From: a candidate division WWE3 bacterium
GTDB taxonomy: Bacteria > Patescibacteriota > WWE3 > UBA101185 > UBA10185
DNA length: 64,000 nt
Assembly: GCA_016182565.1 (NCBI GenBank)
Contig: JACPGI010000003.1
Location: 70,206 to 134,205, forward strand
Reading direction: 5' to 3'
Shown: in pieces, positions 1 to 64,000 of the stretch
Layout of the letters: the number at the start of each line of letters is the position of its first letter
Position numbering within the stretch: the stretch's first letter is position 1
Made by a program: the position numbers and the translations under genes
Notes under the pieces: generated by a model
Seen by the model: the letters and a program-made list of their open reading frames with translations, nothing else
Databases searched by the model: none
What the model was told of the DNA's origin: nothing

Positions 1-29
1 TTTAGAAGTTGAAAATTTGATTGTAAAAA

Positions 30-776
30 ATGCCACAAATTGAGTACAGAAATATAATTAAAGATTACGAGAATGATAGGATTTTAGATGATGTATCGTT
101 TAAGATAGACAAAGGCGAATTTGTTTTTTTGATAGGTCCTTCTGGGGCTGGAAAATCCACACTAATAAAGCTTTTAATTCGAGATGAGCTTCCTACCGCA
201 GGTCAAATATTTTTTGATAGTGGTGTAAATACTCAACAAACTAAAGCGGAGACAACAAGTCTTGTTGAGGAAGTTTCCTCTATTGCAAACATTTCCGATA
301 TCCCACACCAAATGTTACCGGATTTAAGACGTAAAATAGGGGTTGTATTTCAAGATTTCAAAGTTTTAAAATCCAAGAATGTATTTGAAAATGTTGCAAT
401 TGCTCTGGAAGTTGCTGATAGATCTTTGTCTGAAATAAGAAAGATAGTACCAAATGTCTTAGGTTTAGTTGGATTGTCAAACAAAATGGATAGATTCCCA
501 AAACAATTATCCGGAGGTGAGTTACAAAGACTTTCTATTGCACGAGCATTAGCTCACGAACCCGATGTATTAGTAGCAGATGAACCTACCGGTATGATTG
601 ACCCCAATTCAACTATAGAAGTTCTAAATGTATTAGAAAAAGTTAATTCTCTAGGGACAACAGTACTTATGGCAACGCACGATTACAATATTGTAAATAG
701 ATTAAAAAAACGAGTTATTCGCATAGAAAATGGCAAACTGATTTCTGATAAAAAGGAGGGTACATATGATGAGTAA
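30..776 (+). CDS. ftsE: Cell-division ABC ATPase FtsE
   Basis: Walker A GPSGAGKST and ABC signature LSGGELQRLSIARAL are present. It is immediately followed by an overlapping ftsX-like gene. Confidence 0.85.
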   Translation: MPQIEYRNIIKDYENDRILDDVSFKIDKGEFVFLIGPSGAGKSTLIKLLIRDELPTAGQIFFDSGVNTQQTKAETTSLVEEVSSIANISDIPHQMLPDLRRKIGVVFQDFKVLKSKNVFENVAIALEVADRSLSEIRKIVPNVLGLVGLSNKMDRFPKQLSGGELQRLSIARALAHEPDVLVADEPTGMIDPNSTIEVLNVLEKVNSLGTTVLMATHDYNIVNRLKKRVIRIENGKLISDKKEGTYDE

Positions 777-1656
777 GTATTTTAAGGAATTAAAAATTCT
801 CTACACCCGTGAAAAATTTTTGGTCCTTTCAAGTATTGCCATAATGACAGTCACATTTACCATTCTAGGATTCTTCTTAAGTTTAGTAATGGGTTTTCAT
901 ACGGCTATAAAAACTCTAGAATCCCAAGCTCAAATAACCTTATTTTTTAAAGATGAGTTTTCGGAAGCAAAAATTTTGGAACTAAAATCAAATATTGAAA
1001 ATAACGAAAAGATATTAAATGTTAATTACGTTTCCAAAGAACAGGCTTTTAAGATATTTACTGATTTAAATAAAGATGCTCCGATACTTCTGGAGGCGGT
1101 GACAAAGGATATACTTCCAGCAAGCTTAGAAATACGTGCAAGAAACCTTCAGGCTTTATCAGGACTAGCTGAAGAATTTAAGGTTACAGACGGGGTTGAG
1201 GAAGTAAAATTTTTCAGAGATGTGGTGGATAGATTCAAATACTGGGCTAATATTATTTATGTAGTTGGTGGAGTTTTAGTTGCAGTATTTTTATCTCTTT
1301 CCTATGCAATAATCCTTGCTACCCTTCGCATAAATATATCTTCTAAAGCAGACGAGATCGAAGTTATGAAGCTTGTTGGGGCAAGTGATATTTATATATC
1401 CAGGCCATTTAAAATGCACGGCTTGGGCTTTGGTGTGATTTCTGCATTACTTGCCAGTTTTATTTTAACTTTGTTATTTGTGAGTATTAAGTTTTTGGGT
1501 ATTTTTAGTGTAGACTCAAAATTTATAATAATTCCCGGAATAAAAGTAGGCATAGTTGCATTTCTGATCATTTTAAATTTTGTTATCTTGATATCCGGGG
1601 CTCTTGTTGGATATTTAGGCAGTCTTTCAGCGGTAAAAAAGTACCTCAAAATATAA
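766..1656 (+). CDS. ftsX: Cell-division permease-like protein FtsX
   Basis: It has one N-terminal TM segment, an extracytoplasmic domain and three C-terminal TM segments. It is translationally coupled to ftsE by an ATGA overlap. Confidence 0.7.
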   Translation: MMSKYFKELKILYTREKFLVLSSIAIMTVTFTILGFFLSLVMGFHTAIKTLESQAQITLFFKDEFSEAKILELKSNIENNEKILNVNYVSKEQAFKIFTDLNKDAPILLEAVTKDILPASLEIRARNLQALSGLAEEFKVTDGVEEVKFFRDVVDRFKYWANIIYVVGGVLVAVFLSLSYAIILATLRINISSKADEIEVMKLVGASDIYISRPFKMHGLGFGVISALLASFILTLLFVSIKFLGIFSVDSKFIIIPGIKVGIVAFLIILNFVILISGALVGYLGSLSAVKKYLKI

Positions 1657-1661
1657 TAGTT

Positions 1662-2948
1662 ATGTCAAAACACTTGAAGTTATACCTCCATTTAATATTG
1701 GTGATAGGAATTTTATGGGTTGGGTTTGGGATTTCTAACCAAAGAAATATAACCTCAAAAATTAAAAGCTTATTAAATAATTTTCATACTCAAGTTTTTG
1801 CCCAAGTTGCAGAAGAACACTTTAATATAGGCGGTACTGTTAATAATGAGGATGCCCTAATAGACAAAATAGAGGAGCTCAAAAAGAAGGTTTCAGATCT
1901 TCAAACCCAAGAACGAACTCTTAAAAATGAGATAGATTATTTTGATGCTCAAATCGATCTTACTGAACTTAAGATCCAAAACGCAAATGCGGAAATTACC
2001 AAACGTGGAAAGCTGCTAGAAGAGTTAGCTGCTGATATAAGTGACTTGTCAGGTAGGATTGTAAAACTAGCCGATTCTATTGATTACCAACAAAATGTTT
2101 TAAATGAAAGGGTGCGTGCAAGGTACAAAAGTGGAGATAATTCCCAGTTCTTAGTTTTATTTGGTTCTGATTCAATAAATACGTTAGTAAAACGTATTGA
2201 ATATTTAAAGATCTTACAGGCTCAAGATAAAAAGGTACTGGATCAAATGCAGGAAGCGAAAAAAGCCTTTAGCCTACAAAAAAACTTGTTTGAAACTAAA
2301 AAAACTGAAACTGCAGAGTTAAAAGCTAAGGTTGAGAGTGATAAAAAATCTTTGGAAGCATATGAGGTTGAGTTAAATAACCTTCGAGCCTCAAAAGATC
2401 AACTTTTGAAATCGACTCAGAACGATGAGGCTAAATATCAACAAGAGTTAGAAAAGGCTAAAGCTGAACTTGATGCAATCCAAGCAATTGTTGCAAGTAT
2501 TAACTTTAAAAATGGTACAAGCGTAAAACGAGGAGATGTAATAGCTGTCATGGGTAACTCCGGTTCTCCTTATTGTTCCGATGGGGCGCACCTTCATATG
2601 GAAGTACGAAAAAATGGCTCTGTGCAAAATGCTGAGAATTATTTAAAACCGATGTCGTTGTACGTTGAAGATTTTAGTTCCGGCACAAAAACTATCGGAA
2701 AAGGTAAATGGAATTGGCCGATGAAAGAGCCAACTGTAACCCAAAGGTACGGTTTGACCCCGTGGTCAAGAAGATACCCGAGCGGGAAGCACGATGGCGT
2801 TGATATGGTGGCATCTAATACATTTATATATGCGCCAGACGACGGAAAAATGGTTCGTGGTGGTATGGGTTGCTATGGTGCGGTAATAAATTATGTGGCG
2901 ATAGATCATGGTGATGGGGTTGTAAGTTATTACCTGCATGTGAAGTAA
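1662..2948 (+). CDS. EnvC-like coiled-coil protein with a degenerate M23/LytM peptidase domain
   Basis: An N-terminal TM segment is followed by a long coiled coil. The C-terminus carries M23 motifs (GNSGS..HLHMEV and GKHDGVD...YAPDDGKMV). Position after ftsEX fits an FtsEX-EnvC module. Confidence 0.7.
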   Translation: MSKHLKLYLHLILVIGILWVGFGISNQRNITSKIKSLLNNFHTQVFAQVAEEHFNIGGTVNNEDALIDKIEELKKKVSDLQTQERTLKNEIDYFDAQIDLTELKIQNANAEITKRGKLLEELAADISDLSGRIVKLADSIDYQQNVLNERVRARYKSGDNSQFLVLFGSDSINTLVKRIEYLKILQAQDKKVLDQMQEAKKAFSLQKNLFETKKTETAELKAKVESDKKSLEAYEVELNNLRASKDQLLKSTQNDEAKYQQELEKAKAELDAIQAIVASINFKNGTSVKRGDVIAVMGNSGSPYCSDGAHLHMEVRKNGSVQNAENYLKPMSLYVEDFSSGTKTIGKGKWNWPMKEPTVTQRYGLTPWSRRYPSGKHDGVDMVASNTFIYAPDDGKMVRGGMGCYGAVINYVAIDHGDGVVSYYLHVK

Positions 2949-3009
2949 ATCCTAATCTCACTAGATATTTTACCTTCAAAATTAATATTTCCCATTTTAA
3001 ACTGCATAA

Positions 3010-3519
3010 GTGCCAAATTTATCCTATAAAAGTTTTTTGAAAAATTATTATGCACTGTTACTTATTTTTATTATGTTGAGTTTTATGGTCTTTAGAACTT
3101 TAGGGCACTCGTATGCACAAGAATTGATTGGGGAGAAGTATTTTGACTTTGTTCCTCGAAGCTATCTTACAAGTATTGATCAGACTCTTGTTGTAGATTT
3201 TTTGTTTGATTTGGGTGAAGTTAAGCCTTCCAGATTTAAAGTTCGTCCTAAAGCAGAAAACGTCTTACTTAAGATGGTGGAGGATGCCGCAGAAAAAGAT
3301 GCCACATTACCTTGGACTCAAATGCCACTTCTTGGCTCATCTCAAAAGATAAAGCTTTATGGAAGTTATGAGGTTTTTGGCTTACATTTTGAAATATTAG
3401 ACTTGGTGACAGGGAAGATATATACAACTTCTACTTACAAAGTGTGGAATGGGTTACTTCTTTCTCAATATATCGACAAAATCAATTCTAATCTATTAAA
3501 TGATAAAATGCTTAGGTGA
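3010..3519 (+). CDS. Hypothetical membrane-anchored protein
   Basis: ORF with an N-terminal hydrophobic segment; no recognisable motif. Confidence 0.3.
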   Translation: MPNLSYKSFLKNYYALLLIFIMLSFMVFRTLGHSYAQELIGEKYFDFVPRSYLTSIDQTLVVDFLFDLGEVKPSRFKVRPKAENVLLKMVEDAAEKDATLPWTQMPLLGSSQKIKLYGSYEVFGLHFEILDLVTGKIYTTSTYKVWNGLLLSQYIDKINSNLLNDKMLR

Positions 3520-3887
3520 AAACTTTTTTAAGATGGCTACCTGCAATAATTATGTTTGTAATAATATTTTACCTGTCTTCAAGACATGGAACTTTGGTGA
3601 CCGATGTTTATATTTTGAACTACCTAACAAATAAATTAGCCCACGTGCTTATCTATTTTCTTCTTACAATTACAGTATACCGTGGTGTCAAGAGCAACCC
3701 AAAAACATTTTTAATCGTTTTATTATATGCGATCTCTGATGAAATTCATCAGGGTTTTGTGCCAACTAGGGGAGGAAGATGGCGAGATGTGTTACTAGAC
3801 GCCGCAGCTTCTGGATATGCTATTTTAGTATTATGGAAATTTTATCAATATCTGCCGAACAAACTAAAGAGTTGGCTTGCATACTAG
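3516..3887 (+). CDS. VanZ-like small membrane protein
   Basis: It has four hydrophobic segments and a DEIHQGFVPTRGGRWRD motif reminiscent of the VanZ family. The 3' end probably overlaps the tsaE start. Confidence 0.35.
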   Translation: MKTFLRWLPAIIMFVIIFYLSSRHGTLVTDVYILNYLTNKLAHVLIYFLLTITVYRGVKSNPKTFLIVLLYAISDEIHQGFVPTRGGRWRDVLLDAAASGYAILVLWKFYQYLPNKLKSWLAY

Positions 3888-4297
3888 CAAGAAAACTAAA
3901 ACCAAAAGATGTGCTGGCTTTACATGGGGATTTAGGTTCCGGTAAAACTACATTCACCTCTTTTTTGGTTGCTGCCCTTGGAATAGAAAAAAGAGTGCAA
4001 AGTCCGACCTTTGTCATTCTTCGAAGGTATGTAAGAGCTATCAATTTAGAAATCAACTCCGCAACAACTACAAAAATCAATGCAGTTAACCACCTTGATC
4101 TTTACAGGCTTCAGACTGCAGCAGAAGTAGTTGATATAGGAATTAGTGAAATACTTGATGAATCAGATGCTGTTACTATAATTGAATGGCCGGAATTGGC
4201 AAAGAAATTACTTCCAAAAGAACGCACCATCGATATTTATTTTGAACAAGGAAAAGATGAACTTACAAGAAAAATCACAATACAAAATCTACATTGA
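3833..4297 (+). CDS. tsaE: tRNA t6A37 biosynthesis ATPase TsaE
   Basis: P-loop LHGDLGSGKTTF, VQSPTFVI and HLDLYRL motifs are typical of TsaE/YjeE. The start was moved to an internal ATG downstream of the overlapping upstream gene. Confidence 0.75.
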   Translation: MEILSISAEQTKELACILARKLKPKDVLALHGDLGSGKTTFTSFLVAALGIEKRVQSPTFVILRRYVRAINLEINSATTTKINAVNHLDLYRLQTAAEVVDIGISEILDESDAVTIIEWPELAKKLLPKERTIDIYFEQGKDELTRKITIQNLH

Positions 4298-4607
4298 TAC
4301 AGCAGATAGAAAAGAAAAACGAGTCACACTGTATGGTCAAAATGAAAGTAAGATAGATGAGTTGGTTGGGGATATTGATGTGGTATCTACTATCAGAGAT
4401 ATTTTACAAAAACATGGTATAGAAGCTTCAATGGTACACGAGTATCGTGTAAACTCGGGACCCGGTTCATTTACTGGGTTAAAAATAGGCGTGACGGTGG
4501 CAAATGTAATAAACTGGGCGCTAGGTAAAAAAACTATTTCCGAAATGTCCCTACCTACGTATGGCCAAGAACCCAACATCCATCCAACAACATGGCTTGA
4601 GAAATGA
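4257..4607 (+). CDS. tsaB: TsaB/YeaZ-like protein (short form, N-terminal domain only)
   Basis: The SGPGSFTGLKIGVTVANVINWALG motif is characteristic of the TsaB/TsaD fold. Only about 117 aa, shorter than the canonical TsaB. Confidence 0.45.
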   Translation: MNLQEKSQYKIYIDTADRKEKRVTLYGQNESKIDELVGDIDVVSTIRDILQKHGIEASMVHEYRVNSGPGSFTGLKIGVTVANVINWALGKKTISEMSLPTYGQEPNIHPTTWLEK

Positions 4608-4672
4608 TAGAATAACTTCAAGTTTACTGCCTGCCGGTATTTCCGGGAGTATTTTCTTTTAAGAAGGACAAC

Positions 4673-5644
4673 ATGTCAAAAAAGTTAGTATCCATAGTAA
4701 TACCTTGTATTAATGAAGAGAAAAATATCAACCGAACACTTGACTCCTTATTAAAGCTTGAGCAAACCATTGATTATAATTTTGAAATCTTAGCTATTAA
4801 TGACGGAAGTAAAGACAGTACATGGAAAGTAATTTCTGAGTATGCGACTAAATACCCTCAGATTATAGGAATTGACCAAATGATGAATTTTGGGCAAAGT
4901 GCTGCTTATCAAGCTGGGTTTGATATGGCACATGGTGAGTATATTGTTACCCTTTCAGCTGATCTTGAGATACCTATTGAAAATATCACAAAAGTTTTAA
5001 GTCTTTTGGAGGATGGATATGACTTTGTAAATACACATAGGGTAGGGCGTTGGGGTCATGAAAAAGCTTCTCGACAAGTTCAAAGTGGTATGGCCAATAG
5101 AATTATCACAAAAATTTCTGGTGTAAGTATGATGGACCGAGGTTCTGGGTTAAAGGGATTTAAAAGACAAATTCTTACTCAGTTAAAACTTTATGGCGAG
5201 ATGCATAGATTTATTCCTGATTATTTATCAGCATTTGGCGCAAGAATGAAAGAATTTGATGTTGAATTTAAAGATAGGGATTATGGGAAATCCGCTTACG
5301 TTGGTGCAACTCGAACTATAAAAGTGATGTTAGACCTAACAACGCTTGCATTCATGCTTTATTTTGCAAGAAAACCATTTTCAATGATGCCGGGAAGACT
5401 ATTTGGATTTACGGGTGCAGTTACAACCGGGGTTGGAGGTATGACTGTGTTTTATTTACTTATTTTGAAGTTGATGGGGCAGAGTATAGGAAATAGACCA
5501 CTTTTAACTATTGCAGTTCTTATGGTAATAGTCGGAATTCAATCTATGATGATGGGTATGATCGGAGAACTTATGCTTCGCACATATTTTGAGTCAAGTG
5601 GGCGAAAAAATTATATGTCAAGAGAAGTTGTTAGGCGCAGCTAA
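4673..5644 (+). CDS. GT2 polyprenol-phosphate glycosyltransferase (Dpm1/GtrB/ArnC-like)
   Basis: An N-terminal GT-A fold (SIVIPCINEE, DGSKDST, acidic motifs) is followed by two C-terminal TM helices, the architecture of polyprenyl-phosphate sugar synthases. Confidence 0.75.
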   Translation: MSKKLVSIVIPCINEEKNINRTLDSLLKLEQTIDYNFEILAINDGSKDSTWKVISEYATKYPQIIGIDQMMNFGQSAAYQAGFDMAHGEYIVTLSADLEIPIENITKVLSLLEDGYDFVNTHRVGRWGHEKASRQVQSGMANRIITKISGVSMMDRGSGLKGFKRQILTQLKLYGEMHRFIPDYLSAFGARMKEFDVEFKDRDYGKSAYVGATRTIKVMLDLTTLAFMLYFARKPFSMMPGRLFGFTGAVTTGVGGMTVFYLLILKLMGQSIGNRPLLTIAVLMVIVGIQSMMMGMIGELMLRTYFESSGRKNYMSREVVRRS

Positions 5645-5647
5645 ACA

Positions 5648-6922
5648 ATGCTTTTGAGTTTTGGCCAAAACCCAAAAAAATTACTTGGGGGAATCAGATT
5701 CTACGTAAATTCTACACCTACCTTTTTAACACAAAATAAGCGTGAGATTTTAAAAATTGGGGTTTTAGTTCTTATTTTACTTGTTACCTCCTTTCAGAAA
5801 TATAAGGTATTTGATGAAGCGGGTGGAGATTTTGAAGTTTATCGTAAAGCCTCAAGAGATTTTTTGAGTGGCAAAAATCCTTATAAATATACAGTTGATT
5901 CCTACAAAAATGAAAAAAATCAAAAAAGAGATGACACAACTCAAGCAAAAAAGGATGATCTTGGTCACGGATTTGCCTATTTACCAGGTTTACTTTACGT
6001 TCAGACACCACTATATGTTTTATCTCAAGAATTTAACTTACCAATTCAGCGAGTTTGGCGTACTCCGGTGTTACTTGTTGATATTGGTGTGAGTGTACTT
6101 TTGATTATAAGTCTGTACAAAAGAAACTATTTAGCAACAGTTTTATCTCTTTTACTTTGGTCTTATTCACCGTTTTTTCTTGTTAGGGGAAGTTACACAA
6201 ATACCGAACCATTTCCTGTATTTTTTCTCTTATTTTCACTTATACTTCTTGAGAAAAATAATAAGTTATCTGCTCTATTTTTTGCTCTATCAGTGGCATT
6301 CAAAACCTTTCCAATTATGTTTTTGCCAATTTTCTTACTAAAATCAAAAGACAAATTCCAATTTTTGCTTATTGGATTTTTAGTTTTTATTTTTATTAGT
6401 TTACCGTTTATGAAATCTTTCCAAGATTTTTGGACTTATCTACAAGGTGCACTTCTTGTCCATGGTGATAGGGAGCTTCAAGGGCGTCCAATCCTTTCTT
6501 ATATCCAATATTATACCGGCATAAATTTTTTCCAGCCTACTTTGTTTAAGTTTTATGTCTATTTGGCCCTTTTATCGGGTCCTTTTGTAGTATTACTTAC
6601 GGCGAAGAGAAATTTGCACAAATATATCCAAGTATTTATTACATTTTTATGTTTTTATATTTTCACTCCTGTTTTAAGTCGAACTCATCTTGTGTGGTTT
6701 ATCCCATTTTATATACTTGGTATGTCTGAACTTGTTTGTCCTACTGATTATCAACTTCCCAAGGATTCAAATGATAAGCCACCTTTAATTCAAAAGTTCG
6801 GATTCAACAAAAAATGGCTTTGGTACTATTTTGCTGTCATTTGTTTTTATGCTTTCTACGCCTTTTATCTTTTATATTGGGATAGGGGTTTTCGTTATCA
6901 GGAAAATACAATCTTACTTTAA
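5648..6922 (+). CDS. GT-C fold polytopic glycosyltransferase (DUF2029/GT87-like)
   Basis: It has more than 10 TM segments and an early loop motif, DFEVYRKASRDFLSGKNPY, typical of DUF2029/GT87 mannosyltransferases. It sits directly after the GT2 gene. Confidence 0.55.
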   Translation: MLLSFGQNPKKLLGGIRFYVNSTPTFLTQNKREILKIGVLVLILLVTSFQKYKVFDEAGGDFEVYRKASRDFLSGKNPYKYTVDSYKNEKNQKRDDTTQAKKDDLGHGFAYLPGLLYVQTPLYVLSQEFNLPIQRVWRTPVLLVDIGVSVLLIISLYKRNYLATVLSLLLWSYSPFFLVRGSYTNTEPFPVFFLLFSLILLEKNNKLSALFFALSVAFKTFPIMFLPIFLLKSKDKFQFLLIGFLVFIFISLPFMKSFQDFWTYLQGALLVHGDRELQGRPILSYIQYYTGINFFQPTLFKFYVYLALLSGPFVVLLTAKRNLHKYIQVFITFLCFYIFTPVLSRTHLVWFIPFYILGMSELVCPTDYQLPKDSNDKPPLIQKFGFNKKWLWYYFAVICFYAFYAFYLLYWDRGFRYQENTILL

Positions 6923-6944
6923 GTTTTTTTGCTAAAATACCACT

Positions 6945-7616
6945 ATGAAATCATTTTTGAAGCCTGCCAATCTTGGTGACACCTTTTTGTTTTTTGGATT
7001 TTTGACCCTTTTTTATACAAGTTTTATTTTTACATCTGCAAAGGTTTCTAAGGGAGATGTTCTTGCTACATGTACAAGTGACGGTGCATATGGCCAGACT
7101 TGCACAAACGAAGAAAATTTCACTGTTGAAAAGAAGGTAAGAATAAAAGGAAACACCTCTTGGCAAGATAAAGTAATAAATGTGAAAGAAGTAGAGACAG
7201 TTGAATTTCGTATAACTGTAAAAAACGTTGGTGATGAGTCAGAAAGTAAGATGAAAACTATAGATTTACTGCCGGATGAGTTGAGTCGAACTGGTGGGGC
7301 CGGTCTTACAGAAGTGTGGGATGATTTCAACGATGGGGATAGTAAGGAATTTATTATTGAATCAAAGCTTAAATCAAGTGAGTTCCAAAACACCAAGCAA
7401 TTTGAAAAATGTGTAGTAAATAAGGTCGATTTATACCAAAACGAAGATCACAAAGGATCAGATACAGCCACTGTTTGTTATAACAATGCGAAAGTAGAAG
7501 AGCTTCCAAAGACTGGTCCAATTGTTCCAATAGGTATTTTAGGTATTATCGGGGTGGGGTTGGGATTTGCTGGAAGCTATTTAAAAACTCTACCTTCAAA
7601 GACAAGACGTCGCTAG
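6945..7616 (+). CDS. LPXTG-anchored surface protein
   Basis: An N-terminal signal/TM segment and a C-terminal LPKTG are followed by a hydrophobic stretch and a KTRRR tail, a classic sortase sorting signal. Confidence 0.6.
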   Translation: MKSFLKPANLGDTFLFFGFLTLFYTSFIFTSAKVSKGDVLATCTSDGAYGQTCTNEENFTVEKKVRIKGNTSWQDKVINVKEVETVEFRITVKNVGDESESKMKTIDLLPDELSRTGGAGLTEVWDDFNDGDSKEFIIESKLKSSEFQNTKQFEKCVVNKVDLYQNEDHKGSDTATVCYNNAKVEELPKTGPIVPIGILGIIGVGLGFAGSYLKTLPSKTRRR

Positions 7617-7628
7617 TAAAGTAAGTAT

Positions 7629-8769
7629 ATGATTAATCCAAGCAATGCTAAGTCTAAACCGCAACTAAGTGTTTCTGAGATTAATATATTATTATCAAAA
7701 ACTGGTTGGCAGTCGTGGAGTGGTTCCACCAAGTTTAAGTTGCCAACACATGATTTTCCCCCCAGTGCTTACACACCAAAGATTTTTGAAATGCCAGAAA
7801 TTACTTTAAAACCATCAGCAGTTGGGTGGAGTTCTTGGCCTGTTTTTGGGACAAATATAAATGAAGGTGAATTAATAAAGCAACTAATCTGGTTAAAAAA
7901 TAATCCTGATATAAAACTTGAATATATTTTACTAGATGATGGTTGGGCCTTGTGGGGAGATTGGTTTGATATTGACAGAAAAAATTTTCAAATGGGTTTA
8001 AACCTCTAATTAAACAAATTAAACAGGGGGGGGATTAAAAGCCGGGATCTGGATAGCTCCATTTTTAGTGCATCCGAGGGCCAAAATACTAAAAGAACAC
8101 ACCGATTGGTTTGTATATGATAAGTTGCATGCGCTAACGGACGGCCTAAAAATTTCAAATTGGTCACATTTCCCAATTAAAAGATTCCTTCTTGATATAA
8201 GAAAAGTTGAAGTCCAGAAATATTTGGAAAATGTATTTGAATCTTTATTTGTAGAGATTGGTTTCGAACTTGTAAAGCTTGATTTTCTATACGCAATTTA
8301 TTTTAACTCTCAGATGTCTATATCGGAAAGTGACGACCAATTAAACAAATTTCTGACAGATTTAAAGAAGAGATATCCAGCAGTTTATACTGTTGCGTGT
8401 GGGTGTCCTTTAGTACCAGCAATAGGTGCCGTAGACTCACTACGGATTGCAAAAGACAGCTCAATTGAGTTATATTTTCCAAGATGGTTGGGGTTTCTTG
8501 GTTATTTTATTAATGTAATTCATGCAAAAATTTACTTACGAGCACTTATAAAGAATTATAAAGAACGAGTATGGTCTAAGTGTATTTGGAATTTAGATCT
8601 GGATTTTTTTATTTTCGACAAGGCGCGAGGATTTTCAAAAAAAGATTTGAGTTTATTACTAAGATTAATTAAGGAGTCTAATGGGAATGTGTTTTTGGGT
8701 GGTGATTTAACTAAAATCACAGACGAAGATAAGAAAAATTATATTTATCCCCTATTAAATATCAAATAG
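7629..8769 (+). pseudogene. GH27-like alpha-galactosidase, interrupted by two frameshifts at homopolymers
   Basis: GWSSW/GWQSW and LLDDGW motifs match GH27 (human GLA PPMGWNSW...IDDCW). Continuity with the downstream ORF (GLKAGIWIAPF...KLDFLYA) needs +1 at T4 (7986-7989) and +1 at G8 (8026-8033). The three-frame splice DRKNF/SNGFKPLIKQIKQGG/LKAGIW aligns to GLA [23 protein letters not shown]. Confidence 0.6.
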
Positions 8770-8772
8770 AGT

Positions 8773-9159
8773 TCAAAGTTCAATACGTGGAATATCACCC
8801 TTATAAAATTTTTTAACATTAATTAGTTCATTTTTTTGGATATATGCCTTCAGTGCTCTATGAAGTCCATCCATTATCACCCACTTATTGTCTATATTTA
8901 TAGCAGCAATTGGATATGATAAATCCGTTTCCATTGTTCTGTTATACTGCTCGATGTGGGTTTGAGGGTTTTTTATCACTTCAATTGGTCTTAATGACAT
9001 TTCCTTTCCATTATCAGTCCAAAATGGCAAATGAAACATCCATTCAAAATCTTTAATTGGTAATTTTTCAATTGGGGCTTCTTCTGTCCAGAGTTTTTTA
9101 GTATCCCACCAAAAGTCTAAGCCAATATCTTTTGTTATGTTCGGTATGTCTCTTTTCAT
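8773..9159 (-). CDS. Hypothetical protein with a ParB/Srx-like DGxHR motif
   Basis: ORF with IMDGLHRALKAY, resembling the ParB-like nuclease domain signature. Confidence 0.35.
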   Translation of the reverse strand: MKRDIPNITKDIGLDFWWDTKKLWTEEAPIEKLPIKDFEWMFHLPFWTDNGKEMSLRPIEVIKNPQTHIEQYNRTMETDLSYPIAAINIDNKWVIMDGLHRALKAYIQKNELINVKKFYKGDIPRIEL

Positions 9160-9204
9160 AAAGGAATTATACTCTAGAAATATTTTGGTCGACTATAGCA
9201 GACG

Positions 9205-9321
9205 ACGTTTGCAACTATTTTATCACCTCTAAGGAGCTGATTTATATACCTGATTATGCCTAAATAAATTAATAGTACTGTTCTCAACTATTGATGGATT
9301 CAGTACGTTTGCAAAACTATT
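9205..9321. promoter_or_regulatory. Direct repeat CGTTTGCAA(A)ACTATT, two copies about 100 bp apart upstream of the glycosylase-like gene
   Basis: Seen at 9205-9218 and 9306-9321, inside the 204 bp intergenic region before the 9364 start. Confidence 0.25.
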
Positions 9322-9363
9322 AGATACCTGTTACAAAGTACACAATCAAACTATAATCAGAAT

Positions 9364-10110
9364 ATGGAGAATCATATGAAACCATCTGAGTTTACTAAGA
9401 GAGTTGTTGAACTCATGGAAAGGCGAGAAGGAATCTTTGCCAACCGATTTAATGTTGAGGACTGGGTACCAACAGATCTTGATTCAAAAGGAAAAGCTTG
9501 TTTTCTGTTTTTCCTCACCCAATTGGATTATGCGATTAAATCTACGCTTTTGTATGAGGGTGCCCGAAAACTTTATGCAGTAAATCCAAAGTTTTTCACT
9601 GCGGAGTTTATCTTGGATCTATCAGAAAAAGAGTTGACGGATATGTTGGCTAAATACCTTAGACCGAGATATATAAACGAGGCAGTATTTCGCTATAAAG
9701 CAAACAGCCGAAAGCTACTCGATCTGTATCAGGGTGACCCAAGAAATATTTTTAGAGCTGGTGATGCTCCTACCATTCTTAAAAAAGTCTGGGAATTCCG
9801 AGGGTTTGGACCAAAGACTGGAAATCTGTTTTTCAGATCAATGGTGACAACGTTTGAGATGGACCTTGCAAATATCGAAAGCGTATTGCCGCCGGTTGAT
9901 ATACATGATGTACGAATTGCGAGATTGATGGACTTTGTTGATAGTGATCAGATGACAGAGCGAAATGTCAGGTTGGTTAAGGAAATGTGGAGCACAGCCT
10001 GTAGAGAAGCGCATGTTAACTGGTTGATTTTTGATAAAGCGTTGTGGCTTCTTGGTTCAATAGGTAAACCTACCTCGAAGGAAGATATCTTGAGATTACT
10101 AAACCCATAA
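9364..10110 (+). CDS. HhH-GPD superfamily DNA glycosylase-like protein
   Basis: FRGFGPKTGNLFF followed by PPVDIHDVRIARL matches the EndoIII-type HhH plus catalytic Asp pattern (GVGRKTA...VDTHVxRVxxRL). There is no C-terminal 4Fe-4S cysteine cluster. Confidence 0.5.
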   Translation: MENHMKPSEFTKRVVELMERREGIFANRFNVEDWVPTDLDSKGKACFLFFLTQLDYAIKSTLLYEGARKLYAVNPKFFTAEFILDLSEKELTDMLAKYLRPRYINEAVFRYKANSRKLLDLYQGDPRNIFRAGDAPTILKKVWEFRGFGPKTGNLFFRSMVTTFEMDLANIESVLPPVDIHDVRIARLMDFVDSDQMTERNVRLVKEMWSTACREAHVNWLIFDKALWLLGSIGKPTSKEDILRLLNP

Positions 10111-10161
10111 AAATAGGGATAGTTGTGTTTGGAATTTCCAACAACTATCCCTTGCTTTGTT

Positions 10162-11172
10162 CTATAACAGGAGTTTATCAACAGCACGATACACCTCTGC
10201 TAAGCTATTTGCTCTAACATCCGCCGATTGATCAAGCATCAGATTTCTCGACATAACATGTCCGCCAGAAGCTGAGTATAAGGTGCTCTTGGTATCATAT
10301 ATGATCAACTTTTTGTTCATGCCTCTTGCTAAACCTTGTAAAGCCGCGGCTCCGGGGTCCATCTCTGTACTGTCCGCACCAATAATCACGATGTCTGACT
10401 TTAAGACATTTTTTATGTCTATGTCCCCAAGTCTGACAATACTCTTTTCGTCCTTCACACGTTTGAGTGCAGTGGGATTAAGCCGGTTCGAGGTCGTTGT
10501 AGCGTATCCCTTAGCTTTAAGAGCTCGTTCTATCTCGGCGCTTAACATTCTGCACCACTCAAACTGATTACCAGCAAGTTCGATATGCACTGTTTTTGTG
10601 TTACTAAGACGAAATCCAGATGAAGGTCTTGGTTGGACTTTTTGTTTCAATACATACTCTGCAAGCTGCTCTGTAAGCTGATCAAGCGCTGCGGCTATGT
10701 GAAGACTCTGTTGTTGACTGTATGTACGTTTACCACCATCAGAGTATTCAACCACGCGTGTTAATTTGCTTACCATGTTCATTAGCACCGGATCAAGCGG
10801 AAAGGTTAGCCTTTTGCCATAAGGCAGTTGGATGCTAAAAAAATCCGTTAACCCGACTAACACAGGTACTCCTATGGCAAATGCGTATCCAATCTCGAAA
10901 CAAATTCCTTCATCCTTCGCCATACCGTTTAGAAATCCGACCAAGGCCAAGCTGCGGTGTAGACGTTGCAGGTCAGCTTCATAAATGTATTTCGCCTTGT
11001 TTGTGACGATGACACTTGCCTGATCAGTATCTCTGTAAGGTACAAAGGTTTTTACAACAGGTACGCGCATGGAGGTTAGTCTTAGCTTTATGCGTTGTTC
11101 AATCTCAGCTGAAAACCTTCTATCCTCTGGCGAAAACAAACGAGTGAATATATAGATCATATTCCTGTTCAT
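10162..11172 (-). CDS. Tandem nucleoside 2-deoxyribosyltransferase-like (NDT/PF05014-like) domain protein
   Basis: Domain 1 carries the NDT signature DEGICFEIGYAFAIGVPV. Domain 2 carries a degenerate copy, DPGAAALQGLARGMNKKLIIY, with Gln in place of the catalytic Glu. The gene and tmk lie in a visibly GC-richer segment. Confidence 0.55.
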   Translation of the reverse strand: MNRNMIYIFTRLFSPEDRRFSAEIEQRIKLRLTSMRVPVVKTFVPYRDTDQASVIVTNKAKYIYEADLQRLHRSLALVGFLNGMAKDEGICFEIGYAFAIGVPVLVGLTDFFSIQLPYGKRLTFPLDPVLMNMVSKLTRVVEYSDGGKRTYSQQQSLHIAAALDQLTEQLAEYVLKQKVQPRPSSGFRLSNTKTVHIELAGNQFEWCRMLSAEIERALKAKGYATTTSNRLNPTALKRVKDEKSIVRLGDIDIKNVLKSDIVIIGADSTEMDPGAAALQGLARGMNKKLIIYDTKSTLYSASGGHVMSRNLMLDQSADVRANSLAEVYRAVDKLLL

Positions 11173-11188
11173 TTGTCCTCCTTCATTT

Positions 11189-11776
11189 CTAACGTAACCT
11201 TGTGTTGATCAAGTCTCTGAGTTGCTCAAAGATGGTGCCAAAAGGTTGAGTAGCATCCAAGATTGGTGACTTCGTAGCTTGTGCATACTCTCTGTACAGT
11301 TTGCGTGCATGTTCCAGTTGTTCAGCTGTATACGGACATGGTTTTTTGGCTTCTTCACCACGTTTGAGTGACAACTTAACTGGTAGGTCTAGCACAATTG
11401 TGAGATCCGCTTGTGGGATTTTGGAGTTCACCGCTTTGACGAACTTCAGGTCATATCCTTCAAGTCCACGGTAGACATATGCTGAGACGTTCCAACGATC
11501 TGCTAATACTAGGTAACCCTTTTGCAAGGCAGGAAGCACAAAGCGCTCATACCTGATCGCCCGATCGGTTGCAAATAGATACGTTTTCAGGAAAGCTGTA
11601 AGGTTTTTCGCATACAGACCTTCCCAAATGAATGGGCCGATTGGCGAAGTAAGTTCTTTTGTAGTCAGAACTTCACTGCCTTGGCGCTGGTAATACTCGG
11701 CTAATCGAGTGATGTGCGATGTTTTTCCAGCATTGTCGATTCCTTCGAGTGCAACAAGTAAACCTTTGGTTTTCAT
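11189..11776 (-). CDS. tmk: Thymidylate kinase
   Basis: P-loop ALEGIDNAGKTS, the DRW/Y motif region and a 195 aa length are typical of Tmk. Confidence 0.85.
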   Translation of the reverse strand: MKTKGLLVALEGIDNAGKTSHITRLAEYYQRQGSEVLTTKELTSPIGPFIWEGLYAKNLTAFLKTYLFATDRAIRYERFVLPALQKGYLVLADRWNVSAYVYRGLEGYDLKFVKAVNSKIPQADLTIVLDLPVKLSLKRGEEAKKPCPYTAEQLEHARKLYREYAQATKSPILDATQPFGTIFEQLRDLINTRLR

Positions 11777-11866
11777 TTTCTCTCCTTTAGAATGAGTGTT
11801 ACTAATCTTATAGGTTGTAATGCTTGTTTTGTCAACTAAATTGGCTGTTGTGATAACATAAAGTAT

Positions 11867-12493
11867 ATGAGTAAAAATAGAAAAATATTATTTGCAACCA
11901 CTAACGAAAACAAAATAAAAAGAATTCAGAAGTTAATAAGAGATTTAGACATAGAGTTACTAACCCTCTCAGATATTCCAGAAAAGATCGATGAGCCGAA
12001 TGAATTTGGAGAGAATGCTGTGGAAATAGCCAAAAACAAAGCAATTTACTATTGGGAGGCGACTGGTAAAAAAATGCCGGTTCTTACCCAGGATGATACT
12101 ATGGACTTTTTGGGGAATGTTTCACCGGAGGATGATCCAAAAACTGCAATTAAGGAACCTGTTGTAAAAGCGTTTGGAGAGTACTCAATATCTAATGCGA
12201 TAGCCTATTACTCGAAGCTTGCAGAAAGATATGGTGGTGAAATTGACTTTGCATTTAGATACGGACATGGTTTTGTAAGTGAAGATGGGGCTAAAGGTGC
12301 TAGTTCTTCATTGTATGCCAAGCTTGTGAAAGACCCAAAGGGCATAGATAAAGTGGGTAAATATCCTTTACGTGCATTAACTAAACTTAAGATTGGGAGT
12401 AATTATGTTTATTCCGAAGACTCTACAGAAGAAGAAAAAGTTACAGCAGACTCTGATATTAAACGTGCTTTAGTTGAGTTACTTTGTTCTTAA
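11867..12493 (+). CDS. Ham1/RdgB-like non-canonical purine NTP pyrophosphatase (divergent)
   Basis: N-terminal KILFATTNENKIKRIQ...EPNEFGENAVEIAKNKA...PVLTQDD follows the ITPase pattern (KIVFATGNxGK...E.g.tf.eNA..KA...PvlADDSGL). The C-terminal half is divergent. Confidence 0.5.
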   Translation: MSKNRKILFATTNENKIKRIQKLIRDLDIELLTLSDIPEKIDEPNEFGENAVEIAKNKAIYYWEATGKKMPVLTQDDTMDFLGNVSPEDDPKTAIKEPVVKAFGEYSISNAIAYYSKLAERYGGEIDFAFRYGHGFVSEDGAKGASSSLYAKLVKDPKGIDKVGKYPLRALTKLKIGSNYVYSEDSTEEEKVTADSDIKRALVELLCS

Positions 12494-13263
12494 TTACCTG
12501 TATTTTCGTGCTTATTTCTGGAATTAAAATATGCACAATAGTCACAGTCTATATTCGCTTCGGGAATAGTGTTGGAGTTCAGACACTTTTTAATATCCAG
12601 TAGTTTATTTTCAATCCAGCTATCGTTTCCTTTATATTCTATGAGGGTCATTTCAAATTCAAGCTTGCCGTCGAATGTCTGCTTTTCAGTGTTGCCGTTG
12701 CAGTACACAAAATATCCACTTTCGCGGACTTTATACCCATTTTGCCTTAACAGCCACTGATAAACTTCCATTTGCCTTTTATAACCTTCGTGCCAATCTT
12801 TATCTAGTTGAGTTATTTCCTCGCTCTTACTTGTAGCTTTGTAGTCTACAACTATATATTCACCTTTTGAGTTTATCCACAGGTCGTCTAACGCCCCAAA
12901 AACATACAAATTTGTGGGTTTATGAAAAAACTGAATTCCCTTAAAATTATCTCTCCAAGTATCAAGATCTTTGTGGCTGGCCGGTTTTGCGTCAACTTTG
13001 TACTTAGCTATTAAAGGATGTTGCGTATCGCCTGTGCGATATGTATCAAACTCTTTTTTCAGTAAATGGTCTACAGCGCTGTTTAGGGCAAAAGGATATC
13101 CTGGGGGTCTACCTGTCCCCAATACCCTATCCAAATAGAAACATCTTGGGCAATCTATAAACAAGTCTATTTTTGACCTACTTAACTTAAATGGTTCTTT
13201 TGAATCCTTGAAATATAGGTATTTATCGGTTTTTTGCGAGTTATAGTATTTGCTCATATTCAT
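12490..13263 (-). CDS. Cas4/RecB-family PD-(D/E)XK nuclease with Cys clusters
   Basis: Motifs GALDDLW (D), EYIVVDYKAT (ExK) and QMEVYQWLL (RecB QxxxY) are present, with an N-terminal CPRC and a C-terminal C...CDYC consistent with an Fe-S/Zn site. There is no CRISPR context. Confidence 0.7.
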   Translation of the reverse strand: MNMSKYYNSQKTDKYLYFKDSKEPFKLSRSKIDLFIDCPRCFYLDRVLGTGRPPGYPFALNSAVDHLLKKEFDTYRTGDTQHPLIAKYKVDAKPASHKDLDTWRDNFKGIQFFHKPTNLYVFGALDDLWINSKGEYIVVDYKATSKSEEITQLDKDWHEGYKRQMEVYQWLLRQNGYKVRESGYFVYCNGNTEKQTFDGKLEFEMTLIEYKGNDSWIENKLLDIKKCLNSNTIPEANIDCDYCAYFNSRNKHENTGN

Positions 13264-13277
13264 CTGCTACTAATTTA

Positions 13278-14441
13278 TTAGCGATTTCCCTTAGCTCTAT
13301 TATGCGTTTTGCACAGCATTTGACAATTTTTATTAGTCGTTGCCCCACCTTTGCTCCATGCTGCTACATGGTCAGCATCCATTTCATTGAATTCCCAAAT
13401 TTTGCTGTTATTGGCATCGTGTCCAATAGTACAAAGTGGACAATTTGATATGTCTTTAGCTCTGGCGGTATCTGTCTGCATTGTATATACCGATTTTTTC
13501 GTTGCCTCATCAAACACACGGACCTCTAACAATTTTGTGTCTATAGAATTTCCTAGAATATACTCAAAAATACCTTTACGATTTTTAACATAGGGGTCGC
13601 TATAAAGCTTGTGTACTTCTTTTGATACTTTCACAGGATCATAGGCTTTTTTATGATACTGTTCATACAGTCGTCCCCACTCGAGACTGCGCATTTCACT
13701 TTCCACATCGACAAAAGTGCCCGATATCCAATCTAACACCGTGTTGAAATAGGTTTTTAATTCACTAATGCTTTTATCGTAACGATGACGACTCATGTAG
13801 TCCCCAATACTACCCTTGCTAACCCAATCTAAAGCTTGTTCCAAAAATTCCTGTCTGTTGGCGCTGCCTTTTATGTAAACGCCCCACTTTTGGATGTTTG
13901 CGTTTTGGCTGTTACTAAACTCTTCTTTGCATAATGTTACGAACGGACCAGAATACACTGCATTCAACAATTCTTGTTCGTTTAGCGGGATCCCTGCAAT
14001 ATTAATTGTTTTAAACCACTCTTTTATCTCGCTTTCAGTACCCTCACATTCATAGATGAGTAATGTAGTTTCCAAAATTTTGATTTGTTTGTCCTTAGCG
14101 ATACCGCTAAAATACTGTTCCATGCCGTTTTCATCTTTGATGGCAAATTTGTTAGTAACAAACCTACCTATGCTAGTGATTCGTTGTTGTCCGTCAAGAA
14201 CTTCAAATTTAGCCTCATTTACTTTTGTAAAATAAATTAAACCTATTGGGTACCCTTTTAGAATGGATTCAATGACAGCAACATCTTTTTTGCCATCAGC
14301 ATATATATAGTTACGTTGATACTCGGGTTGGATTGTGAGTTTACCTGATAGTCCGAACAGCCCTTTTCCTTCGAGTTCATTGTAAACGAACCCTTCGCAT
14401 ATATTTTTAATTGAAATACTTGTATTTAATGTTGTTTTCAT
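13278..14441 (-). CDS. GmrSD-like type IV restriction enzyme (DUF262 ParB-like NTPase plus C-terminal HNH)
   Basis: The N-terminus has the DUF262 signature IQPEYQRNY...LDGQQRITS. The C-terminus has the HNH motif [12 protein letters not shown]...[15 protein letters not shown]. Confidence 0.75.
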
Positions 14442-15532
14442 TTTGTTACTCGCTTTCTTACAAATAATCTTTTATAAACTTCTTTACCCTTCAAATAAGA
14501 CCCTCTGCCATAAATATTGTTAGGATCTTGGTTAACACCACGATTTGATCCTAAAATCTCAAATTGTTTGGGATTATATTTATCTAAAAAGCTAACGGGT
14601 ACACCCATCACCCCCTTATAGTCACAGGGAATGCATTTAACAGTAGAAACTTCTATCGCATTGTAATTATCATATTTTTCAAACGGTTTTTTAGTAACGA
14701 ACTTTATTATATCTGCTTCGGTCATTAATGATAAAAATTCGTGAAGTCGCCCATGGTCTAAATTTGTAAACCAGCGAACGCCTTGAACTCTAGTTATAAA
14801 TACCTTTTCTCCATTTTCATTTGTTCTTATTTCTCTTACTTGCTCTAAGTTGGCAATATTCTCTGGTATCTCATAAAACATAGCACCTCCATTAATTTTA
14901 TAGTTGTTGCCAAGCCAAACTCTATTGTCTTTGATCAGCGGGAAAACTTCTATGTATGTAATTGCGTTTAAATTACCTATAAGCAGAAATTGTTTTTTAG
15001 CTTCCACAATCCAAGCTAGAAATTCGCGGAATAAAGAAAAAGGAGGATTTGTGATAATAATGTCTGCTTCGTTACGTAGTTTCTTAAGCTCGTCACTGCG
15101 GAAATCCCCATCACCTTCAAGGTAGTGCCATTCAAGATCTTCGATATTAACCTTTCCGTCGCTAGTATTATCTTTTGTTAAAGTAAATATTTTTCCGTTA
15201 CTAATAGTTTTATTTGCATCATAAAGTGGGTTATTTGTTTCGAAAAGTGTTGGTTGATAAGAGCTTTTATAGTTTTTACTCTTTGTTGCGTAACTGGTGC
15301 TTATTAACTTTTTTATGCCAAAGCGTTCGAAGTTTTGAGCAAAATACTTAGTAAAGTTACTCCATTCTGGATCATCGCACGGTAGTAATATAGTTTTATT
15401 GCGAAAAATATCGGGGTTGTACTCTATATAAGCGGAAACCTCTTTCTCTATATCAAAATATTGAGTATAAAACTCATCATTTTTAGCAGCCTTTGCTAAC
15501 TGCAATTTCTTATTTGCAAATTCATTTTTCAT
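14438..15532 (-). CDS. M.EcoRI-family N6-adenine DNA methyltransferase
   Basis: N-terminal [22 protein letters not shown]...[13 protein letters not shown] closely matches M.EcoRI (SDEFYTQYCDIENELQYY...CNCDDP). The catalytic motif [10 protein letters not shown], is present. The start was moved to the internal Met ([10 protein letters not shown]) that aligns with the M.EcoRI N-terminus. Confidence 0.8.
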
Positions 15533-15621
15533 TGTCGTAGTGGTTTTAGAGAATAGAAACCAATGAAGGTCATCCATTCTCCGTGCAACCTTTCGGTAAC
15601 ACACATACTCTTTCGAGCATG

Positions 15622-15671
15622 ACCACTACGACATGATAGAGAAATGGATGACCATCTCTGCGTCGTAGTGG
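15622..15671. promoter_or_regulatory. Perfect 10 bp inverted repeat (CCACTACGAC/GTCGTAGTGG) with a 29 nt spacer, upstream of the MTase
   Basis: Seen directly: CCACTACGAC at 15623-15632 and GTCGTAGTGG at 15662-15671, with a nested AGAGA/TCTCT repeat in the spacer. It lies in a 314 bp divergent intergenic region. Confidence 0.3.
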
Positions 15672-15846
15672 ATTTGAAACCATGCTTAATTTATGAAGTT
15701 AAGTTTAGGTCTATTACCTTATTAAGTTGTACTAAGATCACGTTCTAATGTGATCACTAGAAGATTATACCCCAATAGTTTTCTAGTATGTAGGTTTTTG
15801 TAATAAATGCTGATTTTCGTTGTTACGGCAAGTATAAAGCGGTATA

Positions 15847-16512
15847 ATGTATGTTAGTATTATGGAAAAAAATAAAAAAATAACAACTACATCTAGAGAT
15901 GTAGAAACTACAAAAGAAAAACCTATCCTCGATAATTTAGAGAAACTTGTAAAAACGGAATCGCAGGGATTTCGACCTAGAAAACTCTTGGTAGATTTGG
16001 ATACCGCATATAAAGCTTACAACGAAGTTAAAGGAACCAAGAAAGCAGAAGATGCCGAAAAAACTTTAAATAATGTTTATAACGATGCAGTTTACGCATA
16101 TTCATTAGACAATCATGTTGCTATAACAGGTTCTGTGACCAAAACCTACAGACCATTGGTTGTAGGCATGACTGAACAGCTTATGGCGGAATTTGATTGT
16201 AAAGCACCGCATGAGAAGGCTTTAGCAGAGCTAATCGCAAGCTCGTACGCTCGTTATATCCAATTCACAAGTTTTTTTAATAATGCTCAAAATATAGATT
16301 ATCTGAGTACTGAAAAAACAAACTACTATACTATGTTTAGCAAAGAGGCCGACAAGGCACATAGGCAGTTTACTAACGCCCTCATGACATTAAAACAAAT
16401 AAAAACACCTGTTCCAACGGTGAACGTAATGGCGAAGAACGCTTTTGTAGCACAAAACCAGCAGTTAAACACTTTTGGTAATGAGAAACAAAAGGAAATC
16501 GTTAATGGGTAA
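15847..16512 (+). CDS. Hypothetical alpha-helical protein, first gene of the RT-containing gene string
   Basis: 221 aa ORF co-oriented with the downstream RT and overlapping it; no recognisable motif. Confidence 0.3.
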   Translation: MYVSIMEKNKKITTTSRDVETTKEKPILDNLEKLVKTESQGFRPRKLLVDLDTAYKAYNEVKGTKKAEDAEKTLNNVYNDAVYAYSLDNHVAITGSVTKTYRPLVVGMTEQLMAEFDCKAPHEKALAELIASSYARYIQFTSFFNNAQNIDYLSTEKTNYYTMFSKEADKAHRQFTNALMTLKQIKTPVPTVNVMAKNAFVAQNQQLNTFGNEKQKEIVNG

Positions 16513-16825
16513 TTATTCAGGAAATAAAATTTTAGTAGATGCTTGTCCAAAAATTACTTTAAAAGGAGTATTTGATGTTGCAAAAGATCAACTTCTAACT
16601 GAGCTTATGAAAAGAACGGCAAATGTTGCCGGATTTGATGTTGAATTTTCATCGAGTTCTCTTGCACACGGCGGAAAACGACTTTGGTTTAAGTGCCCTA
16701 TATGCAGTTCTCGTGCAGGTGTTTTATATAAGCACTTTTTAACTCAACAAGTTGGGTGTAGGACATGCTTAAATCTTGACTATAAAAGTAGAAGGTATAA
16801 AGGTATGACAGAAAACTCGGTGTAG
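16475..16825 (+). CDS. Hypothetical zinc-ribbon protein (CPIC...CRTC)
   Basis: 116 aa ORF with a C-x2-C...C-x2-C pattern. It overlaps the upstream ORF and precedes the RT. Confidence 0.3.
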   Translation: MVMRNKRKSLMGNYSGNKILVDACPKITLKGVFDVAKDQLLTELMKRTANVAGFDVEFSSSSLAHGGKRLWFKCPICSSRAGVLYKHFLTQQVGCRTCLNLDYKSRRYKGMTENSV

Positions 16826-16865
16826 CCTTTAGATTTACATAATAAAACCTGCCCAAAAAATTAAA

Positions 16866-18987
16866 ATGAATATGAAAAACGATATATTGTTTGATAATTT
16901 AGTAAATCCGAATAATTTGGAAAAAGCTTTTGATTACTTACTTATTGAAATAGAAGGGTCAAGCTTAGCCCTCGATCCACTGTGGACCCCTGCGGTATTA
17001 GCAATTAAAAAGCATAGAAAAGAATATTTCATTGCTCTTAGTGAGCTTTTGAGAAGTGGTGATTTTCATGCTGATTCAGCAACGTATTTTAAATTTCCCA
17101 AGGACAGTTTAGGTATAAGACCGGTGGCGGTACTATCTGTAACAGATAGGATAGTTTATCAAGCAATTTTTTTACAGCCAGTTTTAGGTAATATCCTTAA
17201 ATCCAAGTTTGTAACTCCACCTTGCTATACGCCTAATATTTCCTTAGGTCATGAAAAAACTTTCCTTGAAGATTGGCACATAAAATGGGATAGCTACATA
17301 GAGGATCAAGTTTTTGCTTATGTGGAAGGGTACAGATATAAGGTTGAGTTAGATGTAAAATCTTTTTTTTGATAACATAAATCACAAACTTATAAGAGAT
17401 TTTTTGACCAAAGATTGTGGAATCAACGGTACAAAAGTAATAGACATACTAATAAACCTATTAGAGACATGGGCTCACAAACCAGGCTTTGGTGTGCCCC
17501 AAGGACCGGAGGCATCTATATTTCTCTCATCCGCATATTTATCAAAATTTGATGAAAAAGCTTTGTCTGTTGGTAACGAGTTAGACTTCAAGATATTTAG
17601 ATATAATGATGACCTTAGTTTAATGGCAAAATCCCCAGAAATCCTCCATCAGGTTATAGAGATTTTATCAGGATATTTGTTTGATATATTCCTTGATCTA
17701 AACGGTAAAACAGCGTTTTACTTGCTTGATCAAAAAGAGATATCAAAACTAAATAAGAGGAGAATTTACTCTCCTTACAACGACGACGAAGATTCTGCTT
17801 ATACTCTTGCCACCATAGAGGATGAAGTTCCTGGATATTTAGAAAAGTTAGCAATAAATAAAAAACTTGAGCAACACGAAATATCGGCCCTGAAGTATTA
17901 CTTAAAGAGCGCAAAAAATAAAGCGTATTTCAAGCAACTTATTGATCTGCTAGATAAATCTCACTCCTTTTCATTATATATATGTAGATATGTACAAAAA
18001 TTTGTTGATGATGGAACCGTTTTTGCTTATTTGTTGAATGCCTATAACAAAAAGCATCTTTATTCGTGGACAAAGTTTTGGGTACTAAAGACTTTAATAT
18101 CATCGAAGTTATTTCAAAACTCCAAATATAAATATGATACAAAAGCAATGGTCTTGGATTCTTTTAATGATAAAAGTTGGGAAATTAGAGCACTTTGTTT
18201 ATATGTAGCCGAAGTTTTTGGTTTCCTAAGTGCTCCAACTATAACAATCGGAAAGTATTATAGATCCGCGGAAAATATCTACGAAAAGAGCATGACATCG
18301 TATTTACTCGGAAATAGAAAAGAATACAATTCCCTGTCGGAATTGTTAAGGAATGAATGTGTAGACCTGCAAATAATTGCTTACAGTTTTTTGAATAAAT
18401 TTGAATTGACACAGCTTCCAAACGATCTTTCACAATTTAGTCAAAAGTTGTTCAATATAAACGATGTCGAAGCAAAAAATGATTCTAATGTACAAATACC
18501 AAACTCTTTACTCGATCTTATTAGTGAAAGTGGAGCTGTTCACGTGACATTAGACACGAGTAAATTGAAAAAAGAGTTAGGTTTAACCTGGAACCATAAG
18601 GGTAGTATTTTGAAAAAATCAAAGCAGGTAGCCCATTGGTTGGAACAGAAGGAAACAGGTCATATCGTTATGGATGGAACGTACATATTGTCTAATCCTA
18701 ATGTTGATAGTGAAAACTGGACATTTATATCGTATGTTATTAGCCGATCTGGTAAGCAAATTACACGCAAAGAAATTAACGCTGATTCATCAGAACGTGT
18801 GTTACGCCCATTCAATAACATCCTTAATGATCTTGGATTTAAGGGTGAGATTAAGAAGTTATTTTTCCCTAAGACAGGCGATGACTCCGTAAGGTTTTTC
18901 TGTAAAATAAAATACGGAGATATGAAAACAATGTTGGTAGACGAAGAAAAGCTTAAAAGCCAGCTTAAAAAATTAAAGAGAATTTGA
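16866..18987 (+). CDS. Single-chain reverse transcriptase (Abi/DRT-like, about 700 aa with a C-terminal helical extension), interrupted by a frameshift in a T8 tract at 17363-17370
   Basis: RT motifs are all present: 1/2 PKDSLGIRPVAVLSVTDRIVYQAIF, A KVELDVKSFF|DNINHKL (split by the frameshift), B' GVPQGPEASIFLSSAYL, C RYNDDLSL (YxDD) and D/E LDLNGKTAFY. The C-terminal 430 aa or so is helical and non-RT. ORF1 (16866-17372) and ORF2 (17404-18987) join if one T is removed. Confidence 0.8.
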
Positions 18988-19058
18988 AGTTCTACGAACC
19001 ACCACGAAAGACTATGAAACACGGCTAGTAACCTCAGTAATGTTGCTATTCTTCCTGT

Positions 19059-19316
19059 GTGAACAACAGGATTAATAAAATACAAATTAATATTTATCGC
19101 AGTACAGACCTCGCTATTAGTAGCTACCTATCGCTTTCATATACCCTACTGGGTTTAGAGAAAATTGATGGTAATAGGTACGAGTTTGTTTTTGAAAAAA
19201 CCCCCGAATTAGAGAAATCAGTAGAATCATTTTTTAATAACACAGCAACCGTTTCACCTTCCGATTATTTCAATAGTATAAAAAGTTTAAAAAGCCGGAT
19301 TTATTCCAGGAGCTAA
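19059..19316 (+). CDS. Small hypothetical protein (element-borne)
   Basis: ORF only; part of a co-oriented gene string. Confidence 0.25.
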   Translation: MNNRINKIQINIYRSTDLAISSYLSLSYTLLGLEKIDGNRYEFVFEKTPELEKSVESFFNNTATVSPSDYFNSIKSLKSRIYSRS

Positions 19317-19555
19317 TGATGTTGCCTAAAGATGCAGTAACCGAATTTGCAGGTCTTTACCTCAAAAACTTTGGTGTTCAGTTGACATCGGAGGAAGCAG
19401 AGGAAAGGGCAAATAGAGTTTTTAACTTTTTCAAAACGATAATCAGGCCAGTTGAAGAAAATAACAAATTAGTGGAAGAAGTCCCCGGCCAGGAATCTGA
19501 AGCAGAAAGGAAAAATAAAACCTATGGCGATAAAAAGAAAAGTAAAAAAAGCTGA
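19316..19555 (+). CDS. Small hypothetical protein (element-borne)
   Basis: ORF with an ATGA overlap with the upstream ORF. Confidence 0.25.
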   Translation: MMLPKDAVTEFAGLYLKNFGVQLTSEEAEERANRVFNFFKTIIRPVEENNKLVEEVPGQESEAERKNKTYGDKKKSKKS

Positions 19556-19907
19556 AGGTATTAAACCAATACCCGCGGATATCTATCCTGCAAAGCTAGT
19601 TTCCATCGCAGAAGGTGATGGTGACTATGGTAAGTACTTCAAACTTGAATTTGAAGTTACCGACGGAACTTACTCCGGTGAAAAGAGAACCATCATAGCC
19701 AGCGACAAGCTTTCACGAGGTCAAAAGGGAGGCTCAAAGCTTCTTGGTATCTTGGAAACTTTAACAGGCAAGCAATTGGATTTTGACCAGGAAATTGATA
19801 TCGAAAGCTATCTTGGTTCAAGATGCAGGATATTGGTTGATGAAGCCGAAACCAAGGGTGACATCCAAATTCAGAATGTCGGTAAAGTGATGCCACCCAA
19901 AGAGTAG
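19524..19907 (+). CDS. Small hypothetical protein (element-borne)
   Basis: ORF only. Confidence 0.3.
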   Translation: MAIKRKVKKAEGIKPIPADIYPAKLVSIAEGDGDYGKYFKLEFEVTDGTYSGEKRTIIASDKLSRGQKGGSKLLGILETLTGKQLDFDQEIDIESYLGSRCRILVDEAETKGDIQIQNVGKVMPPKE

Positions 19908-19971
19908 AAAGTATCAAATTAAGGAGACAACGGGGAGGGTTTCGCGACTCTCCCCCTCCGGAAGAATCTTT

Positions 19972-22335
19972 ATGCAACAAGATTATAACAAATTAAATAA
20001 ACAACCGTCTGAGTTTTTAGACGAGTGGAAAATTGAATATGATGACAAAGGCAAGGAACTTGTGTTAGCCTGTTTGTTTTCTGACTGCGATAGTGAGGGA
20101 AACACCAAACACCTATACATGGACGCAGACACGGGGCAATTTTGGTGCCACAAATGCCATAAGAAAGGTAACCTTGTTACTGTTGCCGAGCATTTGAATC
20201 TAAACCCATCAGACCTATTTGAAAAGCCTAAAACGAAAACTGTAAGACTAAAAAGTGGTAGAAAGGTTGAACTAAAAGCAGAACCCAAGTCCGAGGAGTT
20301 ACTAGAAAAAGCCAGTAGTTACCATAACAACCTATCCGTTGAACAACGTGAATATCTGAACAAGAGGGGCATAACAAACGCTACGGTTGATACCCGGCTT
20401 ATTGGTGAGAGCGAAATATATGGAGTTAAAAGAATCACACTCCCTGTTTTTGATAAAAATGGAAATGTAATAAGTATCAAGGCTAGGGTTGTTCAAGAGT
20501 TAGAAGAAGCTACAGATGCAAAATATGTGTATTTCCCTACGGGTGCAAAGGCATCGCTTTACGGTTTAGACCTATTAGAAAAAAGTATTTCTGATTTTGC
20601 GATTATTTCCGAAGGTGAGTTTGATTCGCTAATTCTTTCACAATGGGGATACACTTCAGTTTCTTCTACCGGTGGAGCTGGAACATTTTCATCTGATTGG
20701 GTTTTATTTTTTGATAATTTCCAAAAGATATATTTTTGCTATGACAACGACAAGGCGGGCAAAGAAGGCGCAATTGAACACGCCAAAAAGTTTAAAAACA
20801 AAAAAGTATTTATAGTAGAAATACCACAAATTGAGGGTGTAAAAGATGTAACAGAATTTGCAACGGTTGCAGGAAATACAAAAGAAGATTTTGAATTGCT
20901 TTTGAAAAATGCCAAAGAATATAATCCTTACAGTCCAGAGTTCCTAAATCTTGAGTTTGGCGAGCCAATCAAAGAGTTTATTCCGTCACAGTTTTATGAT
21001 GCAGACACTACGTTTTTCACTATTCCGTTAAACATTAAAAATAATGAGGAAAGTCCATTCAGGGTTATAACCTCAAACAAAGAACTTTATACGCTAGATG
21101 AAGTTAAGGATAAGTTTAACTACAAAATAGTAAGAAATCCTGATTTTATGCAGCGTTGGAGTTCAGATGGTGTAAGGGCATATTTATCCGGCAAAGGTGC
21201 ATCTAGCTATAATATTACGTTGCAGGAGCTGGTTTCTTTCCTGAAACAATATGTTGACCTGTCAAACGAAAACTGGTATTTGGTTATAGCCCTATGGCTT
21301 TGGGGAACTTACTTTTATCGTATCTTTAATAGTTACCCCTATTTCAACGTAAACGGCTTGATGGGCTGTGGTAAGTCAAAGTTATTGGAAGTTGGCTCAT
21401 TTCTTGCTTTCAACGGTGAGTTTTTAGTTACCTCTACCCCGGCTTTTGTTATTGATTGTATAAACGATAATTGTGCAACGCTATTCTTGGACGAAGTTGA
21501 AAATCTTAAAAATGCTGCAAATCCCGACACACAAACAATGGTTCAAATGCTTAACTCTGGTTATAAGAAGGGTCCCAAGAAAGGTAAGAAAGACCCAAGC
21601 GGTAAAGGTAAAGGCTGGAACTCAATAAAACTAGACCCTTACAGCCCAAAAATGATTGCTGGTATCAAAAACATTAGCGACACGCTTATTTCTAGATCAA
21701 TAAATATGACTATGGTTTTGAGCAACAATAATGAAATCAAGAATAAAGAATTAAGCGAATCTGATACAAGATTGAGCAGTTATAGAGATACTTTCTATTA
21801 CTCTGCAATGGAACTTCACACCGATATTAAGGATATTTACAATCAACTAACCGAAACAGAAGTTTTTGGTAGAAATTGGGAAGTTTGGAGACCACTATTT
21901 TGCATCGCTTTAGCACTGAATAGCCAAAACCCTGAAAGTGAACCTGTTAACTACAACAAAGTTAGAACCTTTGCATTGGAAATAATAAAAAACCAATCAG
22001 GAATAAATGCAGAAAACCAAAGCACAATCCAAATGCTTGTGGCGTTTAGAGAAATGATGGTCCGAGATCAAAGATTAAACAACTTTTACACTATGTCGCA
22101 ACTTAAAACCTTTTTACTTGATAATCACGGAGACTATTTTGATTGGCTTGGAGAGTTCAAGGAAAGTGGCATAAGCCGATACATAGGCGATGAGTTAAGA
22201 AAGACCGGGATTGTAACGGAAGCTGCAAAAGCTGTAAAAATTGACGGTAAGACCCAAAGAGGCTTCATTTTGGATAGGAATTTAATAGAAAGGCGTCTTA
22301 AAGCCTACGGTATTGAGTTTGGAGTAACTGCGTAA
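19972..22335 (+). CDS. Primase-helicase (CHC2 zinc finger, TOPRIM, P-loop NTPase)
   Basis: It has a zinc-binding CHKCHKKG, a TOPRIM region (IISEGEFDS...CYDNDKAGKEG) and Walker A GLMGCGKSK in the C-terminal half. This is the architecture of phage/plasmid primase-helicases. Confidence 0.75.
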   Translation: MQQDYNKLNKQPSEFLDEWKIEYDDKGKELVLACLFSDCDSEGNTKHLYMDADTGQFWCHKCHKKGNLVTVAEHLNLNPSDLFEKPKTKTVRLKSGRKVELKAEPKSEELLEKASSYHNNLSVEQREYLNKRGITNATVDTRLIGESEIYGVKRITLPVFDKNGNVISIKARVVQELEEATDAKYVYFPTGAKASLYGLDLLEKSISDFAIISEGEFDSLILSQWGYTSVSSTGGAGTFSSDWVLFFDNFQKIYFCYDNDKAGKEGAIEHAKKFKNKKVFIVEIPQIEGVKDVTEFATVAGNTKEDFELLLKNAKEYNPYSPEFLNLEFGEPIKEFIPSQFYDADTTFFTIPLNIKNNEESPFRVITSNKELYTLDEVKDKFNYKIVRNPDFMQRWSSDGVRAYLSGKGASSYNITLQELVSFLKQYVDLSNENWYLVIALWLWGTYFYRIFNSYPYFNVNGLMGCGKSKLLEVGSFLAFNGEFLVTSTPAFVIDCINDNCATLFLDEVENLKNAANPDTQTMVQMLNSGYKKGPKKGKKDPSGKGKGWNSIKLDPYSPKMIAGIKNISDTLISRSINMTMVLSNNNEIKNKELSESDTRLSSYRDTFYYSAMELHTDIKDIYNQLTETEVFGRNWEVWRPLFCIALALNSQNPESEPVNYNKVRTFALEIIKNQSGINAENQSTIQMLVAFREMMVRDQRLNNFYTMSQLKTFLLDNHGDYFDWLGEFKESGISRYIGDELRKTGIVTEAAKAVKIDGKTQRGFILDRNLIERRLKAYGIEFGVTA

Positions 22336-22486
22336 CTATATGAGGCAAAGTTACTGTAATAACAAACAAAACAGTTGGTTACGAAGTAGGTTACGATATA
22401 CCCCTACCCTACGTAACCCATATCGTAACCAGAGATCTTGCTTGTCCTTACAATATAAACGCAACGCAAGGTTACAAAGTTACAAG
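22324..22486. repeat. Iteron-like cluster of at least nine GTAAC/GGTTAC motifs including an imperfect palindrome of about 54 bp (22377-22430)
   Basis: Seen directly: GGTTACGaagtaGGTTACGATATACCCCTACCCTACGTAACCCATATCGTAACC, plus GTAACTGCGTAACT upstream and GGTTACAAAGTTACAAGG downstream. It lies immediately 3' of the primase-helicase gene. Confidence 0.5.
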
Positions 22487-22493
22487 GAATCTT

Positions 22494-22853
22494 ATGCCAG
22501 TAAAAGATCTGTTGTTAAAAGTAAATAAAGCACAAACTGGAAATCATAGCGTCCATATGATTCAGGAAGTTGTAAAAGAGGTTGACTCCGAAAACCAAGG
22601 AATTCCTGCCACAGAAACCTTTGAGTCGGTTGATCTATCAACACTAAGTTCAAAGGAGCTTTTAGCTTTAAATAAACAGCTAACCTCTTGGCTGGAAACG
22701 CATGAGTGTCAAACAGGAACCGACAATAAGTTGGATATTAACGACAGACCCTATGACCACGAGCTATACCTAAAAAAGCTACGACTGTACGAAGAAACCT
22801 GTGTTGCTTACTTCTCAAGACCGCTTGGCGAGGAGTTGGAAGGTGTCTTATAA
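22494..22853 (+). CDS. Hypothetical protein (element-borne)
   Basis: 119 aa ORF between the primase-helicase and the recombinase. Confidence 0.3.
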   Translation: MPVKDLLLKVNKAQTGNHSVHMIQEVVKEVDSENQGIPATETFESVDLSTLSSKELLALNKQLTSWLETHECQTGTDNKLDINDRPYDHELYLKKLRLYEETCVAYFSRPLGEELEGVL

Positions 22854-22950
22854 CTATGTATAATTTATATGGATACATATGCAAAGATAGTGAAATGGCC
22901 GAATTGGTCTTATATCTTTGCGGATGTATCCAACCAGTTCGGCCATTTTT

Positions 22951-24576
22951 ATGGAAATAAATAGAAACCTTACAGGCTTAAAAGCCATTGAATACAACCG
23001 CAAAAGCTCGGAAGACGAGGAACGCCAAATCGCGTCTCTTGAAGATCAACATGCAGAAAATCAAAAAGTGATTGAAAGACATCAACTTAAAGTTGCAAAG
23101 TGCGACATTATTGAGGAATCTAAATCAGCCAAGAAACCTGGGCGACCGAAGTTTAATAAAATGGCTGAAGATATTGCTAATGGCAAGTATCAGGTTATTG
23201 TGTGTTGGCAGGCAAACCGTTTAGCTCGTAATTCTCGTGATGCTGGTGAAATCATTGGCTTACTTTCCGATAAAAAACTAATAGCAATCGTTACTCCTGG
23301 TAAGATTTACTATAACGGTGGTGAGGACAAACTTCTTCTTTATATCGAATTTGGTATGAGTGAAAAATACAGCGATGACTTATCAGCAAATGTTATTCGC
23401 GGTATGACTTCGAAAGTTGGTAGAGGTTGGTGGCCTGGTAGACCAAAAGTAGGTTATGTAAACATTAAATATGACGGTGAGGAACCTGTTCAGATTATAG
23501 ACGAACAAAGGTTTCCGCTACTCCGCAGAGCGATAGACCTATTTTTAGATGGTAATCACACGGCACCCCGCGTTTTAGAAATATTAAATGACGAGTGGGG
23601 TTTTAAAATGCGAAAAACCAAAAGAACCGGTGGTGGGAAGATGAGCAAAGGTAAGTTTTACAGCTTTTTATCCGACCCTTTTTACTATGGAAAATTGATT
23701 TGGGGCAAAGAGATTGGGGATGTTCATAAAAACCTGAAGCGACTCCTGAGTGAGGACGAGTTTTGGAAAGTACAGGCTCTTATGGGTAAACGCGGACAAG
23801 CAAGACCAAGTGTACATACCAAACTGCCGTTTAGAGGCCTAATTAAGTGCGGTGAGTGCCAAAGCACTTGGATTCCTTATGCTAGACCTAGGCAAACGGT
23901 TGATGGTAGCTTTAAACTGTACGAATATATTAGGTGTAACCACGACGGGATAAGTAAAAAATGTACACAAAAACAAGTAACTATCCAAGAAATTGAGAAA
24001 CAGGTTTTGGAGTTGTTGGACCAGATAACAATCTCGGAGGACTTCTGTAATTGGGCAATTGATTGGATTAAAAAGCAGCATCAAACAGAATCAAGCGCAC
24101 AACTACAAATACTCAAAAATCTTGAAAGTTCTTTGGAACAAATCCAAGGCCGCAAGAATAAGTTAGTAGAAATGTATATGGATAGCCTGTTAGACGGACA
24201 AGCAGACTATAAGAAACGCAAAGCGGATTTGGAAAAAGAGGAACAAGATATACAAAAGGAATTAAACGCCTTGAAAACCAGAACAAACAACTGGATGGAT
24301 TTGGCTATTAAAACCTTCAACTTTGCAAAGAACGCCCGCTATCACTTTGAACATGGAACATTTGAGGATAAGACTTTGATACTTCGCACACTCGGCTCGA
24401 ACTTTTACATGCTTAACGGGAAACTGTGTGTTGACCTAATAAAACCCTTCTTTATTTTCAAAAACAATCAGGATTTAGTAAATGTGCCTTTTGAAACTAT
24501 TGAAAACCCAGAATACGCCGACGTTATGGCCGGAACTGATGATCTTGAACATTGGTTTTTAAAATGGTCGGGGTAG
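22951..24576 (+). CDS. Large serine recombinase (integrase)
   Basis: The N-terminal catalytic domain has YNRKSSEDEERQIASLEDQ and ANRLARN. A recombinase domain and a zinc ribbon (CGECQ...C) follow, then a coiled coil. The stop codon overlaps the 3' end of tRNA-Pro. Confidence 0.8.
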   Translation: MEINRNLTGLKAIEYNRKSSEDEERQIASLEDQHAENQKVIERHQLKVAKCDIIEESKSAKKPGRPKFNKMAEDIANGKYQVIVCWQANRLARNSRDAGEIIGLLSDKKLIAIVTPGKIYYNGGEDKLLLYIEFGMSEKYSDDLSANVIRGMTSKVGRGWWPGRPKVGYVNIKYDGEEPVQIIDEQRFPLLRRAIDLFLDGNHTAPRVLEILNDEWGFKMRKTKRTGGGKMSKGKFYSFLSDPFYYGKLIWGKEIGDVHKNLKRLLSEDEFWKVQALMGKRGQARPSVHTKLPFRGLIKCGECQSTWIPYARPRQTVDGSFKLYEYIRCNHDGISKKCTQKQVTIQEIEKQVLELLDQITISEDFCNWAIDWIKKQHQTESSAQLQILKNLESSLEQIQGRKNKLVEMYMDSLLDGQADYKKRKADLEKEEQDIQKELNALKTRTNNWMDLAIKTFNFAKNARYHFEHGTFEDKTLILRTLGSNFYMLNGKLCVDLIKPFFIFKNNQDLVNVPFETIENPEYADVMAGTDDLEHWFLKWSG

Positions 24577-24641
24577 CAGGACTCGAACCTGCGGCCTCGC
24601 GAACCCGAATCGCGCGCTCTAGCCAACTGAGCTACACCCCG
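24565..24641 (-). tRNA. tRNA-Pro (anticodon CGG)
   Basis: A manual fold of the reverse complement gives a 7 bp acceptor stem (CGGGGTG/TACCCCG), a D-arm, an anticodon stem CGCGA/TCGCG with loop TTCGGGT, a T-arm GCAGG-TTCGAGT-CCTGC and an encoded CCA. Confidence 0.85.
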
Positions 24642-24716
24642 TAAGATCAAAATTTTGTGAGATTGAATGCTACCACCACTTTAGCATAATAATTTACACT
24701 GTTTTTATATAACAAC

Positions 24717-26606
24717 TTACTTATATCCTTCTGCCTGTAAATTAAACATTTTTGCATAACGTCCCCCCATTTCCATTAGTTTCTTGTGTGATCCTTGTTC
24801 AACTATTTCGCCCCTGTCCATGACAATTATGCGATCGGCATTTCGTACCGTTGAGAATCTATGCGAGATAATTATCACTGTTTTACCTTTGAAAAATTCG
24901 TAAATTTTGTTGAAAATATTGTATTCTGATACTGGATCAATTGCCGCAGTTGGCTCATCAAATATCACAAGTGGGGCATCACGATAGAAAAATCTTGCCA
25001 TTGCTATTTTTTGCCATTGACCGGAAGATGGGCGAATACCACTTTTAATACTTTCAGTAAGAATTTGATCAAATTTGTTTGGAAGTTCCTCAATAAAGTT
25101 TAGTGCATCAGCCGAAAATGCTGCAAGTCTTATACCCACCTCGTCTAATTCTTGGTCTGACTTACCCATGTGAATATTTTCTTCTACTGTGAGATAACCA
25201 TATGTATTATAGTCTTGAAACAATACTCCTAGGTTTTTATAAAAAGAGTCAATTTGAATGTCTTTGAGGTTTATGTCATTTATAGAAATTATCCCGGTTG
25301 AGGGTTGATAAAACCTTGATAAAAGTCTAACAAGAGTTGTTTTTCCAGCACCATTGTGACCAACAATTGCTATTTTTTCGCCAGCTTTAATCTCCAGGGT
25401 CAAATTCTTAATCGTGATGTTTTGAGCATTTGGGTAGGTAAAGTCTAAGTTCTTTATCTTTATAGAAGGACCACTTTTTAAAACCGGTAAAACAATATCG
25501 CCATCAGCAAAAGCTGGTGGCATGGAATAAAGTTTTTCTGCCTCTTTAAACCATAGTGCATTTTCGAATATGTCATTACTATTGCTTAATACTCTTCTAA
25601 GGGAGTTACTAAGTTGGCTTAGTGTTTGTATCCAAAAAGTAGCATCCCCAACTGAAATTAAGCCATTTACTACCCTCGTAAAAAGTTTTAAATAACCTAC
25701 AAATATCAAAGTTAAATCGTTTAAAAAGTTAAAAATTTCACTTCCTATTCGCCACTTTGCAGTTATTTTTAACTTCATTTCAACAAACCAGTTTTGAAAG
25801 TCCATATATTTTTTATCTAAAAATCCAAACGCATTTGTTATATAGATTTCCTTAAGTGCATTAACATTACTTAGACTATTTGCTACACTTCCAGTTATTC
25901 TATTTTTTTCAGTATTTTCCCAGTCGAACTTATAGTTTTCCTTTCTCATATATTTGTCAAAAATTACATATGGAATATAAGTAATAACGAGAAAAATAGT
26001 GAATTGGGGTAAGAATTTTGTAACAATTACAATTAAAGAAAAAAGCTTTAGTATTTCAGTGACAAAGCCGACATTCTGTCTATAAAATTGCAGTAGGTTT
26101 GTAAGATAATTGTCAGCTCTTGCTATCGAATCATGTATATCGGGCTTTTCTAAGGTTTGAAGCCCCAATTCCTTTAGTTTTAGATAGAATGACCTTCTTA
26201 TTATTGGTCTATGCTTAACCCTTAAAATTACCATGCAGGTATTTTCGATTATTCTAAGTAACATCTCTATTATTTTGGCGATGACTACTATGTATATAAG
26301 TTTGTATAAATTGTCGAGATTTTTATCTGGAGCGGCTGCAATTTTGATGAGCGCATCAATAAGCTTTGCCATTATATACGAGTACAGTAAGTCTTGATAT
26401 TGCAAAATTGTTGTAGTAATTATGTGTACTACCCCAGCCACAGGACTCACTCTAAACAATGACCCTATAGCCCATTTCGAGATACGAAAGAACTCTTTCC
26501 ATGAAAGCTTTTGGTAGTCGTACTTTATGTCTGCGGTCGATGTTTTAGCTTGGCTTTTTTGTTTGTCTTTTTGCTCTGCCATTTTCATATTAAAGTATAA
26601 ACCCAA
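24717..26606 (-). CDS. ABC exporter, fused permease plus ATPase (MsbA/MdlB-like)
   Basis: It has an N-terminal six-TM domain and a C-terminal ATPase with Walker A GHNGAGKTT, signature SGGQWQKIAMAR and Walker B LVIFDEPT. Confidence 0.8.
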   Translation of the reverse strand: MGLYFNMKMAEQKDKQKSQAKTSTADIKYDYQKLSWKEFFRISKWAIGSLFRVSPVAGVVHIITTTILQYQDLLYSYIMAKLIDALIKIAAAPDKNLDNLYKLIYIVVIAKIIEMLLRIIENTCMVILRVKHRPIIRRSFYLKLKELGLQTLEKPDIHDSIARADNYLTNLLQFYRQNVGFVTEILKLFSLIVIVTKFLPQFTIFLVITYIPYVIFDKYMRKENYKFDWENTEKNRITGSVANSLSNVNALKEIYITNAFGFLDKKYMDFQNWFVEMKLKITAKWRIGSEIFNFLNDLTLIFVGYLKLFTRVVNGLISVGDATFWIQTLSQLSNSLRRVLSNSNDIFENALWFKEAEKLYSMPPAFADGDIVLPVLKSGPSIKIKNLDFTYPNAQNITIKNLTLEIKAGEKIAIVGHNGAGKTTLVRLLSRFYQPSTGIISINDINLKDIQIDSFYKNLGVLFQDYNTYGYLTVEENIHMGKSDQELDEVGIRLAAFSADALNFIEELPNKFDQILTESIKSGIRPSSGQWQKIAMARFFYRDAPLVIFDEPTAAIDPVSEYNIFNKIYEFFKGKTVIIISHRFSTVRNADRIIVMDRGEIVEQGSHKKLMEMGGRYAKMFNLQAEGYK

Positions 26607-26663
26607 TTTATCTCTACATAAATGAGGTTTTGTGGTTTTTACAAGAGGGCTTATAATTAATTT

Positions 26664-27497
26664 ATGATTACCGAAATAAAGGCGAAAAGTATACTTGTAG
26701 CTTCAAAACTCCCAGACACTGACTTCGTAATAAATGCTTATACAGGATGTACTTTTGGCTGTTCTTATTGTTACGCAAGTTTTATGGGACGGTTTAACGG
26801 CAAGAGTATTGATGATTGGGGTAGTTATGTATTTCCCAAAGTTAATCTTGAGGAAGTTTTAGATGGGGAACTTTCTAAAATAAAAGATAAAACTAAAGCA
26901 ATTTTTTTAAGTTCCGTGACCGACCCATATCAAGGGCTTGAAACTAAATACCAACTAACAAAGAAGGCTTTGGAATTACTGTTAAAACATCATTGGACGG
27001 GGGAAATTAGTATTTTGACAAAATCTCCACTGGTTACACGAGACATTGAATTATTTAAGAAGTTTCCAAACATTGAAGTTGGATTAACTATAACTTCTAC
27101 CGATGATTCTGTGAGTAGGATTTTAGAACAAAGTGCACCCCCAGCTTCCCTCAGGCTTAAAGCGTTAAAAGAGCTAAATCAAGCAGGTATAAAAACCTAT
27201 GCTTTTATTGGACCACTTCTACCACATTTCAGTGCAACCCCGGAAAAACTAAAAGACATATTTGATAGTGTTTGGGAGACTGGCACAAGAGAAATTTATA
27301 TGGAGCATTTAAACCTTTCCCCCTATATAAAAGTTCGATTATTTGAAAAATTATCCAATGTGGATAGAGCCATCTTAGAGAAGTTTTATGAAGCTGGAAC
27401 GGATAAATACAAAAAAGAACTTGAAGATGTTATTTCTAATTTATTAAAAAGTTATGATTTTAGGTTAAGACTAAATGAAGTGATTTCTCACCGATAA
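26664..27497 (+). CDS. Radical SAM protein, SplB-like DNA repair photolyase family
   Basis: INAYTGCTFGCSYCYA matches the COG1533 pattern N.Y.GC...C.YCYA (CxxxCxxC). Confidence 0.65.
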   Translation: MITEIKAKSILVASKLPDTDFVINAYTGCTFGCSYCYASFMGRFNGKSIDDWGSYVFPKVNLEEVLDGELSKIKDKTKAIFLSSVTDPYQGLETKYQLTKKALELLLKHHWTGEISILTKSPLVTRDIELFKKFPNIEVGLTITSTDDSVSRILEQSAPPASLRLKALKELNQAGIKTYAFIGPLLPHFSATPEKLKDIFDSVWETGTREIYMEHLNLSPYIKVRLFEKLSNVDRAILEKFYEAGTDKYKKELEDVISNLLKSYDFRLRLNEVISHR

Positions 27498-27605
27498 GTT
27501 TTATTATTAATCCTCCTAAGATATTTTATTTGTTTGACCCATAGCTGCGCTAGAGTATAATTCAAAAAAGAAATCTAGATTACATTTGTCTACAGGAGAC
27601 GAGAG

Positions 27606-28028
27606 ATGAAAAATCAACTTCAAGCCCTTTGGCATTTTTTGGGGAATCTTTTGGTGATACTCGGATTTCCACTATATATCATCATTATAGTGTTAACGGA
27701 TGATCGAAGTGCAGTTTGGCTCCGCCTTTTGATATACACCCTTATCATAATGGGGGGAGTCACTGGGTTTTATTTTGCTTTTGGCCCAGCACTAAATGAG
27801 GTTATCCTTTTTGGTTGGAAGTTTAATCCTCCAGTAACTGTACTTCTAACCTCATGGTTGGCCGGAGTCGTGTTGGGGATTGTGGGAATCTTAAGCGAGT
27901 ATTTCGTAAAGCAATGGTATCCTCGTTTGCACACCTATGTCATCGGATTGATCATCATCATGATCGTATTCCTTACCGGGAGCTTTTTTGTATCCTTATT
28001 TCCCTGGGTGAGGCTGATGAGAAATTAG
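27606..28028 (+). CDS. Hypothetical four-TM membrane protein
   Basis: ORF with four hydrophobic segments. Confidence 0.35.
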   Translation: MKNQLQALWHFLGNLLVILGFPLYIIIIVLTDDRSAVWLRLLIYTLIIMGGVTGFYFAFGPALNEVILFGWKFNPPVTVLLTSWLAGVVLGIVGILSEYFVKQWYPRLHTYVIGLIIIMIVFLTGSFFVSLFPWVRLMRN

Positions 28029-28188
28029 GTATCACTTTTAGATAAATTGAAGGGCACATTCAGATAAGTCTAAAGCAGACGACAGCTAAGGAAAATTTTC
28101 TTTACTGTCGTTTTGTTATTTATAGTATGTATGGTGTTTTGTTTAAAGGTGCCAATTAATATTATTTAGCAAATTGTTTGTATTACTT

Positions 28189-28464
28189 TCAAAGCCTACA
28201 TCTGATGGTCATTACATCCTCGGTCCATTTTAATCTTGCTTTGTCATCTTTGATGCTAGAAAGCTGTTGTGATAAGTCTTTCAGAATTTTTCTTAATGAT
28301 TTTTCTTTTTCGTTGAGTTCTGTTTTATCAAAATCTTTATCGGCATGGGCAATAAATTCCGATACTAATCGGATAGGCAGTTTATTTCTAATGTCCCCAG
28401 CAGCAGTTACAACTCTATACAAGTCCATTTTTATGGAATCCATTACAAATTTTTTATCTCTCAT
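28189..28464 (-). CDS. Small hypothetical protein
   Basis: It has an ATGA overlap with the next minus-strand gene. Preferred over the overlapping plus-strand ORF 28178-28468. Confidence 0.3.
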   Translation of the reverse strand: MRDKKFVMDSIKMDLYRVVTAAGDIRNKLPIRLVSEFIAHADKDFDKTELNEKEKSLRKILKDLSQQLSSIKDDKARLKWTEDVMTIRCRL

Positions 28465-28793
28465 ATAATTAAAAACTTCTCAGTTAGCTCCTTCAATTTT
28501 TTACGAATTTCTCCATCCATGATTTCATAGGTTGCTTTACCAAGGTTTGGTTTATAGTTACTCATTGCCATATATTCAATTTCGTTTGTTTCTACTCGGT
28601 ATCCTCCCCCAAACAAGTTTTCCAACTTACTCCCATGCTGTATCAGAACCTCTTCACAATCAATGTGATATTCACCGCCCACAGCCAAGACCCCTCTTTC
28701 TATGTCAATAACTGTTTTTATGTAGTCCCCATACACCTCTCTTGCTTGTTCAAATTGAACTTGAGTAATTTTTTTATCTAAAACTATTATCAT
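28461..28793 (-). CDS. Small hypothetical protein
   Basis: ORF; middle gene of a co-oriented triplet. Confidence 0.3.
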   Translation of the reverse strand: MIIVLDKKITQVQFEQAREVYGDYIKTVIDIERGVLAVGGEYHIDCEEVLIQHGSKLENLFGGGYRVETNEIEYMAMSNYKPNLGKATYEIMDGEIRKKLKELTEKFLII

Positions 28794-28829
28794 GAGATGA
28801 TTTTAACATTTCCTATAAATCTAAAAGTT

Positions 28830-29357
28830 TTAATCGACAGAAAATTCCATGATTGAAAGTTTCTGATTTACTAGTGCTGCGATAACCGCTCTGTGAGTAC
28901 CATCTAAAATCACCTTATTTACCCCCTCTCCGTAAAGTTGATTGGCTTTGTTGCTTAGTACAACCACACAAGGGTCGAATGGTTCACTACTAATTATTTT
29001 TTCAAGAAACCACAGCATTGTAGCATCGTGGTTTTTTCCTTTATCTAGGTCTTTTGCATACTGCTCATCACTTACACCTATATGGTTCCCATTTTTTATA
29101 TAACTAATAGCTATTTGTGCCCTTTCTATAGGTCCAGTTTTGGAAGACGGAGTTATTTTTTCTATTTCTACCATCTGAACATCAGGGTTCATCCCGTTGC
29201 CAACATTTTTAAAATAGTCTAATGGGCTTACTTGAATTATATGGGCTGTTTGATTTAATTTATCTAAAAAAGCTTCAATTGTAAGATTGGGTTGGTTAAA
29301 TATGTTTTTGAAGTTTCCAAAGGCCTCTTCTATTTGTTTATTTCTTTCATAAGCCAT
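28830..29357 (-). CDS. ParB/Srx-like domain protein
   Basis: It carries VILDGTHRAVIAAL, the DGxHR signature of the ParB-like nuclease fold. It is a paralogue of the 8773-9159 product. Confidence 0.4.
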   Translation of the reverse strand: MAYERNKQIEEAFGNFKNIFNQPNLTIEAFLDKLNQTAHIIQVSPLDYFKNVGNGMNPDVQMVEIEKITPSSKTGPIERAQIAISYIKNGNHIGVSDEQYAKDLDKGKNHDATMLWFLEKIISSEPFDPCVVVLSNKANQLYGEGVNKVILDGTHRAVIAALVNQKLSIMEFSVD

Positions 29358-29408
29358 TAGAAATTATTATATCAATCTATTCCAAACCCTAATACCTAAA
29401 TCTGTAGT

Positions 29409-29487
29409 TGGTCGGGGTGACAGGACTCGAACCTGCGAATTCTCCGAACCCCCAGCTCGGCGCTTTAGCCAACTAAGCTACACCCCG
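29409..29487 (-). tRNA. tRNA-Pro (anticodon GGG), with an atypical 7 nt variable region
   Basis: The reverse complement CGGGGTGTAGCTTAGTTGGCTAAAGCGCCGAGCTGGGGGTTCGGAGAATTCGCAGGTTCGAGTCCTGTCACCCCGACCA folds as a cloverleaf. The anticodon loop is CTGGGGG and the variable loop AGAATTC contains GAATTC. Confidence 0.7.
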
Positions 29488-29553
29488 ATGAATATCTAAT
29501 TTTATCATACACTTTTCCTTGAATTTTCGTATTTTTTTCGTACAATACTTTCA

Positions 29554-30423
29554 ATGCCAAAATCCATTAGTGTAAGTTGTTATTTCTGTGATAAAACATT
29601 TCTAATCTCGTTTAAACGTTTTAATGAACATAAGAAGCTCAATTGGAATTTCTACTGTTCTGTTGAATGTCTAAGAAATAACAGGCTAAATGGGCAACTG
29701 CTTATTTGCGACAACCAAAGTTGTAGCCGAAAGTTTTATAGATCTAGTGCGAGAATAAACCTTGAACATAATTTTTGTTCGAGGAGGTGCTCTGCAATAA
29801 CTAATAATACTGGAGGGCTACGTAAGAAATCATTGAAAAAATGCGGAAATTCTTTTTGTTCTGTATTGATTAAACACAATAGAAGATATTGTTCTAGCAA
29901 ATGTTTTGGTGTAGCATATTCCTTTGATGCGGCGCAATGTATTAACAAAACAAGAACAGGCATAAAAAAGTTTTACGACATTAACGGACGCATTCCATAT
30001 AAACTAGAGCTGGGTAATCTTTACAAAATTGCACGGAAAACATTTGGTACATGGAATAACGCTATCATTGCATCTGGATTTAGCCCAAATCCTGTAAAGT
30101 TTGCAAACAGGTTTATTGCTAAAGATGGCCATAAGGTTGATTCTCAATCAGAAAAAATCATTGACGATTGGTTTTATGACCATAAAATTAAACACCAAGT
30201 TCATGTTTTATATCAAGCCAATAGTAGGTTTTCAGCGGATTTCTTAGTTGGTAGCAGTTTGATAGAGTTTTTCGGAATTTATGGAAAACAGAAAAGATAT
30301 ACTGAGTTAGCAAACCGAAAAATAGCATTAGCAAAAAAATTAAATATAAATTTGATTAAGCTATTTCCACAAGATTTAAAAAAATTGGATAGGGTTCTTG
30401 GTGGTTATTTGAATCTTAACTAA
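29554..30423 (+). CDS. Cys-rich (multiple CxxC) zinc-ribbon protein with an uncharacterised C-terminal domain
   Basis: The N-terminal 120 aa has at least eight CxxC/FC..C pairs. The C-terminal DDWFYDH...ADFLVGSSLIEFFG is weakly reminiscent of DUF559/Vsr-like endonuclease folds. Confidence 0.35.
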   Translation: MPKSISVSCYFCDKTFLISFKRFNEHKKLNWNFYCSVECLRNNRLNGQLLICDNQSCSRKFYRSSARINLEHNFCSRRCSAITNNTGGLRKKSLKKCGNSFCSVLIKHNRRYCSSKCFGVAYSFDAAQCINKTRTGIKKFYDINGRIPYKLELGNLYKIARKTFGTWNNAIIASGFSPNPVKFANRFIAKDGHKVDSQSEKIIDDWFYDHKIKHQVHVLYQANSRFSADFLVGSSLIEFFGIYGKQKRYTELANRKIALAKKLNINLIKLFPQDLKKLDRVLGGYLNLN

Positions 30424-30469
30424 ATTTTTTTAGTAAATCAAAAAAGTTAATTAGTGCAAGAAATCCAGT

Positions 30470-31888
30470 TCAAAACAGCCTATCCACAATCGTAAAAATA
30501 CTAAACCCACCATAAAAAAGAAATGCTAAGCTCATAGCTACATTTCTAAATAAATTTGGTCTTATTTCTTTTTCTAAGGAAGTATTGTTTAGCCACAGAG
30601 TAAGCCCTGTATGGACAAACATAGCAAAAGCGTTTAATACCGCAGCCGTGATGATAAGTTGTAAAGGCTCCGTAAATCCTAGTAGCAAAACAGAAATACC
30701 GGCAAGTATTTGTAACCATAGAACACAGTAATAAACTTTAGCTACATTTTTTCCATTAAATTTAGTAAAAGTAAGTATTAAATTTTCCGTTAAAATCCTA
30801 CTTGTTGCATCAAATACAGTAAGCTGCGTACCAAACAAAGTCATCCCAGTGATAATTAGAAAAAATATACCTACACCGGACCCTATGATTGTGCCAATAG
30901 TTTTAGCTTCCGCAATTACAAAGTTGATTCCCGATATGTTTTGGTCTGAATTATATGTAGTTACATAAGAAAGTAGCGCAAGAAGTAAAATAGTTATAGA
31001 TCCAGTAAACCAAAATACCAGAAAATGCTCTTTATTTATATTTTTCCACCACTGATTAAAAATTGAAATGTTAGCTGGTGTTATATCAAATTTATTTCCA
31101 CTAAGTGACAACTCTTCCCCGAATTCACCAGCATTTCTATTTGCTCCACCCCCAGTGATAAGACTTTTTATTTTGCCAGCATACTTTCCCATACCGTAAC
31201 CCTTCTCTTTTATATATAACGATTGTGCTAGGTTAAGATTGCCTCCAGCCCCTGCATAAGCAAGTGCTGCTAAAAAAGAAGCAATTGAGATTTCTGCCGG
31301 AAGTAAAAAGTAATTATTTCCTTGACCAACTATTCCAGCCGCAAGATCCTGCCAATGATGTTGTTTTGCCAAAACTATAGACAGTATAAAAATACTAGGT
31401 ACACCAATACTTATTAATATTTTTTGTAGAGTTTCTACCGTTTTATACAAAATTGGGCCAAGTGACAATATAAGCCCCATGATTATAAGTAAGATTATGG
31501 AAAATAATTTTATATTTGTGATCCCAAACACACTACCAAATAATGTTGCTGATGATGCCGCAATTCCCGGCCATGCCCAGGGTATAAAGGTTGATAATAA
31601 AAACCAGTATGGGAGAAGTTTAAATTTACGGTAGAGTCCTACAAAAACACTTTCTCCTTTTGCAAGGGCATATCTTTCTATTTCCATGTTCATAAAAAAT
31701 TGAAATGTGAGTCCAAGAAGCGCTCCCCATATAATACCCATACCAAACTTTGATGCTAAAGAAGGCCAAAGCACAACTTCACCGCTTCCAAGCCCAAGCC
31801 CAAGAATTATAAAAGAAGGTCCAATTAGCTTTGATAGTGGGAGTGCTTGTGGGAGTTGTTTTGTTTGAAGTTCACGGACAGCCATCAT
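30470..31888 (-). CDS. Nramp-like (APC/LeuT-fold) polytopic transporter, divergent
   Basis: About 11 TM segments. The TM1 region LGPSFIILGLGLGSGEV...KFGMGIIWGALL parallels MntH LGPAFIASIAYIDPGNF...KFGYSLLWVLLL, but DPGN is replaced by GSGE. Confidence 0.4.
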   Translation of the reverse strand: MMAVRELQTKQLPQALPLSKLIGPSFIILGLGLGSGEVVLWPSLASKFGMGIIWGALLGLTFQFFMNMEIERYALAKGESVFVGLYRKFKLLPYWFLLSTFIPWAWPGIAASSATLFGSVFGITNIKLFSIILLIIMGLILSLGPILYKTVETLQKILISIGVPSIFILSIVLAKQHHWQDLAAGIVGQGNNYFLLPAEISIASFLAALAYAGAGGNLNLAQSLYIKEKGYGMGKYAGKIKSLITGGGANRNAGEFGEELSLSGNKFDITPANISIFNQWWKNINKEHFLVFWFTGSITILLLALLSYVTTYNSDQNISGINFVIAEAKTIGTIIGSGVGIFFLIITGMTLFGTQLTVFDATSRILTENLILTFTKFNGKNVAKVYYCVLWLQILAGISVLLLGFTEPLQLIITAAVLNAFAMFVHTGLTLWLNNTSLEKEIRPNLFRNVAMSLAFLFYGGFSIFTIVDRLF

Positions 31889-31907
31889 TAGAATCGTAGC
31901 ATTTAAG

Positions 31908-32546
31908 TTAAGCTTTAAAAAGTGTAATCGAAAACATTTTGCGATCTTGGCCAAAAGCAAGTTTTTTGCCCCAAGTGGTTTCGATTTCAGAAAGTTCTTC
32001 TTTTTCTATTTTTTCTACCTTTTCAAGCTCTAGCCCAAGTTTGTTAAATGCAGGTACTATCACTTCTTTAATTCTTTTAGCGTCTATACTATCAAGCGAA
32101 AGTCTATCCGTCTGTGTAGGCTCGGCCTCAGAGGAGTAACCAAATATGATTTGCAGAATTCCATTTGTTTCAAGCCCTAAAACTAAATTTTTCAATAAAT
32201 CTATTTGTGCGTTTGCAATACCACCTAGTAAACTTCCCCAAGGGAAATGTACATATATCTTATCAAACATATTTTCTAGCTCTATTGGAAAAATCTCTAT
32301 TGACCCAAGTATTAAAAGTGTGTTTCTTAGCCTGAATTTATTGATTTTTTTTGAATAAATTTCAAGTTGTTTTTGGTTTGGATCAAGACCAACATAAAAA
32401 ATATGTGGATTCTGCTGCGCATTTTTAAAAACAAAGCGGCCATCCCCCGTACCTATATCCAAGATTTTTTCACTAAAATTTTTGCAAAGTTCTTTAAAAC
32501 CTTTTGCATCTAAATCTTTGATTTTTGATCCTTGAACGACTTTCAT
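31908..32546 (-). CDS. Class I SAM-dependent methyltransferase
   Basis: Motif I is ILDIGTGDGRFVF. The start was moved to the internal Met (MKVVQG). Confidence 0.55.
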   Translation of the reverse strand: MKVVQGSKIKDLDAKGFKELCKNFSEKILDIGTGDGRFVFKNAQQNPHIFYVGLDPNQKQLEIYSKKINKFRLRNTLLILGSIEIFPIELENMFDKIYVHFPWGSLLGGIANAQIDLLKNLVLGLETNGILQIIFGYSSEAEPTQTDRLSLDSIDAKRIKEVIVPAFNKLGLELEKVEKIEKEELSEIETTWGKKLAFGQDRKMFSITLFKA

Positions 32547-32553
32547 ATGTAAA

Positions 32554-33441
32554 TTGTACAATACACACATGCAAAATTTTCCAATAGAGTTAAATGGGGT
32601 GATTCCTGTGTGGCAAGAGATGGGAAATTCTACAAACATAATAGCTAAAAAACTTGCGCAGAAACTAGGGGTTTTAACCTCACATACAGGCACACTTGAC
32701 CCAATGGCAAGCGGAGTGGTGATTGTACTTTCGGGTGAAGTGCGTAAAGAAAAATACGAACTTGCTAGGTGGAAAAAAACTTATGAGTTTGAGGTAGTGT
32801 TTGGAATTGCTACAGATACTTTTGATGGACTAGGTTTAATAACAAATGTCGATAAAAAGATTTTTGAAAATAATTTTTTACAAAATATTAATTTAAACAA
32901 GTTACATTTGCAAAATTTTATAAAAAATTTGGAGCAAAGTTTACCGGAGTTTATAGGTGAATATACTCAGACTGTTCCTGTATACTCGTCTGTAAAATTT
33001 AAAGGTAAACCGCTTCACTACCATGCAAGAAATACTTTTATTGAAAAAGATCATAATGTTGATAACATAATCTTGCCAACTAAAAGTGGTCAAATTTTTG
33101 CTTTAAAAATTTTAAAAAGTTCTACCCAAACTTTACAAAAAATAATAAGTAAAATTATTTTTAATATAAATTTAGTTAAAGGAGATTTTAGACAAGATGA
33201 AATCATTGAGTCTTGGAATAAATTTTTAGTAAAGTGTGAGAACAAAAATATAAAATTAGAGTTGCCCGTGGTTAGATTCAAAGTCGAAATGACAAAAGGT
33301 TTGTATGTAAGATCTTTAGCTACAGATATTGCCCAGAAATTAAATACATATGGGTTTGTGTATGATCTTACTAGGACTAAAAACGGAAAATATTCAAAAA
33401 AAGATTGTTTAACTCTTGAATTATTGAAACTTACCCTTTAA
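32554..33441 (+). CDS. truB: tRNA pseudouridine55 synthase TruB (with insertions)
   Basis: It carries HTGTLDPMASGVVIVLSGE, the TruB catalytic Asp motif. Confidence 0.75.
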   Translation: MYNTHMQNFPIELNGVIPVWQEMGNSTNIIAKKLAQKLGVLTSHTGTLDPMASGVVIVLSGEVRKEKYELARWKKTYEFEVVFGIATDTFDGLGLITNVDKKIFENNFLQNINLNKLHLQNFIKNLEQSLPEFIGEYTQTVPVYSSVKFKGKPLHYHARNTFIEKDHNVDNIILPTKSGQIFALKILKSSTQTLQKIISKIIFNINLVKGDFRQDEIIESWNKFLVKCENKNIKLELPVVRFKVEMTKGLYVRSLATDIAQKLNTYGFVYDLTRTKNGKYSKKDCLTLELLKLTL

Positions 33442-33453
33442 ACTACACGAGCT

Positions 33454-33810
33454 ATGGATGAAATGATAATCAAAAGATTAAAAATAATAAATGAACTCGA
33501 ATCTGAATTTAATTCCCTTAAAGAGAACTATCAAGATATGTTGGAAAACGATCCCCTTTACCAAGAAGTTCAACAAAAAGAGTCAGAAGTAAAAGAAGAA
33601 AAACAGGCTTCAAAGACAAGACTTATGACTAATGCCACCTACCAGAGTATGGAGGCTGAGTTGAAAGAAAAAAGACAAGAGCTAAAAGAAAACAAGGAAG
33701 TTTTATCACAAGAACTTTTGGATTATTATCGTGCAAACGGCAAGCTTGAGATTACAGATGAGAATGGAAATGTAAAAAGGCTCAAATTCACAGTTAAGAT
33801 CACAAATTAG
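33454..33810 (+). CDS. Small coiled-coil hypothetical protein
   Basis: ORF; charged and helical. Confidence 0.3.
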   Translation: MDEMIIKRLKIINELESEFNSLKENYQDMLENDPLYQEVQQKESEVKEEKQASKTRLMTNATYQSMEAELKEKRQELKENKEVLSQELLDYYRANGKLEITDENGNVKRLKFTVKITN

Positions 33811-33829
33811 TAGGCAGAAATGTTACCAT

Positions 33830-35392
33830 TTGGGTATGTTTTCTACTAGATTATCAAAGTTATTTAATCCGAAAATATTAGAAGTTTTAGGACTTATTTT
33901 ACTTTTAACCGTTACACTTTTGCTTCGTGTTCCAAACTTAGGCTATTCCGACTACATTGGAGATGAACATAAGTCCTTTATTCGTCTTGATGGGGGCACA
34001 AGTCCAATCAGTTTTTTTATGGATATGCGCAAAGGTCCTATGCAGTACCTAGTTTCGTATATTCCAAGACTTTTTTTAGGGGATTTTAGAAACGAACTTG
34101 CTCAAAGAATTCCATTTACTGTATTTGGCGCAGCAAGCGTCTTTATTTTTTATCTTTTTTTAAAAAAATTAACGAAAAGTGTACCCATATCTCTTGTTGC
34201 ATCGCTACTTTTTTGTGCAAATGGTTTTGTAATTGGTTTTGCTAGAATCTCGCAATACCAAAATTTAAATCTATTCTTTTCTTTTTTGGCCTTATACTTT
34301 TATACAGATTTTTTGGAGTATTCAAATAATCTTCTAAAAAACACCTTACTTGGTACATTGGCTTTATCACTTTCTATTCTTTCCCATTGGGATGCTATTT
34401 TTGTGGCTTTGCCGATTGTGTATTTTTTTGTAGTTTTTCTAAAAAATCAAAACCTATCTCCAGGCTATAAAAAAGAAGTAATTCTTAAGAATCTACTGCT
34501 AGGCTGTGTTTTACTTCTGCCATTTTTGATTCCATACACTTATCATCAAATTTTTGACGCTGCAAATAAAGAATATTTCTTGCGCCGTGTAAGTGTTGGT
34601 ATCTTTGCACTTGATAATTACAAAGTTTTAATAAGACTTTACAACCCATTTTTAGTTTTGGAGTTTATTTTAGTTACTGCAACTATCGGGCTTTTTACCA
34701 GGAAAAGTTGGTTATTTTTCTTTTGGTTTCTTTTTAACTATGTAATTTTTTTGTTTTTTGTACAAAAGCCAGGAACTCACATTTATAACTTTATTATTCC
34801 CGCACTTATATTATCAGCATTTGGAGTGGACTTACTGGTTGCTAAATTGCCAAAATATTTAAAATTTTTACCAGTTGCTATTTTTGCCTGTTTTTTTACC
34901 TTTTTTGTTTATCAAAGCTACATTATTTTTGTAGATAATAAAATCGAGTATCCTTGGAGTAGAGAAAGTCTTTTAACCTTTGTGTGTAAAGATAAAACTC
35001 CAAACGAAATACTACTTGGCAAAATGACTTGCAAGGATTTCACTGCATTTTTTACAACACCTGTTTATAAAATTGAGGATAACTTACCACTCTTTGGTTT
35101 TCCTATGAGTAGGGGTTGGAACAAAATAAACGACTTTATAAATGAACAAAATCAGCAAAAAACTGAAAGTTTTGGTTACACTACAAACGAAGCAAAAACA
35201 ATTGCCGAAAAGTATATGGACTCCAAATACCGTGTTAATAACGGTTTTTATATTGTTGCTATAAGAAAACCATTTTCTTTTGTGGATGACTGGAATTTCT
35301 CTCAATATTCAAAAAAGCAATTAGTTAAAACTTTTTACAAAGATAAAACTCCCGTCGTGAAAATTTACCGAGTGGATATTGGTATGGAATAA
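33830..35392 (+). CDS. GT-C fold glycosyltransferase (PMT/ArnT, GT39/GT83-like)
   Basis: About 12 TM segments in the N-terminal 370 aa, then a soluble C-terminal domain. An acidic DE motif sits in the first periplasmic loop (YIGDEHKSF). Confidence 0.5.
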   Translation: MGMFSTRLSKLFNPKILEVLGLILLLTVTLLLRVPNLGYSDYIGDEHKSFIRLDGGTSPISFFMDMRKGPMQYLVSYIPRLFLGDFRNELAQRIPFTVFGAASVFIFYLFLKKLTKSVPISLVASLLFCANGFVIGFARISQYQNLNLFFSFLALYFYTDFLEYSNNLLKNTLLGTLALSLSILSHWDAIFVALPIVYFFVVFLKNQNLSPGYKKEVILKNLLLGCVLLLPFLIPYTYHQIFDAANKEYFLRRVSVGIFALDNYKVLIRLYNPFLVLEFILVTATIGLFTRKSWLFFFWFLFNYVIFLFFVQKPGTHIYNFIIPALILSAFGVDLLVAKLPKYLKFLPVAIFACFFTFFVYQSYIIFVDNKIEYPWSRESLLTFVCKDKTPNEILLGKMTCKDFTAFFTTPVYKIEDNLPLFGFPMSRGWNKINDFINEQNQQKTESFGYTTNEAKTIAEKYMDSKYRVNNGFYIVAIRKPFSFVDDWNFSQYSKKQLVKTFYKDKTPVVKIYRVDIGME

Positions 35393-35432
35393 AAAACATT
35401 TACTGTAGAGATTAAAAGCAAAAGATAGTACT

Positions 35433-38400
35433 ATGTCCAGAATGAATCCCAAAAATAAGAAAGAAACAAGTTTACCTTCTAACTTCACAAAAATTTGGTT
35501 AAGGGAGATTCCTGAGATTCAAAAGGTTGCCCATCTTTTTGAACACAAAAAAACAAAAGCCCAAGTTTTGTATCTTGAGTCTGACGATACAAATAAGACA
35601 TTTGGTATTTCTTTTAAAACACTCCCAAGTAGCTCAAACGGTGTTGCCCATATACTTGAGCACTGTATTTTGTGCGGTTCTAGAAAATATCCTGTGAAAG
35701 ATCCTTTTTTACAGATGATGAAGACTTCACTTAGTACTTTTTTAAATGCCATGACTTTCCCAGACAAAACAATTTATCCTGTTGCTTCCGATAACAATAA
35801 AGATTTCGAAAACTTAGTAGACGTGTATTTAGATAGTGTATTTTTTCCATTACTTAGGATTGAGGATTTTAAGACAGATGGCTGGAGATATGACCTAAAA
35901 CCAGACTCCAAAGAGGTGACATATGAGGGTGTTGTCTACAATGAGATGAAGGGCGCTATGTCCTCGCCGGAAGATTATATGGTAAGGCAAACTCTAAAGC
36001 ATCTTTTCCCAGACACTATTTATGCACACGAGTCTGGGGGTATGCCAGATGAAATAATTAACCTATCTTATGAGGACCTCAAAGCTTTTCACAAAAAGTT
36101 TTATCACCCGTCTAATTCAAAAACAATATTTTATGGCAATTTAGATATTTACTATTATCTTAAAAAACTAGATGTATATTTTAATGAATTTGAGTTTTCC
36201 GCCGATTTTGGAGATATTACAAAACAAACCAAATTTCCAAGACCGGTAGAAAAAGTTTTACCAATCATTTCAAACCCAGCTGCAAAGAAAAATGGAAGTT
36301 TCACAATGGCCGCTGTTTTGGACGAAAATATGCCTCAATCAGATCAAGTTGGGCTTGAAGTTGTTTCATATGCACTATTTGACTCTGAGGCAGCACCAAT
36401 GAAAAAGTTTCTTGAAGAAGGCTTGGCGGAGTCGCTTGTTAACGGCGGTGTAGCCGATTTTGTATTGCAACCCTTTTTGTACTTCGGCGCAAAAGGTGTC
36501 GATGAAAGGCATTTAGATAAACATCTTGCCACATATAAAAAGATGATCATAACCGCATTAAAAACACTTTCTAGAGCTCAGATCGAGTCTGGGTTAAATA
36601 GTTTGGAGTTTGGTTTAAGGGCTCCTAGCACAAACGACCTTGGTATTATGTATATGGAGGCTATTTTAAGGTATTGGAACTATGGGTTAGACCCACTTGC
36701 TGGTCTTTATTTTGAAAAAACTCTAGAGAATTTAAAAAAGCAGGACGTGAAGTTTTTTACCCGTCTTTTTAAAAAGCATTTTCTAGAGAATAATCGCCAC
36801 CTAACGATAAAGTATATTCCGGATTCAAATTTTCTAACAACCCAAAATAATGTAGAAAATAAAAACCTCTTGGATTATTTTGCAAAGTTAAATAAGAAAG
36901 AAAAAAATGCCCTTGTTAGATCTTCTATAAAGTTACTTACATATAAAGAAAAAACAAATGACCCAAAACTTATTGAAAAACTACCTCGTGTTTTGGTAAG
37001 TGATATATCTAGTGGTAATAGGGAGTATGCAACCAAAAACTATACACTTTGTGATACTCCCGTTTTTCAAGTCACAACAGATTCTAAAGGTGTTGTATTT
37101 TTAACCCTTGCTTTCGATATCTCCCACTTGGTACGGGGTAGTTTGGTCAAAGATTTAGGTATTAAGGAGACAGATTTTTACACTTTACTTATTACATACT
37201 TTCATACTGTTATTAAGTTGGGTACAAAAAAATACAACTATAAGGAGTGGGCGTTATTACTTGAAAGGGAGCTTGGAAGTTTAAGTGTTTCATTTGAAAT
37301 ACTACCTATTTTTGAGGGTTTTGAGGTTTATCCTTTGACTAAAGATGTTACAGAAAAGACTTATGCAGTTTTTTCACTAAAAGTTTTAGAGGATAAGTTG
37401 CCTAAAGCTTCTGAAATATTATCCGAACTTTTTAATAACATAGATTTTAATCAACCAGAAAAAATTATCCAACTGTTGACTGAGGCAAGACGCGAAATAG
37501 AGGAAAGCCTAGTGTCTTCTGGCATATCCTACGCGATTACAAAAGCTACTTCCGGGTTAAGTTTTGGTTTAGAGTTAAGAGAAAAAGTTGCGGGTATAGC
37601 TTCACTTGAAACCATAAAGAGTTTAATCACTAACTTAAGACTCAAAAACTATCAGCATTATTTCGTTGACAACCTTTTAAAGCTCCACAAGGTTTTTATT
37701 AATAAAGCTAATCTTATACTAAACGTAGGACTAAATGAAAAAGCCCAACTTTCTACGATCAGTAAGACGATAGAAAACTTTTTATCTAATATAGGTAATC
37801 AAACTGAAGTTAATATGAAGTTTGTTGGGTTTTCGTCTAAGATTAACAGTAATATTTATGGAGATTTTAAAAAACTTAAACTTGATGAACGCGTTCCCAT
37901 CCCCGCAGATGTTAATTTTGTAGCAAGAGCAGTAGATATAAGTTTAAGTGGTTATATACCATCCGGAGTACTTTATATTGTGAACAATCTTATTTCACTA
38001 GATTATCTTTGGAAAGAAATCAGGGTTAAAGGAGGAGCATACGGGGTATCGGGCAAATTTGACTTTATACGCGGAATTTTACTTATGGGAACATACAGGG
38101 ATCCAAACATAGAAAATTCTTTCAAAGTATACGACGGAGTTTTTAATTACTTACAAAATTTAAAACTAACTAAAAGAGATTTGGATGGCTATGTCATAGG
38201 GGCAATTGCCGACTTTGATCCTTATATGCGGGCGGGGAGTTTAAATAGAGCTTTGTTTTTTAGATACTTGCAGGGTATAACACCGACGATAAGGGAAAAA
38301 CTTGGATCCCAGATCCTAAATACTTCCCCAGATGATATAAAAAAGTTTAGTTCAAAAATGATGGGAGATAACTTACTTATAAATAATGTAACTTTATTCG

Positions 38401-38447
38401 GTGAAAGGGGATCTAATCAAAAAGGTCTAGATCTGCGGCGGATCTGA
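35433..38447 (+). CDS. M16 family zinc metallopeptidase, PreP-like (about 1,000 aa)
   Basis: It has the inverted zinc motif HILEHCILCGSRKYP (HxxEH) and the length and architecture of M16C presequence-protease-like enzymes. Confidence 0.75.
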   Translation: MSRMNPKNKKETSLPSNFTKIWLREIPEIQKVAHLFEHKKTKAQVLYLESDDTNKTFGISFKTLPSSSNGVAHILEHCILCGSRKYPVKDPFLQMMKTSLSTFLNAMTFPDKTIYPVASDNNKDFENLVDVYLDSVFFPLLRIEDFKTDGWRYDLKPDSKEVTYEGVVYNEMKGAMSSPEDYMVRQTLKHLFPDTIYAHESGGMPDEIINLSYEDLKAFHKKFYHPSNSKTIFYGNLDIYYYLKKLDVYFNEFEFSADFGDITKQTKFPRPVEKVLPIISNPAAKKNGSFTMAAVLDENMPQSDQVGLEVVSYALFDSEAAPMKKFLEEGLAESLVNGGVADFVLQPFLYFGAKGVDERHLDKHLATYKKMIITALKTLSRAQIESGLNSLEFGLRAPSTNDLGIMYMEAILRYWNYGLDPLAGLYFEKTLENLKKQDVKFFTRLFKKHFLENNRHLTIKYIPDSNFLTTQNNVENKNLLDYFAKLNKKEKNALVRSSIKLLTYKEKTNDPKLIEKLPRVLVSDISSGNREYATKNYTLCDTPVFQVTTDSKGVVFLTLAFDISHLVRGSLVKDLGIKETDFYTLLITYFHTVIKLGTKKYNYKEWALLLERELGSLSVSFEILPIFEGFEVYPLTKDVTEKTYAVFSLKVLEDKLPKASEILSELFNNIDFNQPEKIIQLLTEARREIEESLVSSGISYAITKATSGLSFGLELREKVAGIASLETIKSLITNLRLKNYQHYFVDNLLKLHKVFINKANLILNVGLNEKAQLSTISKTIENFLSNIGNQTEVNMKFVGFSSKINSNIYGDFKKLKLDERVPIPADVNFVARAVDISLSGYIPSGVLYIVNNLISLDYLWKEIRVKGGAYGVSGKFDFIRGILLMGTYRDPNIENSFKVYDGVFNYLQNLKLTKRDLDGYVIGAIADFDPYMRAGSLNRALFFRYLQGITPTIREKLGSQILNTSPDDIKKFSSKMMGDNLLINNVTLFGERGSNQKGLDLRRI

Positions 38448-38711
38448 TGCTACATGCAGATTAGAGAGGCCCTCATCCAATCGACCAATTTCCTTTTCGC
38501 CTTTTTCTATAGTTTCAATAAGCTTTTTTAGCTCTTGTTCGTGGAGTTGAAGTCTTTGATTTTCCAGGAGTAGTCTTGCAATATTCAAAAATATATCTTC
38601 AATTTTGGGATCAGTTTCTTTTTTTGTTTCCTTCAAATAATTAATAACTAATTTCTTAAGGTTATCGTCAGTTGGAATTTGGTTTAAAAATTCTATAATT
38701 TGATTATTCAT
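38427..38711 (-). CDS. Small coiled-coil hypothetical protein
   Basis: ORF, overlapping and co-oriented with the 38713-40089 gene. Confidence 0.25.
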   Translation of the reverse strand: MNNQIIEFLNQIPTDDNLKKLVINYLKETKKETDPKIEDIFLNIARLLLENQRLQLHEQELKKLIETIEKGEKEIGRLDEGLSNLHVASDPPQI

Positions 38712-38712
38712 A

Positions 38713-40089
38713 TTATTTTGGCTCCTTATTTAATAGTGCTTGAAATTCCTCCTCCAGCCTCTTTCTTTCTGCTATTTCTTTCTTCTCATTTTCGAGATCA
38801 ACTAGTAACTCCTCTCTTCTTGTCTGTCTTGCTAATCTTTCTTGGGCCCTTATCCTCTTTCGTTCCCCCTTTATTTCATATTGTTTTTTTAGTTCATTTT
38901 GTTTTACTACTTGTTCGTTGAACATATGGCTTGGTATAGAACCTTTTTGAATAGCCGCCCTTCTTTTAGCATGGGATTCATATAATATCTTTTCTGCTCT
39001 ATGACGCGACATGTTACTAGTAATGCCTAATTTTCTTGCTGCTAGTATAATTGTCTCAATTGTCATTTCTCGCTCGTTAGTATTATTTGCTATAGCAATT
39101 ATAAACTGATCTTCTTGATTTATAGTGTTTATATCAAAATGCTCAAGTGTTTCTTTCATGCTGCTTACGTAGGCCGTCAATTCTTCAGCCAAAGCTTCTC
39201 TTTTAGTGTCTCGGACTTCTTGTAGATATCTTGTTGTTTCAAGGAGTGCTTCTTTTTTCTTTCCTGCTTCCATCTTCTCACTTCGATCTAGATGATTATC
39301 ATGATTTTCCCAGTATTCTCTAAGTCCTTTTTTTACCACCTTACCCCCAACCACTACTGGAAATTCTTTTTTAGTTGTCATTGTCTCACTAGTTACCTCA
39401 CCCCTTAACCACCTACTGTGTAAAGTATCCAGTTTACATGCTTGGTTGTATTCTTTTTCTGTCATTACAGCGTATACACCTGTTTCATCAAACTGTTTCT
39501 GCGCAAATTGTAAAGTACCATCGGGATTTGCTTTAGTAGTCATTACTACAACAGTGGATTTGTTTGGTGATCTGTTATTATTTAATCTAATTACAACATG
39601 TACTTCCTTGGTATTACCGTCCACATCCTCTTTGGCGTCTAAAACATTATCTACGAATATATCAGGCCCTGTAGCTGATCTTTTTTGATTTTTAAAACCA
39701 TTTATTCTTAAATCTCTTTTAATAAGTTTGGTTTCAGTAGTTTTTAAATTGAAATTCTCATACCTTTCCTCTATGGCTCGTTTTGCTAATTCTACTGAGA
39801 TGGCAAGATGTACCGCATGTGGTGCTCTTTCTTTTGCCTCTAGTATTTTTTCATGTGTTGGAAATCTTGAATCATTCTCTCCTTTTAGAAACTTTTCCCA
39901 TTTTTCAGGTGCCGCTGCAATTTTTTCCTGAAGAAGTGCTATCTTTAGTTCTACTTTATCTCCAAAATCAGCAATAGTCTTCCCTATTTCCTCGAAATCT
40001 ACTAGCGGTTCTTTAGTTTCCTTGTCTTTTCTATCAAGATCAGATAATTCTTGCTTTATGCCATCTAATCTATCAGTTGCCACTACCAT
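38713..40089 (-). CDS. Hypothetical highly charged protein (458 aa)
   Basis: Long ORF with a K/E-rich coiled-coil tail; no recognisable motif. Confidence 0.35.
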   Translation of the reverse strand: MVVATDRLDGIKQELSDLDRKDKETKEPLVDFEEIGKTIADFGDKVELKIALLQEKIAAAPEKWEKFLKGENDSRFPTHEKILEAKERAPHAVHLAISVELAKRAIEERYENFNLKTTETKLIKRDLRINGFKNQKRSATGPDIFVDNVLDAKEDVDGNTKEVHVVIRLNNNRSPNKSTVVVMTTKANPDGTLQFAQKQFDETGVYAVMTEKEYNQACKLDTLHSRWLRGEVTSETMTTKKEFPVVVGGKVVKKGLREYWENHDNHLDRSEKMEAGKKKEALLETTRYLQEVRDTKREALAEELTAYVSSMKETLEHFDINTINQEDQFIIAIANNTNEREMTIETIILAARKLGITSNMSRHRAEKILYESHAKRRAAIQKGSIPSHMFNEQVVKQNELKKQYEIKGERKRIRAQERLARQTRREELLVDLENEKKEIAERKRLEEEFQALLNKEPK

Positions 40090-40132
40090 ATATAAAAATC
40101 ATAACATTCCAATTTGCTATAATCTACTAGCT

Positions 40133-40921
40133 ATGAACAACGCTGATACTAACCAAGGCAACTCAGTAAATAACCAAAATTCAGACATTTCTTTAAACAA
40201 AGATTTAGAAAATAATTCAGGTGAACCAAAACTTAATATCCCAAACCATATTGCCTTTATTGTTGATGGTAATCGTAGGTGGGCAAAAGCTCATAACTTA
40301 CCTTCTTTTGAAGGTCACAGGCGGGGGTTTGATAACTTAGAAAAGATTATGGATGCTGCAAGGGCGATGGGTGTAAAAGCTGTCACAGCTTGGGTATTTT
40401 CAACGGAAAACTGGAACAGATCAAAAGAGGAGGTAACTTATCTTTTTGACCTTTTTAGAAATCTTTCAGGCAAATACAAAACTAAGTTTCTAAAGGAAAA
40501 CACAAGATTTTTTCATCTTGGTAGAAAAGATCACATGGCTTCTGATGTTGTACAAACTCTCAACGAGATAGTTGAAGAAACTAAAACCCACGATGGTTTT
40601 ACTGCATCTCTTGCTATGGACTACGGTGGCCATGACGAGCTTCTTCGAGCAATGAAAAAAATGCAAGAACAAGGTCTTGAAATAACTAAAGAAAATCTCG
40701 AGAGTTGTCTTGATACGGCACTTTTACCGCCAATTGATCTTATTGTAAGGACCGGTGGGGAAAAACGTCTTAGTGGTTTTATGTCTTGGCAAAACCATTA
40801 CGCAGAGTTTTATTTTCCTACAAAATTTTTTCCTGAATTCACACCGGAAGATTTAAAGATTGCAATCGAGGACTATTCAAAAAGGGAACGAAGATTCGGT
40901 GGTGATCCTACAAAAAAATAG
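40133..40921 (+). CDS. uppS: Undecaprenyl diphosphate synthase
   Basis: It carries HIAFIVDGNRRWA and RTGGEKRLSGFMSWQ. The start was moved to an internal Met to avoid overlap with the upstream minus-strand gene. Confidence 0.85.
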   Translation: MNNADTNQGNSVNNQNSDISLNKDLENNSGEPKLNIPNHIAFIVDGNRRWAKAHNLPSFEGHRRGFDNLEKIMDAARAMGVKAVTAWVFSTENWNRSKEEVTYLFDLFRNLSGKYKTKFLKENTRFFHLGRKDHMASDVVQTLNEIVEETKTHDGFTASLAMDYGGHDELLRAMKKMQEQGLEITKENLESCLDTALLPPIDLIVRTGGEKRLSGFMSWQNHYAEFYFPTKFFPEFTPEDLKIAIEDYSKRERRFGGDPTKK

Positions 40922-40937
40922 CACCAATCAAGTCTAC

Positions 40938-41549
40938 TTAGCTCTGAAATCTTTTTTCTACCTCTACCCAATCAATAATATTCCAAAATGCTTCGATATA
41001 ATCGGCCCTTTTATTTTGATAATTTAGGTAATAAGCGTGTTCCCAAACATCAAGTCCTAAAATTGGCTTTTGTCCTTGCGAGATAGGGGAGTCTTGATTT
41101 GCACTGCTAACCACTTTTAAAGTGCTGTCTTTATCAACAACAAGCCATGCCCAACCACTTCCAAATCTCGAAGTTGCGGCCTTACTAAACTCAAATTTAA
41201 AGTTCTCAAAAGATGTAAAAGTTTTTACAATTTCCGACAAAAGTTTTTCTGTGGGAAGTTTAGTGCTAGTTGGACTCATAATCTCCCAAAACAAGCTATG
41301 GTTGTAGTGTCCTCCACCATGATTTATCACAGCCTGTCTTATTTCTGTAGGAATTGATTCAAGATTACTCAAAAGTTCTTCGATTGTTTTTTCTTGCAAT
41401 TGTGGGAAGTTTTCTAAGGCCTTATTTAAGTTTGCAATATAGGCAGCATGATGTTTTGTATAGTGTATTTCCATTGTTTTTGCATCGATGTAAGGTTCTA
41501 ATGCATCGTAGCTATATTTGAGAGTAGGTAGTTTAAAGGGTTCTGCCAT
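40938..41549 (-). CDS. sod: Fe/Mn superoxide dismutase
   Basis: It carries [10 protein letters not shown] and DVWEHAYYL, the metal ligands of the Fe/Mn SOD family. Confidence 0.9.
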
Positions 41550-41797
41550 ATTGTCTTTCTTAAATTTATAAATATATTTATACCTATCTATATTAGTTTC
41601 AACTTAAACTTAAGTCAAGGTTGTAGTAGTGGTATGGGAAGCCTCATACAATAAGTGTTAATTTTGTTATTGTTAGAGTTACTGAAATTTCTCTTAATTC
41701 ACAACCTATAGCCCACATAATATAGGTCTTTACATCCTATAATATATTATCTATTGTGCCATTGCGTGCTAGCAGTAATTTTTTTGTAAAAGGACAC

Positions 41798-44700
41798 ATG
41801 TACTATAAAAACAAAACTAAGAGGTTAATTGCCTCCGTAGCTCTTTTATCTCAAATGGTTTACACTGTAAATCCCTTTGTTTACGCGTATATTTCATATT
41901 CTATAAATTCAAAAGCATTAGCTCAAGAAGTTACAGATATAGCTTCTGACACTGTAGTGTCACAGGAAACGATAAATTCCCAAAATACTTTAAATACTGA
42001 AAGCGATGCAGAAACTAGCTCAAACTTTGAAAGTTCCATCCCCACAAATGAACCTATAGTGGAGGAATTTTTATCTTCAAATCTTATGGATGTAGACACC
42101 GAAGTTGTTGACCAAGGCTCTGAGGGTGATGTTTTACCTGTTGTTACAGGAGTAACTATTCCAGAAGTAACGCCACAAGTAGAGGCAAACCAGACAGAAG
42201 AGATTATAGTTGCTGAGCCCTCTTCAGGTATTGAGGTACAAGAAACAAAACCAGAAGTTCAGATACCTAACACTATTGAGAGTTCAACCGAAACTACTGA
42301 TGACAGCCCAGAAACAAATGCAGTAGTAGAGTCAAGTTTTTCATCCGGTGAAATTTTAGATAGTGGCTCTACAAGTGTTAGAACAACATCCGAACCTTCT
42401 GACTTTATAGATGCCAAAGAGCAGGTTAATGGTATGGAATGTCTTGATACTGAGGCTTCTATAATTACCTCTACCACAGATATGTGGGAAGTCGATTCTG
42501 CGACAAATACTGCAAAGACAAAAGGGGATGTGCAAACAGGTATTAGATATGAATTTCCTCTAAATAAAGATGTAGCGGTTACATTTACCTGTCTACCAAA
42601 AGATACCCAAGAATTGTCCAGTTTAAAAATTCAACAAGTTAAAGTAAGCGAATTGAATTTACCAAAAGGAACAACTACCTCTGTTGAGTATGCCTATGAT
42701 ATTACATCAGATATGCCAAATGGTAGTTTTGAATATGAAGTAGTATTACCAAAACCTATATTGACTACAACCGAACTTATATATATAGAGAAATCTATAG
42801 ATGATGCTACAAACGAAGATTTAGTAAAATCCGATCTTAAAAAAGTTTCAAGTGTGCAAATTGAACAAACCAAAAACCTTTTGACTGCCTCTGAGTTAAA
42901 TCATTTTACAATCTTTTTAATAGTAGACGGAACTAATATCCCGGATTTTAGTAATGATTGGTTGGATTTTTATGACACCTTAGGTAATCTTGTTACCGAT
43001 GTTGAGGATGGTAAGTTAGGTATGAATGATGAAAGTAATGGCGGTACAAATGTCACACCAGCCGAAATTGATATTGGTTCCGCAGTTGATATAAGTGGGA
43101 CAAATTCCGGTAATCAGTCTTCTTTACAATATTACTATGAGGATAACAATACCGGTGGTACTTGTTCAGATGACACCTTATTTTTACGAATGAGGCTTGA
43201 GGGAAATCCGGAGGCATCTGGTAATTCAGGTTCCGCTTACTCTTCCTATCACTGGGATTTTCTATTAGATGCAAATAATAACGGTACAAGTGATTTTGTT
43301 ATTGATGTATTTGGAGGTAAAACAAATTCATTTGACTCGTCTGAGGGTGGGCAGTCAGGTTCCATCGGTCTTTATCCAAATGATGCAAATTCAACCTCAT
43401 ATACAACAGATAATGTTTTGTGGACAGCAAGAGCTGATGATGGATCAAACTTATACACTCAAGTTGAAAAAGATGATTATGGTGATGCTATAGCCAGTAA
43501 CGATCAATTTTGGATGGAAGCTGCTGTACCATTAAATGTAAACGCAGCTTTTCAGGCAGCAGTTTGTAATTTAACCGACTTAGATGGCTTAGTATTTGCT
43601 TCAACTTCAACTTCAAATACTGATCCACTACAGAAGGATTGGATGAATCCAGTGGGCTTTTTCACTTCTCATGTAGAACATAAGAGTGTTGAGAACCTTA
43701 CAAACGCAGGTGCTACTACAGTTTTAGATCCAGCTGCGGCGGGGGACATAATAGAATACACATTATCTGTCACAAACGACGGTACAAGGGAAATTCCCGG
43801 TTTTATCTTTTCAGATGATATTTCAGACATTTTAGCTTACGCAACATTAGTAAATGGTGATACTGATGGTAATGGTAAAACAGGTACTGTAGTAAGTAAT
43901 ACCATTTCTTGGCCACAACAAGATATTGCAGTTGGCCAGACTCTAACTGAACAATTTAGCGTCCAGATAAATTCGGCTTCCTTGTGGAATGGTACGGACT
44001 TTACAATGACAAATGTTTATGGAGATACGGTAAATGTTTATCTTCAAAGTTATGGTTATGTAACAGTAAATAAAATTGTAATTGCACACGGTGCTTCAAA
44101 AGTCGCCGCTGATTTTGGTCCATTTAAAGTAGGAGATACCACTGTAACACTTGGTGAAACTACTGCATTTCCAGTTGGTACATACACAATATCAGAAACA
44201 ACTGATGCAAATTACATAGCAAGTTTTAGTAACGATTGTCCAAATGGTGAAGTCACTGTAACAGTAAACTCTACTGCTGCATGTACTATCACAAATGAGC
44301 GAATTGTTATAAATCCAAAAATTACTTTAATAAAAGAAGTTATAAATGATAATGGTGGTACTGCCACATCAAACGATTTTGGTTTGTCTATTGGTGGTAC
44401 AAGCGTTACATCAGGTCAAACTGTAGAAGTAACTGCAGGTACACCAGTTGCTTTAAATGAGGTCGGTCTTACTGGTTATAGCTTTGTATCTATGACTGGT
44501 GCAAATTGTCCTTCAAACTTAGGTGATAGTGTAACTCTTGCTGAAGGCGATGATATTACTTGTACTATTACAAATGATGATGTTGCCCCACTTCTTACCG
44601 TAACCAAAGTTGTTGTAAATGATAACGGCGGAACAAAACAAGTTTCTGATTTCCCACTTTTTGTTGATACTACTCAAGTAACAAGTGGAGTTCAAAATGG

Positions 44701-47700
44701 ATTTAATACCGGATCTTATACAGTAAGTGAAACTTCTATAAATGGTTACACCTCAACCTTTTCTGGTGACTGTGATGCACAAGGCCAGGTAAGCTTAAGT
44801 TTAGGTAATGTTAAGACTTGTACTATTACAAATGACGACGTCGAACCACTTCTTACCGTAACCAAGGTTGTTGTTAATGACAACGGTGGGGTTAGTGTTG
44901 TAAGTGACTTTAACCTATATGTAGATTCCACACAGGTATCAAGCGGAGTCCAAAATGGCTTTATTGCTGGTAACCACACAGTAAGCGAGGCAAATAATAC
45001 AGAGTATACTGGTACAATTTCTGGAGATTGCTCAGCTGATGGTTCTATTACACTTGAAGTTGGTGACGTAAAGACCTGTTTAATTACAAATGACGACCGA
45101 ATTGCCAATTTGACAGTTAAAAAAGTTGTAATAAACGATAATGGTGGGGATAAAGAACCATCTGACTTTTCATTTAGTGTAAATGATGGACCTTCAGTAG
45201 CTTTTGAAGCTGATGGTGAGAATGTCTTAGCAGTAAATGCAGGCACATACAGCGTAGTTGAAGAAAATGCTCAAGGCTACACCACAACTTACGATAATTG
45301 CTCAAACATAGTTTTACCAAACGGTGGAAGTGCAATTTGTACAGTAACTAATGACGATCAACCTGGTACTTTAATTGTTAAAAAAGTTGTCGTAAACGAT
45401 AACGGGGGAAACAACGAAGTAACCGACTTTTCATTTACTGTTAACAGTGGTGATGCGATTGCATTTGAAGCTGACGGTCAAAATGATATAACAGTAGATG
45501 CTTCTATATATTCAGTAGAAGAAGTAGCCACAGCTGGCTACGATGCAACCTATGATAATTGTATAAGAGTTTCTATTCCAAACGGTGGAAGTGCAACTTG
45601 TACAATTACAAACAATGATATTGCTCCATCACTTACTCTTACCAAAGAAGTTATAAATGACAACAACGGTACTGCTACAGCCAATGACTTTGGATTATCC
45701 ATTGGTGGAGTCTCTGTAACTTCCGGACAAAAATTAACCCTTAACGCAAACGAGGCTTACGCTCTAAACGAAGTAGGTCTTTATGGTTACACATTTAAAG
45801 AAATAACAGGGGATGCAAAATGCCCTGCTGTACTTGGCGGAGAAATAACACTTGCTGAGGGTGATGACCTAACTTGTACCATAGTAAACGACGACGTTGC
45901 TGCAAAACTTACAGTCACAAAGATTGTAGAGGGTGGCACAAATCAGGTTTCTGACTTCCCATTATTTGTAGATGCTACATCTGTAACAAGTGGTGAAACA
46001 AATGAATTTAATCAAGGTTCATACACTGTAAGTGAAACCAACCAAACTGGTTACACTGGAGTTATTTCAGGTGATTGTGATGCTAATGGTTCAATTACTC
46101 TAAACGTTGGGGATACAAAAGCTTGTACCATAACAAACACAAGAGATACCGGTACCATTAAAGTTACAAAAATTGTTGATTCCTACCTGAATGATAGTTC
46201 CACTTGGGATATCACAATCTCTGGTCCTACAAACAATTATGATACCTTAGCTAATGGAGAATCTACTTCCGCTTTTGTATCTGACACTGGTAGCTATACA
46301 ATTTCTGAAACAGCTCACACCGGTACAAACGGCGGTGACTATACAAGTACATACGAATGTAAAGATGGTGAAAATACCTTGGAGCTTGGAAATGGTATTG
46401 GTACAGAAATTACAGGATTAAATCTTGAGAAGAACCAAGATGTGGAATGTACCTTCACAAACTCTGTCAAAAGAGGATCTATAACTATAGTCAAAGATGC
46501 ACAGCCAGATTCAGAAGAGGACTTTAGATTCACTGCAAAGATTCCAAATCTCGATGATCTTGATTTCTATTTGGATGATGATGGCGATAACACAAATGAT
46601 TTATCCAATACAGAAGTGCTTTCCGATCTTTTGCCGGGCACCTATAACATTACAGAACCTCATATCCAATATTGGACACTTGAATCTGTAACTTGTGAGG
46701 GCGGATCTGATGCAAATGCTAACGAAAGAAATGCAGTTATCAAACTTCAACCAGGCGAAAACGTTACATGTACTTTTGTTAACACAATAAATAGAGGTAG
46801 TGTTACCGTAACAAAGTACCTTGATGAAAACGCAAATGGTACAAGAGATGAAGGTGAAGTTACACTTCCAGATTGGTTAATAAACCTTTCACACAAAGGT
46901 TCTGTTGATACATTGGTTACAAACTCTGATGGCCAAGTAACTTTCGAGAATTTGTTACCAAAAACCTATACATTAAGTGAGGATCTTTCTGAAGGTTGGT
47001 ATCAGTCCAATATCTCTTGTACAGGGGATACAGGAATTGATACTTCAAATGAGCACCAAGTGATAGTTAATCCAGAAGACCAAATTTCATGCGAAATAGG
47101 AAATTACCAAAATAGCGAAATAAAAGTTGTAAAAAGAATACTTAACCCACAAGGTGAGGAAGTCACTGATCTTACAACTGAATTCTTATTTGAACTAGCA
47201 GGTGTATTAGATGCTGATGAATTGACCGAAAATTTAGTAAGTGAGAATCTTGGTGATGATGAGTCTTTCACAACAAGTGTAAAACCAGGCACTTACCAAG
47301 TAACCGAAGTAGCTGATGCTAACTATGACTTTAAAGGTTGTAGTGCATTATATGAGGAAACAAGTGTTGGTGAATCAATTACAAATGGAAAAGTTGTAAC
47401 AGTTGGAAGTGGTGACAGAATTGTTATTACTTGCGACAACTGGCAAAAACCTTCAACAATAACAGGATCCAAGTGGGAAGATAAAGATCAAAGTTCCCAA
47501 AGAGATGAAAATGAACCACTTCTTCCAGATTGGACAATTTACATTGATACAAATGGAAATAGCAGCTTTGATGATGGTGAAGTTTCTACTAAGACAGACG
47601 AAAATGGAAACTATACATTTAATCTAAATCCAGGAACTTACAAGATTTGTGAAGTAATCCCATCTGAATGGATTCAAACTTACCCAGACTTTAATGACAA

Positions 47701-49459
47701 TCTAGACGATTTCCGTGAAGGGTCCCAAATTACCCAGAATAACTGTTATATATTAACTGTAGGCCCAAATGAGACCATAGGTGATAATACTTTTGGTAAC
47801 TTCCATGAACTCCCATCTCTTCTTATAAGCAAATTCAATAACAAGGGCGGCATTGACTTAAGGGTTGGTGACGAGGTCACTTACACAATAGAAGTTACAT
47901 CAAACGACTCAACTGCATATGGTGTTAAAGCAATAGACCTTTTGCCAAAGGGAATTAAGTATAAAGCCTCAAGTTACACTGCAAACTCCAGTGTTCGAGG
48001 TGATATCTCAGGTTTGGGTGAGCCTACCTACAATTCACCTGGTACATGGACACTGGGAGATTTAATAGCAGGTGAAATTGTTACCCTAACATATGTCGGA
48101 TTTGTTGAAGCTGGAACCGATGAAGGAACTTACAAAGATTTAGCATGGGCAGTTGCCTCTGAACAGGGTGTACTAGCATTAGCTGAAGAAGACGGGAATA
48201 AACTTGCCACAAACTTTGTAGGAACTGAGGTACAGGTTGTTAAGGATCCAGTAGTAGAGGATCTTAAAGTTGATGTTGGCGAGGATGAGAAGATAAAAGA
48301 AATTGGTGAGGTACTTGGTGCCTCCACATCACTTCCAGCAACAGGTTCCCCGACAAGCTTATTTGCTGCACTCTTGATCTGGTTAGTTTTAGGTTTAGGA
48401 GCACTTATGGTTACAAGAAAAAAATCAGTTAAATTACCAAATCCAAAAGTTTTATCGTTACTAAATATTTTTGCGGGCATTATAGTAGCATCATTTATAT
48501 TTACTCCAAGTGCTTCTGCTACTGCACCCAATAATTTATTTGTTAGATTAGAGGAGCCAAAAGCAACAACAAATGTAGACTTTAATCTATCTTTTGTTGC
48601 ACTCGATAGTGATAACAACAAAATAGAAGTTCAATGCTTCAAAAAAGGCCCATCTGATGGTGTCTCTTATGTTGCATTTGGTGCTCCGATCATCTTAAAT
48701 AATGGTGGGGATACTGGGATTTGTGAAGCTAAATCTACAAATATCCTTACAAATGACGGTAGTTACTGGTTTAAAGTATCTGCAAAAACATTGACTGAAA
48801 ATCCACTAGATTCTGTGACTTCGGAGTCTGAGGAATGGAAAGTTGACTATGATGGGAATGGCCCAGGAAAACCATTTGATATCGAAAAAGATAAAGATGG
48901 TAATTGTCAGTTTGAGCTCTCATTTAAGACTGCAAATGATGGTGAAACCTCATACGTAGAAATATATAGGGATGATGACAGAGAATTTACAGCTGATGCA
49001 ACTAAACTACATAAAACAATAAGTATTGGACCAAATACGTCTTATAAGTATGAGGATGATCTTTACGGCAGCGAGTGCGGTAAAAACTTCTACTATGGCG
49101 TAAGAGCTTTTGATGCAAACGGCTATGGTTCAGCTCTTGGACAAGAGGAGGATACTGAAACTACAAAAGAAGTAACTATAACCACCACTGAGACAAAAGA
49201 GGAAACAGGCGCAGTTCTTGGAGGCGGTTCTTCTATTGAGGTGGGTGGTGAAGAAAATGCAGATAGTGAAGTTGTATTACCAGGAGACGTTTTAGGTGAA
49301 TCCGATAAAGGTAATGCCACTGAAGATAACGAGTCGATAAATGGAGGTGTGTTGGGAAGTGCTATTTCTAAGCTTAAAAACCCTAAAGTTATTGGCCTTC
49401 TTATTGCGGCTTTGTTACTGTTAGCATATGGCTATTACAGAGCTAAAAAATCCAAGTAA
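41798..49459 (+). CDS. Giant (about 2,550 aa) surface protein with tandem beta-sandwich repeats, Cna-B/SdrD-B-like and DUF11 domains, an internal LPATG sorting signal and a C-terminal membrane-anchored FN3-like region
   Basis: It has a signal peptide MYYKNKTKRLIASVALL. About seven near-identical 85-90 aa repeats follow (LTVTKVVVNDNGG...CTITNDD). Cna-B-type motifs are present (LPDWTIYIDTNGN...GEVSTKTDENGNYTF). A DUF11-like domain is present (GDEVTYTIEVTSN). LPATG is followed by a hydrophobic stretch and RKK at nt 48332-48420. The ORF then continues in frame for 350 aa and ends with a TM segment plus RAKKSK. Confidence 0.8.
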   Translation: MYYKNKTKRLIASVALLSQMVYTVNPFVYAYISYSINSKALAQEVTDIASDTVVSQETINSQNTLNTESDAETSSNFESSIPTNEPIVEEFLSSNLMDVDTEVVDQGSEGDVLPVVTGVTIPEVTPQVEANQTEEIIVAEPSSGIEVQETKPEVQIPNTIESSTETTDDSPETNAVVESSFSSGEILDSGSTSVRTTSEPSDFIDAKEQVNGMECLDTEASIITSTTDMWEVDSATNTAKTKGDVQTGIRYEFPLNKDVAVTFTCLPKDTQELSSLKIQQVKVSELNLPKGTTTSVEYAYDITSDMPNGSFEYEVVLPKPILTTTELIYIEKSIDDATNEDLVKSDLKKVSSVQIEQTKNLLTASELNHFTIFLIVDGTNIPDFSNDWLDFYDTLGNLVTDVEDGKLGMNDESNGGTNVTPAEIDIGSAVDISGTNSGNQSSLQYYYEDNNTGGTCSDDTLFLRMRLEGNPEASGNSGSAYSSYHWDFLLDANNNGTSDFVIDVFGGKTNSFDSSEGGQSGSIGLYPNDANSTSYTTDNVLWTARADDGSNLYTQVEKDDYGDAIASNDQFWMEAAVPLNVNAAFQAAVCNLTDLDGLVFASTSTSNTDPLQKDWMNPVGFFTSHVEHKSVENLTNAGATTVLDPAAAGDIIEYTLSVTNDGTREIPGFIFSDDISDILAYATLVNGDTDGNGKTGTVVSNTISWPQQDIAVGQTLTEQFSVQINSASLWNGTDFTMTNVYGDTVNVYLQSYGYVTVNKIVIAHGASKVAADFGPFKVGDTTVTLGETTAFPVGTYTISETTDANYIASFSNDCPNGEVTVTVNSTAACTITNERIVINPKITLIKEVINDNGGTATSNDFGLSIGGTSVTSGQTVEVTAGTPVALNEVGLTGYSFVSMTGANCPSNLGDSVTLAEGDDITCTITNDDVAPLLTVTKVVVNDNGGTKQVSDFPLFVDTTQVTSGVQNGFNTGSYTVSETSINGYTSTFSGDCDAQGQVSLSLGNVKTCTITNDDVEPLLTVTKVVVNDNGGVSVVSDFNLYVDSTQVSSGVQNGFIAGNHTVSEANNTEYTGTISGDCSADGSITLEVGDVKTCLITNDDRIANLTVKKVVINDNGGDKEPSDFSFSVNDGPSVAFEADGENVLAVNAGTYSVVEENAQGYTTTYDNCSNIVLPNGGSAICTVTNDDQPGTLIVKKVVVNDNGGNNEVTDFSFTVNSGDAIAFEADGQNDITVDASIYSVEEVATAGYDATYDNCIRVSIPNGGSATCTITNNDIAPSLTLTKEVINDNNGTATANDFGLSIGGVSVTSGQKLTLNANEAYALNEVGLYGYTFKEITGDAKCPAVLGGEITLAEGDDLTCTIVNDDVAAKLTVTKIVEGGTNQVSDFPLFVDATSVTSGETNEFNQGSYTVSETNQTGYTGVISGDCDANGSITLNVGDTKACTITNTRDTGTIKVTKIVDSYLNDSSTWDITISGPTNNYDTLANGESTSAFVSDTGSYTISETAHTGTNGGDYTSTYECKDGENTLELGNGIGTEITGLNLEKNQDVECTFTNSVKRGSITIVKDAQPDSEEDFRFTAKIPNLDDLDFYLDDDGDNTNDLSNTEVLSDLLPGTYNITEPHIQYWTLESVTCEGGSDANANERNAVIKLQPGENVTCTFVNTINRGSVTVTKYLDENANGTRDEGEVTLPDWLINLSHKGSVDTLVTNSDGQVTFENLLPKTYTLSEDLSEGWYQSNISCTGDTGIDTSNEHQVIVNPEDQISCEIGNYQNSEIKVVKRILNPQGEEVTDLTTEFLFELAGVLDADELTENLVSENLGDDESFTTSVKPGTYQVTEVADANYDFKGCSALYEETSVGESITNGKVVTVGSGDRIVITCDNWQKPSTITGSKWEDKDQSSQRDENEPLLPDWTIYIDTNGNSSFDDGEVSTKTDENGNYTFNLNPGTYKICEVIPSEWIQTYPDFNDNLDDFREGSQITQNNCYILTVGPNETIGDNTFGNFHELPSLLISKFNNKGGIDLRVGDEVTYTIEVTSNDSTAYGVKAIDLLPKGIKYKASSYTANSSVRGDISGLGEPTYNSPGTWTLGDLIAGEIVTLTYVGFVEAGTDEGTYKDLAWAVASEQGVLALAEEDGNKLATNFVGTEVQVVKDPVVEDLKVDVGEDEKIKEIGEVLGASTSLPATGSPTSLFAALLIWLVLGLGALMVTRKKSVKLPNPKVLSLLNIFAGIIVASFIFTPSASATAPNNLFVRLEEPKATTNVDFNLSFVALDSDNNKIEVQCFKKGPSDGVSYVAFGAPIILNNGGDTGICEAKSTNILTNDGSYWFKVSAKTLTENPLDSVTSESEEWKVDYDGNGPGKPFDIEKDKDGNCQFELSFKTANDGETSYVEIYRDDDREFTADATKLHKTISIGPNTSYKYEDDLYGSECGKNFYYGVRAFDANGYGSALGQEEDTETTKEVTITTTETKEETGAVLGGGSSIEVGGEENADSEVVLPGDVLGESDKGNATEDNESINGGVLGSAISKLKNPKVIGLLIAALLLLAYGYYRAKKSK
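44320..46140 (+). repeat. Tandem coding repeats (about seven units, 255-270 nt period) inside the giant surface protein gene
   Basis: Repeated peptide blocks start with (L/K)LTVTKVV(V/I)NDNGG and end with C(T/L)ITNDD. Adjacent units are highly similar. Confidence 0.7.
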
Positions 49460-50144
49460 GTTAACCCCTTTTACAAATAAGCCAGCCCTCTTTTGGGTTG
49501 GCTTATTTTTGGTTCTTGTATCTTTGTTAGGTATATCTTTAATATTTGCTCCAATTATAAAAAACGAAATTAAGTACATGAGTATGCAGCGAGATGCAAT
49601 AAAGAATGATGGAAATAATGGAGCAACCTCAGGAGGATCTAACTTACCCAATTTATCAAAAAAACCCATTGTCGCTGTGGATGAAAACTTCAGTATAGTT
49701 ATTCCAAAAATTGGGGCTAACTCAAAAGTTATTGAGGAAGTTGATTACAGAATTTCCAGCGAGTATCAAAAGGCATTATCCCAAGGGGTTGCACATGCTA
49801 AAGATACACCAAGTCCAAAAACAGCATCCATGGCTGGCGAAGGAAATACTTTTCTCTTTGCCCATTCATCTGACAGCTTTTTTACAGCAAATCAGTATAA
49901 TTCGGTGTTTTACCTTTTGACAAAGCTTAAAACCAATGATTATTTCTATATAGCTTTTGATAAGAAACTTTATAAATACGAGATTATCGAAAAAAAGATT
50001 GTTTCGGCTAGTGAGATTAAGTATTTATCAAAAATTGATGAAATAGATGGTAAAAAGGTTGGTGTCACCGCAACTTTAATGACATGTTGGCCCGCTGGAA
50101 CTACATATAAAAGGCTTGTTGTTGTAGGAAAACTTGTAAACTAG
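49428..50144 (+). CDS. Sortase (class A/E-like transpeptidase)
   Basis: An N-terminal TM anchor is followed by His in FLFAHSSD, the catalytic TLMTCWP (TLxTC) and Arg in YKRLVVVG. The gene overlaps the end of the LPATG protein gene. Confidence 0.75.
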   Translation: MAITELKNPSKLTPFTNKPALFWVGLFLVLVSLLGISLIFAPIIKNEIKYMSMQRDAIKNDGNNGATSGGSNLPNLSKKPIVAVDENFSIVIPKIGANSKVIEEVDYRISSEYQKALSQGVAHAKDTPSPKTASMAGEGNTFLFAHSSDSFFTANQYNSVFYLLTKLKTNDYFYIAFDKKLYKYEIIEKKIVSASEIKYLSKIDEIDGKKVGVTATLMTCWPAGTTYKRLVVVGKLVN

Positions 50145-50213
50145 TATTTGCACACCCCACCTAAACACCAAGCTTGCTTTGTATCTTTAAGCAAAAGATA
50201 GTAAAATAGATAC

Positions 50214-50963
50214 ATGAACAAATACAAATTTCTAACTTCAATACTGCTTATTCCACTTTTAGCCTTCTCATTTAGTTTTTTTGTTTACGCTGAGGAGGAT
50301 AACGACAACGAAGAAGAACAGACTGTATCCAGTAATGAGGATACAGAAGATGATGACAATTCCTCAGATTCGAATGAAGAGGAGGATAGTGATGAAGACG
50401 CCGATGAGCCAAAGTCTTACCGTGAAAAGATGGAGGAGAGATGGGGAACTAAAGAGCTAAAGCTTGAGCAAAGAAAAGAGGAACTCAAGCAACGCTTAGA
50501 GGAGAAAAGAGATGATGTTATTGAAAGACGCTGTGAAGAAGTAGTCAGTAGGGTTACTAAACGAATTACCCAGTACAATAAAAATGTAGGAGTTCATATT
50601 GATAATTACACTAGACTGTACGAAAGGTTAGATGAAATTACCAAAAAACTTGCTGCAAAAGGCTATGACGTAGCTAAATTGGAAGCCGACATGGTGGTTT
50701 TGGACAATATGGTAAATGATTATGCCGGTATCTATGCCGGTTTTATTGCTCAACTTACCGAATCTCAGAGCTTGGCTTGTGGAGAATCTGAAGGAGCATT
50801 TAAGCAGTTACTCCAAGATGCAAGAATGCAGTTGAAGGCTGCGATTGAATCAAGACAAGAAATACGATACTACTATGAGCATACAATAAGGCAGGATATA
50901 AAAGATATTAGGGAGCAAAAAGTTGATGATAGTTCCAAGGTAGGAGGAGTTGACGATGAATAA
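50214..50963 (+). CDS. Secreted acidic coiled-coil hypothetical protein
   Basis: A signal peptide MNKYKFLTSILLIPLLAFSFSFFVYA is followed by a D/E/S-rich low-complexity stretch. Confidence 0.35.
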   Translation: MNKYKFLTSILLIPLLAFSFSFFVYAEEDNDNEEEQTVSSNEDTEDDDNSSDSNEEEDSDEDADEPKSYREKMEERWGTKELKLEQRKEELKQRLEEKRDDVIERRCEEVVSRVTKRITQYNKNVGVHIDNYTRLYERLDEITKKLAAKGYDVAKLEADMVVLDNMVNDYAGIYAGFIAQLTESQSLACGESEGAFKQLLQDARMQLKAAIESRQEIRYYYEHTIRQDIKDIREQKVDDSSKVGGVDDE

Positions 50964-51246
50964 AAAACAAATATTAGAAGCAGTAGTTTTCGGTGGGGCA
51001 CTAGCGGGGTTTATACTTTGGTTTCTGTTTGGTAGAGTGATGCCCTTATCCAAAAATATTTACAAAAATGAAATGACAAAAAGTGGTTCTAATGTGAGCG
51101 ATAGACAGGGTTCTGCGAAGCCATTTGTGGCTTTACCAATGGTAGATACTGCACCACCTGAAGTAAGTGATTCTGTTGTTAAAGAGTTGGATAATTATGT
51201 AATGGGTGTTGATGCTACAGGATCTGAAGATTTATCAGACTTGTAG
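50950..51246 (+). CDS. Small single-TM hypothetical protein
   Basis: ORF overlapping the upstream gene, with one hydrophobic segment. Confidence 0.25.
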   Translation: MTMNKKQILEAVVFGGALAGFILWFLFGRVMPLSKNIYKNEMTKSGSNVSDRQGSAKPFVALPMVDTAPPEVSDSVVKELDNYVMGVDATGSEDLSDL

Positions 51247-51264
51247 ATTTATTTTTAAACTCTT

Positions 51265-51744
51265 CTATTTGATAAGATTTGCAACAAGAAGTCCTATTAT
51301 TATTGCTATACCGGCAATAAACACCATTCTTATTCCATCCTTTACTTTGTGTACCGGTATAAGTCCAAGTCCAAATAAAGCAAGAAAAGTAACACCCATA
51401 GAGATATATTTTGCAATGGTAGTTTCGATAAACAGGTAAGGTGCAAGTACTAACCATCCCGCTAGTAGATAAGTGACAAGCATAACTAGGGCATCTACAG
51501 TTGTATTATCTTTCACATCATTTTTTGAATTTTCAATCTCGTGTACCGACTCCTCACTAAGAAAAGCTCCGGCGCTCATAGAAAGTGCTTCTACACTAAT
51601 AACTACAAGTCCGGTTACAATAAGTTGTTTGGAACTATAGTCAGAGTTTGTAGCAAGACCAAAAACTACTCCAACAGTGGAAACGAAAGCATCTTCTGCC
51701 CCAAATATAAAATTTCTAAAATACTCTCGGTTTAATTTAGGCAC
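51265..51744 (-). CDS. VIT1/CCC1-family (DUF125) iron/manganese transporter-like membrane protein
   Basis: N-terminal IFGAEDAFVSTVGVVFGLA resembles the VIT-family motif GANDGLVSTxSLVxGVA. Several TM segments are present. Confidence 0.45.
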   Translation of the reverse strand: MPKLNREYFRNFIFGAEDAFVSTVGVVFGLATNSDYSSKQLIVTGLVVISVEALSMSAGAFLSEESVHEIENSKNDVKDNTTVDALVMLVTYLLAGWLVLAPYLFIETTIAKYISMGVTFLALFGLGLIPVHKVKDGIRMVFIAGIAIIIGLLVANLIK

Positions 51745-51824
51745 TTTGATATATTAGCAGGGAAATAAGAGCGATGTATAGAAGGTTACATCGCTCTTTC
51801 TTTTGGTGCACATGTTACATATTG

Positions 51825-52118
51825 TTATTGTGGAGTCAGATCTCGTGCAAGACGAAGAGTTTTTCTGATTTTCGCTCTTTTGTCAGCTTTCCTTCTCAAA
51901 GCCACTTTGATTGCCGCCTCAACAAGTTTCACAACATCAGGTTGTGTCTCTTGGATCTGACCACTTACATCACCCCAGATCAGAAACTCCAAATTCAACT
52001 TGGCTGGAAGTAGTGTTACATGGGGTACATCATCCTGCCATTGTAGTAGTACCCACACGAAATTTGGGCTTTTTCCTGCCCTAAACATCCTTGTACCTAT
52101 AATAGGATCGTTGGACAT
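51825..52118 (-). CDS. Hypothetical protein
   Basis: 97 aa ORF with a basic C-terminus; no recognisable motif. Confidence 0.3.
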   Translation of the reverse strand: MSNDPIIGTRMFRAGKSPNFVWVLLQWQDDVPHVTLLPAKLNLEFLIWGDVSGQIQETQPDVVKLVEAAIKVALRRKADKRAKIRKTLRLARDLTPQ

Positions 52119-52232
52119 ATTTATGCTCCTTTCCTCTTTGTCTATTGTTTGGATTTATTTTTTACTTGGATTGTAAAGTTATAAATAGGTTGTTACTTTG
52201 CATTATAGCTAAAAAACTATTATGATCAACTT

Positions 52233-52568
52233 ATGAAATTAATATTAAAATTACTCATAGCAACAGTGTCTATTTTGGTGGCAGGTTATATTATTCCTGG
52301 CGTACAGGTAGCAAGCTTTTTTACAGCTTTAGTAGTAGCTATAGTTCTTGGTGTTTTGAATACTTTTATCAAGCCTATCATAATGATTCTTGCACTTCCT
52401 ATAAATATACTCACGCTTGGTTTGTTTACTGTTGTAATTAATACAGGGATGATTTTACTTACTGATAAAATCGTTTCTGGATTTGTACTACCTGGATTTT
52501 GGATTGCTTTAGTATTTGGTTTTGTAATGTGGATGGTAAATTCCTTTCTGTCGATGTTTTTGGATTAA
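52233..52568 (+). CDS. PF04020-like (DUF360 / phage-holin-4 superfamily) four-TM membrane protein
   Basis: 110 aa with LIATVSILVAGYIIPGV...LNTFIKPIIMILALPINILTLGLFTVVIN, matching the family-wide pattern. Confidence 0.5.
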   Translation: MKLILKLLIATVSILVAGYIIPGVQVASFFTALVVAIVLGVLNTFIKPIIMILALPINILTLGLFTVVINTGMILLTDKIVSGFVLPGFWIALVFGFVMWMVNSFLSMFLD

Positions 52569-52620
52569 TCAAGCCATCTACTCTAAAGTTTTTATAATCG
52601 ACTAGCTTATAAACTCTTTT

Positions 52621-53664
52621 TTAAAAGTTAAGGATTGGTGGGATTATTCCAGCTCCAGATAAAGCTCCAATAAGGTTTAGTAATGCAAAAAATATTACAA
52701 TAAAGCCTGCTGATTTAAAAAATATGCCTTTGTTTGTATGGGTTGAATATTTGTTTGACACAAAACTTATCATAGCAAGTACAGGAAGGGTTCCCAAGGA
52801 AAAGGCGAACATAGTAATGGCCCCATCTGTGAAGTTACCCTTAGTAAGTGCAAAAAGTTGCATAGATTGAGTGAATCCGCACGGTAAAAAGAATGTTCCT
52901 ACCCCAAGTATAGCTGGTAGAAGGATTAATTTTTGGTTTTGAGTGTAGCGATGGGGTGTTTTGTTAAAGGATAACAAATATTTTCCAAAAAATTTTGGCA
53001 TTTTAATTTGGAACTTATTTATAAGTGTGGGAATTTCGAGTAAATTTAGTCCAATTCCAACCATAACAAAAAATAAGAGTAAATTTAATATTACCGAGAT
53101 AGTAGAAGTTAAGATAAAAGCTGACCCTAATATACCAATCACACCACCCAGTAGGAAAAATCCAAGTAGTCTTGAAATATGAAAGATAAAAAGTGGTAGT
53201 GTTTGTGTGTTTTTTGCATATGAGGAAGATATGGAAAGTACTAGTCCTCCAACCACTGCCATACAAGTGGATAGTGACGCTAATACCCCTATTCCAAATA
53301 TCGCGGGCAGTGTAACTTCTTCAAAACCAAATAGTTTTACAATTCCAAGTTTTTGCAAAGCTATAAAGCCTCCAAAAACTAAAATTGCAATAAGAAGTGC
53401 TTGAAAAATTTCTCCCGAGTTATTATTTTGGTCTTTTTCTGATTTTGTTTTTGTTATCTTGTAACCGGCATATTCTACTAATTTAGATAAATCATGGGGA
53501 TTAAGTTCTTTTGAACTTTCTATATAAACTTTTGCTTCACCTAAATTTGCCCTAACCGATAAGACGTTTGGTGCGTCTTTAAGCTCACTTTCAATTAGAA
53601 GTTCGCATGCATTGCAGTGCATTCCATCTACAAAATATTCATTTTTTATTATTTTCTTTGTCAT
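52621..53664 (-). CDS. HMA-domain-fused polytopic membrane protein (DsbD/CcdA-like TM domain) of the copper cluster
   Basis: An N-terminal heavy-metal-associated motif GMHCNAC is followed by 6-8 TM segments, with Cys in the TM regions (LSTCMAV, LPCGFTQ). Confidence 0.45.
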   Translation of the reverse strand: MTKKIIKNEYFVDGMHCNACELLIESELKDAPNVLSVRANLGEAKVYIESSKELNPHDLSKLVEYAGYKITKTKSEKDQNNNSGEIFQALLIAILVFGGFIALQKLGIVKLFGFEEVTLPAIFGIGVLASLSTCMAVVGGLVLSISSSYAKNTQTLPLFIFHISRLLGFFLLGGVIGILGSAFILTSTISVILNLLLFFVMVGIGLNLLEIPTLINKFQIKMPKFFGKYLLSFNKTPHRYTQNQKLILLPAILGVGTFFLPCGFTQSMQLFALTKGNFTDGAITMFAFSLGTLPVLAMISFVSNKYSTHTNKGIFFKSAGFIVIFFALLNLIGALSGAGIIPPILNF

Positions 53665-53670
53665 ATTACT

Positions 53671-55992
53671 TTAAATTTTTGCAAGCTTTAATCTTAATGA
53701 GTTAGAGATAACCGAAACGCTGCTAAATGCCATTGCAAGTCCTGCAAACATAGGATTTAACATAACTCCCCAAATTGGATATAAAAGTCCTGCTGCAAGT
53801 GGTATACCTACTACATTGTAAAAGAATGCCCAAAAAAGATTTTGTTTAATTGTCTTCATGGTTTGTTTTGAAAGTTTTATAGCTTTTATTACTTTGGAGA
53901 AATCTCCACGTAATAAAGTGATAGATGCAGCCTCAATTGCGACATCAGTCCCAGTAGCCATAGCCATACCAATATCGGCTTGCGCTAGGGCAGGTGAGTC
54001 ATTTATCCCATCACCTATCATAGCCACTATCTCACCCATGTTTTGAAGCTCTATTATTTTTGCCACTTTTTCATGTGGTAAAACACCTGCAATTACTAAG
54101 TCTATACTTGCTTGCTTTGCAATATAGTTTGCTGTGTTTTCATTGTCACCGGTTAACATGATTACTTTTATCCCCATTTTGTGTGCCTTTTGTATGGTTT
54201 CTTTGATCCCATCTTTTAGTGTGTCTGAAATTGCAAAAATTCCAAGTATAAATTTATCCTCCCCCTGTAGCTCCCCAAGTATTACTGGAGTTTTGCCCTC
54301 AAGTGTCAGGTTCTTTATTTTACTAAGTTCTTCTTTTTGCAGATAATTTTCAAATAATCTTTGGCTTCCGACCTGATACCTTTTATTTTCTAGAACTCCA
54401 ACAATTCCCTTACCCTCAATAATTTCAAAATTAGTCGCAGTTAAAAGGTTTATATTTAACGCTTTTGCTCTTTCAACGATTGCTTGAGCGAGAGGATGTT
54501 CTGAGTTTTTTTCAAGGGATGCAGCAAGTTGAATTAGTTTTTTCTCGTCTAAGGAAAAGCTTTTCCCATCTTTTGGTGCTTCTACCATAAATATATCAAC
54601 AAGTTCTGGTGTTCCTTTTGTTATAGTGCCTGTTTTATCTGTGACAATTGTTGTTACTTTGTGGAGTTTTTCAAGGCTATCTGCATCTTTAATAAGTATT
54701 CCATTCTGGGCGCCTTTTCCTGTGCCAACAATTATGGCAGTAGGTGTAGCAAGGCCTAAGGCACAGGGACATGCAATAACAAGAATTCCTGTAAACGAAA
54801 TAAGTCCATATGATAGAGCTTGGCTAAAGCCTAGTGTTTTAGTCCCGATTACAAGCCAGCATCCTAAGGATAAGAATGCGATAACAAGTACTGTTGGAAC
54901 AAAAACTTCAGATATTTGATCAGCAAGTTTTTGGATTGGGGCTTTTGTTCCTTGTGCATCCTCCACCATTTTTATAATATGTGCCAGCAGGGTTTCTTGG
55001 CCAATTTTTGTTGCTTCTACTCGTAAAACACCCTGTTTATTTACTGTTCCTCCTACTACAAGGTCTCCTATTTTTTTATCAACTGGGATGGATTCTCCTG
55101 TTATCATAGATTCGTCAACTGAAGAGTATCCATCAACAACTTTACCATCTACTGGTATTTTCCCGCCTGGTTTTATAACAATAATATCTCCGATTACGAC
55201 TTCCTCAAGTTTGATTTCAATTTCCTCTTTTATTTTTGTTTCATTATTTATTCTTTCGACTATGGCAACTTTTGCTTGTAGATTAATTAATTTTTCGATG
55301 GCTTCCCCTGTTTTATGCTTTGATTTAAGTTCTAAATACTTTCCAAAAGTTATAAAGCCAATAACAACTATTGCTACATCAAAATATGTACTGGAGCTTT
55401 GACCCAAGAAGTTTTTAATTGCTGGTGAAGATGTAATTAAGGTGCTGTATATAAAAGCAGTGCCTGTTCCTATACCTATTAATGTGTCCATATTTGCGAC
55501 TTGAAATCTTATAAAATTCCATACCCCCATTAAAAAAGGTTTTCCAATCCCGATAAGTGTAGCTGTTGCTAAAACAAAGAAAACATAATTCATAGTCTTT
55601 TCATCAATTATTTCCATTACCAATTCTTTAGCAAAGATCTGTCCCATCATGACAGCAAAAACCCCCACTGTTATAGGTAGGGAAAACAATACTTTTTTCC
55701 ACATATTTTCTAAATCTATCTCTTGTGAGTTTTTATCATCTTGGTTCGAAAGATTTTTTGCCCCTTCAACTAATTTGTAGCCAAAAGTTTCGATTTTACT
55801 GTTTAACTCGTCAAGCGAAATCTTCTTGGAATCAAAAACTATTTTTGCCTTTTCATTTGCATAATTTACTTCTACGTTTTCCACTCCCACCTCTTTTTTT
55901 AATATTTTTTGAATCACAAGAGCACAGCTTGCACAATGCATTCCCTGGACTTTTAATTGTTCTGTAGTTAGGGGTGTAGAGTTTTCTATCAT
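53671..55992 (-). CDS. copA: Copper-translocating P1B-type ATPase
   Basis: It has N-terminal [11 protein letters not shown], the TM metal site CPCALG, the phosphorylation site DKTGTIT and the hinge [10 protein letters not shown]. Confidence 0.9.
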
Positions 55993-56279
55993 TATCTGTG
56001 CTTTTTTGTTAAATTAACAACTTCAAGTACCTCTTGTATTAGTTTTTCTTTTGTATTTTCATTTTGGGTTGTCATGCCGTCTTTAAAACATGTTCTCATA
56101 TGATTTTTTAGCATTTTATCAGATGCTGATTTAAGTAAACCACTTACCGATGCGATTTGAGTCACAATGTCAATGCAATATACGTCCTTGTCAATCATGG
56201 TTAGAACATTGTTTATGTGAGTTCTTGCTTTCTTTAATGCAATCGATGCTTGTTTTTTTGGATCGTCAATTTTTCTCAT
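55992..56279 (-). CDS. csoR: CsoR/RcnR-family metal-sensing repressor
   Basis: 95 aa with [12 protein letters not shown]...HMRTCF (Cys-His-Cys ligand pattern). Its stop overlaps the copA start. Confidence 0.65.
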
Positions 56280-56716
56280 ATAAATTTAATTGAAAAGTTA
56301 TACATACCCATAGAACATGTTCCCCTTAAAATACTTCCTGCTTCCTGTGGGGGGATCTCGATGTCAGTTGTGCCGGTGGGTGGTAAATTACGAAGTACCC
56401 TTAAACTTGGTATCGTTAGCGAGGTGCTGCAATCAAATGTACCCATTGTTGTAACTCGAAGAATTGAGGGTGTATTCGCTTTGGCAATGCTTTTAGTCGG
56501 TGAATATCCAACTTTTGCTGTTAATTTAACAATTTGCTTTCCATCCTCTATCTCTGTAGTAAGCCTTTCGTTTTTAGTTGAAGTATCATCAGCAATCAAA
56601 CTGGAATTTGTGTTGGTTAAGTTGATAAGAAATGCCAAGCCTGCGATAAGAAGAAGTGTAAATACCATATTTACAATCTTTGTTTGTGAATTTTGGCTTG
56701 TAGGATTCATCGGCAT
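56276..56716 (-). CDS. Secreted hypothetical protein with a C-terminal Cys/Met-rich motif (copper-operon leader gene)
   Basis: It has a signal/TM segment and a C-terminal RGTCSMGMYNF. It overlaps the csoR start. Confidence 0.3.
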   Translation of the reverse strand: MPMNPTSQNSQTKIVNMVFTLLLIAGLAFLINLTNTNSSLIADDTSTKNERLTTEIEDGKQIVKLTAKVGYSPTKSIAKANTPSILRVTTMGTFDCSTSLTIPSLRVLRNLPPTGTTDIEIPPQEAGSILRGTCSMGMYNFSIKFI

Positions 56717-56794
56717 ATTGTAATTAATACATTAATTTTGCGTTTTTGCAATACCCCAGCTATGGGTATGATTAGAAGTATAATCTAAGGCTTT

Positions 56795-57580
56795 TTAGTT
56801 TTTTGCATTGCCTAATCTTTCCTTATTTCCAAAGAATAGATAATTATCGGATACAACAGGGCAGTTTACTTTTTGAATTTTCAAGTTTGGGATAAATTTT
56901 CCTAGTTTCTTAGATGTTGCATCCAAAGTGGTGGTATCATTTTTTTTAATAACTCGATTAAAAATAAGAAATGTGTCATCAGAGGCAAGCTGAGTTAAGT
57001 TTTCAAGGAATTTATCTGATTTTATATTATCCGGATATTGATCTCCCAAATAAGTATCAATAATTATACAATCGAAATGTCTTTCCAGATGATAGTTTTC
57101 TGGCTGTTCTAATACAGTATAAGCGTCGGCAATTATTATTTTATTGTTTGTAAGTTTATCTATTTCAAAGTATTTTTTTGCAATATCAACAATAACCTCA
57201 TCAATTTCAACGGCTGTTGTCTGTAAATTTTTTCCCAGCATTTGGTTTAAAAGTTTAAGCATGGTCCCTGCTCCCATACCAAGTAAGAGAACTGATTTTA
57301 AGTTTGGCACATTTCTTATGATATTTGCAGTTATTTCACCCCACACCTTACTCGTTGTAGATTTCTGGTTCCCTTCGAAGGATTGTACAAGTCCATTTAC
57401 TATTAATTTCTTTGTTTTTCCTATTTGAATCACTTTTATATCACGGCTATATTTTGTGCTTCCTTGAAATAGCACCTTAGGTATTAAAAAATCGAAAATA
57501 AACATATGTGACATAATAATATTAAATGGATTATAACGATATAAGACAGTCAGATAATTGGTCACAATATTTACAAACAT
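56795..57580 (-). CDS. Spermidine-synthase-like (PABS fold) protein
   Basis: VLLLGMGAGTMLKLL...TAVEIDEVIVDIAKKYF...DCIIIDTY parallels SpeE VLIIGGGDGG...VEID..V....KYFP...DVIIVDssDP. Confidence 0.5.
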   Translation of the reverse strand: MFVNIVTNYLTVLYRYNPFNIIMSHMFIFDFLIPKVLFQGSTKYSRDIKVIQIGKTKKLIVNGLVQSFEGNQKSTTSKVWGEITANIIRNVPNLKSVLLLGMGAGTMLKLLNQMLGKNLQTTAVEIDEVIVDIAKKYFEIDKLTNNKIIIADAYTVLEQPENYHLERHFDCIIIDTYLGDQYPDNIKSDKFLENLTQLASDDTFLIFNRVIKKNDTTTLDATSKKLGKFIPNLKIQKVNCPVVSDNYLFFGNKERLGNAKN

Positions 57581-58383
57581 ATGGGTGGAATTCTCAAAGG
57601 CTTTCCGGAGGGAACGTAATTAGATTTAATAAGTTCTTATTTACAAAACGTGCATCCATGCAGCTTCCTAAGCCTCTTAATAAAACTGACCTAGCCGAGA
57701 TAGAACGTATTTGTAGAAAGAACAGAGCTTTATATCTAAAAATAACCCCAAATAATACTCAGGACTTAGATTTATTGATTAACTCAGGTTATAAAAAAAC
57801 AAATAAAATAGAAATCGCCCCAAATACCATGCTTCTTGATCTAACTTCGCAACTTGAGGATATCAAGAAAAAATTTACAGGTAATTGTAGATACTCTATA
57901 CACAACGCGGAAAAAGATGGATGTTATACCACAATTATAAAAAATCCAGACAAAAAAGATGTTGAAGTATTTTATAAAATTATGCAGGAACGAAGTAGAA
58001 AAAAGCATTTTTTCATATTTGGTATCACTGACTTGTTGGCTAAAATCAGCTCGTTTGGCGACCAATCTTTTGTATGCTTTGTTTATAACATTAACAATGA
58101 GTTACTTGGTGCAAAGATGTTTTTAGGTTTCAAAGAAACTATTTATGGAATTCATAGTGGGACTACTGAAGCTGGTCAAAAAACAAATGGCGGCTACAAG
58201 CTTCTTATGGACTCTATAGTTTATTTTAAAGAACTTGGTTTTGAAACTATGGATTTAGGAAGCGTTGAGGATAAAAGGCTAAAGGGTCTAACACACACTT
58301 GGAAAAATTATTCTCATTATAAATATGAGTTTAATGGTCAAATTGTTTATTATAACTTTCCGTATATAAGGTGGTTTTGGTAG
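57526..58383 (+). CDS. FemAB/GNAT-fold (Acetyltransf_6-like) acyltransferase, tentative
   Basis: 285 aa with weak resemblance to FemX-like aminoacyltransferases. The genome also encodes sortase substrates. Confidence 0.3.
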   Translation: MDYNDIRQSDNWSQYLQTYGWNSQRLSGGNVIRFNKFLFTKRASMQLPKPLNKTDLAEIERICRKNRALYLKITPNNTQDLDLLINSGYKKTNKIEIAPNTMLLDLTSQLEDIKKKFTGNCRYSIHNAEKDGCYTTIIKNPDKKDVEVFYKIMQERSRKKHFFIFGITDLLAKISSFGDQSFVCFVYNINNELLGAKMFLGFKETIYGIHSGTTEAGQKTNGGYKLLMDSIVYFKELGFETMDLGSVEDKRLKGLTHTWKNYSHYKYEFNGQIVYYNFPYIRWFW

Positions 58384-58395
58384 GGGAGGGGTGTG

Positions 58396-58674
58396 CTATT
58401 CTCCACAAAACATCATCGTACATGCAACTTGACCGTTTTCACAGCTACAGCTGTTGCAACCATCGTCCGACCTAAACCCTTCTCCAGGTTTATAAGTTTT
58501 ACCATTGTATTCACATGATTTTGGAAATAGGTTTATATTGATTGGATTAAGCGGATTCCCTAAATTATTTGGATTTTCAATATTCTGACTAGTTCTAAGA
58601 CTCGCACCAATAAGTACCCCAAATAAAAGGAAGAAAACAAGGGCAAGAATAAATATTGGTTTACTTATCATCAT
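58396..58674 (-). CDS. Small secreted six-Cys protein (protease-inhibitor-like Cys spacing)
   Basis: A signal/TM segment is followed by C-x18-C-N-x-C-x-C-x2-G-x3-C-T-x3-C. Confidence 0.4.
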   Translation of the reverse strand: MMISKPIFILALVFFLLFGVLIGASLRTSQNIENPNNLGNPLNPININLFPKSCEYNGKTYKPGEGFRSDDGCNSCSCENGQVACTMMFCGE

Positions 58675-58776
58675 ACCTTTGTATTTTACTCCGGATCTCT
58701 ACATAGTTCAATTTTACTTAATGCTTTGAAATATGCAGATAGGTGGTGGGTTTTGGTATTAAGTAGACCTATAATT

Positions 58777-59877
58777 TTAGAACCACCTTGAGACTAACTT
58801 TTGAGCGGCAGATGTGTAAGTGTATTGTTCGAGAAAGTCTTTTTGGGTTGGGGGTGCATTCTTTGATTTTATTAGTTTTATTATTTCGGAAATTTGTACA
58901 GCCAAACTCTTAGGGTCTTTCGTTTTTAGAAAATAGACATTTTCAAGATTTGTAAAAAGCTCTTCAGTAGTAGGGTACTTCAAACATATTATCGGTAAAC
59001 CTGCATTTAAAGCTTCAATATAAGTAAATCCCAAAGTTTCCATATCTGAGAGTGATATAAAAACATCATAGTTTGCATACTCCATAAGAAGTTCCCCTCT
59101 TGGCAAAAAATCACGTATTTTTATTCTATTTTCTAAGTGGCAGTTTTTTATTATCCTAGCAACTTCCCCCATGGATCTTCCACTGCCGATTATAGTAAGA
59201 GTCCAATTATTTGTGGGTATACGGGCGAGTGTCTTTACAAGTAGGTCTACATTTTTCCCTTTAACAACTCTTCCCGTATATAAAAGATTTAAAACGAGTT
59301 TATTTTTAAGAGTGACCTTAGTTTTTATATTTGTTTTATTTAGAATTGGGTATGGGTATATTTGTGTTTTAGTTTTCTTAATGCCAAGTTTTGTGTTTAG
59401 GAATATGGCTGCGGTTTTAGATGGTACAGCAAAATAATCTACGAATTTGAAACATAGACGTAGATAAAGTATCACAAACATTTCTAATATTTTATTAATT
59501 GACGCAAACTTAGTTTCATGATTTTTAAAATAGTATGTATGAAAATATGCAAGCGTGTGTATTTTAAATATTTTTCCGCAAATCAAACCAATCCAATAAG
59601 TAGAAAAACTTTCATTTAGTATTATTAATTTTGGTTGGTGCAACTTAATAAAACCCACTGCATGTATGAGGTCAAAGGTGAGAATTGGAAGAATAAGTGG
59701 TCTTAAAAAACAGCATTGTAGCTTATACTTTGCGAGTTCTTCTTTTGCATAAGGTGTTTTGATAGTGAATAAGACAGGTTCTAGACCCAATTTTTTAAGC
59801 CCAATTGCATAATTTATAGCAGCAAATTGGCTTCCGCCCCCATTTTTACAAATAGTTTCAGTGAAAATAGCAATCAT
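58777..59877 (-). CDS. GT4 family glycosyltransferase
   Basis: The C-terminal METLGFTYIEALNAGLPIIC matches the GT4 E-x7-E region. Confidence 0.7.
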   Translation of the reverse strand: MIAIFTETICKNGGGSQFAAINYAIGLKKLGLEPVLFTIKTPYAKEELAKYKLQCCFLRPLILPILTFDLIHAVGFIKLHQPKLIILNESFSTYWIGLICGKIFKIHTLAYFHTYYFKNHETKFASINKILEMFVILYLRLCFKFVDYFAVPSKTAAIFLNTKLGIKKTKTQIYPYPILNKTNIKTKVTLKNKLVLNLLYTGRVVKGKNVDLLVKTLARIPTNNWTLTIIGSGRSMGEVARIIKNCHLENRIKIRDFLPRGELLMEYANYDVFISLSDMETLGFTYIEALNAGLPIICLKYPTTEELFTNLENVYFLKTKDPKSLAVQISEIIKLIKSKNAPPTQKDFLEQYTYTSAAQKLVSRWF

Positions 59878-59983
59878 CTTTCAATACTAACATGCGGTGT
59901 AATGTGACCTGTGGTCTCTTTTGGTGCCTGTTTTGTATTGTCTATAATCTGACTAAAAGATGGTTTATTAGTCAACTACTATT

Positions 59984-60388
59984 CTAAGTTAAGTCTGTAA
60001 ATGGGTTGTAAGCTATTTCCCAGTAATATCCGTCTGGATCAGCAAAGTACGCTGAATATCCTCCCCAAAACACTTCTTGTGGGTGTTTTATTGGTGTGGC
60101 ACCATGAGATACCGCTAAATCAAAAACCTCGTCTACCATTTGTTTCGATGAAACATTATGAGCTAATGTTATACCACTAAAACCACTTCCATCTGGCGAT
60201 ATAGTGATATCCTCAGCAAGTTTTTCTTTAGGAAAAAGAGACAGCCATGTCCCATCAAGTTCAAAAAGTACATATTCTTTTCCATCTTCATAATTGTGTG
60301 GTATGAATCCAAGACCGTTTTTATAAAAATCCAAGGACTTTTTGAAATTACTCACACCAAGGGTAATAATGCTTATTTTTGGTTTCAT
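59984..60388 (-). CDS. VOC (glyoxalase/bleomycin-resistance fold) family protein
   Basis: MKPKISIITLGVSNFKKSLDFYKNGLGF is a VOC beta-alpha-beta start. The start was moved to the internal Met. Confidence 0.55.
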   Translation of the reverse strand: MKPKISIITLGVSNFKKSLDFYKNGLGFIPHNYEDGKEYVLFELDGTWLSLFPKEKLAEDITISPDGSGFSGITLAHNVSSKQMVDEVFDLAVSHGATPIKHPQEVFWGGYSAYFADPDGYYWEIAYNPFTDLT

Positions 60389-60562
60389 GAAATAATAATA
60401 ACATTGCTGGATGTTACCGTACGCTATTTGAACATTTTTTATCAAGGAGTAACATTAATATATGCGTATATATCACGTAATTAATACTATAGTACTCGTT
60501 GGTCTTTTTTTAGTACATTTACACTTTTTTCACAGCTTAGTAGATTAATTACTAAGTCAGAT

Positions 60563-60922
60563 ATGATTCGGAAATCTCAATTAGAGGTTTTAGAGAAAGT
60601 TAAGTCCCAAACTTCAAATAGTGGTGATAGAGAATACGATGAAACAGAAGTTTCCAGGGGTATTATAAAAAAAGAAATAATCCCTAAGGAATTAGAGTTG
60701 GGAGATTACTGGTACTGGATATATTTTGATGAGCCGTATTTATTGAAAGATAATGCTTCCGGATTCCCCAGGTATGTAAGTAAAATTCAAGTTAGTCCTT
60801 CCCAAAATATAGCTAAAGATTTCGATGAAATGGTAAATATACCTGTTGAAATATTTAGCAGGAAGAGTTGGGGATATGCCGAAAGTAATTTATTTGAAAT
60901 TCTAGCTATCACAAAGCTGTAG
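60563..60922 (+). CDS. Hypothetical protein
   Basis: 119 aa ORF; no motif. Confidence 0.25.
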   Translation: MIRKSQLEVLEKVKSQTSNSGDREYDETEVSRGIIKKEIIPKELELGDYWYWIYFDEPYLLKDNASGFPRYVSKIQVSPSQNIAKDFDEMVNIPVEIFSRKSWGYAESNLFEILAITKL

Positions 60923-60989
60923 TTTTTTCATAGTTGAGATCAGTAAATATGTATTTGCAGAGCGGAATATGGAAAACCAGCCAGTACAA

Positions 60990-61847
60990 CTATAATTTAC
61001 GCTTTAGAAAATCAACAATAAGCTTCGCAAGTTTGCTTTCAGAACCTCCAAAACAGTGATCACTATCATTAAACAAGTGTATTTCTGTGTTCTTATTTTC
61101 TGATCTTAATAATTCAACAGCATCTGTTGTAGGAATAACTGTATATTCTTCACCATCGCTTATAGCACCAAAGATTGGTACGTTTATATTCTGATATGAA
61201 ACCAGACCTTTACCTTGCCTGATTGGAAACGCTTTTGATATCTCAGAATTATCTGAAAAGAAATTAACATAGGATTCAGCGCTTTGGGGTAGTATTCCTG
61301 CATGTGAGAGCCAAATAGAAGTTAGATATTGGTACCCCTTACCTTGTTTTATTAGCTCAATGGCTTCATCCATTGGGTTTATCGTTTGTGATTTCAAGAA
61401 TTTGTAGTGTGTACCATAGGAATCTGCAAAGCCTAGCAATAAGACAGCTTTTACTGTATCTACAAGCTTTCCTTTATTCATATAGTAAACTACCTTTTCT
61501 GTACCAAGACTATGTCCACATAAGATTATATTGCTATAACCTTTATTTTGTAGGAATTCTATCCAAGTATCTATATCAATCACACAATCCTCAAACTTTT
61601 CCACTGATGCCCCTGTTGGTTGCCACGAAGATCCTTGGTCGGCTCCCCTATTATTAACAAGCAATGATGTAATACCTGTTTCTATCAGTTCTCCAGAAAC
61701 TACCTGCATAAAATCTTCACAATAAAAATTACTTGCAGTTCCATGTATAAAGAGCATTGCTGTATCAGACTTTTTACCGCCTTCTAGCAACAAGCCATAA
61801 AGTATAATATTATCTGGTGTTTTTGCTTGTACGATTGGGTTATTCAT
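60990..61847 (-). CDS. Alpha/beta hydrolase
   Basis: It carries the nucleophile elbow GHSLG and a C-terminal His region (DSDHCF). Confidence 0.65.
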   Translation of the reverse strand: MNNPIVQAKTPDNIILYGLLLEGGKKSDTAMLFIHGTASNFYCEDFMQVVSGELIETGITSLLVNNRGADQGSSWQPTGASVEKFEDCVIDIDTWIEFLQNKGYSNIILCGHSLGTEKVVYYMNKGKLVDTVKAVLLLGFADSYGTHYKFLKSQTINPMDEAIELIKQGKGYQYLTSIWLSHAGILPQSAESYVNFFSDNSEISKAFPIRQGKGLVSYQNINVPIFGAISDGEEYTVIPTTDAVELLRSENKNTEIHLFNDSDHCFGGSESKLAKLIVDFLKRKL

Positions 61848-61960
61848 AATTTAATTATACCTTACATAAAAGTTATTGAGGTATAACCACTGAATGACAA
61901 GTACATTTTGCATGTTGGTATGTTTTGCCACTGCACGTTCTATTTGACTGAGCATGTAGT

Positions 61961-62533
61961 TCAGGAACCCAACTCGCTGTCTATAGACATCTTTAGTTTC
62001 TCTAGCAATGAGGGGTACAATTCTTTACCTTTTGTAGTTCGCATTCTGTTTGGAAATTTCTCTTTCCAAAGCTCGTACATTTTTATCCACTCCTCTCTTA
62101 GGAACTTCTCTTTTAAATGGTTAATATCTAACTTACTTAAGTTATCCGCGTCAACTATTATGGCTTCGGTTTCGGTATTAGATTTATGTGCATCTGCAGC
62201 ATCTACTAAATCTAATATAATGGTTATTTCACTTTTGGTGTATTTTAAAGATGTTAGAAGATCTATTATGAATGGTTTAGAGTTTTGGTTTGCCTTTTCC
62301 TCAAATTCTAATAATTTATCAAAAGAAAGTTTTTGTGAAGGAAGAACATCTCTCCAGCCAATATCGTGAATATACGCCGCGATTACTAATAGGTTGATAT
62401 CGTTTCTTCCATTTCCAAGTTCTTTTACCCATTTGACTACGCGTTGCGCATGATTCCAATCGCCATCTCTGCATCTTAGCAAATGAGGTTCAACCAGAGC
62501 CTTGAATAACTCTTCATTAAAAGGAGTCTTCAT
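61961..62533 (-). CDS. HD-domain phosphohydrolase
   Basis: It carries H...HD motifs (HAQRVV ... YIHDIGW). Confidence 0.65.
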   Translation of the reverse strand: MKTPFNEELFKALVEPHLLRCRDGDWNHAQRVVKWVKELGNGRNDINLLVIAAYIHDIGWRDVLPSQKLSFDKLLEFEEKANQNSKPFIIDLLTSLKYTKSEITIILDLVDAADAHKSNTETEAIIVDADNLSKLDINHLKEKFLREEWIKMYELWKEKFPNRMRTTKGKELYPSLLEKLKMSIDSELGS

Positions 62534-62623
62534 ATATTTATTATACCAACGGTTAATATTTTATTTGCATTAAAATTAAAACACGGTTCGGATCTACGCT
62601 TTTGAAAGCGGATATTTACTAGC

Positions 62624-62676
62624 CTTGAAAGACTGTTTGAGGCTTCGTGGTCATCTAAGTGCCCATTCTGGCTGAC
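62624..62676. repeat. Conserved 53 nt intergenic element, copy 1 (CTTGAAAGACTGTTTGAGGCTTCGTGGTCATCTAAGTGCCCATTCTGGCTGAC)
   Basis: About 85% identical to a second copy at 63753-63805 in the same orientation. It is followed by the 5 bp stem GCCCA/TGGGC. Confidence 0.5.
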
Positions 62677-62743
62677 TATTGGGCTTCAAGTTCGAACTAT
62701 AATTAACGCAGAATTGAAAATTGCTACTTATACAAAATATGTG

Positions 62744-63643
62744 CTAACTAAGTGATACTTCTTTTGGTCCCTCAATTGTATAACTTATCACTTTATCACA
62801 CTCACTTAACAACTTATTATCATCAAATAAACTTTGAAATTCGAGTAAACTACTATCTTCATTGGCGGTAACTTGTGCGATTTTATTCAACTTTTCCAGT
62901 TCTTCTGGAGCATAATCCTCTGTTTTGAAATATTTCCTATCAAAGAAAGACATATAATCCCAAGGTAATAGTTCTATTTTATTAAGTGCTAACAGGTCTC
63001 TATAGACATTTGATGAAACAAACCAAGATCCGAATTTATTGATACCGGGGACTCCATATAAATCAGGGTCGTCTTTTTTCGAAGTACATAATTGCCAAGC
63101 CTTTCCCGCTACATAAAAATCTTCTCTTGATATGTTGTCACTTGTTAATCTGATATTGTAGTACTTTTTTTGGAGCTCGCCTAAATTCGCGTCAACTAAT
63201 TTCCATGTGCTAGTCGAGTTATCCCAATATTCGCAAACCCAATGGTCTACTTTATATTTATCATAAAAATATAGTGCAAAACCACACCTTATCCTTGCTG
63301 GTATGTTTTTGTATCGGAGTATGGAGCAAAGGAGTAATGCGTAATCACGGCAAGTCCCTATAAATCTATTTTTTGGTAATCTTGTTGCTGTTAAAGACGA
63401 ATTGTCTAAAGAACTAAGTGTCTGTAAAATTTTAGATACATACCTAGTATCTGCTTCTAGTTTTCTATTTTTAGGTAGCGTTAAACTGTATTGTGTTTGA
63501 AGTGCGTCTCTGTGGACTATTAGCAGATTTACTATGTTTGTGAGTGACTCAATATCTGAAGGCAATTCTTTGTATAGGTGGCCAAATTCTCCTGGGTCAG
63601 AATATTTGCTTTGTTCTATGTAATAGTTAAATTCACCTATCAT
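62744..63643 (-). CDS. Transglutaminase-like cysteine protease superfamily protein
   Basis: Cys in GTCRDYALLLCSILRYKNIPARIRCGF, His in DHWVCEYWD and a downstream Asp match the transglutaminase-core pattern. Confidence 0.6.
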   Translation of the reverse strand: MIGEFNYYIEQSKYSDPGEFGHLYKELPSDIESLTNIVNLLIVHRDALQTQYSLTLPKNRKLEADTRYVSKILQTLSSLDNSSLTATRLPKNRFIGTCRDYALLLCSILRYKNIPARIRCGFALYFYDKYKVDHWVCEYWDNSTSTWKLVDANLGELQKKYYNIRLTSDNISREDFYVAGKAWQLCTSKKDDPDLYGVPGINKFGSWFVSSNVYRDLLALNKIELLPWDYMSFFDRKYFKTEDYAPEELEKLNKIAQVTANEDSSLLEFQSLFDDNKLLSECDKVISYTIEGPKEVSLS

Positions 63644-63752
63644 ATTTTATATAAGTCTATATTATTATAATAATATTTTACATGTACTGAAGATTAGTCC
63701 AAATACTTTACTCTAAGTTTATCCAACTTTTGTTTAGCTTTATTCTTGCTAG

Positions 63753-63805
63753 ATTGAAAGGCTGTTTGAGGTTTCGCAGTCACTTGCGTGCCCATTCTGG
63801 CTGGC
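63753..63805. repeat. Conserved 53 nt intergenic element, copy 2
   Basis: Direct repeat of 62624-62676. It is immediately followed by copies of the A motif (63812-63826) and B motif (63881-63932). Confidence 0.5.
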
Positions 63806-64000
63806 AGTACTGTACGCTATTTGAACTTTATTTAGACTCTAAAAAGATAATTTAGCAATTATTGTATTTGCAGTTTCTTCGGGTGTTTGTTTAGTGTTGT
63901 CTATAATCTGTCCAAAAGAGGGCTTATTAGTTCCAGGTTTGTAGTGATATCTTATTCGCTCTTGTTCTTTACTGCTCAATTCTCTGTTACCTCTATTAGT

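Follow-up and report, generated by a model that had tools for sequence, protein, structure and literature searches.

The window that we analysed, a 64-kb stretch of DNA from a WWE3 bacterium (Patescibacteria), carries three co-directional open reading frames on its minus strand (12490-13263, 13278-14441 and 14438-15604), which in order of transcription encode a DNA methyltransferase (M), a DUF262-HNH nuclease (R) and a Cas4-like nuclease (Table 1). An earlier note on this DNA had described three convergent, overlapping minus-strand genes: the three genes exist, but they run in the same direction, M shares 4 bp (ATGA) with R, a gap of 14 bp separates R from the Cas4-like gene, and only the latter converges, with an overlap of 4 bp, on a plus-strand Ham1-like gene (11867-12493). 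The domain calls made for all three proteins were borne out by Pfam (EcoRI_methylase, PF13651, 6.3e-117; GmrSD_N/DUF262, 4.4e-22, with HNH, 2.9e-6; PDDEXK_1, 1.9e-13), and a survey of open reading frames and Pfam domains agreed that the cluster contains no EcoRI-like restriction endonuclease. Missing from that description was a LOOT RNA, which lies at 15584-15711. The three genes and their domains had been identified correctly, but the cluster had for the most part been misinterpreted, as we explain below.

Table 1. Features of the locus (positions are those of the 64-kb window)
Feature	Position	Strand	Basis
Stand-alone Cas4-like PD-(D/E)XK nuclease, four Cys, 257 aa	12490..13263	-	PDDEXK_1
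DUF262 (ParB/Srx-like NTPase) + HNH nuclease, 387 aa, putative restriction subunit	13278..14441	-	GmrSD_N/DUF262 + HNH
EcoRI-family (gamma-class) N6-adenine DNA methyltransferase, 364 aa, first cassette gene	14438..15532	-	PF13651, PADLOC MTase_II
Linker ("expression platform") with third stem-arm copy	15533..15583	-	read from sequence
LOOT RNA (Rfam RF03000), full-length, on the methyltransferase strand	15584..15711	-	Rfam, 59.6 bits
Divergent reverse transcriptase (DRT UG19/UG21-like), frameshifted	16866..18987	+	PADLOC RT_UG21/UG19

The methyltransferase also matches the PADLOC profile MTase_II (2.6e-89), while NCBIfam offered no model either for it or for the DUF262-HNH nuclease. Its strong N-terminal similarity to M.EcoRI, already noticed, is real but in fact spans the full length of the protein, at 40% identity, and the motifs DEFYT, CDDP and N162PPF are all present (the catalytic NPPF is intact). 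The alignment begins at residue 1 of the product starting at ATG 15532, and the longer reading frame runs into the LOOT RNA; hence, judging from the sequence, the true start is ATG 15532. The GTG at 15604, where the cluster had previously been made to end, gives an over-extended protein of 388 aa whose extension enters the full-length LOOT RNA. The enzyme belongs to the Pfam family of M.EcoRI and shares with it the motif order DEFYTQY, CDDP, NPPF; the partner nuclease, however, is unrelated to R.EcoRI, and the gene order, with M first, is the opposite of that on the EcoRI plasmid. We rejected an EcoRI isoschizomer system: there is no EcoRI-like PD-(D/E)XK endonuclease beside the methyltransferase, and GAATTC is not avoided.

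In the 387-aa protein encoded by the second gene, Pfam finds at the C-terminus HNH (PF01844) and HNH_5 only and does not report DUF1524. Its motifs are Q42R43, D83GQQR (the (I/V)DGQQR nucleotide-binding motif of the N-terminal DUF262 domain), C334xxC337, D357H358 and H380N381, and an alignment of 61 sequences at 30% identity shows little or no variation at the catalytic residues of either domain. A first AF2 run, made with a shallow alignment of sequences about 80% identical, gave a pLDDT of 45 and was discarded. The structure finally predicted has a pLDDT of 93: its DUF262 domain is nearest to BrxU, SspE and a DndI-type protein and its HNH domain to McrA and Cas9. A profile search against the PDB likewise matched the HNH domain to 4h9d, IscB, Cas9 and McrA (single-sequence PDB searches with all three proteins gave nothing useful). 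Last, the REBASE-derived Type II endonuclease profile PDLC03418 matches the protein end to end (3.6e-82), as it does every branch of the nuclease family (223-347 bits).

This last match already speaks against the claim that the methyltransferase has no cognate endonuclease, and gene neighbourhoods show that the two genes belong together. Among 80 nuclease loci from genomes (the matches come from at least 588 species), 73 include about 900 bp or more of upstream sequence, and in 71 of these an EcoRI-family methyltransferase gene precedes the nuclease gene in the same orientation. Viral contigs gave another 80 loci, with nuclease identities of 37-81%; 73 of them extend 1 kb or more upstream, and 70 of these 73 carry the methyltransferase on the strand of the nuclease. 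Pooled, this makes 141 of 146 informative loci, at nuclease identities of 37-83%, and the methyltransferase gene often overlaps the nuclease gene or sits within about 20 bp of it. No EcoRI-family methyltransferase was detectable nearby in two genome loci (L021, at a contig end, and L069) and in three viral loci. All nine of the distant viral loci have a same-strand methyltransferase, one of them (L369) in the order R then M. In five annotated replicons from four phyla plus a phage, the EcoRI-family M is followed by the DUF262-HNH gene while the third genes vary; the chromosome of Bifidobacterium dentium carries the same pair. The genes found between M and R where these are separated (RhuM, Fic, DUF2130, Bro-N, AAA_15/OLD and a CBASS-like pair) are typical passengers of restriction-modification (R-M) operons. 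The two genes move jointly with small plasmids and phages, and the pair is frequent on small plasmids and beside recombinases. Hence methyltransferase and nuclease are an obligate pair across phyla, phages and plasmids, and the idea of an orphan methyltransferase has to be given up.

The two partners moreover co-evolve (Mantel r 0.42, 0 of 2000 permutations), although they are conserved to different degrees: the mean pairwise identity is 79% for the nuclease, which remains about 80% identical across phyla and has no hypervariable region, and 59% for the methyltransferases, which split into sub-clades. In Type II pairs the opposite is usual, so that the nuclease may not recognise a sequence by itself in the classical manner.

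These data bear on the combination that the earlier note had proposed, namely a GmrSD-like Type IV enzyme, cutting DNA that carries modified (cytosine) bases, next to an independent, orphan or relic, m6A methyltransferase. The GmrSD_N domain with its DGQQR motif speaks for it, as do the nearest solved structures (BrxU, SspE and DndI-type proteins all belong to modification-dependent or modification-sensing defence) and the label "McrA" that JGI automatic annotation gives to homologues. But GmrSD, BrxU and SspE, which are DUF262 + DUF1524 Type IV and phosphorothioate-sensing enzymes, have DUF1524/EHxxP where the present nuclease has a canonical HNH domain with a CxxC...CxxxC zinc ribbon. The latter has only about two-thirds of the length of the 580-aa BrxU chain, to which its sequence match is marginal (E from 0.24 to 8e-4). 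The nuclease of this family is also obligately paired with a methyltransferase of its own, with which it co-evolves and travels, and dependence on the modification made by that very partner would be incompatible with such a pairing. Given in addition the full-length match to a Type II profile, we consider a Type IV enzyme with an unrelated methyltransferase to be quite improbable.

Instead, the segment 13278-15532 is likely to be a two-gene R-M cassette of the BanLI type, lying in a slot flanked by the LOOT RNA and the Cas4-like gene. O'Connell Motherway et al. (2014, PMC3990576) studied BanLI, an R-M system from Bifidobacterium animalis subsp. lactis, and aligned its methyltransferase (41.7 kDa), which is followed by a 43.5-kDa R, to M.EcoRI; the gene order and the sizes match the 364 aa and 387 aa found here. 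In REBASE, the endonuclease for RTCAGG (Type II) is a gene annotated "DUF262 domain-containing protein" (PMC13091528). We infer from this annotation, from sizes and gene order and from the REBASE-derived profile, rather than from a direct alignment, that BanLI is the closest characterised system. The window cassette thus belongs to a family that REBASE already lists, although our literature search under family and domain names found no description of the pairing of an EcoRI-family methyltransferase with a DUF262-HNH protein. The window differs from BanLI in its host, a member of the WWE3 group of Patescibacteria, and in the position of its cassette behind a LOOT leader and before a Cas4-like gene. 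Within the bifidobacteria, the large cluster of homologues is that of B. dentium, and a plasmid copy in Bifidobacterium choerinum has a truncated R of which about 114 codons are kept. A family spread over at least 588 species of many phyla, phages and plasmids, which joins a ParB-like NTP-binding domain to an HNH nuclease and conserves this nuclease beyond its methyltransferase, merits more attention. In its only studied member, M.BanLI methylates a single strand of an asymmetric site, RTC(m6A)GG (PMC3990576).

In a BanLI-type cassette the EcoRI-family methyltransferase would put N6-methyladenine on the host copies of a short recognition sequence, and the translationally coupled DUF262 protein with its zinc-ribbon HNH domain would attack DNA without this mark. 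The analogy to BrxU, SspE and GmrSD makes it probable that the DUF262 domain is an NTP-driven switch which licenses the HNH domain. The gene order, the 4-bp overlap, the intact catalytic motifs, the linkage and co-evolution of M and R and the match to the Type II profile are observed here; that cleavage is sensitive to methylation and requires NTP, and that the nuclease corresponds to R.BanLI, is inferred.

Our search for avoided words covered the palindromic 4- and 6-mers and all the 5- and 6-mers of the window and of pooled host DNA (0.72-0.85 Mb). No avoided word is shared by the two, and neither GAATTC nor the M.BanLI site RTCAGG is prominent; RTCAGG is not avoided. GAATTC, which had been put forward as the protected and hence depleted site, occurs 16 times in the window, against 19 expected from a Markov model or 22.4 +/- 4.1 from shuffles, and 255 times in the pooled host DNA, against 286 expected. 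Two sites lie inside the genes of the cluster itself, one in the nuclease gene and one in the Cas4-like gene. These figures, and the methylation of RTCAGG by M.BanLI (PMC3990576), do not sustain the proposal. As to the recognition sequence of the system proposed here, nothing points to GAATTC.

The lack of an avoided word would also suit a module acting chiefly in addiction or abortive infection: a rather unspecific nuclease toxin, checked by m6A marks across the genome or by the methyltransferase protein, would turn against the DNA of the cell itself or of a replicating phage once methylation failed (on plasmid loss or when a phage inhibits the methyltransferase). The unusually high and uniform conservation of the nuclease beside diverging methyltransferases agrees with this, as does the frequency of the pair on small plasmids and near recombinases. 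BanLI, which its authors thought incomplete, restricts only weakly, with an efficiency of plating of about 0.1 (about 10-fold) and a 1.8-fold effect on transformation, and methylates one strand (PMC3990576). On the other hand, post-segregational killing is an ordinary trait of Type II systems too, so that such a module overlaps with a BanLI-type R-M system without excluding it, and the co-evolution of M and R argues that the nuclease tracks the activity of the methyltransferase. We therefore hold addiction to be unlikely as the chief role of the pair.

The third gene had been proposed as the restriction partner of the methyltransferase in a non-canonical R-M system. The Cas4-like protein is encoded in the same orientation, 14 bp downstream of R, it has the PD-(D/E)XK fold, which is the commonest fold of restriction endonucleases, and its homologues recur at the 3' end of R-M operons. 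However, it accompanies the M-R pair in only 1 of 80 genome loci and 0 of 80 viral-contig loci. Its homologues at about 70% identity are found 3' of Type I, II, IIG and III-like operons and of other defence genes; those behind Type I, IIG, m5C/NgoFVII and Type III-like operons trail systems which already have nucleases, and some others follow housekeeping genes. Such conservation across differing methyltransferase specificities is incompatible with a site-specific cognate endonuclease, and a partnership with this methyltransferase is hardly credible. What survives of the proposed tie is that the Cas4-like gene repeatedly accompanies R-M operons of one kind or another.

Nor is the protein a Cas4 of a CRISPR system. 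It does have RecB-type motifs (Q164xxxY, D140-Y-K) and two CxxC pairs at its two ends (C38xxC41 and C240xxC243), but when checked against the Cas4 profiles it falls below the curated cutoffs (27.7 against 65 for TIGR00372; 21.9 against 22.7 for PF01930, Cas_Cas4), and it belongs to a separate, tight clade found behind diverse defence operons. Neither a CRISPR-like array nor spaced direct repeats occur in the 64 kb, and there are no cas genes among the annotated neighbours of the Cas4-like gene, which are R-M, RT and housekeeping genes; we rejected a CRISPR-associated Cas4 for these reasons. Its homologues number thousands, are 67-87% identical and come from Patescibacteria wherever the source is named. 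In 80 metagenome loci we saw no synteny with the housekeeping neighbours Ham1, Tmk and NDT, which means that this is not an anchored housekeeping gene. The similarity at the DNA level to three other loci (L173, L096 and L095) begins at the ATG of the Cas4-like gene or at most 5 nt from it. From these comparisons the gene is best placed outside the M-R unit, as a conserved companion on the 3' side of defence cassettes that vary.

At the other end of the cassette, the LOOT RNA lies 52 nt upstream of the methyltransferase start, on the same strand; it covers the whole model (1-121 of 121) and exceeds the gathering score of 46.4. The leader folds with -67.6 kcal/mol, against -38.3 +/- 3.9 for shuffles (z -7.5). 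The motif is said to come from the 2017 motif survey of Weinberg et al., and RF03000 is classed in Rfam as an sRNA gene of unknown function. Full-length copies above the gathering score occur in L173 (73.9 bits), L080 (86.4) and L184 (90.9); an IUPAC pattern scan of viral contigs gave mostly chance matches, with only L184 confirmed. In contrast with the Rfam class, in all four loci the RNA lies in sense orientation upstream of an open reading frame, and in two of them, the window and L173, an R-M operon follows at 49-52 nt, with a covarying copy of a stem arm near the start codon of its first gene. LOOT at these loci thus resembles a leader acting in cis more than an sRNA acting in trans.

In the window, an exact third copy of the 5' arm of the LOOT central stem (CCACUACGAC, 15534-15543) ends 1 nt before the AUG, giving the layout arm 1, arm 2 (complement), arm 3; L173 has the same layout with another sequence (CCCGCUACAGA). 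Through this covarying third copy, two near-isoenergetic folds are available in both loci: the LOOT-native fold has -68.4 in the window and -75.9 in L173, and the fold in which the start region is paired has -70.5 and -77.3, respectively. A target-site duplication as the origin of the repeated arm was rejected: the repeat contains the conserved LOOT junction AAA(A/U)CC, and between the window and L173 the sequence differs but the layout does not. These two loci suggest that the leader may be a cis-regulatory switch of the operon, in which the two folds would free or bury the methyltransferase start. In L080 and L184 the LOOT RNA has no third arm and precedes small membrane-protein ORFs. The methyltransferase leaders of 24 other M-R loci show no LOOT-like three-arm layout, from which it follows that LOOT belongs to the slot and not to the BanLI-type cassette.

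In L173, the same frame of LOOT and Cas4-like gene holds a Type III-like cassette instead. With its flanks conserved in this relative, the window cassette can be read as the occupant of a swappable slot, bounded by the LOOT leader 5' and the Cas4-like gene 3'. A broader idea, which we put forward only as a tentative possibility, is that of a locus for the exchange of defence cassettes in Patescibacteria, where a cis-acting bistable LOOT RNA would switch on or off the translation of the methyltransferase, encoded first in any R-M operon that fills the slot, and a co-transcribed Cas4-like Fe-S protein would serve as accessory to any R-M type. If this is true, the accessory might process restriction fragments where RecBCD and AddAB are absent, or feed nucleotide salvage; the orphan LOOT motif would gain a first function, and a generic R-M accessory nuclease would be defined. 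An attractive combination of an orphan EcoRI-like methylase with a Type IV enzyme gives way to an ordinary-looking R-M pair. This unit is itself of a known kind, and the interesting part is the LOOT leader together with the cassette frame: the locus offers a concrete, testable function for LOOT, as a cis-acting switch before R-M operons, and points to a Cas4-like nuclease that in Patescibacteria recurs downstream of R-M systems whatever their type.

The other flank of the slot is the reverse transcriptase, both halves of which give PADLOC RT_UG21/UG19 matches. A frameshift in a T8 run, near 17362-17369, divides the gene; its homologue in L173, at the same relative position, is uninterrupted. 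A search for att-type direct repeats of tRNA-Pro that would bound a mobile element found none, as is expected for a serine recombinase. The description of the locus as a defence island next to a mobile element is sound: besides this RT of DRT UG19/21 type, the setting comprises a gene resembling a Toprim primase and, directly beside tRNA-Pro, a large serine recombinase. Finally we must note that the GAATTC reported in the tRNA-Pro(GGG) gene is indeed there, at 29437-29442.

Three minus-strand ORFs are present at 12490-15604, as the earlier note had claimed, and its domain calls were upheld by profile searches, the expected motifs all being there: the 257-aa protein is a PD-(D/E)XK nuclease (PDDEXK_1, 1.9e-13), called Cas4-like below, the 387-aa protein combines GmrSD_N/DUF262 (4.4e-22) with HNH (2.9e-6), and the third is an EcoRI-family methyltransferase (MTase; 6.3e-117). 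The genes, described in that note as convergent, are actually co-directional with each other. The MTase gene (M) and the DUF262+HNH gene (R) overlap by 4 bp, and a gap of 14 bp separates R from the Cas4-like gene. Judging from the sequence, we place the predicted start of the MTase at ATG 15532 (364 aa) and not at GTG 15604, because the alignment with M.EcoRI (40% identity) opens at residue 1 of both proteins and because the longer N-terminus enters a structured RNA. A database protein with 100% identity points to a candidate division WWE3 bacterium (Patescibacteria) as the host.

Features of the cluster and of its surroundings in the window
Feature	Position	Strand	Remarks
Nucleotide-salvage/sanitation genes	10162-12493		adjoin the cluster
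Cas4-like nuclease gene	12490-13263	-	adjoins the M-R pair on its 3' side
M-R pair	13278-15532	-	two-gene cassette
Linker	15533-15583		LOOT 3' end to MTase ATG, 52 nt
LOOT RNA (RF03000)	15584-15711	-	full-length; MTase strand; Rfam 59.6 bits, gathering 46.4
Small ORF	15847-16512		beyond the LOOT region
Small ORF	16475-16825		beyond the LOOT region
Reverse transcriptase (RT), DRT UG19/UG21 type	16866-17372 and 17404-18987	+	split in two ORFs
Toprim primase-like gene	19972-22335		787 aa
Large serine recombinase	22918-24576	+	552 aa; Resolvase + Recombinase + Zn_ribbon_recom
tRNA-Pro(CGG)	24565-24641	-	end overlapped by the serine recombinase gene

The MTase had been regarded as a possible orphan, and its neighbor as a GmrSD-like type IV enzyme. 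Neither reading is supported. The DUF262+HNH protein matches the PADLOC profile "Type II restriction enzyme" over its full length (residues 8-386 on 7-371/372, 3.6e-82), and the MTase matches the Type II MTase profile (2.6e-89); we take the PADLOC R-M profiles to be derived from REBASE-listed enzymes of R.BanLI's kind. In annotated records, an EcoRI-family MTase is followed by an abutting or overlapping DUF262-HNH gene in plasmids of Moraxella, Enterococcus faecium, Pseudarthrobacter and Pediococcus, and the order is the same in a Flavobacterium phage, while the gene after the pair differs in each of these five records. A genome scan (one genome per species) found relatives in at least 588 stretches. 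Among the best 80 loci, which come from many phyla at 78-83% identity, the MTase lies upstream on the same strand in 71 of the 73 whose upstream sequence extends to ~900 bp or more. Viral contigs were scanned with a profile (80 loci, 37-81% nuclease identity), and 70 of the 73 loci with at least 1 kb upstream have a same-strand MTase; all nine distant viral relatives carry one, the order being R then M in one of them (L369). The identities of M and R covary (Mantel r 0.42, reached by 0 of 2000 permutations). Finally, branches of the nuclease family were drawn from a representative library of 1.8 billion proteins (6125 clusters at E ≤ 1e-3, 443 at ≤ 1e-30), and every sampled branch matches this restriction-enzyme profile from one end to the other, with 223-347 bits. 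From this linkage at scale, the covariation and the shared profile, we concluded that the pattern is that of an obligate partnership, unlike that of a free-standing Type IV enzyme.

The closest characterised system is BanLI. Its MTase (41.7 kDa) was aligned by its authors to M.EcoRI, the restriction gene lying directly 3' encodes a 43.5-kDa product, and in E. coli the system restricts P1vir about 10-fold and has a 1.8-fold effect on transformation (PMC3990576). For RTCAGG in Bifidobacterium animalis subsp. lactis, the Type II REase listed by REBASE is the gene annotated "DUF262 domain-containing protein" (PMC13091528, 2026). Compared by published descriptions, sizes, gene order and annotations agree with those of the window pair. 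On the chromosome of B. dentium, to which a large bifidobacterial cluster of the family belongs, M is followed by DUF262+HNH and then by a serine recombinase. Membership of the window pair in the BanLI family is thus well supported by sizes, order and annotations; formally we infer it, because R.BanLI was compared by description and the B. choerinum copy is cut off early. GAATTC is not necessarily the target of an EcoRI-family MTase: that of BanLI marks RTC(m6A)GG, on a single strand (PMC3990576). The depletion of GAATTC that the earlier note proposed to look for is not seen: the window holds 16 sites, where a Markov model predicts 19 and shuffles give 22.4 ± 4.1. Two of the sites are within the cluster, in the nuclease gene (13389) and in the Cas4-like gene (12933), and the site does occur, as noted earlier, in tRNA-Pro(GGG). 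Pooled host DNA (0.85 Mb) showed no avoidance of GAATTC (255 vs 286) or of RTCAGG, and no other avoided word was outstanding. The finding as first written reads too much into what is essentially an ordinary object: the pair is a predicted Type II-like R-M cassette, of a family which is REBASE-listed, widespread and barely studied.

The intergenic junction of M and R is an insertion hotspot. In some loci M and R lie 1-3 kb apart, and the inserts, found between the genes or just upstream of them, are RhuM, Fic/DOC, DUF2130, Bro-N, AAA_15/OLD-like, a SMODS + Cap15-type CBASS-like small pair, T5orf172 and a D12 MTase (loci L012, L017, L019, L025, L040, L045, L047, L048, L066, L069). These are passenger genes typical of R-M operons. 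In the B. choerinum plasmid pBC (L375/L376), the nuclease gene ends after ~114 codons, next to a cmx chloramphenicol-efflux gene, and the MTase is intact; a BanLI-type pair has here been reduced, in nature, to an "orphaned MTase". Lactococcal plasmids (H80-H87, Lactococcus cremoris/lactis) carry an unannotated 52-residue fragment, 81% identical to residues 30-81 of the window MTase and recurring in 21 Lactococcus records in all, which probably represents the remains of a pseudogene from that MTase family.

What deserves attention in the cassette is the mechanism and the extreme conservation of its DUF262-HNH restriction subunit. Over 72 loci (L001-L088 plus the window), mean pairwise identity is 79% for the nuclease, which is without a hypervariable segment, vs 59% for the MTase. 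Type II systems usually show the opposite, the MTase being the better conserved of the two. The partner MTases split into sub-clades, which loosely follow the 387-aa and 389-aa variants of the nuclease. Throughout the nuclease family, Q42, R43, D83, G84, R87, C334 and H358 never vary, and D357, N372, C337 and C377 hardly do; hence both domains are under selection. Since the nuclease outconserves the MTase and has no hypervariable segment, there is room for a mechanism in which it may read the methylation state and not a long sequence. An AF2 model from a shallow alignment was not usable (pLDDT 45), and one from a 61-sequence alignment (30% mean column identity) reached pLDDT 93.2 and pTM 0.77. 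Foldseek found no full-length structural match to the model (best E 0.017); the sequence profile matches HNH domains (2e-6 and weaker) and BrxU (E 8e-4), the latter confined to the QR/DGQQR motifs. The likeness to GmrSD is partial: the DUF262 switch domain is common to both, but the window nuclease has a canonical zinc-ribbon HNH instead of DUF1524, and in length it comes to about two-thirds of the BrxU chain whose structure is solved. Between phyla, the nuclease is ~79% identical on average (L009-L088 and L295-L374).

The Cas4-like nuclease had been put forward as a possible partner of the MTase. This part of the proposal is not supported, as a Cas4-like gene lies near the M-R pair in 1/80 genome loci and 0/80 viral-contig loci, and the gene is outside the M-R unit; its tie to restriction-modification stands in another form. 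Upstream of Cas4-like genes we found an MmeI-like Type IIG enzyme with DUF4268 (L089), an m5C MTase with an NgoFVII-type REase (L091/92/106/107), Type I HsdS-HsdR (L096; also L152, with an SMC-like gene between), a Type III-like Mod-Res (L173), an M-S fusion with a UvrD helicase (L101), an AlwI-type REase (L117), ResIII-type helicases (L105, L142), a HerA-like ATPase or SIR2-HerA behind a distant M-R pair (L110, L156), and an RT (L104). In L089, L091/92, L096, L101, L105, L117, L152, L156 and L173, the homologues are 55-82% identical, co-directional and placed a few to a few tens of bases 3' of the modules. Housekeeping genes precede the gene in a minority of loci (L097, L114, L116), and no synteny with the Ham1, Tmk and NDT genes of the window was found. 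The variety of upstream modules shows that the Cas4-like gene recurs at the 3' side of defence operons in general, and its trailing of cassettes of every type in Patescibacteria is worth attention. Its clade is tight and stand-alone (~250 aa, 67-87% identity among the best matches), and where members have names, as a few do, these are without exception Patescibacteria. At the DNA level, the similarity shared with the closest relatives starts at the Cas4-like start codon or at most 5 nt from it. Matches of the 257-aa protein to Cas4 profiles lie below the Cas4 cutoffs, and the window holds no CRISPR-like array.

The position between the LOOT leader and the Cas4-like gene appears to be an exchangeable slot. 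In L173, whose Cas4-like protein is 82% identical to that of the window and whose frame matches, the order is a divergent RT, an intergenic region with LOOT (73.9 bits), a cassette unlike that of the window, made up of an N6_N4 Mod-type MTase and a ResIII helicase, and the Cas4-like gene; the LOOT region with the intergenic stretch has 70% DNA identity to the window, and in both loci the first gene after LOOT starts MKNE. The window leader folds far more stably than shuffled controls (z -7.5). The window and L173 each carry, as a third arm, an exact repeat of the LOOT central stem's 5' arm (10 nt in the window) just ahead of the start codon; the repeat ends 1 nt before that codon in the window (CCACUACGAC) and 2 nt before it in L173 (CCCGCUACAGA). 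As the copies are exact and their sequence is specific to the locus, the three segments covary between the window and L173. Forced pairings are near-isoenergetic in both: LOOT-native -68.4 and start-region-paired -70.5 kcal/mol in the window, -75.9 and -77.3 kcal/mol in L173. The leader would act as a cis-acting bistable switch for any R-M operon filling the slot. On the basis of these two loci, LOOT RNA is a probable cis-regulator of R-M operons, and as such is worth attention. No LOOT-type leader was found in 24 other BanLI-type loci. Two further copies, at L080 (8537-8659, minus strand, 86.4 bits) and at L184 (5922-6043, plus strand, 90.9 bits), lie 5' of small predicted membrane-protein ORFs and are without the third arm. 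One of the two membrane proteins has a zinc-ribbon-like CxxC...CxxC, and L184 is a predicted viral contig starting with a tRNA.

The mobile-element setting claimed earlier is borne out by the RT, the Toprim primase-like gene and the serine recombinase abutting tRNA-Pro(CGG), all beyond the LOOT region. The last two suggest an integrative element that contains the cluster or has it at its edge; a search for direct repeats flanking such an element found none. Genes distantly homologous to the recombinase turn up repeatedly close to Cas4-like genes (L109, L115, L152, also L089). A T8 run (about 17362-17369) holds the frameshift that splits the RT, whose L173 homologue is intact; the cause could be decay to a pseudogene, phase variation or an error in the assembly. 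The adjoining salvage run (G+C 0.41-0.43 vs ~0.34) comprises a duplicated-domain nucleoside 2-deoxyribosyltransferase (336 aa), a thymidylate kinase and a Ham1-like protein whose family match is confined to the N-terminal ~75 residues.

What the first reader, a model, noticed from the sequence alone, without database searches (positions are those of the whole stretch)
15533..24641. Integrated element ending at tRNA-Pro(CGG): RT, primase-helicase and large serine recombinase
Ten co-oriented plus-strand genes run from 15847 to 24576. They end with a 552 aa large serine recombinase whose stop codon overlaps the 3' end (CCA side) of tRNA-Pro(CGG). This is the classic layout of an element integrated into a tRNA 3' end. 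The string encodes a CHC2-TOPRIM-P-loop primase-helicase, an adjacent iteron region, several tiny ORFs and a reverse transcriptase. A minus-strand restriction/modification-type cluster (12490-15604) sits directly on the other side of a 314 bp AT-rich gap. Together this looks like a mobile defence-carrying island, prophage-satellite-like, in a small-genome host.
Basis: partly seen in the sequence, partly recalled or inferred. Interest (0 to 1): 0.75.

Follow-up and report, generated by a model that had tools for sequence, protein, structure and literature searches.

The report
Mobile defence island at tRNA-Pro
This is a 15.4 kb mobile DNA island in an uncultured small-genome (CPR, WWE3) bacterium that a large serine recombinase has inserted into the last six bases of a proline tRNA gene; it carries its own replication genes and anti-phage cargo, and belongs to a family of such islands that has not been described for these bacteria.

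Summary
A large serine recombinase (LSR, 22918-24576) ends 12 nt inside tRNA-Pro(CGG), downstream of a DnaG-type primase-ATPase, an iteron array and a reverse transcriptase (RT).

Three corrections:
- The element is larger, 9186-24570 (15.4 kb). attL is TGGTCG at 9186-9191 and attR is TGGTCG at 24565-24570, the complement of the tRNA 3' end CGACCA. The restriction-modification cluster and four nucleotide-metabolism genes lie inside it.
- The RT (UG19-like) is split by one extra T in a T8 run. Relatives have intact 707-710 aa genes.
- The "AT-rich gap" holds a LOOT RNA.

Evidence for mobility:
- Sister elements are 82-88% identical in DNA, yet sit in hosts whose housekeeping proteins are only 41-54% identical.
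- They occupy tRNA-Pro(TGG), tRNA-Pro(GGG), tRNA-Gln, tRNA-Ala and an intron-containing tRNA, always at the 3' end.
- Six left junctions share a 35 nt arm that starts exactly at TGGTCG, after unrelated flanks.
- Cargo between the arm and the core differs in every member.

The transfer vehicle (helper phage, plasmid-like spread or DNA uptake) is unknown, and no empty site or circular form was seen.

Verdict: a new variant of a known kind, closest to tycheposons, PLE and P4-like defence-carrying satellites. tRNA targeting by an LSR clade is the unusual feature.

The parts
9186..9191 (.). attL core TGGTCG. It is identical to the first 6 nt of the tRNA gene on the + strand, i.e. the complement of the tRNA 3' end CGACCA.
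   Evidence: TGGTCG occurs only 4 times on the + strand of the 64 kb window: 9186, 24565, 29409 (the other tRNA-Pro) and 61636.
9192..9263 (+). Conserved left arm (the P' half of attP). In the excised circle it would also encode 22 further LSR residues after Ser552 (TIADDVCNYFITSKELIYIPDYA is the 23-residue tail that replaces Gly552), ending at TAA 9261-9263.
   Evidence: 95% identical over 43 nt to L040 and present in L043 (twice), L044 and L045. Homology begins exactly at TGGTCG. The ORF extension was computed.
9364..10110 (+). orf248, unknown function. There is a weak hit to an HhH-GPD base-excision family. It is conserved next to the left arm in L044.
   Evidence: 77% nt identity over 9185-10162; E 0.004, far below the family cut-off.
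10162..11172 (-). Nucleoside 2-deoxyribosyltransferase-like protein, with two domain matches (cargo).
   Evidence: PF05014, 2e-18. GC is 0.43.
11189..11776 (-). dTMP kinase (cargo).
   Evidence: (TIGR00041, 1e-28, above the family cut-off).
11867..12493 (+). Ham1/RdgB-like protein. Only the N-terminal ~78 residues match the family (cargo).
12490..13263 (-). PD-(D/E)XK (Cas4/RecB-like) nuclease. This gene is conserved in several family members.
   Evidence: It is 80% aa identical in L034 and present at the left of L041/L042.
13278..14441 (-). Type II restriction endonuclease (DUF262/GmrSD_N plus HNH).
   Evidence: (REase_II, 3.6e-82).
14438..15532 (-). EcoRI-like N6-adenine methyltransferase. 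The likely start is ATG at 15532 (MKNEF...); the mechanical ORF runs to 15604.
   Evidence: 6e-117; MTase_II, 2.6e-89; the start is shared with L030.
15584..15711 (-). LOOT RNA (Rfam RF03000), in the divergent region between minus-strand cargo and the plus-strand core.
   Evidence: 59.6 bits against a gathering score of 46.4. Also found at the same position in L030 (69.4 bits) and L046 (69 bits). Folding z-score is -6.8 on the minus strand.
15847..16512 (+). orf221, unknown function. It is shared with L038 and L040.
   Evidence: 39-43% identity. No family match.
16475..16825 (+). Small CxxC...CxxC protein (116 aa ORF, 106 aa as called publicly). It is shared with L038 and L040.
16866..18987 (+). 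UG19-like (Class 1 UG/Abi) reverse transcriptase with YNDD intact, interrupted by a +1 T in the T8 run at 17363-17370.
   Evidence: The joined 706 aa protein matches RT_UG19 at 8.9e-47 in one stretch. Intact relatives exist.
19059..19316 (+). DUF5659 protein, the most widely conserved core gene apart from the recombinase.
   Evidence: 1e-8. Present in every relative.
19316..19555 (+). orf79, a core gene of unknown function.
19524..19907 (+). orf127, a core gene with weak similarity to a phage replication-initiation family and to SSB.
   Evidence: NF046043, 3e-6, below the family cut-off; phrog_378, 0.004.
19972..22335 (+). Zn-ribbon plus DnaG/TOPRIM primase, fused to a DUF3631-like P-loop ATPase. 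This is the presumed replicative primase-helicase.
22336..22493 (.). Iteron-like array, the presumed origin or operator: GGTTACG twice, CGTAACC twice (inverted) and GTTACAA twice.
   Evidence: (repeat I1). L034 and L041 have a different repeat (GTTACA/TGTAAC) at the same position.
22494..22853 (+). orf119, a core gene just upstream of the recombinase. It is a candidate regulator or directionality factor (inference only).
22918..24576 (+). Large serine recombinase. The catalytic motif is YNRKSS. The protein is 552 aa when integrated and 574 aa across attP.
24565..24570 (.). attR core TGGTCG.
24565..24641 (-). tRNA-Pro(CGG), the host target. Its last 6 nt or fewer are supplied by the element.

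Best explanation
Window 9186-24570 is an integrated mobile element of about 15.4 kb.

Shown by the sequence and by comparison:
- Its large serine recombinase recombined an element site (attP) with the extreme 3' end of tRNA-Pro(CGG).
- The crossover lies within TGGTCG, the complement of CGACCA. The element therefore re-supplies at most the last six bases and the tRNA stays intact.

Inferred:
- After excision the circle would restore a recombinase ORF that runs across attP (574 aa instead of 552 aa).
- The circle would replicate from the iteron array next to the DnaG-type primase / DUF3631-like ATPase gene, with orf127 as a possible initiator or ssDNA-binding protein.

Shown by comparison:
- A conserved core is kept: LOOT RNA, DUF5659, orf79, orf127, primase, iterons, orf119, recombinase.
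- The stretch between the left arm and the core is a cargo bay that differs in every relative.
- Here the cargo is a type II restriction-modification pair, a Cas4-like nuclease, four nucleotide-metabolism genes and a UG19-type reverse transcriptase. The RT is currently out of frame.

Not known: how the element moves between cells.
For: 1. Junctions. attL reads TTT|TGGTCG|ACTATAGCAGACGACGTTTGCAAC and attR reads AAAA|TGGTCG|GGGTAGCAGG.

2. Six left junctions (window, L040, L043 twice, L044, L045) share an invariant block of about 35 nt that starts exactly at TGGTCG. Their upstream flanks are unrelated.

3. Right junctions. The window, L038 and L040 are 82-88% identical over 5.2-5.4 kb up to the tRNA. 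The tRNAs are Pro(CGG), Pro(TGG) and Pro(GGG). Their T-stems differ but each stays self-complementary, so the crossover must lie in the last ~10 nt.

4. Hosts are divergent. L040 flank genes are 41-54% aa identical to window genes, and there is no synteny.

5. More distant members sit at the 3' end of other tRNAs. The recombinase ORF abuts or overlaps the tRNA 3' end except in L034, where about 45 nt and a terminator hairpin intervene:
- tRNA-Gln in L041, L034, L048 and L049
- tRNA-Ala in L046
- an intron-containing tRNA in L047

6. Variable cargo at one position:
- type I restriction-modification (L034)
- type IIG methyltransferase plus PLD-SNF2 (L041)
- AAA_5 plus a CobT_C-domain (vWA-like) protein (L040)
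- SNF2 plus a methyltransferase (L046)
- nSTAND6 (L047)

7. The recombinase has all three LSR domains and the catalytic Ser motif.

8. Iterons lie directly after the primase gene. Their position is conserved while their sequence changes between lineages.

9. No capsid, tail, portal, large terminase or conjugation genes were found in any member.
Against: - No empty tRNA-Pro(CGG) site from a close relative of this host was found, and no attP (circular) junction. The only genome scan reached hosts at 47% identity or less. The arm search returned only attL-type junctions.
- The att core is only 6 nt, and dyad symmetry of the reconstructed attP and attB is weak.
- L038 shows no left arm within 10 kb.
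- The helicase function of the C-terminal domain is inferred from motifs and from how homologous domains are fused to primases. Its core was modelled with pLDDT below 50.
- The frameshifted RT shows that at least some decay or switching-off has occurred.
- All three assemblies carrying T8 may derive from one study.
Confidence: 0.85

Rival explanations
1. The element is a phage satellite. It is excised and replicated when a helper phage infects, and it is packaged into the helper's capsids, like PICI, PLE, P4 and marine VEIMEs.
For: - The size is 13-15 kb, with an integrase, a primase and an adjacent iteron origin. PLE also uses an LSR, and PLEs were the only reference satellites with one (PMC9618062).
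- Small proteins matching Terminase_2 open the plus-strand operon in L041 (1.4e-11) and L046 (weak).
- Defence cargo occupies a fixed hotspot, as in P4-like satellites (own knowledge).
- Spread between divergent hosts needs some vehicle.
Against: - The Terminase_2 match covers only the N-terminal HTH part of the profile (positions 1-55 of 141).
- The window's own copy has orf221 and orf116 at that position instead, with no match to any family.
- No capsid-remodelling, portal or major capsid genes are present.
- No relative was found in IMG/VR by protein or by arm sequence.
- No helper phage is known.
Confidence: 0.3
2. The element is an integrative plasmid-like replicon that spreads without a capsid, for example by the DNA-uptake machinery common in CPR bacteria, or by vesicles. 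This would resemble cargo-type tycheposons.
For: - It has a complete integration and replication set but no packaging or conjugation genes.
- Cargo-type tycheposons have the same logic: a site-specific integrase, replication genes and cargo. 27 of 937 carry an LSR (bioRxiv 10.1101/2020.12.28.424599).
- Some relatives lack even the primase (L046, L047).
Against: - No partition or mobilisation genes were found, and no free circular contig.
- The role of DNA uptake in CPR bacteria is my own background knowledge and was not tested here.
Confidence: 0.3
3. The region is a decayed prophage remnant or a fixed genomic island that no longer moves.
For: The RT is frameshifted. The Ham1-like gene matches its family only in the N-terminal part. 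No excision product was observed.
Against: - The same compact gene set with both ends defined recurs in the window and L040. The core recurs in at least 8 further loci, none with structural genes.
- The recombinase, the primase and both att arms are intact.
- 82-94% identical copies sit in hosts that are only about 50% identical.
Confidence: 0.07
4. The RT break is not a dead gene. It could be an expression switch: phase variation at the T run, transcriptional slippage, or +1 ribosomal frameshifting at UUU-UGA. Any of these would give low or switchable RT levels.
For: - Both halves are otherwise open and conserved, and YNDD is present.
- The break is UCU UUU UUU UGA. A +1 slip of tRNA-Phe lands on UUU again and puts GAU in the A site, which is exactly the frame required (sequence reasoning).
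- The same T8 is present in the window (same sequence as an NCBI WWE3 record) and in two separate runs.
Against: - Relatives read AAA TCC TTT TTC GAC with only T5 and are in frame, so the site is lineage-specific and not conserved.
- No stimulatory Shine-Dalgarno-like sequence lies upstream.
- A single recent slippage mutation explains it most simply.
Confidence: 0.2
5. The tRNA belongs to the element (a cargo tRNA) rather than being the host target.
For: Homology between the window, L038 and L040 runs through the whole tRNA and stops at its 5' end.
Against: - The three tRNAs are different isoacceptors (CGG, TGG, GGG) with different anticodon and T arms, and other lineages sit at Gln or Ala.
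- The window's own second tRNA-Pro(GGG) matches L040's att-site tRNA in the T arm.
- attL repeats only the terminal 6 nt.
- The through-tRNA homology is explained by tRNA-Pro conservation.
Confidence: 0.03

Closest known systems
Tycheposons (Prochlorococcus; Hackl et al., bioRxiv 10.1101/2020.12.28.424599, later in Cell)
   Same: Both are small tRNA-associated integrative elements in streamlined genomes. Both have a site-specific integrase, their own primase or helicase, and a variable cargo module. A minority of tycheposons (27 of 937) use a large serine recombinase.
   Different: The host phylum differs (CPR/WWE3). This entire family uses an LSR. The core genes differ (DUF5659, orf127, DnaG-DUF3631 primase, LOOT RNA). 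The cargo here is anti-phage defence and nucleotide metabolism rather than nutrient acquisition. Protein-level relatedness to tycheposon genes was not tested.
PLE (phage-inducible chromosomal island-like elements of Vibrio cholerae)
   Same: Both have LSR-mediated integration, their own replication initiator with an iteron origin, a size of about 18 kb, and an anti-phage role. PLEs were the only reference satellites with a serine recombinase (PMC9618062).
   Different: PLE integrates into Vibrio cholerae repeats, not tRNA genes, and it needs the phage ICP1 (both from my own knowledge). No sequence similarity was detected here, and no helper phage is known.
P4-like satellites with defence hotspots, and SaPI/PICI
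   Same: Both have integration at a tRNA 3' end (P4), a primase-helicase with an adjacent origin (the SaPI pri-rep-ori layout), and a fixed hotspot holding interchangeable defence systems. These points come from my own knowledge of Rousset et al. 2022 and the SaPI literature.
   Different: Those elements use tyrosine integrases with common cores of tens of base pairs, and they encode capsid-redirecting or packaging functions. Neither feature is seen here.
Phage large serine integrases (phiC31, Bxb1, A118) and SCCmec Ccr
   Same: The domain architecture is the same, including the zinc ribbon. Short or no att identity is expected. SCCmec likewise inserts at the 3' end of a conserved gene.
   Different: Sequence identity to phage LSRs is only about 21-25%. 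Characterised LSR attB sites lie in protein-coding genes or intergenic DNA, whereas tRNA targets are typical of tyrosine integrases (PMC8092301; otherwise my own knowledge). Here the recombinase ORF also spans attP.
UG19 reverse transcriptases (Class 1 UG/Abi; Mestre et al. 2022, PMC9226505)
   Same: The joined RT matches the PADLOC RT_UG19 profile from position 40 to 523 of 562 at 8.9e-47. It has the repeat-containing (HEAT-like) region and an extra C-terminal domain, as in 'UG19-large'.
   Different: The RT is frameshifted in this window. It is carried on an LSR element in CPR bacteria. No UG19 member has been tested experimentally, and defence is only predicted.

Membership tests
Large serine recombinase (serine integrase) | N-terminal resolvase catalytic domain with the nucleophilic Ser in a Y-x-R-x-S-S/T context | tested here: met
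   PF00239 at 3.5e-18, residues 23-170. The motif IEYNRKSSEDE is present.
Large serine recombinase (serine integrase) | C-terminal Recombinase domain plus zinc beta-ribbon, with total length over ~450 aa (not a small resolvase or invertase) | tested here: met
   PF07508 (residues 200-292) and PF13408 (residues 304-367). The protein is 552 aa and matches PHROG 95 'integrase' over residues 13-520.
Large serine recombinase (serine integrase) | Recombination between attP and attB with a 2 bp crossover and no long common core | tested here: inconclusive
   The junctions share only TGGTCG, which fits an LSR. The crossover dinucleotide cannot be read from sequence, and the dyad symmetry is weak.
tRNA-integrated genomic island / integrative element | Integrase gene at one end next to the tRNA 3' end, with a copy of the tRNA 3' terminus at the other end | tested here: met
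   The LSR stop lies 12 nt inside the tRNA. TGGTCG is found at both 9186 and 24565.
tRNA-integrated genomic island / integrative element | The same element occurs in different genomic contexts or hosts, or the site is empty in relatives | tested here: met
   Different tRNAs and unrelated flanks occur in divergent hosts. An empty site in the same species was not found.
Phage satellite (PICI / PLE / P4 type) | Integrase plus an own replication module with an origin | tested here: met
   LSR, primase-ATPase and iterons are present. Origin function is inferred.
Phage satellite (PICI / PLE / P4 type) | Genes that redirect helper packaging or capsid assembly (small terminase, capsid-size or scaffold proteins) | tested here: not met
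   None were found in the window's copy. In L041 and L046 there is only an HTH-limited Terminase_2 match.
Phage satellite (PICI / PLE / P4 type) | Helper-phage-dependent induction and transfer | not testable with these tools
   This needs experiments or particle-associated metagenomes. No relative was found in IMG/VR.
DnaG-type primase fused to a helicase/ATPase | Zinc-binding domain plus TOPRIM RNA-polymerase core | tested here: met
   - Pfam Toprim_2
- TIGR01391 dnaG domain, 7e-21
- PDB 2au3 at 1.8e-6 by sequence and 1.2e-12 by fold
- pLDDT 85-94 over residues 110-320
DnaG-type primase fused to a helicase/ATPase | A recognisable helicase fold (SF3 or SF4) in the C-terminal half | tested here: inconclusive
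   Walker A and B motifs are present. Homologues are DUF3631-type and are fused to DnaG or AEP primases. The ATPase core was modelled at pLDDT below 50, and no helicase structure was matched.
UG19 / Class 1 UG-Abi reverse transcriptase | RT domain with YxDD, best match to the UG19 profile, and a C-terminal repeat-containing region | tested here: met
   RT_UG19 at 8.9e-47 is the top of 48 families. YNDD is present. There is a HEAT-repeat-like hit. Class features are taken from PMC9226505.
UG19 / Class 1 UG-Abi reverse transcriptase | An intact, expressible gene | tested here: not met
   There is a +1 T in the T8 run at 17363-17370. Relatives are intact at 707-710 aa.
Type II restriction-modification system | Adjacent methyltransferase and endonuclease genes | tested here: met
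   MTase_II at 2.6e-89 and REase_II at 3.6e-82. The two genes overlap by 4 nt.
LOOT RNA (Rfam RF03000) | Score above the Rfam gathering threshold over the full model | tested here: met
   59.6 bits against a threshold of 46.4, covering model positions 1-121 of 121. L030 scores 69.4 bits and L046 scores 69 bits.

The most novel reading that the evidence does not exclude
A broad clade of CPR large serine recombinases has specialised in reading the conserved acceptor/CCA end of tRNA genes. The core is the complement of the last six tRNA bases: CGACCA for Pro and CAGCCA for Gln. The clade extends down to at least 37% identity with this LSR, out of 572 homologues found.

The recombinase gene itself spans attP, so integration swaps its C-terminal tail. 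The protein is 574 aa in the circle and 552-569 aa when integrated, depending on the tRNA. This could give the element a built-in sensor of its own state that biases integration against excision without a separate directionality factor.

Such enzymes, with attB sites present in essentially every bacterium, would also be ready-made genetic tools for CPR bacteria.
Probability: 0.2. Interest if true: 0.75.

Novelty: new variant of a known kind. Interest (0 to 1): 0.58.

Why it matters
- Mobile elements of CPR/Patescibacteria are barely characterised. This work gives a whole family with base-pair-resolved ends, a conserved core and a defined cargo bay.
- It shows how these tiny genomes trade anti-phage systems between hosts that are only about 50% identical in their housekeeping proteins. 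The systems seen include restriction-modification types I, II and IIG, UG19 RTs, a STAND NTPase and an AbiJ-like protein.
- It extends large serine recombinases to tRNA 3'-end targets, which is classically tyrosine-integrase territory.
- It provides candidate integrase/attP/attB sets for engineering organisms that still lack genetic tools.
- It gives a genomic context for the orphan LOOT RNA.

Tried and rejected
- **Long tRNA-derived direct repeat as attL.** None exists in the window at up to 3 mismatches in 25 nt or up to 2 in 13 nt. The real repeat is only 6 nt and was found through homology with L040.
- **Empty site through exact-protein look-ups of flank genes.** The radical-SAM gene is not on record. 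The Ham1-like gene returned only the same strain.
- **Genome-collection scan with the flanking ABC transporter.** The nearest hosts are 47% and 37% identical with no synteny.
- **IMG/VR scans with the primase, the LSR and the arm pattern.** Nothing was found.
- **Annotated phages.** Only distant matches were found (primase N-terminus 29%, LSR ~21-25%).
- **Left arm in L038.** It is absent within the 10 kb held.
- **Dyad symmetry of reconstructed attP and attB.** It is weak and uninformative.
- **Conserved programmed frameshift in the RT.** Rejected, because relatives lack the T run.
- **RT-specific non-coding RNA.** The conserved intergenic block is a LOOT RNA that also occurs in an RT-less member (L046), so it is not RT-specific.
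- **Inovirus idea.** No Zot/pI-type ATPase or coat-like small proteins were found.
- **Structure of the ATPase domain.** It was modelled too poorly to classify.
- **Text on the LOOT motif.** The discovery paper does not describe it in its main text, and no supplements are held.

Full report
**1. Checking the observation**

The plus-strand ORF string from 15847 to 24576 is present. ARAGORN and Rfam both place tRNA-Pro(cgg) at 24565-24641 on the minus strand.

The last ORF (22918-24576, 552 aa) has Resolvase, Recombinase and Zn_ribbon_recom domains. It matches PHROG 95 'integrase' over residues 13-520 at 2e-68, so it is a large serine recombinase (LSR) and not a small resolvase. Its codons AAA TGG TCG GGG TAG run into the tRNA, so the stop lies 12 nt inside the tRNA 3' end.

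The 787 aa protein is a DnaG-type primase. The evidence is:
- Toprim_2
- PHROG 47 and 239
- TIGR01391
- Aquifex primase 2au3 by sequence and by fold at E 1e-12

It also has Walker A and B motifs further downstream.

The minus-strand neighbours are a type II methyltransferase, a DUF262-HNH endonuclease and a PD-(D/E)XK nuclease.

**2. The reverse transcriptase is broken**

PADLOC matches the 168 aa ORF (16866-17372) to the N-terminal part of the UG19 and UG21 RT profiles. It matches the 527 aa ORF (17404-18987) to the remainder. The two ORFs are in different frames.

The break is AAA TCT TTT TTT TGA, with eight T at 17363-17370. Removing one T gives ...DVKSFFDNINHKL..., a typical RT motif. The joined 706 aa protein then matches RT_UG19 in a single stretch at 8.9e-47 and passes the Pfam RVT_1 threshold.

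Homologues of 707-710 aa at 62-64% identity are single intact ORFs. At this spot they read AAA TCC TTT TTC GAC, with only five T. The T run therefore arose in this lineage and then gained one base.

The same T8 is present in the window, whose sequence is also in an NCBI WWE3 record, and in two Logan assemblies from different runs that are 100% identical to the window.

According to Mestre et al. 2022, UG19 is a Class 1 UG/Abi RT with a repeat-containing (HEAT-like) region and an extra C-terminal domain. It is predicted, but not shown, to act in defence.

**3. Relatives and the real boundaries**

Contexts of the RT, primase and LSR homologues reveal a family with a conserved core: DUF5659, a ~70 aa ORF, orf127, a ~785 aa primase, an 84-119 aa ORF and an LSR.

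Every member with DNA available sits at the 3' end of a minus-strand tRNA. The recombinase ORF abuts or overlaps the tRNA end, except in L034, where about 45 nt and a terminator hairpin intervene.

| Locus | tRNA at the right end |
|---|---|
| Window | Pro(CGG) |
| L038 | Pro(TGG) |
| L040 | Pro(GGG) |
| L041, L034, L048, L049 | Gln |
| L046 | Ala(CGC) |
| L047 | A tRNA split by a group I intron |

L038 and L040 are 88% and 81% identical to the window over 5.2-5.4 kb. Their host flanks share only 41-54% aa identity with window genes, and there is no synteny. The elements have therefore moved between divergent hosts.

The three tRNA-Pro genes differ in the T stem, and each stem remains self-complementary. 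The exchange point must therefore lie in the shared last ~10 nt.

L040 also matched the window at 9186-9265. The match begins at TGGTCG, the same six bases that begin the tRNA gene on the plus strand. One metagenome scan with this arm found three more contigs carrying four more copies. In all six junctions the invariant block TGGTCGACTATAG..GAC.ACGTTTGCAACTAT starts exactly at TGGTCG after unrelated upstream sequence.

The element is therefore 9186-24570, which is 15,385 bp including both cores. The restriction-modification genes, the Cas4-like nuclease, a Ham1-like gene, dTMP kinase, a nucleoside deoxyribosyltransferase-like gene and orf248 all lie inside it.

For the Gln-targeting lineage the analogous core is TGGCTG, the complement of CAGCCA.

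**4. Anatomy and likely mechanism**

*Shown.* The att cores, the conserved left arm, the intact LSR, the primase, and an iteron-like array directly after the primase gene. The array has GGTTACG twice, CGTAACC twice and GTTACAA twice. Its position is kept in L034 and L041 while the repeat sequence changes to GTTACA/TGTAAC.

*Inferred.* The LSR cuts within TGGTCG. The excised circle replicates from the iterons using the primase-ATPase. orf127 may help replication, given its weak similarity to a phage replication-initiation family and to SSB.

The C-terminal ATPase domain belongs to a large family, with 6705 cluster representatives at E ≤ 1e-3. Members of that family carry DUF3631 and are fused to DnaG or AEP primases. 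Its fold could not be modelled with confidence.

In the reconstructed attP, the LSR ORF continues across the junction and ends at TAA 9261-9263, giving 574 aa in both the window and L040. The window, L040 and L045 lose similarity at about that stop codon. When integrated, the tail depends on the tRNA: 552 aa here and 569 aa in L038. Whether this matters functionally is unknown.

**5. Cargo**

The stretch between the left arm and the core differs in each member.

| Member | Cargo |
|---|---|
| Window | Type II restriction-modification, nucleotide-metabolism genes, UG19 RT |
| L034 | Type I restriction-modification |
| L041 | Type IIG methyltransferase, PLD-SNF2 and a NucS-like nuclease |
| L040 | AAA_5 plus a CobT_C-domain (vWA-like) protein |
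| L046 | SNF2 plus a methyltransferase |
| L047 | An nSTAND6 NTPase |

In L038 and L040, a 634-636 aa protein with a weak AbiJ_NTD3 hit occupies the slot where the window has the RT. This is the pattern of a defence hotspot on a mobile platform.

**6. What kind of element**

None of the members has capsid, portal, large terminase, tail, relaxase or secretion genes. No relatives were found in IMG/VR, and only distant matches were found in annotated phages.

A small protein matching the HTH part of Terminase_2 opens the operon in L041 and L046. This is a hint of packaging, not evidence for it.

The closest known kinds are:
- Tycheposons: tRNA-associated elements with an integrase, a replication module and cargo. 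27 of 937 carry an LSR.
- PLE: an LSR-using satellite with an iteron origin (and own knowledge).
- P4-like satellites with defence hotspots (own knowledge).

tRNA targets are typical of tyrosine integrases. As far as I know, characterised LSRs use other sites. A search of the held library found no description of LSR elements at tRNA genes in CPR bacteria.

**7. Verdict**

It is a new variant of a known kind of element.

Its main points of interest are the tRNA-end specificity of a whole LSR clade in CPR bacteria, the recombinase ORF that spans attP, and the well-defined defence cargo bay.

The open points are the transfer route, direct proof of excision, and whether the RT break is decay or a switch.

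Noticed in passing
window 15584-15711 (-); L030 3768-3894 (-); L046 7791-7912 (-): A LOOT RNA (Rfam RF03000, 60-69 bits) sits in the divergent region between minus-strand cargo and the plus-strand core in three family members. In the window and L030 it lies about 50 nt upstream of the ATG of two unrelated methyltransferases. In L046 it lies upstream of an unknown gene, in an element with no RT. It may be a core regulatory RNA of the family.
   Followed up: partly
window 24565-24570 joined to 9192-9263 (reconstructed attP): The recombinase ORF stays open across attP, giving 574 aa in both the window and L040. The tail TIADDVCNYFITSKELIYIPDYA replaces the final Gly. The conserved left arm ends at about that stop codon. 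When integrated, the tail length depends on the tRNA (552 aa here, 569 aa in L038).
   Followed up: partly
L043 (reverse strand), arms at 1567 and 2738: Two copies of the element's left arm lie 1.17 kb apart and flank a two-gene cassette. The second copy is preceded by GTTTTTACC, which resembles the right-end arm GGTTTTTAAAA. This suggests tandem insertion next to a decayed element.
   Followed up: partly
L048 11650-16300; L049 9186-13672: At tRNA-Gln, an RT-primase-LSR element is followed in tandem by a different small element (a rolling-circle Rep of the REP_ORF2-G2P family plus a 510 aa LSR). The internal junction carries TGGCTG. L041 has the same host neighbourhood with only one element.
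   Followed up: partly
L047 11700-11975 (-): A tRNA gene is interrupted by a group I intron (Rfam RF00028, 64.7 bits) and was missed by ARAGORN. It lies directly after the stop codon of a 37%-identical LSR whose element carries an nSTAND6 gene and no primase.
   Followed up: partly
window 29409-29487 (-): A second proline tRNA, Pro(GGG), has the same TGGTCGGGGT 3' end and the same T arm as the tRNA occupied in L040. It is unoccupied here and is a natural candidate attB within the same window.
   Followed up: no
window 9364-11776: orf248, the deoxyribosyltransferase-like gene and dTMP kinase have 40-45% GC against about 34.5% for the host flanks and 33-40% for the rest of the element. This suggests recent acquisition from another source. 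The function of this nucleotide-metabolism module on a mobile element is unknown.
   Followed up: no
L038 7053-8963; L040 7063-8967: A 634-636 aa protein with only a weak AbiJ_NTD3 hit occupies the slot where the window has the RT, downstream of the same orf221 and Zn-ribbon gene pair. It is possibly an uncharacterised defence gene.
   Followed up: no
L001 (Logan contig SRR12113420_192), end at window position 24593: One public assembly of the same strain stops 29 nt into the tRNA. This is about where a k=31 assembly graph would branch if the sequence from the tRNA 3' end onward is shared with another context in the sample. That context could be another genome with the same tRNA, or an empty site. 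The k value is my own assumption.
   Followed up: no
window 41756-49459 (+): A very large ORF of 2567 aa lies in the host part of the window. It was not examined.
   Followed up: no

Follow-up and report, generated by a model that had tools for sequence, protein, structure and literature searches.

A frameshifted Class 1 UG/Abi-type reverse transcriptase at a swappable position of a small integrative element

The 64-kb stretch of DNA analyzed here (the window) encodes a reverse transcriptase (RT) of Class 1 UG/Abi type that heads the rightward operon of an integrative element. Taking all lines of evidence together, we favor, with a probability of roughly 55%, a reading in which this Class 1 UG/Abi RT occupies a swappable slot of the element, would carry out untemplated DNA synthesis in conflict, may bind a nearby repeat through its tail, and has been inactivated in this genome.

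The RT gene is interrupted within motif A

The RT is read from the forward strand in two frames. The N-terminal ORF (16866..17372, 168 aa; local RT-family HMM E 1.3e-65), which covers the fingers, RT motifs 1-2 and the beginning of motif A, ends in ...ELDVKSFF* inside a run of eight Ts (T8; 17363..17370, + strand), and the second ORF (17404..18987, +, 527 aa) lies in the +1 frame, which stays open upstream as far as ...FFDNINHKL. In that frame the remainder of the gene (17371..18987, +) encodes palm motifs A-E to about aa 300, a helical repeat, a linker and a C-terminal domain (aa ~585-706). Deleting one T from the run joins both ORFs into an uninterrupted RT of 706 aa that aligns end to end with intact homologues of 705-710 aa at 62-66% identity, and this alignment reveals no further lesion in the rest of the 706 codons. 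The break falls four residues past the motif A aspartate, D163. The initial annotation had described these two ORFs and a split by frameshift in the T8 run within motif A; the coordinates and sequence are as it gave them, and the ORF ends and the joined protein bear out the frameshift. An imperfect 33-nt direct repeat (16844-16876 and 18956-18988, 79% identical) flanks the RT ORF and is probably a chance match in A-rich DNA.

The window has only three homopolymers of at least 8 bases, including the T8 run. The frame-0 codons of this run read UCU UUU UUU UGA, in which the TGA is a product of the frameshift, and T7 would restore the frame. Homologues have TCC TTT TTC GAC at the same site, with no long T run and the frame intact. 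The Logan assembly of SRR12113420 is 100% identical to the window over 14404-21987, T8 run included, so the frameshift is no quirk of a single assembler, with the proviso that both assemblies were possibly built from the same reads. On this sequence evidence, one inserted T in motif A has put the RT gene of the window out of action, and slippage could supply a trace of full-length RT at most. Because this copy is broken, there is possibly nothing functional at the locus.

It is conceivable, if improbable, that the T8 run serves instead as a switch, giving low or variable amounts of full-length RT by +1 ribosomal slippage at UUU-UGA, by RNA polymerase slippage or by T7/T8 phase variation. UUU in the P site with a stop codon in the A site is the prfB-type +1 context, which the frame-0 codons provide; a +1 slip would restore exactly the conserved KSFFDNINH, the other codons are free of lesions, and low expression would suit a potentially toxic enzyme. 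However, the homologues have neither a long T run nor a frameshift, so this feature lacks conservation; no Shine-Dalgarno-like stimulator can be made out upstream, and both assemblies have T8. In addition, the RT copy of another element, L098, is also broken, by a plain in-frame TAG, with the element core genes intact as they are in the window; simple decay thus occurs in this family. Inactivation is the reading we retain for the window copy.

The RT is a Class 1 UG/Abi enzyme

In the joined RT, Pfam RVT_1 matches aa 79-281 (E 1.7e-10), and D163 of motif A and Y246/D248/D249 of RYNDDL are invariant across the family (checked in 17 and in 42 relatives). The top PADLOC matches are RT_UG19 (8.9e-47, 158 bits) and RT_UG21 (2.1e-41), with matches that span aa 51-557 of the window RT. 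All of the top 16 PADLOC matches are UG/DRT models except one generic RT model, and the retron-type models RT_II-A and RT_III-A reach only 1e-10 to 1e-13. The AF2 model has a confident RT core and helices at aa 311-528 (pLDDT about 75-88), which form a domain of alpha-helical repeats spanning roughly aa 310-530 (about 17794-18456), followed by a poorly modelled linker; there is also a weak Pfam HEAT match. Foldseek aligns the model with DRT4/UG15, Abi-P2, AbiK, AbiA, DRT6 and DRT9 over about 470-630 columns.

The window RT is therefore a Class 1 UG/Abi enzyme, composed of an RT core and an alpha-helical repeat domain. This agrees with its initial annotation as a single-chain Abi/UG-class RT, and the UG/DRT profile search and AlphaFold/Foldseek comparison proposed there, now run on the joined protein, point the same way: UG19 and UG21 are best by profile, and DRT4, Abi-P2 and AbiK are matched by fold. 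The long helical C-terminal extension that had been described holds for aa 311-528, but the last ~120 residues are modelled as a separate, winged-helix-like domain, giving a predicted three-part protein of RT core, alpha-helical repeat and winged-helix-like C-terminal domain.

Within the UG groups, the RT and its relatives stand apart. With the UG19 model, the best of 42 close relatives scores 6e-58, compared to 2.8e-173 for true UG19 proteins (P0004-P0010), and the neighbors of the clade RTs are DUF5659 and primase genes rather than the UG19-type HEPN-like protein (cluster 1465). Judged by these profile scores, the clade appears to be an unnamed sister of UG19 and UG21. We considered, and rejected, a UG19-large HEPN-like tail on the window RT: the shared invariant columns are alignment artefacts, and hhalign gives a probability of 0.0-0.1 between the UG19-large HEPN-like C-terminus and either of the two C-terminal domain types of the clade (window type and second type).

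The RT lies in a roughly 12-kb integrative element

The element extends from about 12490 to 24652. Its rightward operon runs from the slot gene, here the RT, through DUF5659, small genes and a Toprim primase to a large serine recombinase, with a tRNA-Pro at the end. The DUF5659 protein (19059..19316, +), the first core gene 3' of the RT position, is 80% identical to the product of an L001 gene with Pfam PF18903; DUF5659 is present in about 40 element loci, and a literature search found no mention of it. Next come the core replication genes (19316..22335, +), which encode one protein of 79 aa, one of 127 aa and a Toprim_2 primase of 787 aa, and the recombinase at the right end (22918..24576, +; local HMM E 3e-271; homologues with Pfam Resolvase and Zn_ribbon_recom). 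The tRNA-Pro(CGG) (24565..24641, −) forms the right junction, and DNA homology to the sister element L037 stops at 24652. The recombinase at the end, the adjoining tRNA-Pro and the break in homology with L037 all mark an integrative element. No direct repeats of the tRNA as attachment sites were found; with a serine recombinase such repeats are not expected.

On the other side, a leftward cargo block (12490..15532, −) adjoins host housekeeping genes, which lie left of about 12490. By Pfam it comprises a PD-(D/E)XK/Cas4-like nuclease (12490-13263, −; 80.6% identical to an L006 protein), a GmrSD_N-HNH protein (13278-14441, −) and an EcoRI-type adenine methyltransferase (14438-15532, −). Sister elements carry type I or III restriction, Mrr, SMEK/CTD12 or SLFN conflict genes in their leftward cargo. 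The earlier view of the locus as a mobile island with restriction-type genes is thus borne out by the adjoining GmrSD_N-HNH and methyltransferase genes.

The upstream genes and the LOOT RNA belong to the element

The head of the rightward operon has a promoter-like TTGTTA-N17-TATAAT (15820..15848, +), the best match in the region at 10/12 positions. Its TATAAT box (15843-15848) is conserved, also in L001 and L038, where the promoter-like TTGTTmC...GCGGTATAAT is kept; from this box, the true start of the first ORF is probably ATG 15862. That ORF encodes a 221-aa helical protein (15847..16512, +) with no Pfam, PADLOC or PHROG match, and overlaps one for a 116-aa zinc-ribbon protein (CPIC...CRTC; 16475..16825, +), as the initial annotation had it.

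The same annotation joined both small genes with the RT into a three-gene module, which does not stand: a defense system of the RT with the 221-aa and 116-aa proteins now seems highly unlikely. The three genes do share a strand, tight packing and probably one promoter, and multi-gene UG systems exist (PMC9226505). However, both small genes are backbone genes of the element, found in RT-less elements and at other element positions. In the RT-less L037, homologues of both (42% identity for the 221-aa protein) precede an unrelated 346-aa gene; L033, L042 and L074 have them between primase and recombinase, which is also the usual location of the zinc-ribbon half of the 116-aa protein in the roughly 35 element loci that match it. 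The nearest RT loci have a different upstream gene, for a 142-152-aa HTH protein, or none. Their presence in RT-less elements means that neither gene is a partner of the RT.

Upstream of the promoter lies a LOOT RNA (Rfam RF03000; 15584..15711, −; 59.6 bits compared to a gathering score of 46.4; model positions 1-121), divergent from the RT operon and about 1.1 kb upstream of the RT. The initial annotation had missed this RNA, which turns out not to be linked to the RT. With our own covariance model, LOOT was found at the same place and in the same orientation in 15 of the 48 primase-anchored loci, 14 of them RT-less; it is absent from L006 and most other RT loci. Four viral contigs with LOOT all lack the RT, and the genes downstream of LOOT are heterogeneous. 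From this distribution, LOOT is best placed in the element control region and is not RT-specific.

A structured RNA so close to the gene also bears on whether the RT could be a retroelement enzyme (group II intron, retron or DGR) templated by a nearby RNA such as LOOT, which we regard as extremely unlikely. A PDB sequence-profile search does put the RT core nearest to group II intron RT domains (E 7e-25). Yet no group II intron RNA was found in the window at the gathering score, or in 15400-19400 at E up to 1, and retron and other retroelement RNA families had no match in the window. The protein, whose 706 aa compare with about 300-350 aa for a retron RT, has no maturase (X) or endonuclease domain; its palm is followed by a helical repeat, as in Abi/DRT enzymes, and then the modelled winged helix. 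No template/variable repeat pair was found. LOOT itself was rejected as partner or template of the RT, being on the opposite strand, present in RT-less loci and missing from most RT loci. Profiles, RNA-family search and fold thus concur with the earlier view that the RT is of neither group II intron nor retron type and is not linked to Cas1.

The RT fills a swappable slot

Comparison of the loci indicates that the RT fills one fixed, swappable position, or slot, at the head of the rightward operon. A single family of small integrative elements, most of them in CPR (Patescibacteria) genomes, accounts for all RTs of this clade that were found. In an RT-anchored metagenome scan, core element genes followed the RT in 25/25 family loci having downstream sequence (DUF5659 in 22, a small gene and recombinase in 3), and further RT loci, examined individually, all had core element genes. 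In the reverse direction, a primase-anchored scan recovered the RT in no more than 8 of 48 loci; roughly a fifth of the elements carry it. L037 illustrates the exchange: its primase is 92% identical to that of the window and its DNA is 85% identical over 19319-24652, and it has no RT. Between these otherwise near-identical elements the slot gene and DUF5659 swap jointly, candidate operators included.

Every element has some same-strand gene in the slot, encoding 190-987 aa. The occupants of RT-less elements are unrelated to the RT, and some end in the C-terminal domain of the RT. When 30 slot proteins from RT-less elements were scanned with Pfam and PADLOC, next to no matches emerged, so the slot cannot be called a defense hotspot from its other occupants. 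A scan of IMG/VR found no relatives of the RT family; these elements are therefore not among the predicted viral contigs of IMG/VR.

The C-terminal domain may bind a triple repeat

The last ~120 aa of the RT (18619..18984, +; motif PNxDSEN...NDLGFKGEIKKLFFP) are modelled as a domain (aa ~585-706) that resembles an OmpR/PhoB-like winged helix, a predicted DNA-binding fold. A PDB sequence search with the profile of this domain returned nothing meaningful. Window-type C-terminal domains also occur in RT-less slot proteins of L061, L071 and L085, and a second RT subclade has a different C-terminal domain that it has in common with eight RT-less slot proteins. One C-terminal domain common to all slot proteins was considered and discarded: the two main types show no relation to each other, and a number of occupants stand as singletons.

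Three direct repeats of (C)TAYGAAA with 10-bp spacing (18994..19018, +), a candidate operator, lie in the spacer that separates the RT from DUF5659, starting 7 bp past the RT stop codon. The triple repeat occurs once in the window, where 0.01 matches are expected. Among 129 loci it is confined to those of window-clade RTs, all of which have it at the corresponding place. Operator-like repeats differ by C-terminal type, with direct repeats for the window type and palindromes before CATATAGnGnGGG for the other. Position and repeat geometry suggest that the C-terminal domain of the RT is the binder of the triple repeat; DUF5659 could bind it instead.

Possible roles of the RT

Class 1 DRTs carry out untemplated synthesis, according to one report (PMC13174585), and for DRT4 the product is random single-stranded DNA, formed with no template (PMC12783706). 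Under the reading we favor, the window-type RT would, when triggered, make untemplated and probably protein-primed DNA like AbiK, Abi-P2 and DRT4. This activity would serve the element against phages or rival elements, beside the restriction-type cargo across the control region. The C-terminal domain would bind the triple 10-bp-spaced repeat just 3' of the RT gene, either tying the RT to the element control region or regulating the DUF5659-primase operon. Mestre et al. predicted a defense role for UG19 from individual genomic loci, and their prediction for UG21 was inconclusive (PMC9226505); by its profile scores the window clade falls in neither group.

Confined to one element family and placed at the head of its replication operon, the RT could equally take part in the element's own life cycle. 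In the specific form we weighed, which seems to us doubtful but credible, the RT-winged-helix protein would be an immunity-repressor-like regulator or an origin-binding factor of the DUF5659-primase-recombinase operon, with its RT part acting as a sensor or making DNA for element replication or induction. The RT family is found only in these elements and heads the operon in every case, the window and L037 differ by a joint exchange of slot gene and DUF5659 in the fashion of a phage immunity cassette, the modelled C-terminal domain resembles a DNA-binding fold, operator-like repeats change along with its type, and a divergent structured RNA lies in the same control region, all of which would fit such a factor. 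However, about four-fifths of the elements have no RT, which is hence not needed for replication or integration. Moreover, defense enzymes account for all Class 1 UG/Abi RTs whose function has been demonstrated (PMC9226505, PMC12783706), and in both the window and L098 the RT is broken while the element core genes are intact.

One may also speculate, though we think it unlikely, that slot proteins are modular, with an operator-binding C-terminal domain and a swappable N-terminal module that is an RT in about a fifth of them, and that the RT is thereby coupled to induction or silencing of the element. The RT would then be a sensor or effector that synthesizes DNA and is anchored at the element's own control region, with its triple repeat, divergent LOOT RNA and promoter; rather than free-standing defense cargo, it would be like an immunity-region protein that carries a polymerase. 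Untemplated synthesis in conflict is the role that we continue to favor.

Significance

Most of what is known of defense-type RTs comes from cultivable Proteobacteria and Firmicutes, and to our knowledge most UG groups are functionally uncharacterised. The present clade appears to lie outside current UG models and is confined to small integrative elements, mostly of CPR (Patescibacteria), and its RT is fused to domains that also occur in slot proteins without an RT. One tractable object is this RT, which has a probable DNA-binding tail and, 7 bp past its stop codon, a candidate site for that tail to bind; the family of roughly 12-kb elements with restriction and conflict genes is a second one, and the orphan LOOT RNA gains a genomic home in it. 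Should the RT prove to be wired into element control, Abi-type polymerases would have gained a new use; otherwise the RT would be another prophage-style defense gene, dead in this genome.

Comparison with known systems

Abi-P2 and AbiK are protein-primed, template-independent Abi polymerases, and Abi-P2 sits at a variable position of the integrated P2 prophage. The window RT is comparable in that its slot is a variable position within a mobile, integrated element. Both enzymes have the same fold of RT core and helical C-terminal domain (Foldseek 7r08, 7r07, 7z0z), but they are only 13-17% identical to the window RT and have no terminal winged helix.

UG19, especially UG19-large, and UG21 are similar to the window RT in length (~700 aa) and in the order of RT core, helical repeat and extra C-terminal domain (PMC9226505). 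Against the UG19 model, however, the window clade scores about 120 orders of magnitude weaker than true members, the HEPN-like domain of UG19-large is unrelated to the window C-terminal domain (hhalign probability 0), and true UG19 loci (L008-L012) do not have the DUF5659-primase-recombinase context of the window clade.

DRT4/UG15 is, like the window RT, a Class 1 RT encoded by one gene, and it ranks among the best structural matches over the full length (9vdo, 9l9s). Its untemplated synthesis of single-stranded DNA (PMC12783706) is the activity that, by analogy, we would expect of the window RT. Unlike the window RT, DRT4 belongs to another UG group, has no DNA-binding tail and is not bound to one element family.

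UG32, an HTH fusion, and DRT7/UG10, a primase fusion, combine a Class 1 RT with a DNA-binding or priming module (PMC9226505; bioRxiv 10.64898/2026.02.16.706125). The predicted winged-helix tail of the window RT and the adjoining primase gene recall these two systems. In contrast to DRT7/UG10, the window primase, of Toprim type, is encoded by an element gene of its own, which is there whether or not the RT is, and unlike in UG32 the tail is modelled as OmpR/PhoB-like and is common to non-RT proteins.

Finally, lambdoid cI/cro immunity cassettes and P2/P4-like defense hotspots would offer a parallel to the slot, each with a short swapping region at a divergent control point. This likeness is an analogy, and the proteins are unrelated.

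A frameshifted reverse transcriptase of the UG/Abi class

The reverse transcriptase (RT) gene of the AT-rich window (35% GC) is split: a T8 run at 17363-17370 terminates the ORF 16866..17372, and the +1 frame is open onward to 18987. Deleting one T gives a continuous 706-aa product, in which Pfam RVT_1 matches residues 79-281 and which aligns end to end with intact 705-710-aa relatives at 62-66% identity, confirming the split RT recognized in the initial annotation. As that annotation also stated, the break is in motif A, between ELDVKSFF and DNINH, four residues past the aspartate; D163, Y246, D248 and D249 are invariant family-wide.

Because orthologues read TCC TTT TTC GAC at the break site, the long T run is peculiar to the window genome. 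The Logan assembly of SRR12113420 matches the window at 100% over 7.6 kb, T8 run included, and the frameshift is therefore a real lesion at the level of assemblies. By analogy with prfB, a +1 slip in the UUU-UGA context would allow the exact RT protein to be restored. However, this context is not conserved, which leads us to read the T8 run as a lesion of recent date rather than a programmed slip site. The RT copy in the window is probably dead. A second clade member, at locus L098 (403-2517), carries an in-frame TAG between FIQHK and NFGIRK, an inactivation independent of the window lesion.

The window has just two further T8 runs, at 32345-32352 and 56940-56947. The RT ORF is flanked exactly, from just ahead of its ATG up to its stop codon, by an imperfect direct repeat of 33 nt (16844-16876 and 18956-18988; 79% identity), which may reflect chance in A-rich DNA or be a trace of cassette exchange. 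Elsewhere, overlapping minus-strand ORFs at 30470..31960 and 31908..32693 (region 30470-32693) may be another split gene, and a very large plus-strand ORF of 2567 aa occupies 41756-49459.

The best PADLOC match of the RT was RT_UG19 (8.9e-47, aa 51-557), followed by UG21 and UG22, and retron-type models scored far lower than UG models. In the AF2 model (pLDDT 71), the RT core is predicted with confidence and helices come after it at 311-528. In Foldseek, the core matched group II intron RTs and the whole chain matched DRT4/UG15, Abi-P2, AbiK, AbiA, DRT6 and DRT9. An RT core plus helical domain is the Class 1 UG/Abi architecture of Mestre et al. (PMC9226505), and the window RT has this architecture. 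The UG/Abi assignment of the initial annotation is supported. An Rfam search detected neither a group II intron RNA nor a retron RNA.

Plain UG19 membership is ruled out on two grounds: UG19-model scores peaked at 6e-58 among all 42 close relatives, compared to 2.8e-173 for true UG19 proteins in the same search, and the C-terminal domain of UG19-large (H..R......H motif) is unrelated to the window RT tail.

The RT is carried by an integrative element

The initial annotation missed that the RT belongs to an integrative element. At every readable clade locus, the RT is followed by DUF5659 (85-97 aa), a gene of 60-80 aa and a Toprim primase; one or two further small genes separate the primase from a large serine recombinase, beyond which come host genes. 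An RT-anchored metagenome scan recovered 31 clade members, with element genes in 25/25 having downstream sequence; a scan of IMG/VR found no RT relatives. A primase-anchored scan, limited to a single genome for each species, yielded 48 loci, most of them in Patescibacteria, with the DUF5659-primase-recombinase core in about 40 and the RT in only 8.

In the window, the element extends over approximately 12490-24652, with host housekeeping genes on its left. L037 is the closest of the other elements: its primase is 92% identical, and its DNA is 85% identical over 19319-24652. It holds a different gene where the window has RT and DUF5659, and loses homology just beyond a tRNA-Pro gene. The serine recombinase ORF and the opposite-strand tRNA-Pro(CGG) gene overlap by 12 nt at their 3' ends (24565-24576), and a second tRNA-Pro, anticodon GGG, lies at 29409-29487.

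Leftward cargo in the window comprises a PD-(D/E)XK nuclease, GmrSD_N-HNH and an EcoRI-type methyltransferase; in sister elements this place is filled by restriction systems of type I or type III, by Mrr, or by SMEK/CTD12 and SLFN-type conflict genes. The leftward cargo of L085 (1-8786) includes DUF2326, MC6/MC8, SMEK_N/CTD12 and SLFN_AlbA_2 genes, reinforcing the view of these elements as carriers of conflict systems. The PD-(D/E)XK/Cas4-like protein (12490-13263, minus strand) is 80.6% identical to its L006 counterpart (1387-2145) despite differing cargo. Since it is more conserved between these two elements than the RT (62%), its gene may belong to the element backbone, at the left end.

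A swappable gene slot with element-specific tails

In every element, a same-strand gene encoding 190-987 aa stops 50-200 nt short of DUF5659, at the head of the rightward operon, and the gene in this slot is swappable between elements. The RT tail (last ~120 residues, PNxDSEN...NDLGFKGEIKKLFFP) recurs C-terminally in RT-less slot proteins at L061 (272 aa), L071 (190 aa) and L085 (P0176, 229 aa), the last in an element with a replication gene of a different kind. A second RT subclade has another, unrelated tail, common to eight RT-less slot proteins. Two unrelated tails, each common to RTs and RT-less proteins, show that the RT and helical-repeat module was joined to at least two distinct element-specific tails. 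For the N-terminal portions of RT-less slot proteins, neither Pfam nor PADLOC gave a match.

Seven bases past the RT stop codon, three direct repeats of (C)TAYGAAA begin at exact 10-bp spacing (18994-19018). This triple repeat is unique in the window (expected matches 0.01); every orthologous RT locus keeps it in this position, and it is absent elsewhere among 129 loci; L085 has four similar TAAGAA repeats at ~10-nt spacing 3' of its RT-less slot gene. OmpR/PhoB-type domains bind direct repeats one helical turn apart, and by analogy the RT tail would bind the (C)TAYGAAA repeats as a candidate site. Elements with the second tail type have palindromes in place of direct repeats: two copies of CTGAAAnnTTCAG or GGTGAnnnTCACC in the spacer between slot gene and DUF5659 (L031, L033, L060, L064, L067, L047, L053, L076), the second directly preceding a conserved CATATAGnGnGGG. 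These palindromes look like operators that change with C-terminal domain type.

Upstream genes and LOOT RNA belong to the element

The initial annotation placed the RT in a candidate three-gene defence module with upstream genes of 221 aa (15847..16512) and 116 aa (16475..16825). Its reading of family and island context is partly right; its partner genes are not partners of the RT. Homologues of both (42-44% identity) lie upstream of an unrelated slot gene in RT-less L037, and both also occur between primase and recombinase in L033, L042 and L074, as do matches to the zinc-ribbon half of the 116-aa protein in ~35 loci. Upstream of RT orthologues is a 142-152-aa HTH gene (L001, L006, L038-40) or nothing (L031, L033, L035). 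A conserved promoter-like TTGTTmC-N17-TATAAT lies 5' of the first rightward gene.

The Rfam search also placed a LOOT RNA (RF03000) at 15584-15711 on the minus strand. Six copies served to build a covariance model, which found LOOT in 15/48 primase-anchored loci, 14 of them RT-less, and in a few RT loci (L001, L060, L113, L116). The LOOT loci are the window, L061, L070, L056, L060, L042, L046, L082, L049, L067, L073, L048, L052, L076, L068, L081, L113 and L116; four IMG/VR contigs carry LOOT too. At each element locus, the RNA is encoded on the strand opposite the first rightward gene (usually the slot gene), 80-450 nt upstream of that gene. LOOT is part of the element's divergent control region, not of the RT, which gives this orphan RNA a consistent genomic home in Patescibacteria serine-recombinase integrative elements.

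Possible function of the RT

That the RT is present only patchily, has defence-rich cargo nearby and was broken independently in two copies (window and L098) fits an accessory conflict gene. The RT is strictly tied to one element family and that family's control region, which keeps alive the rival explanation that it serves the element's life cycle or regulation. Class 1 enzymes are known to synthesize DNA without a template (PMC12783706, PMC13174585). Given the conserved catalytic residues, the window RT clade would share this chemistry and make untemplated DNA as Class 1 enzymes do.
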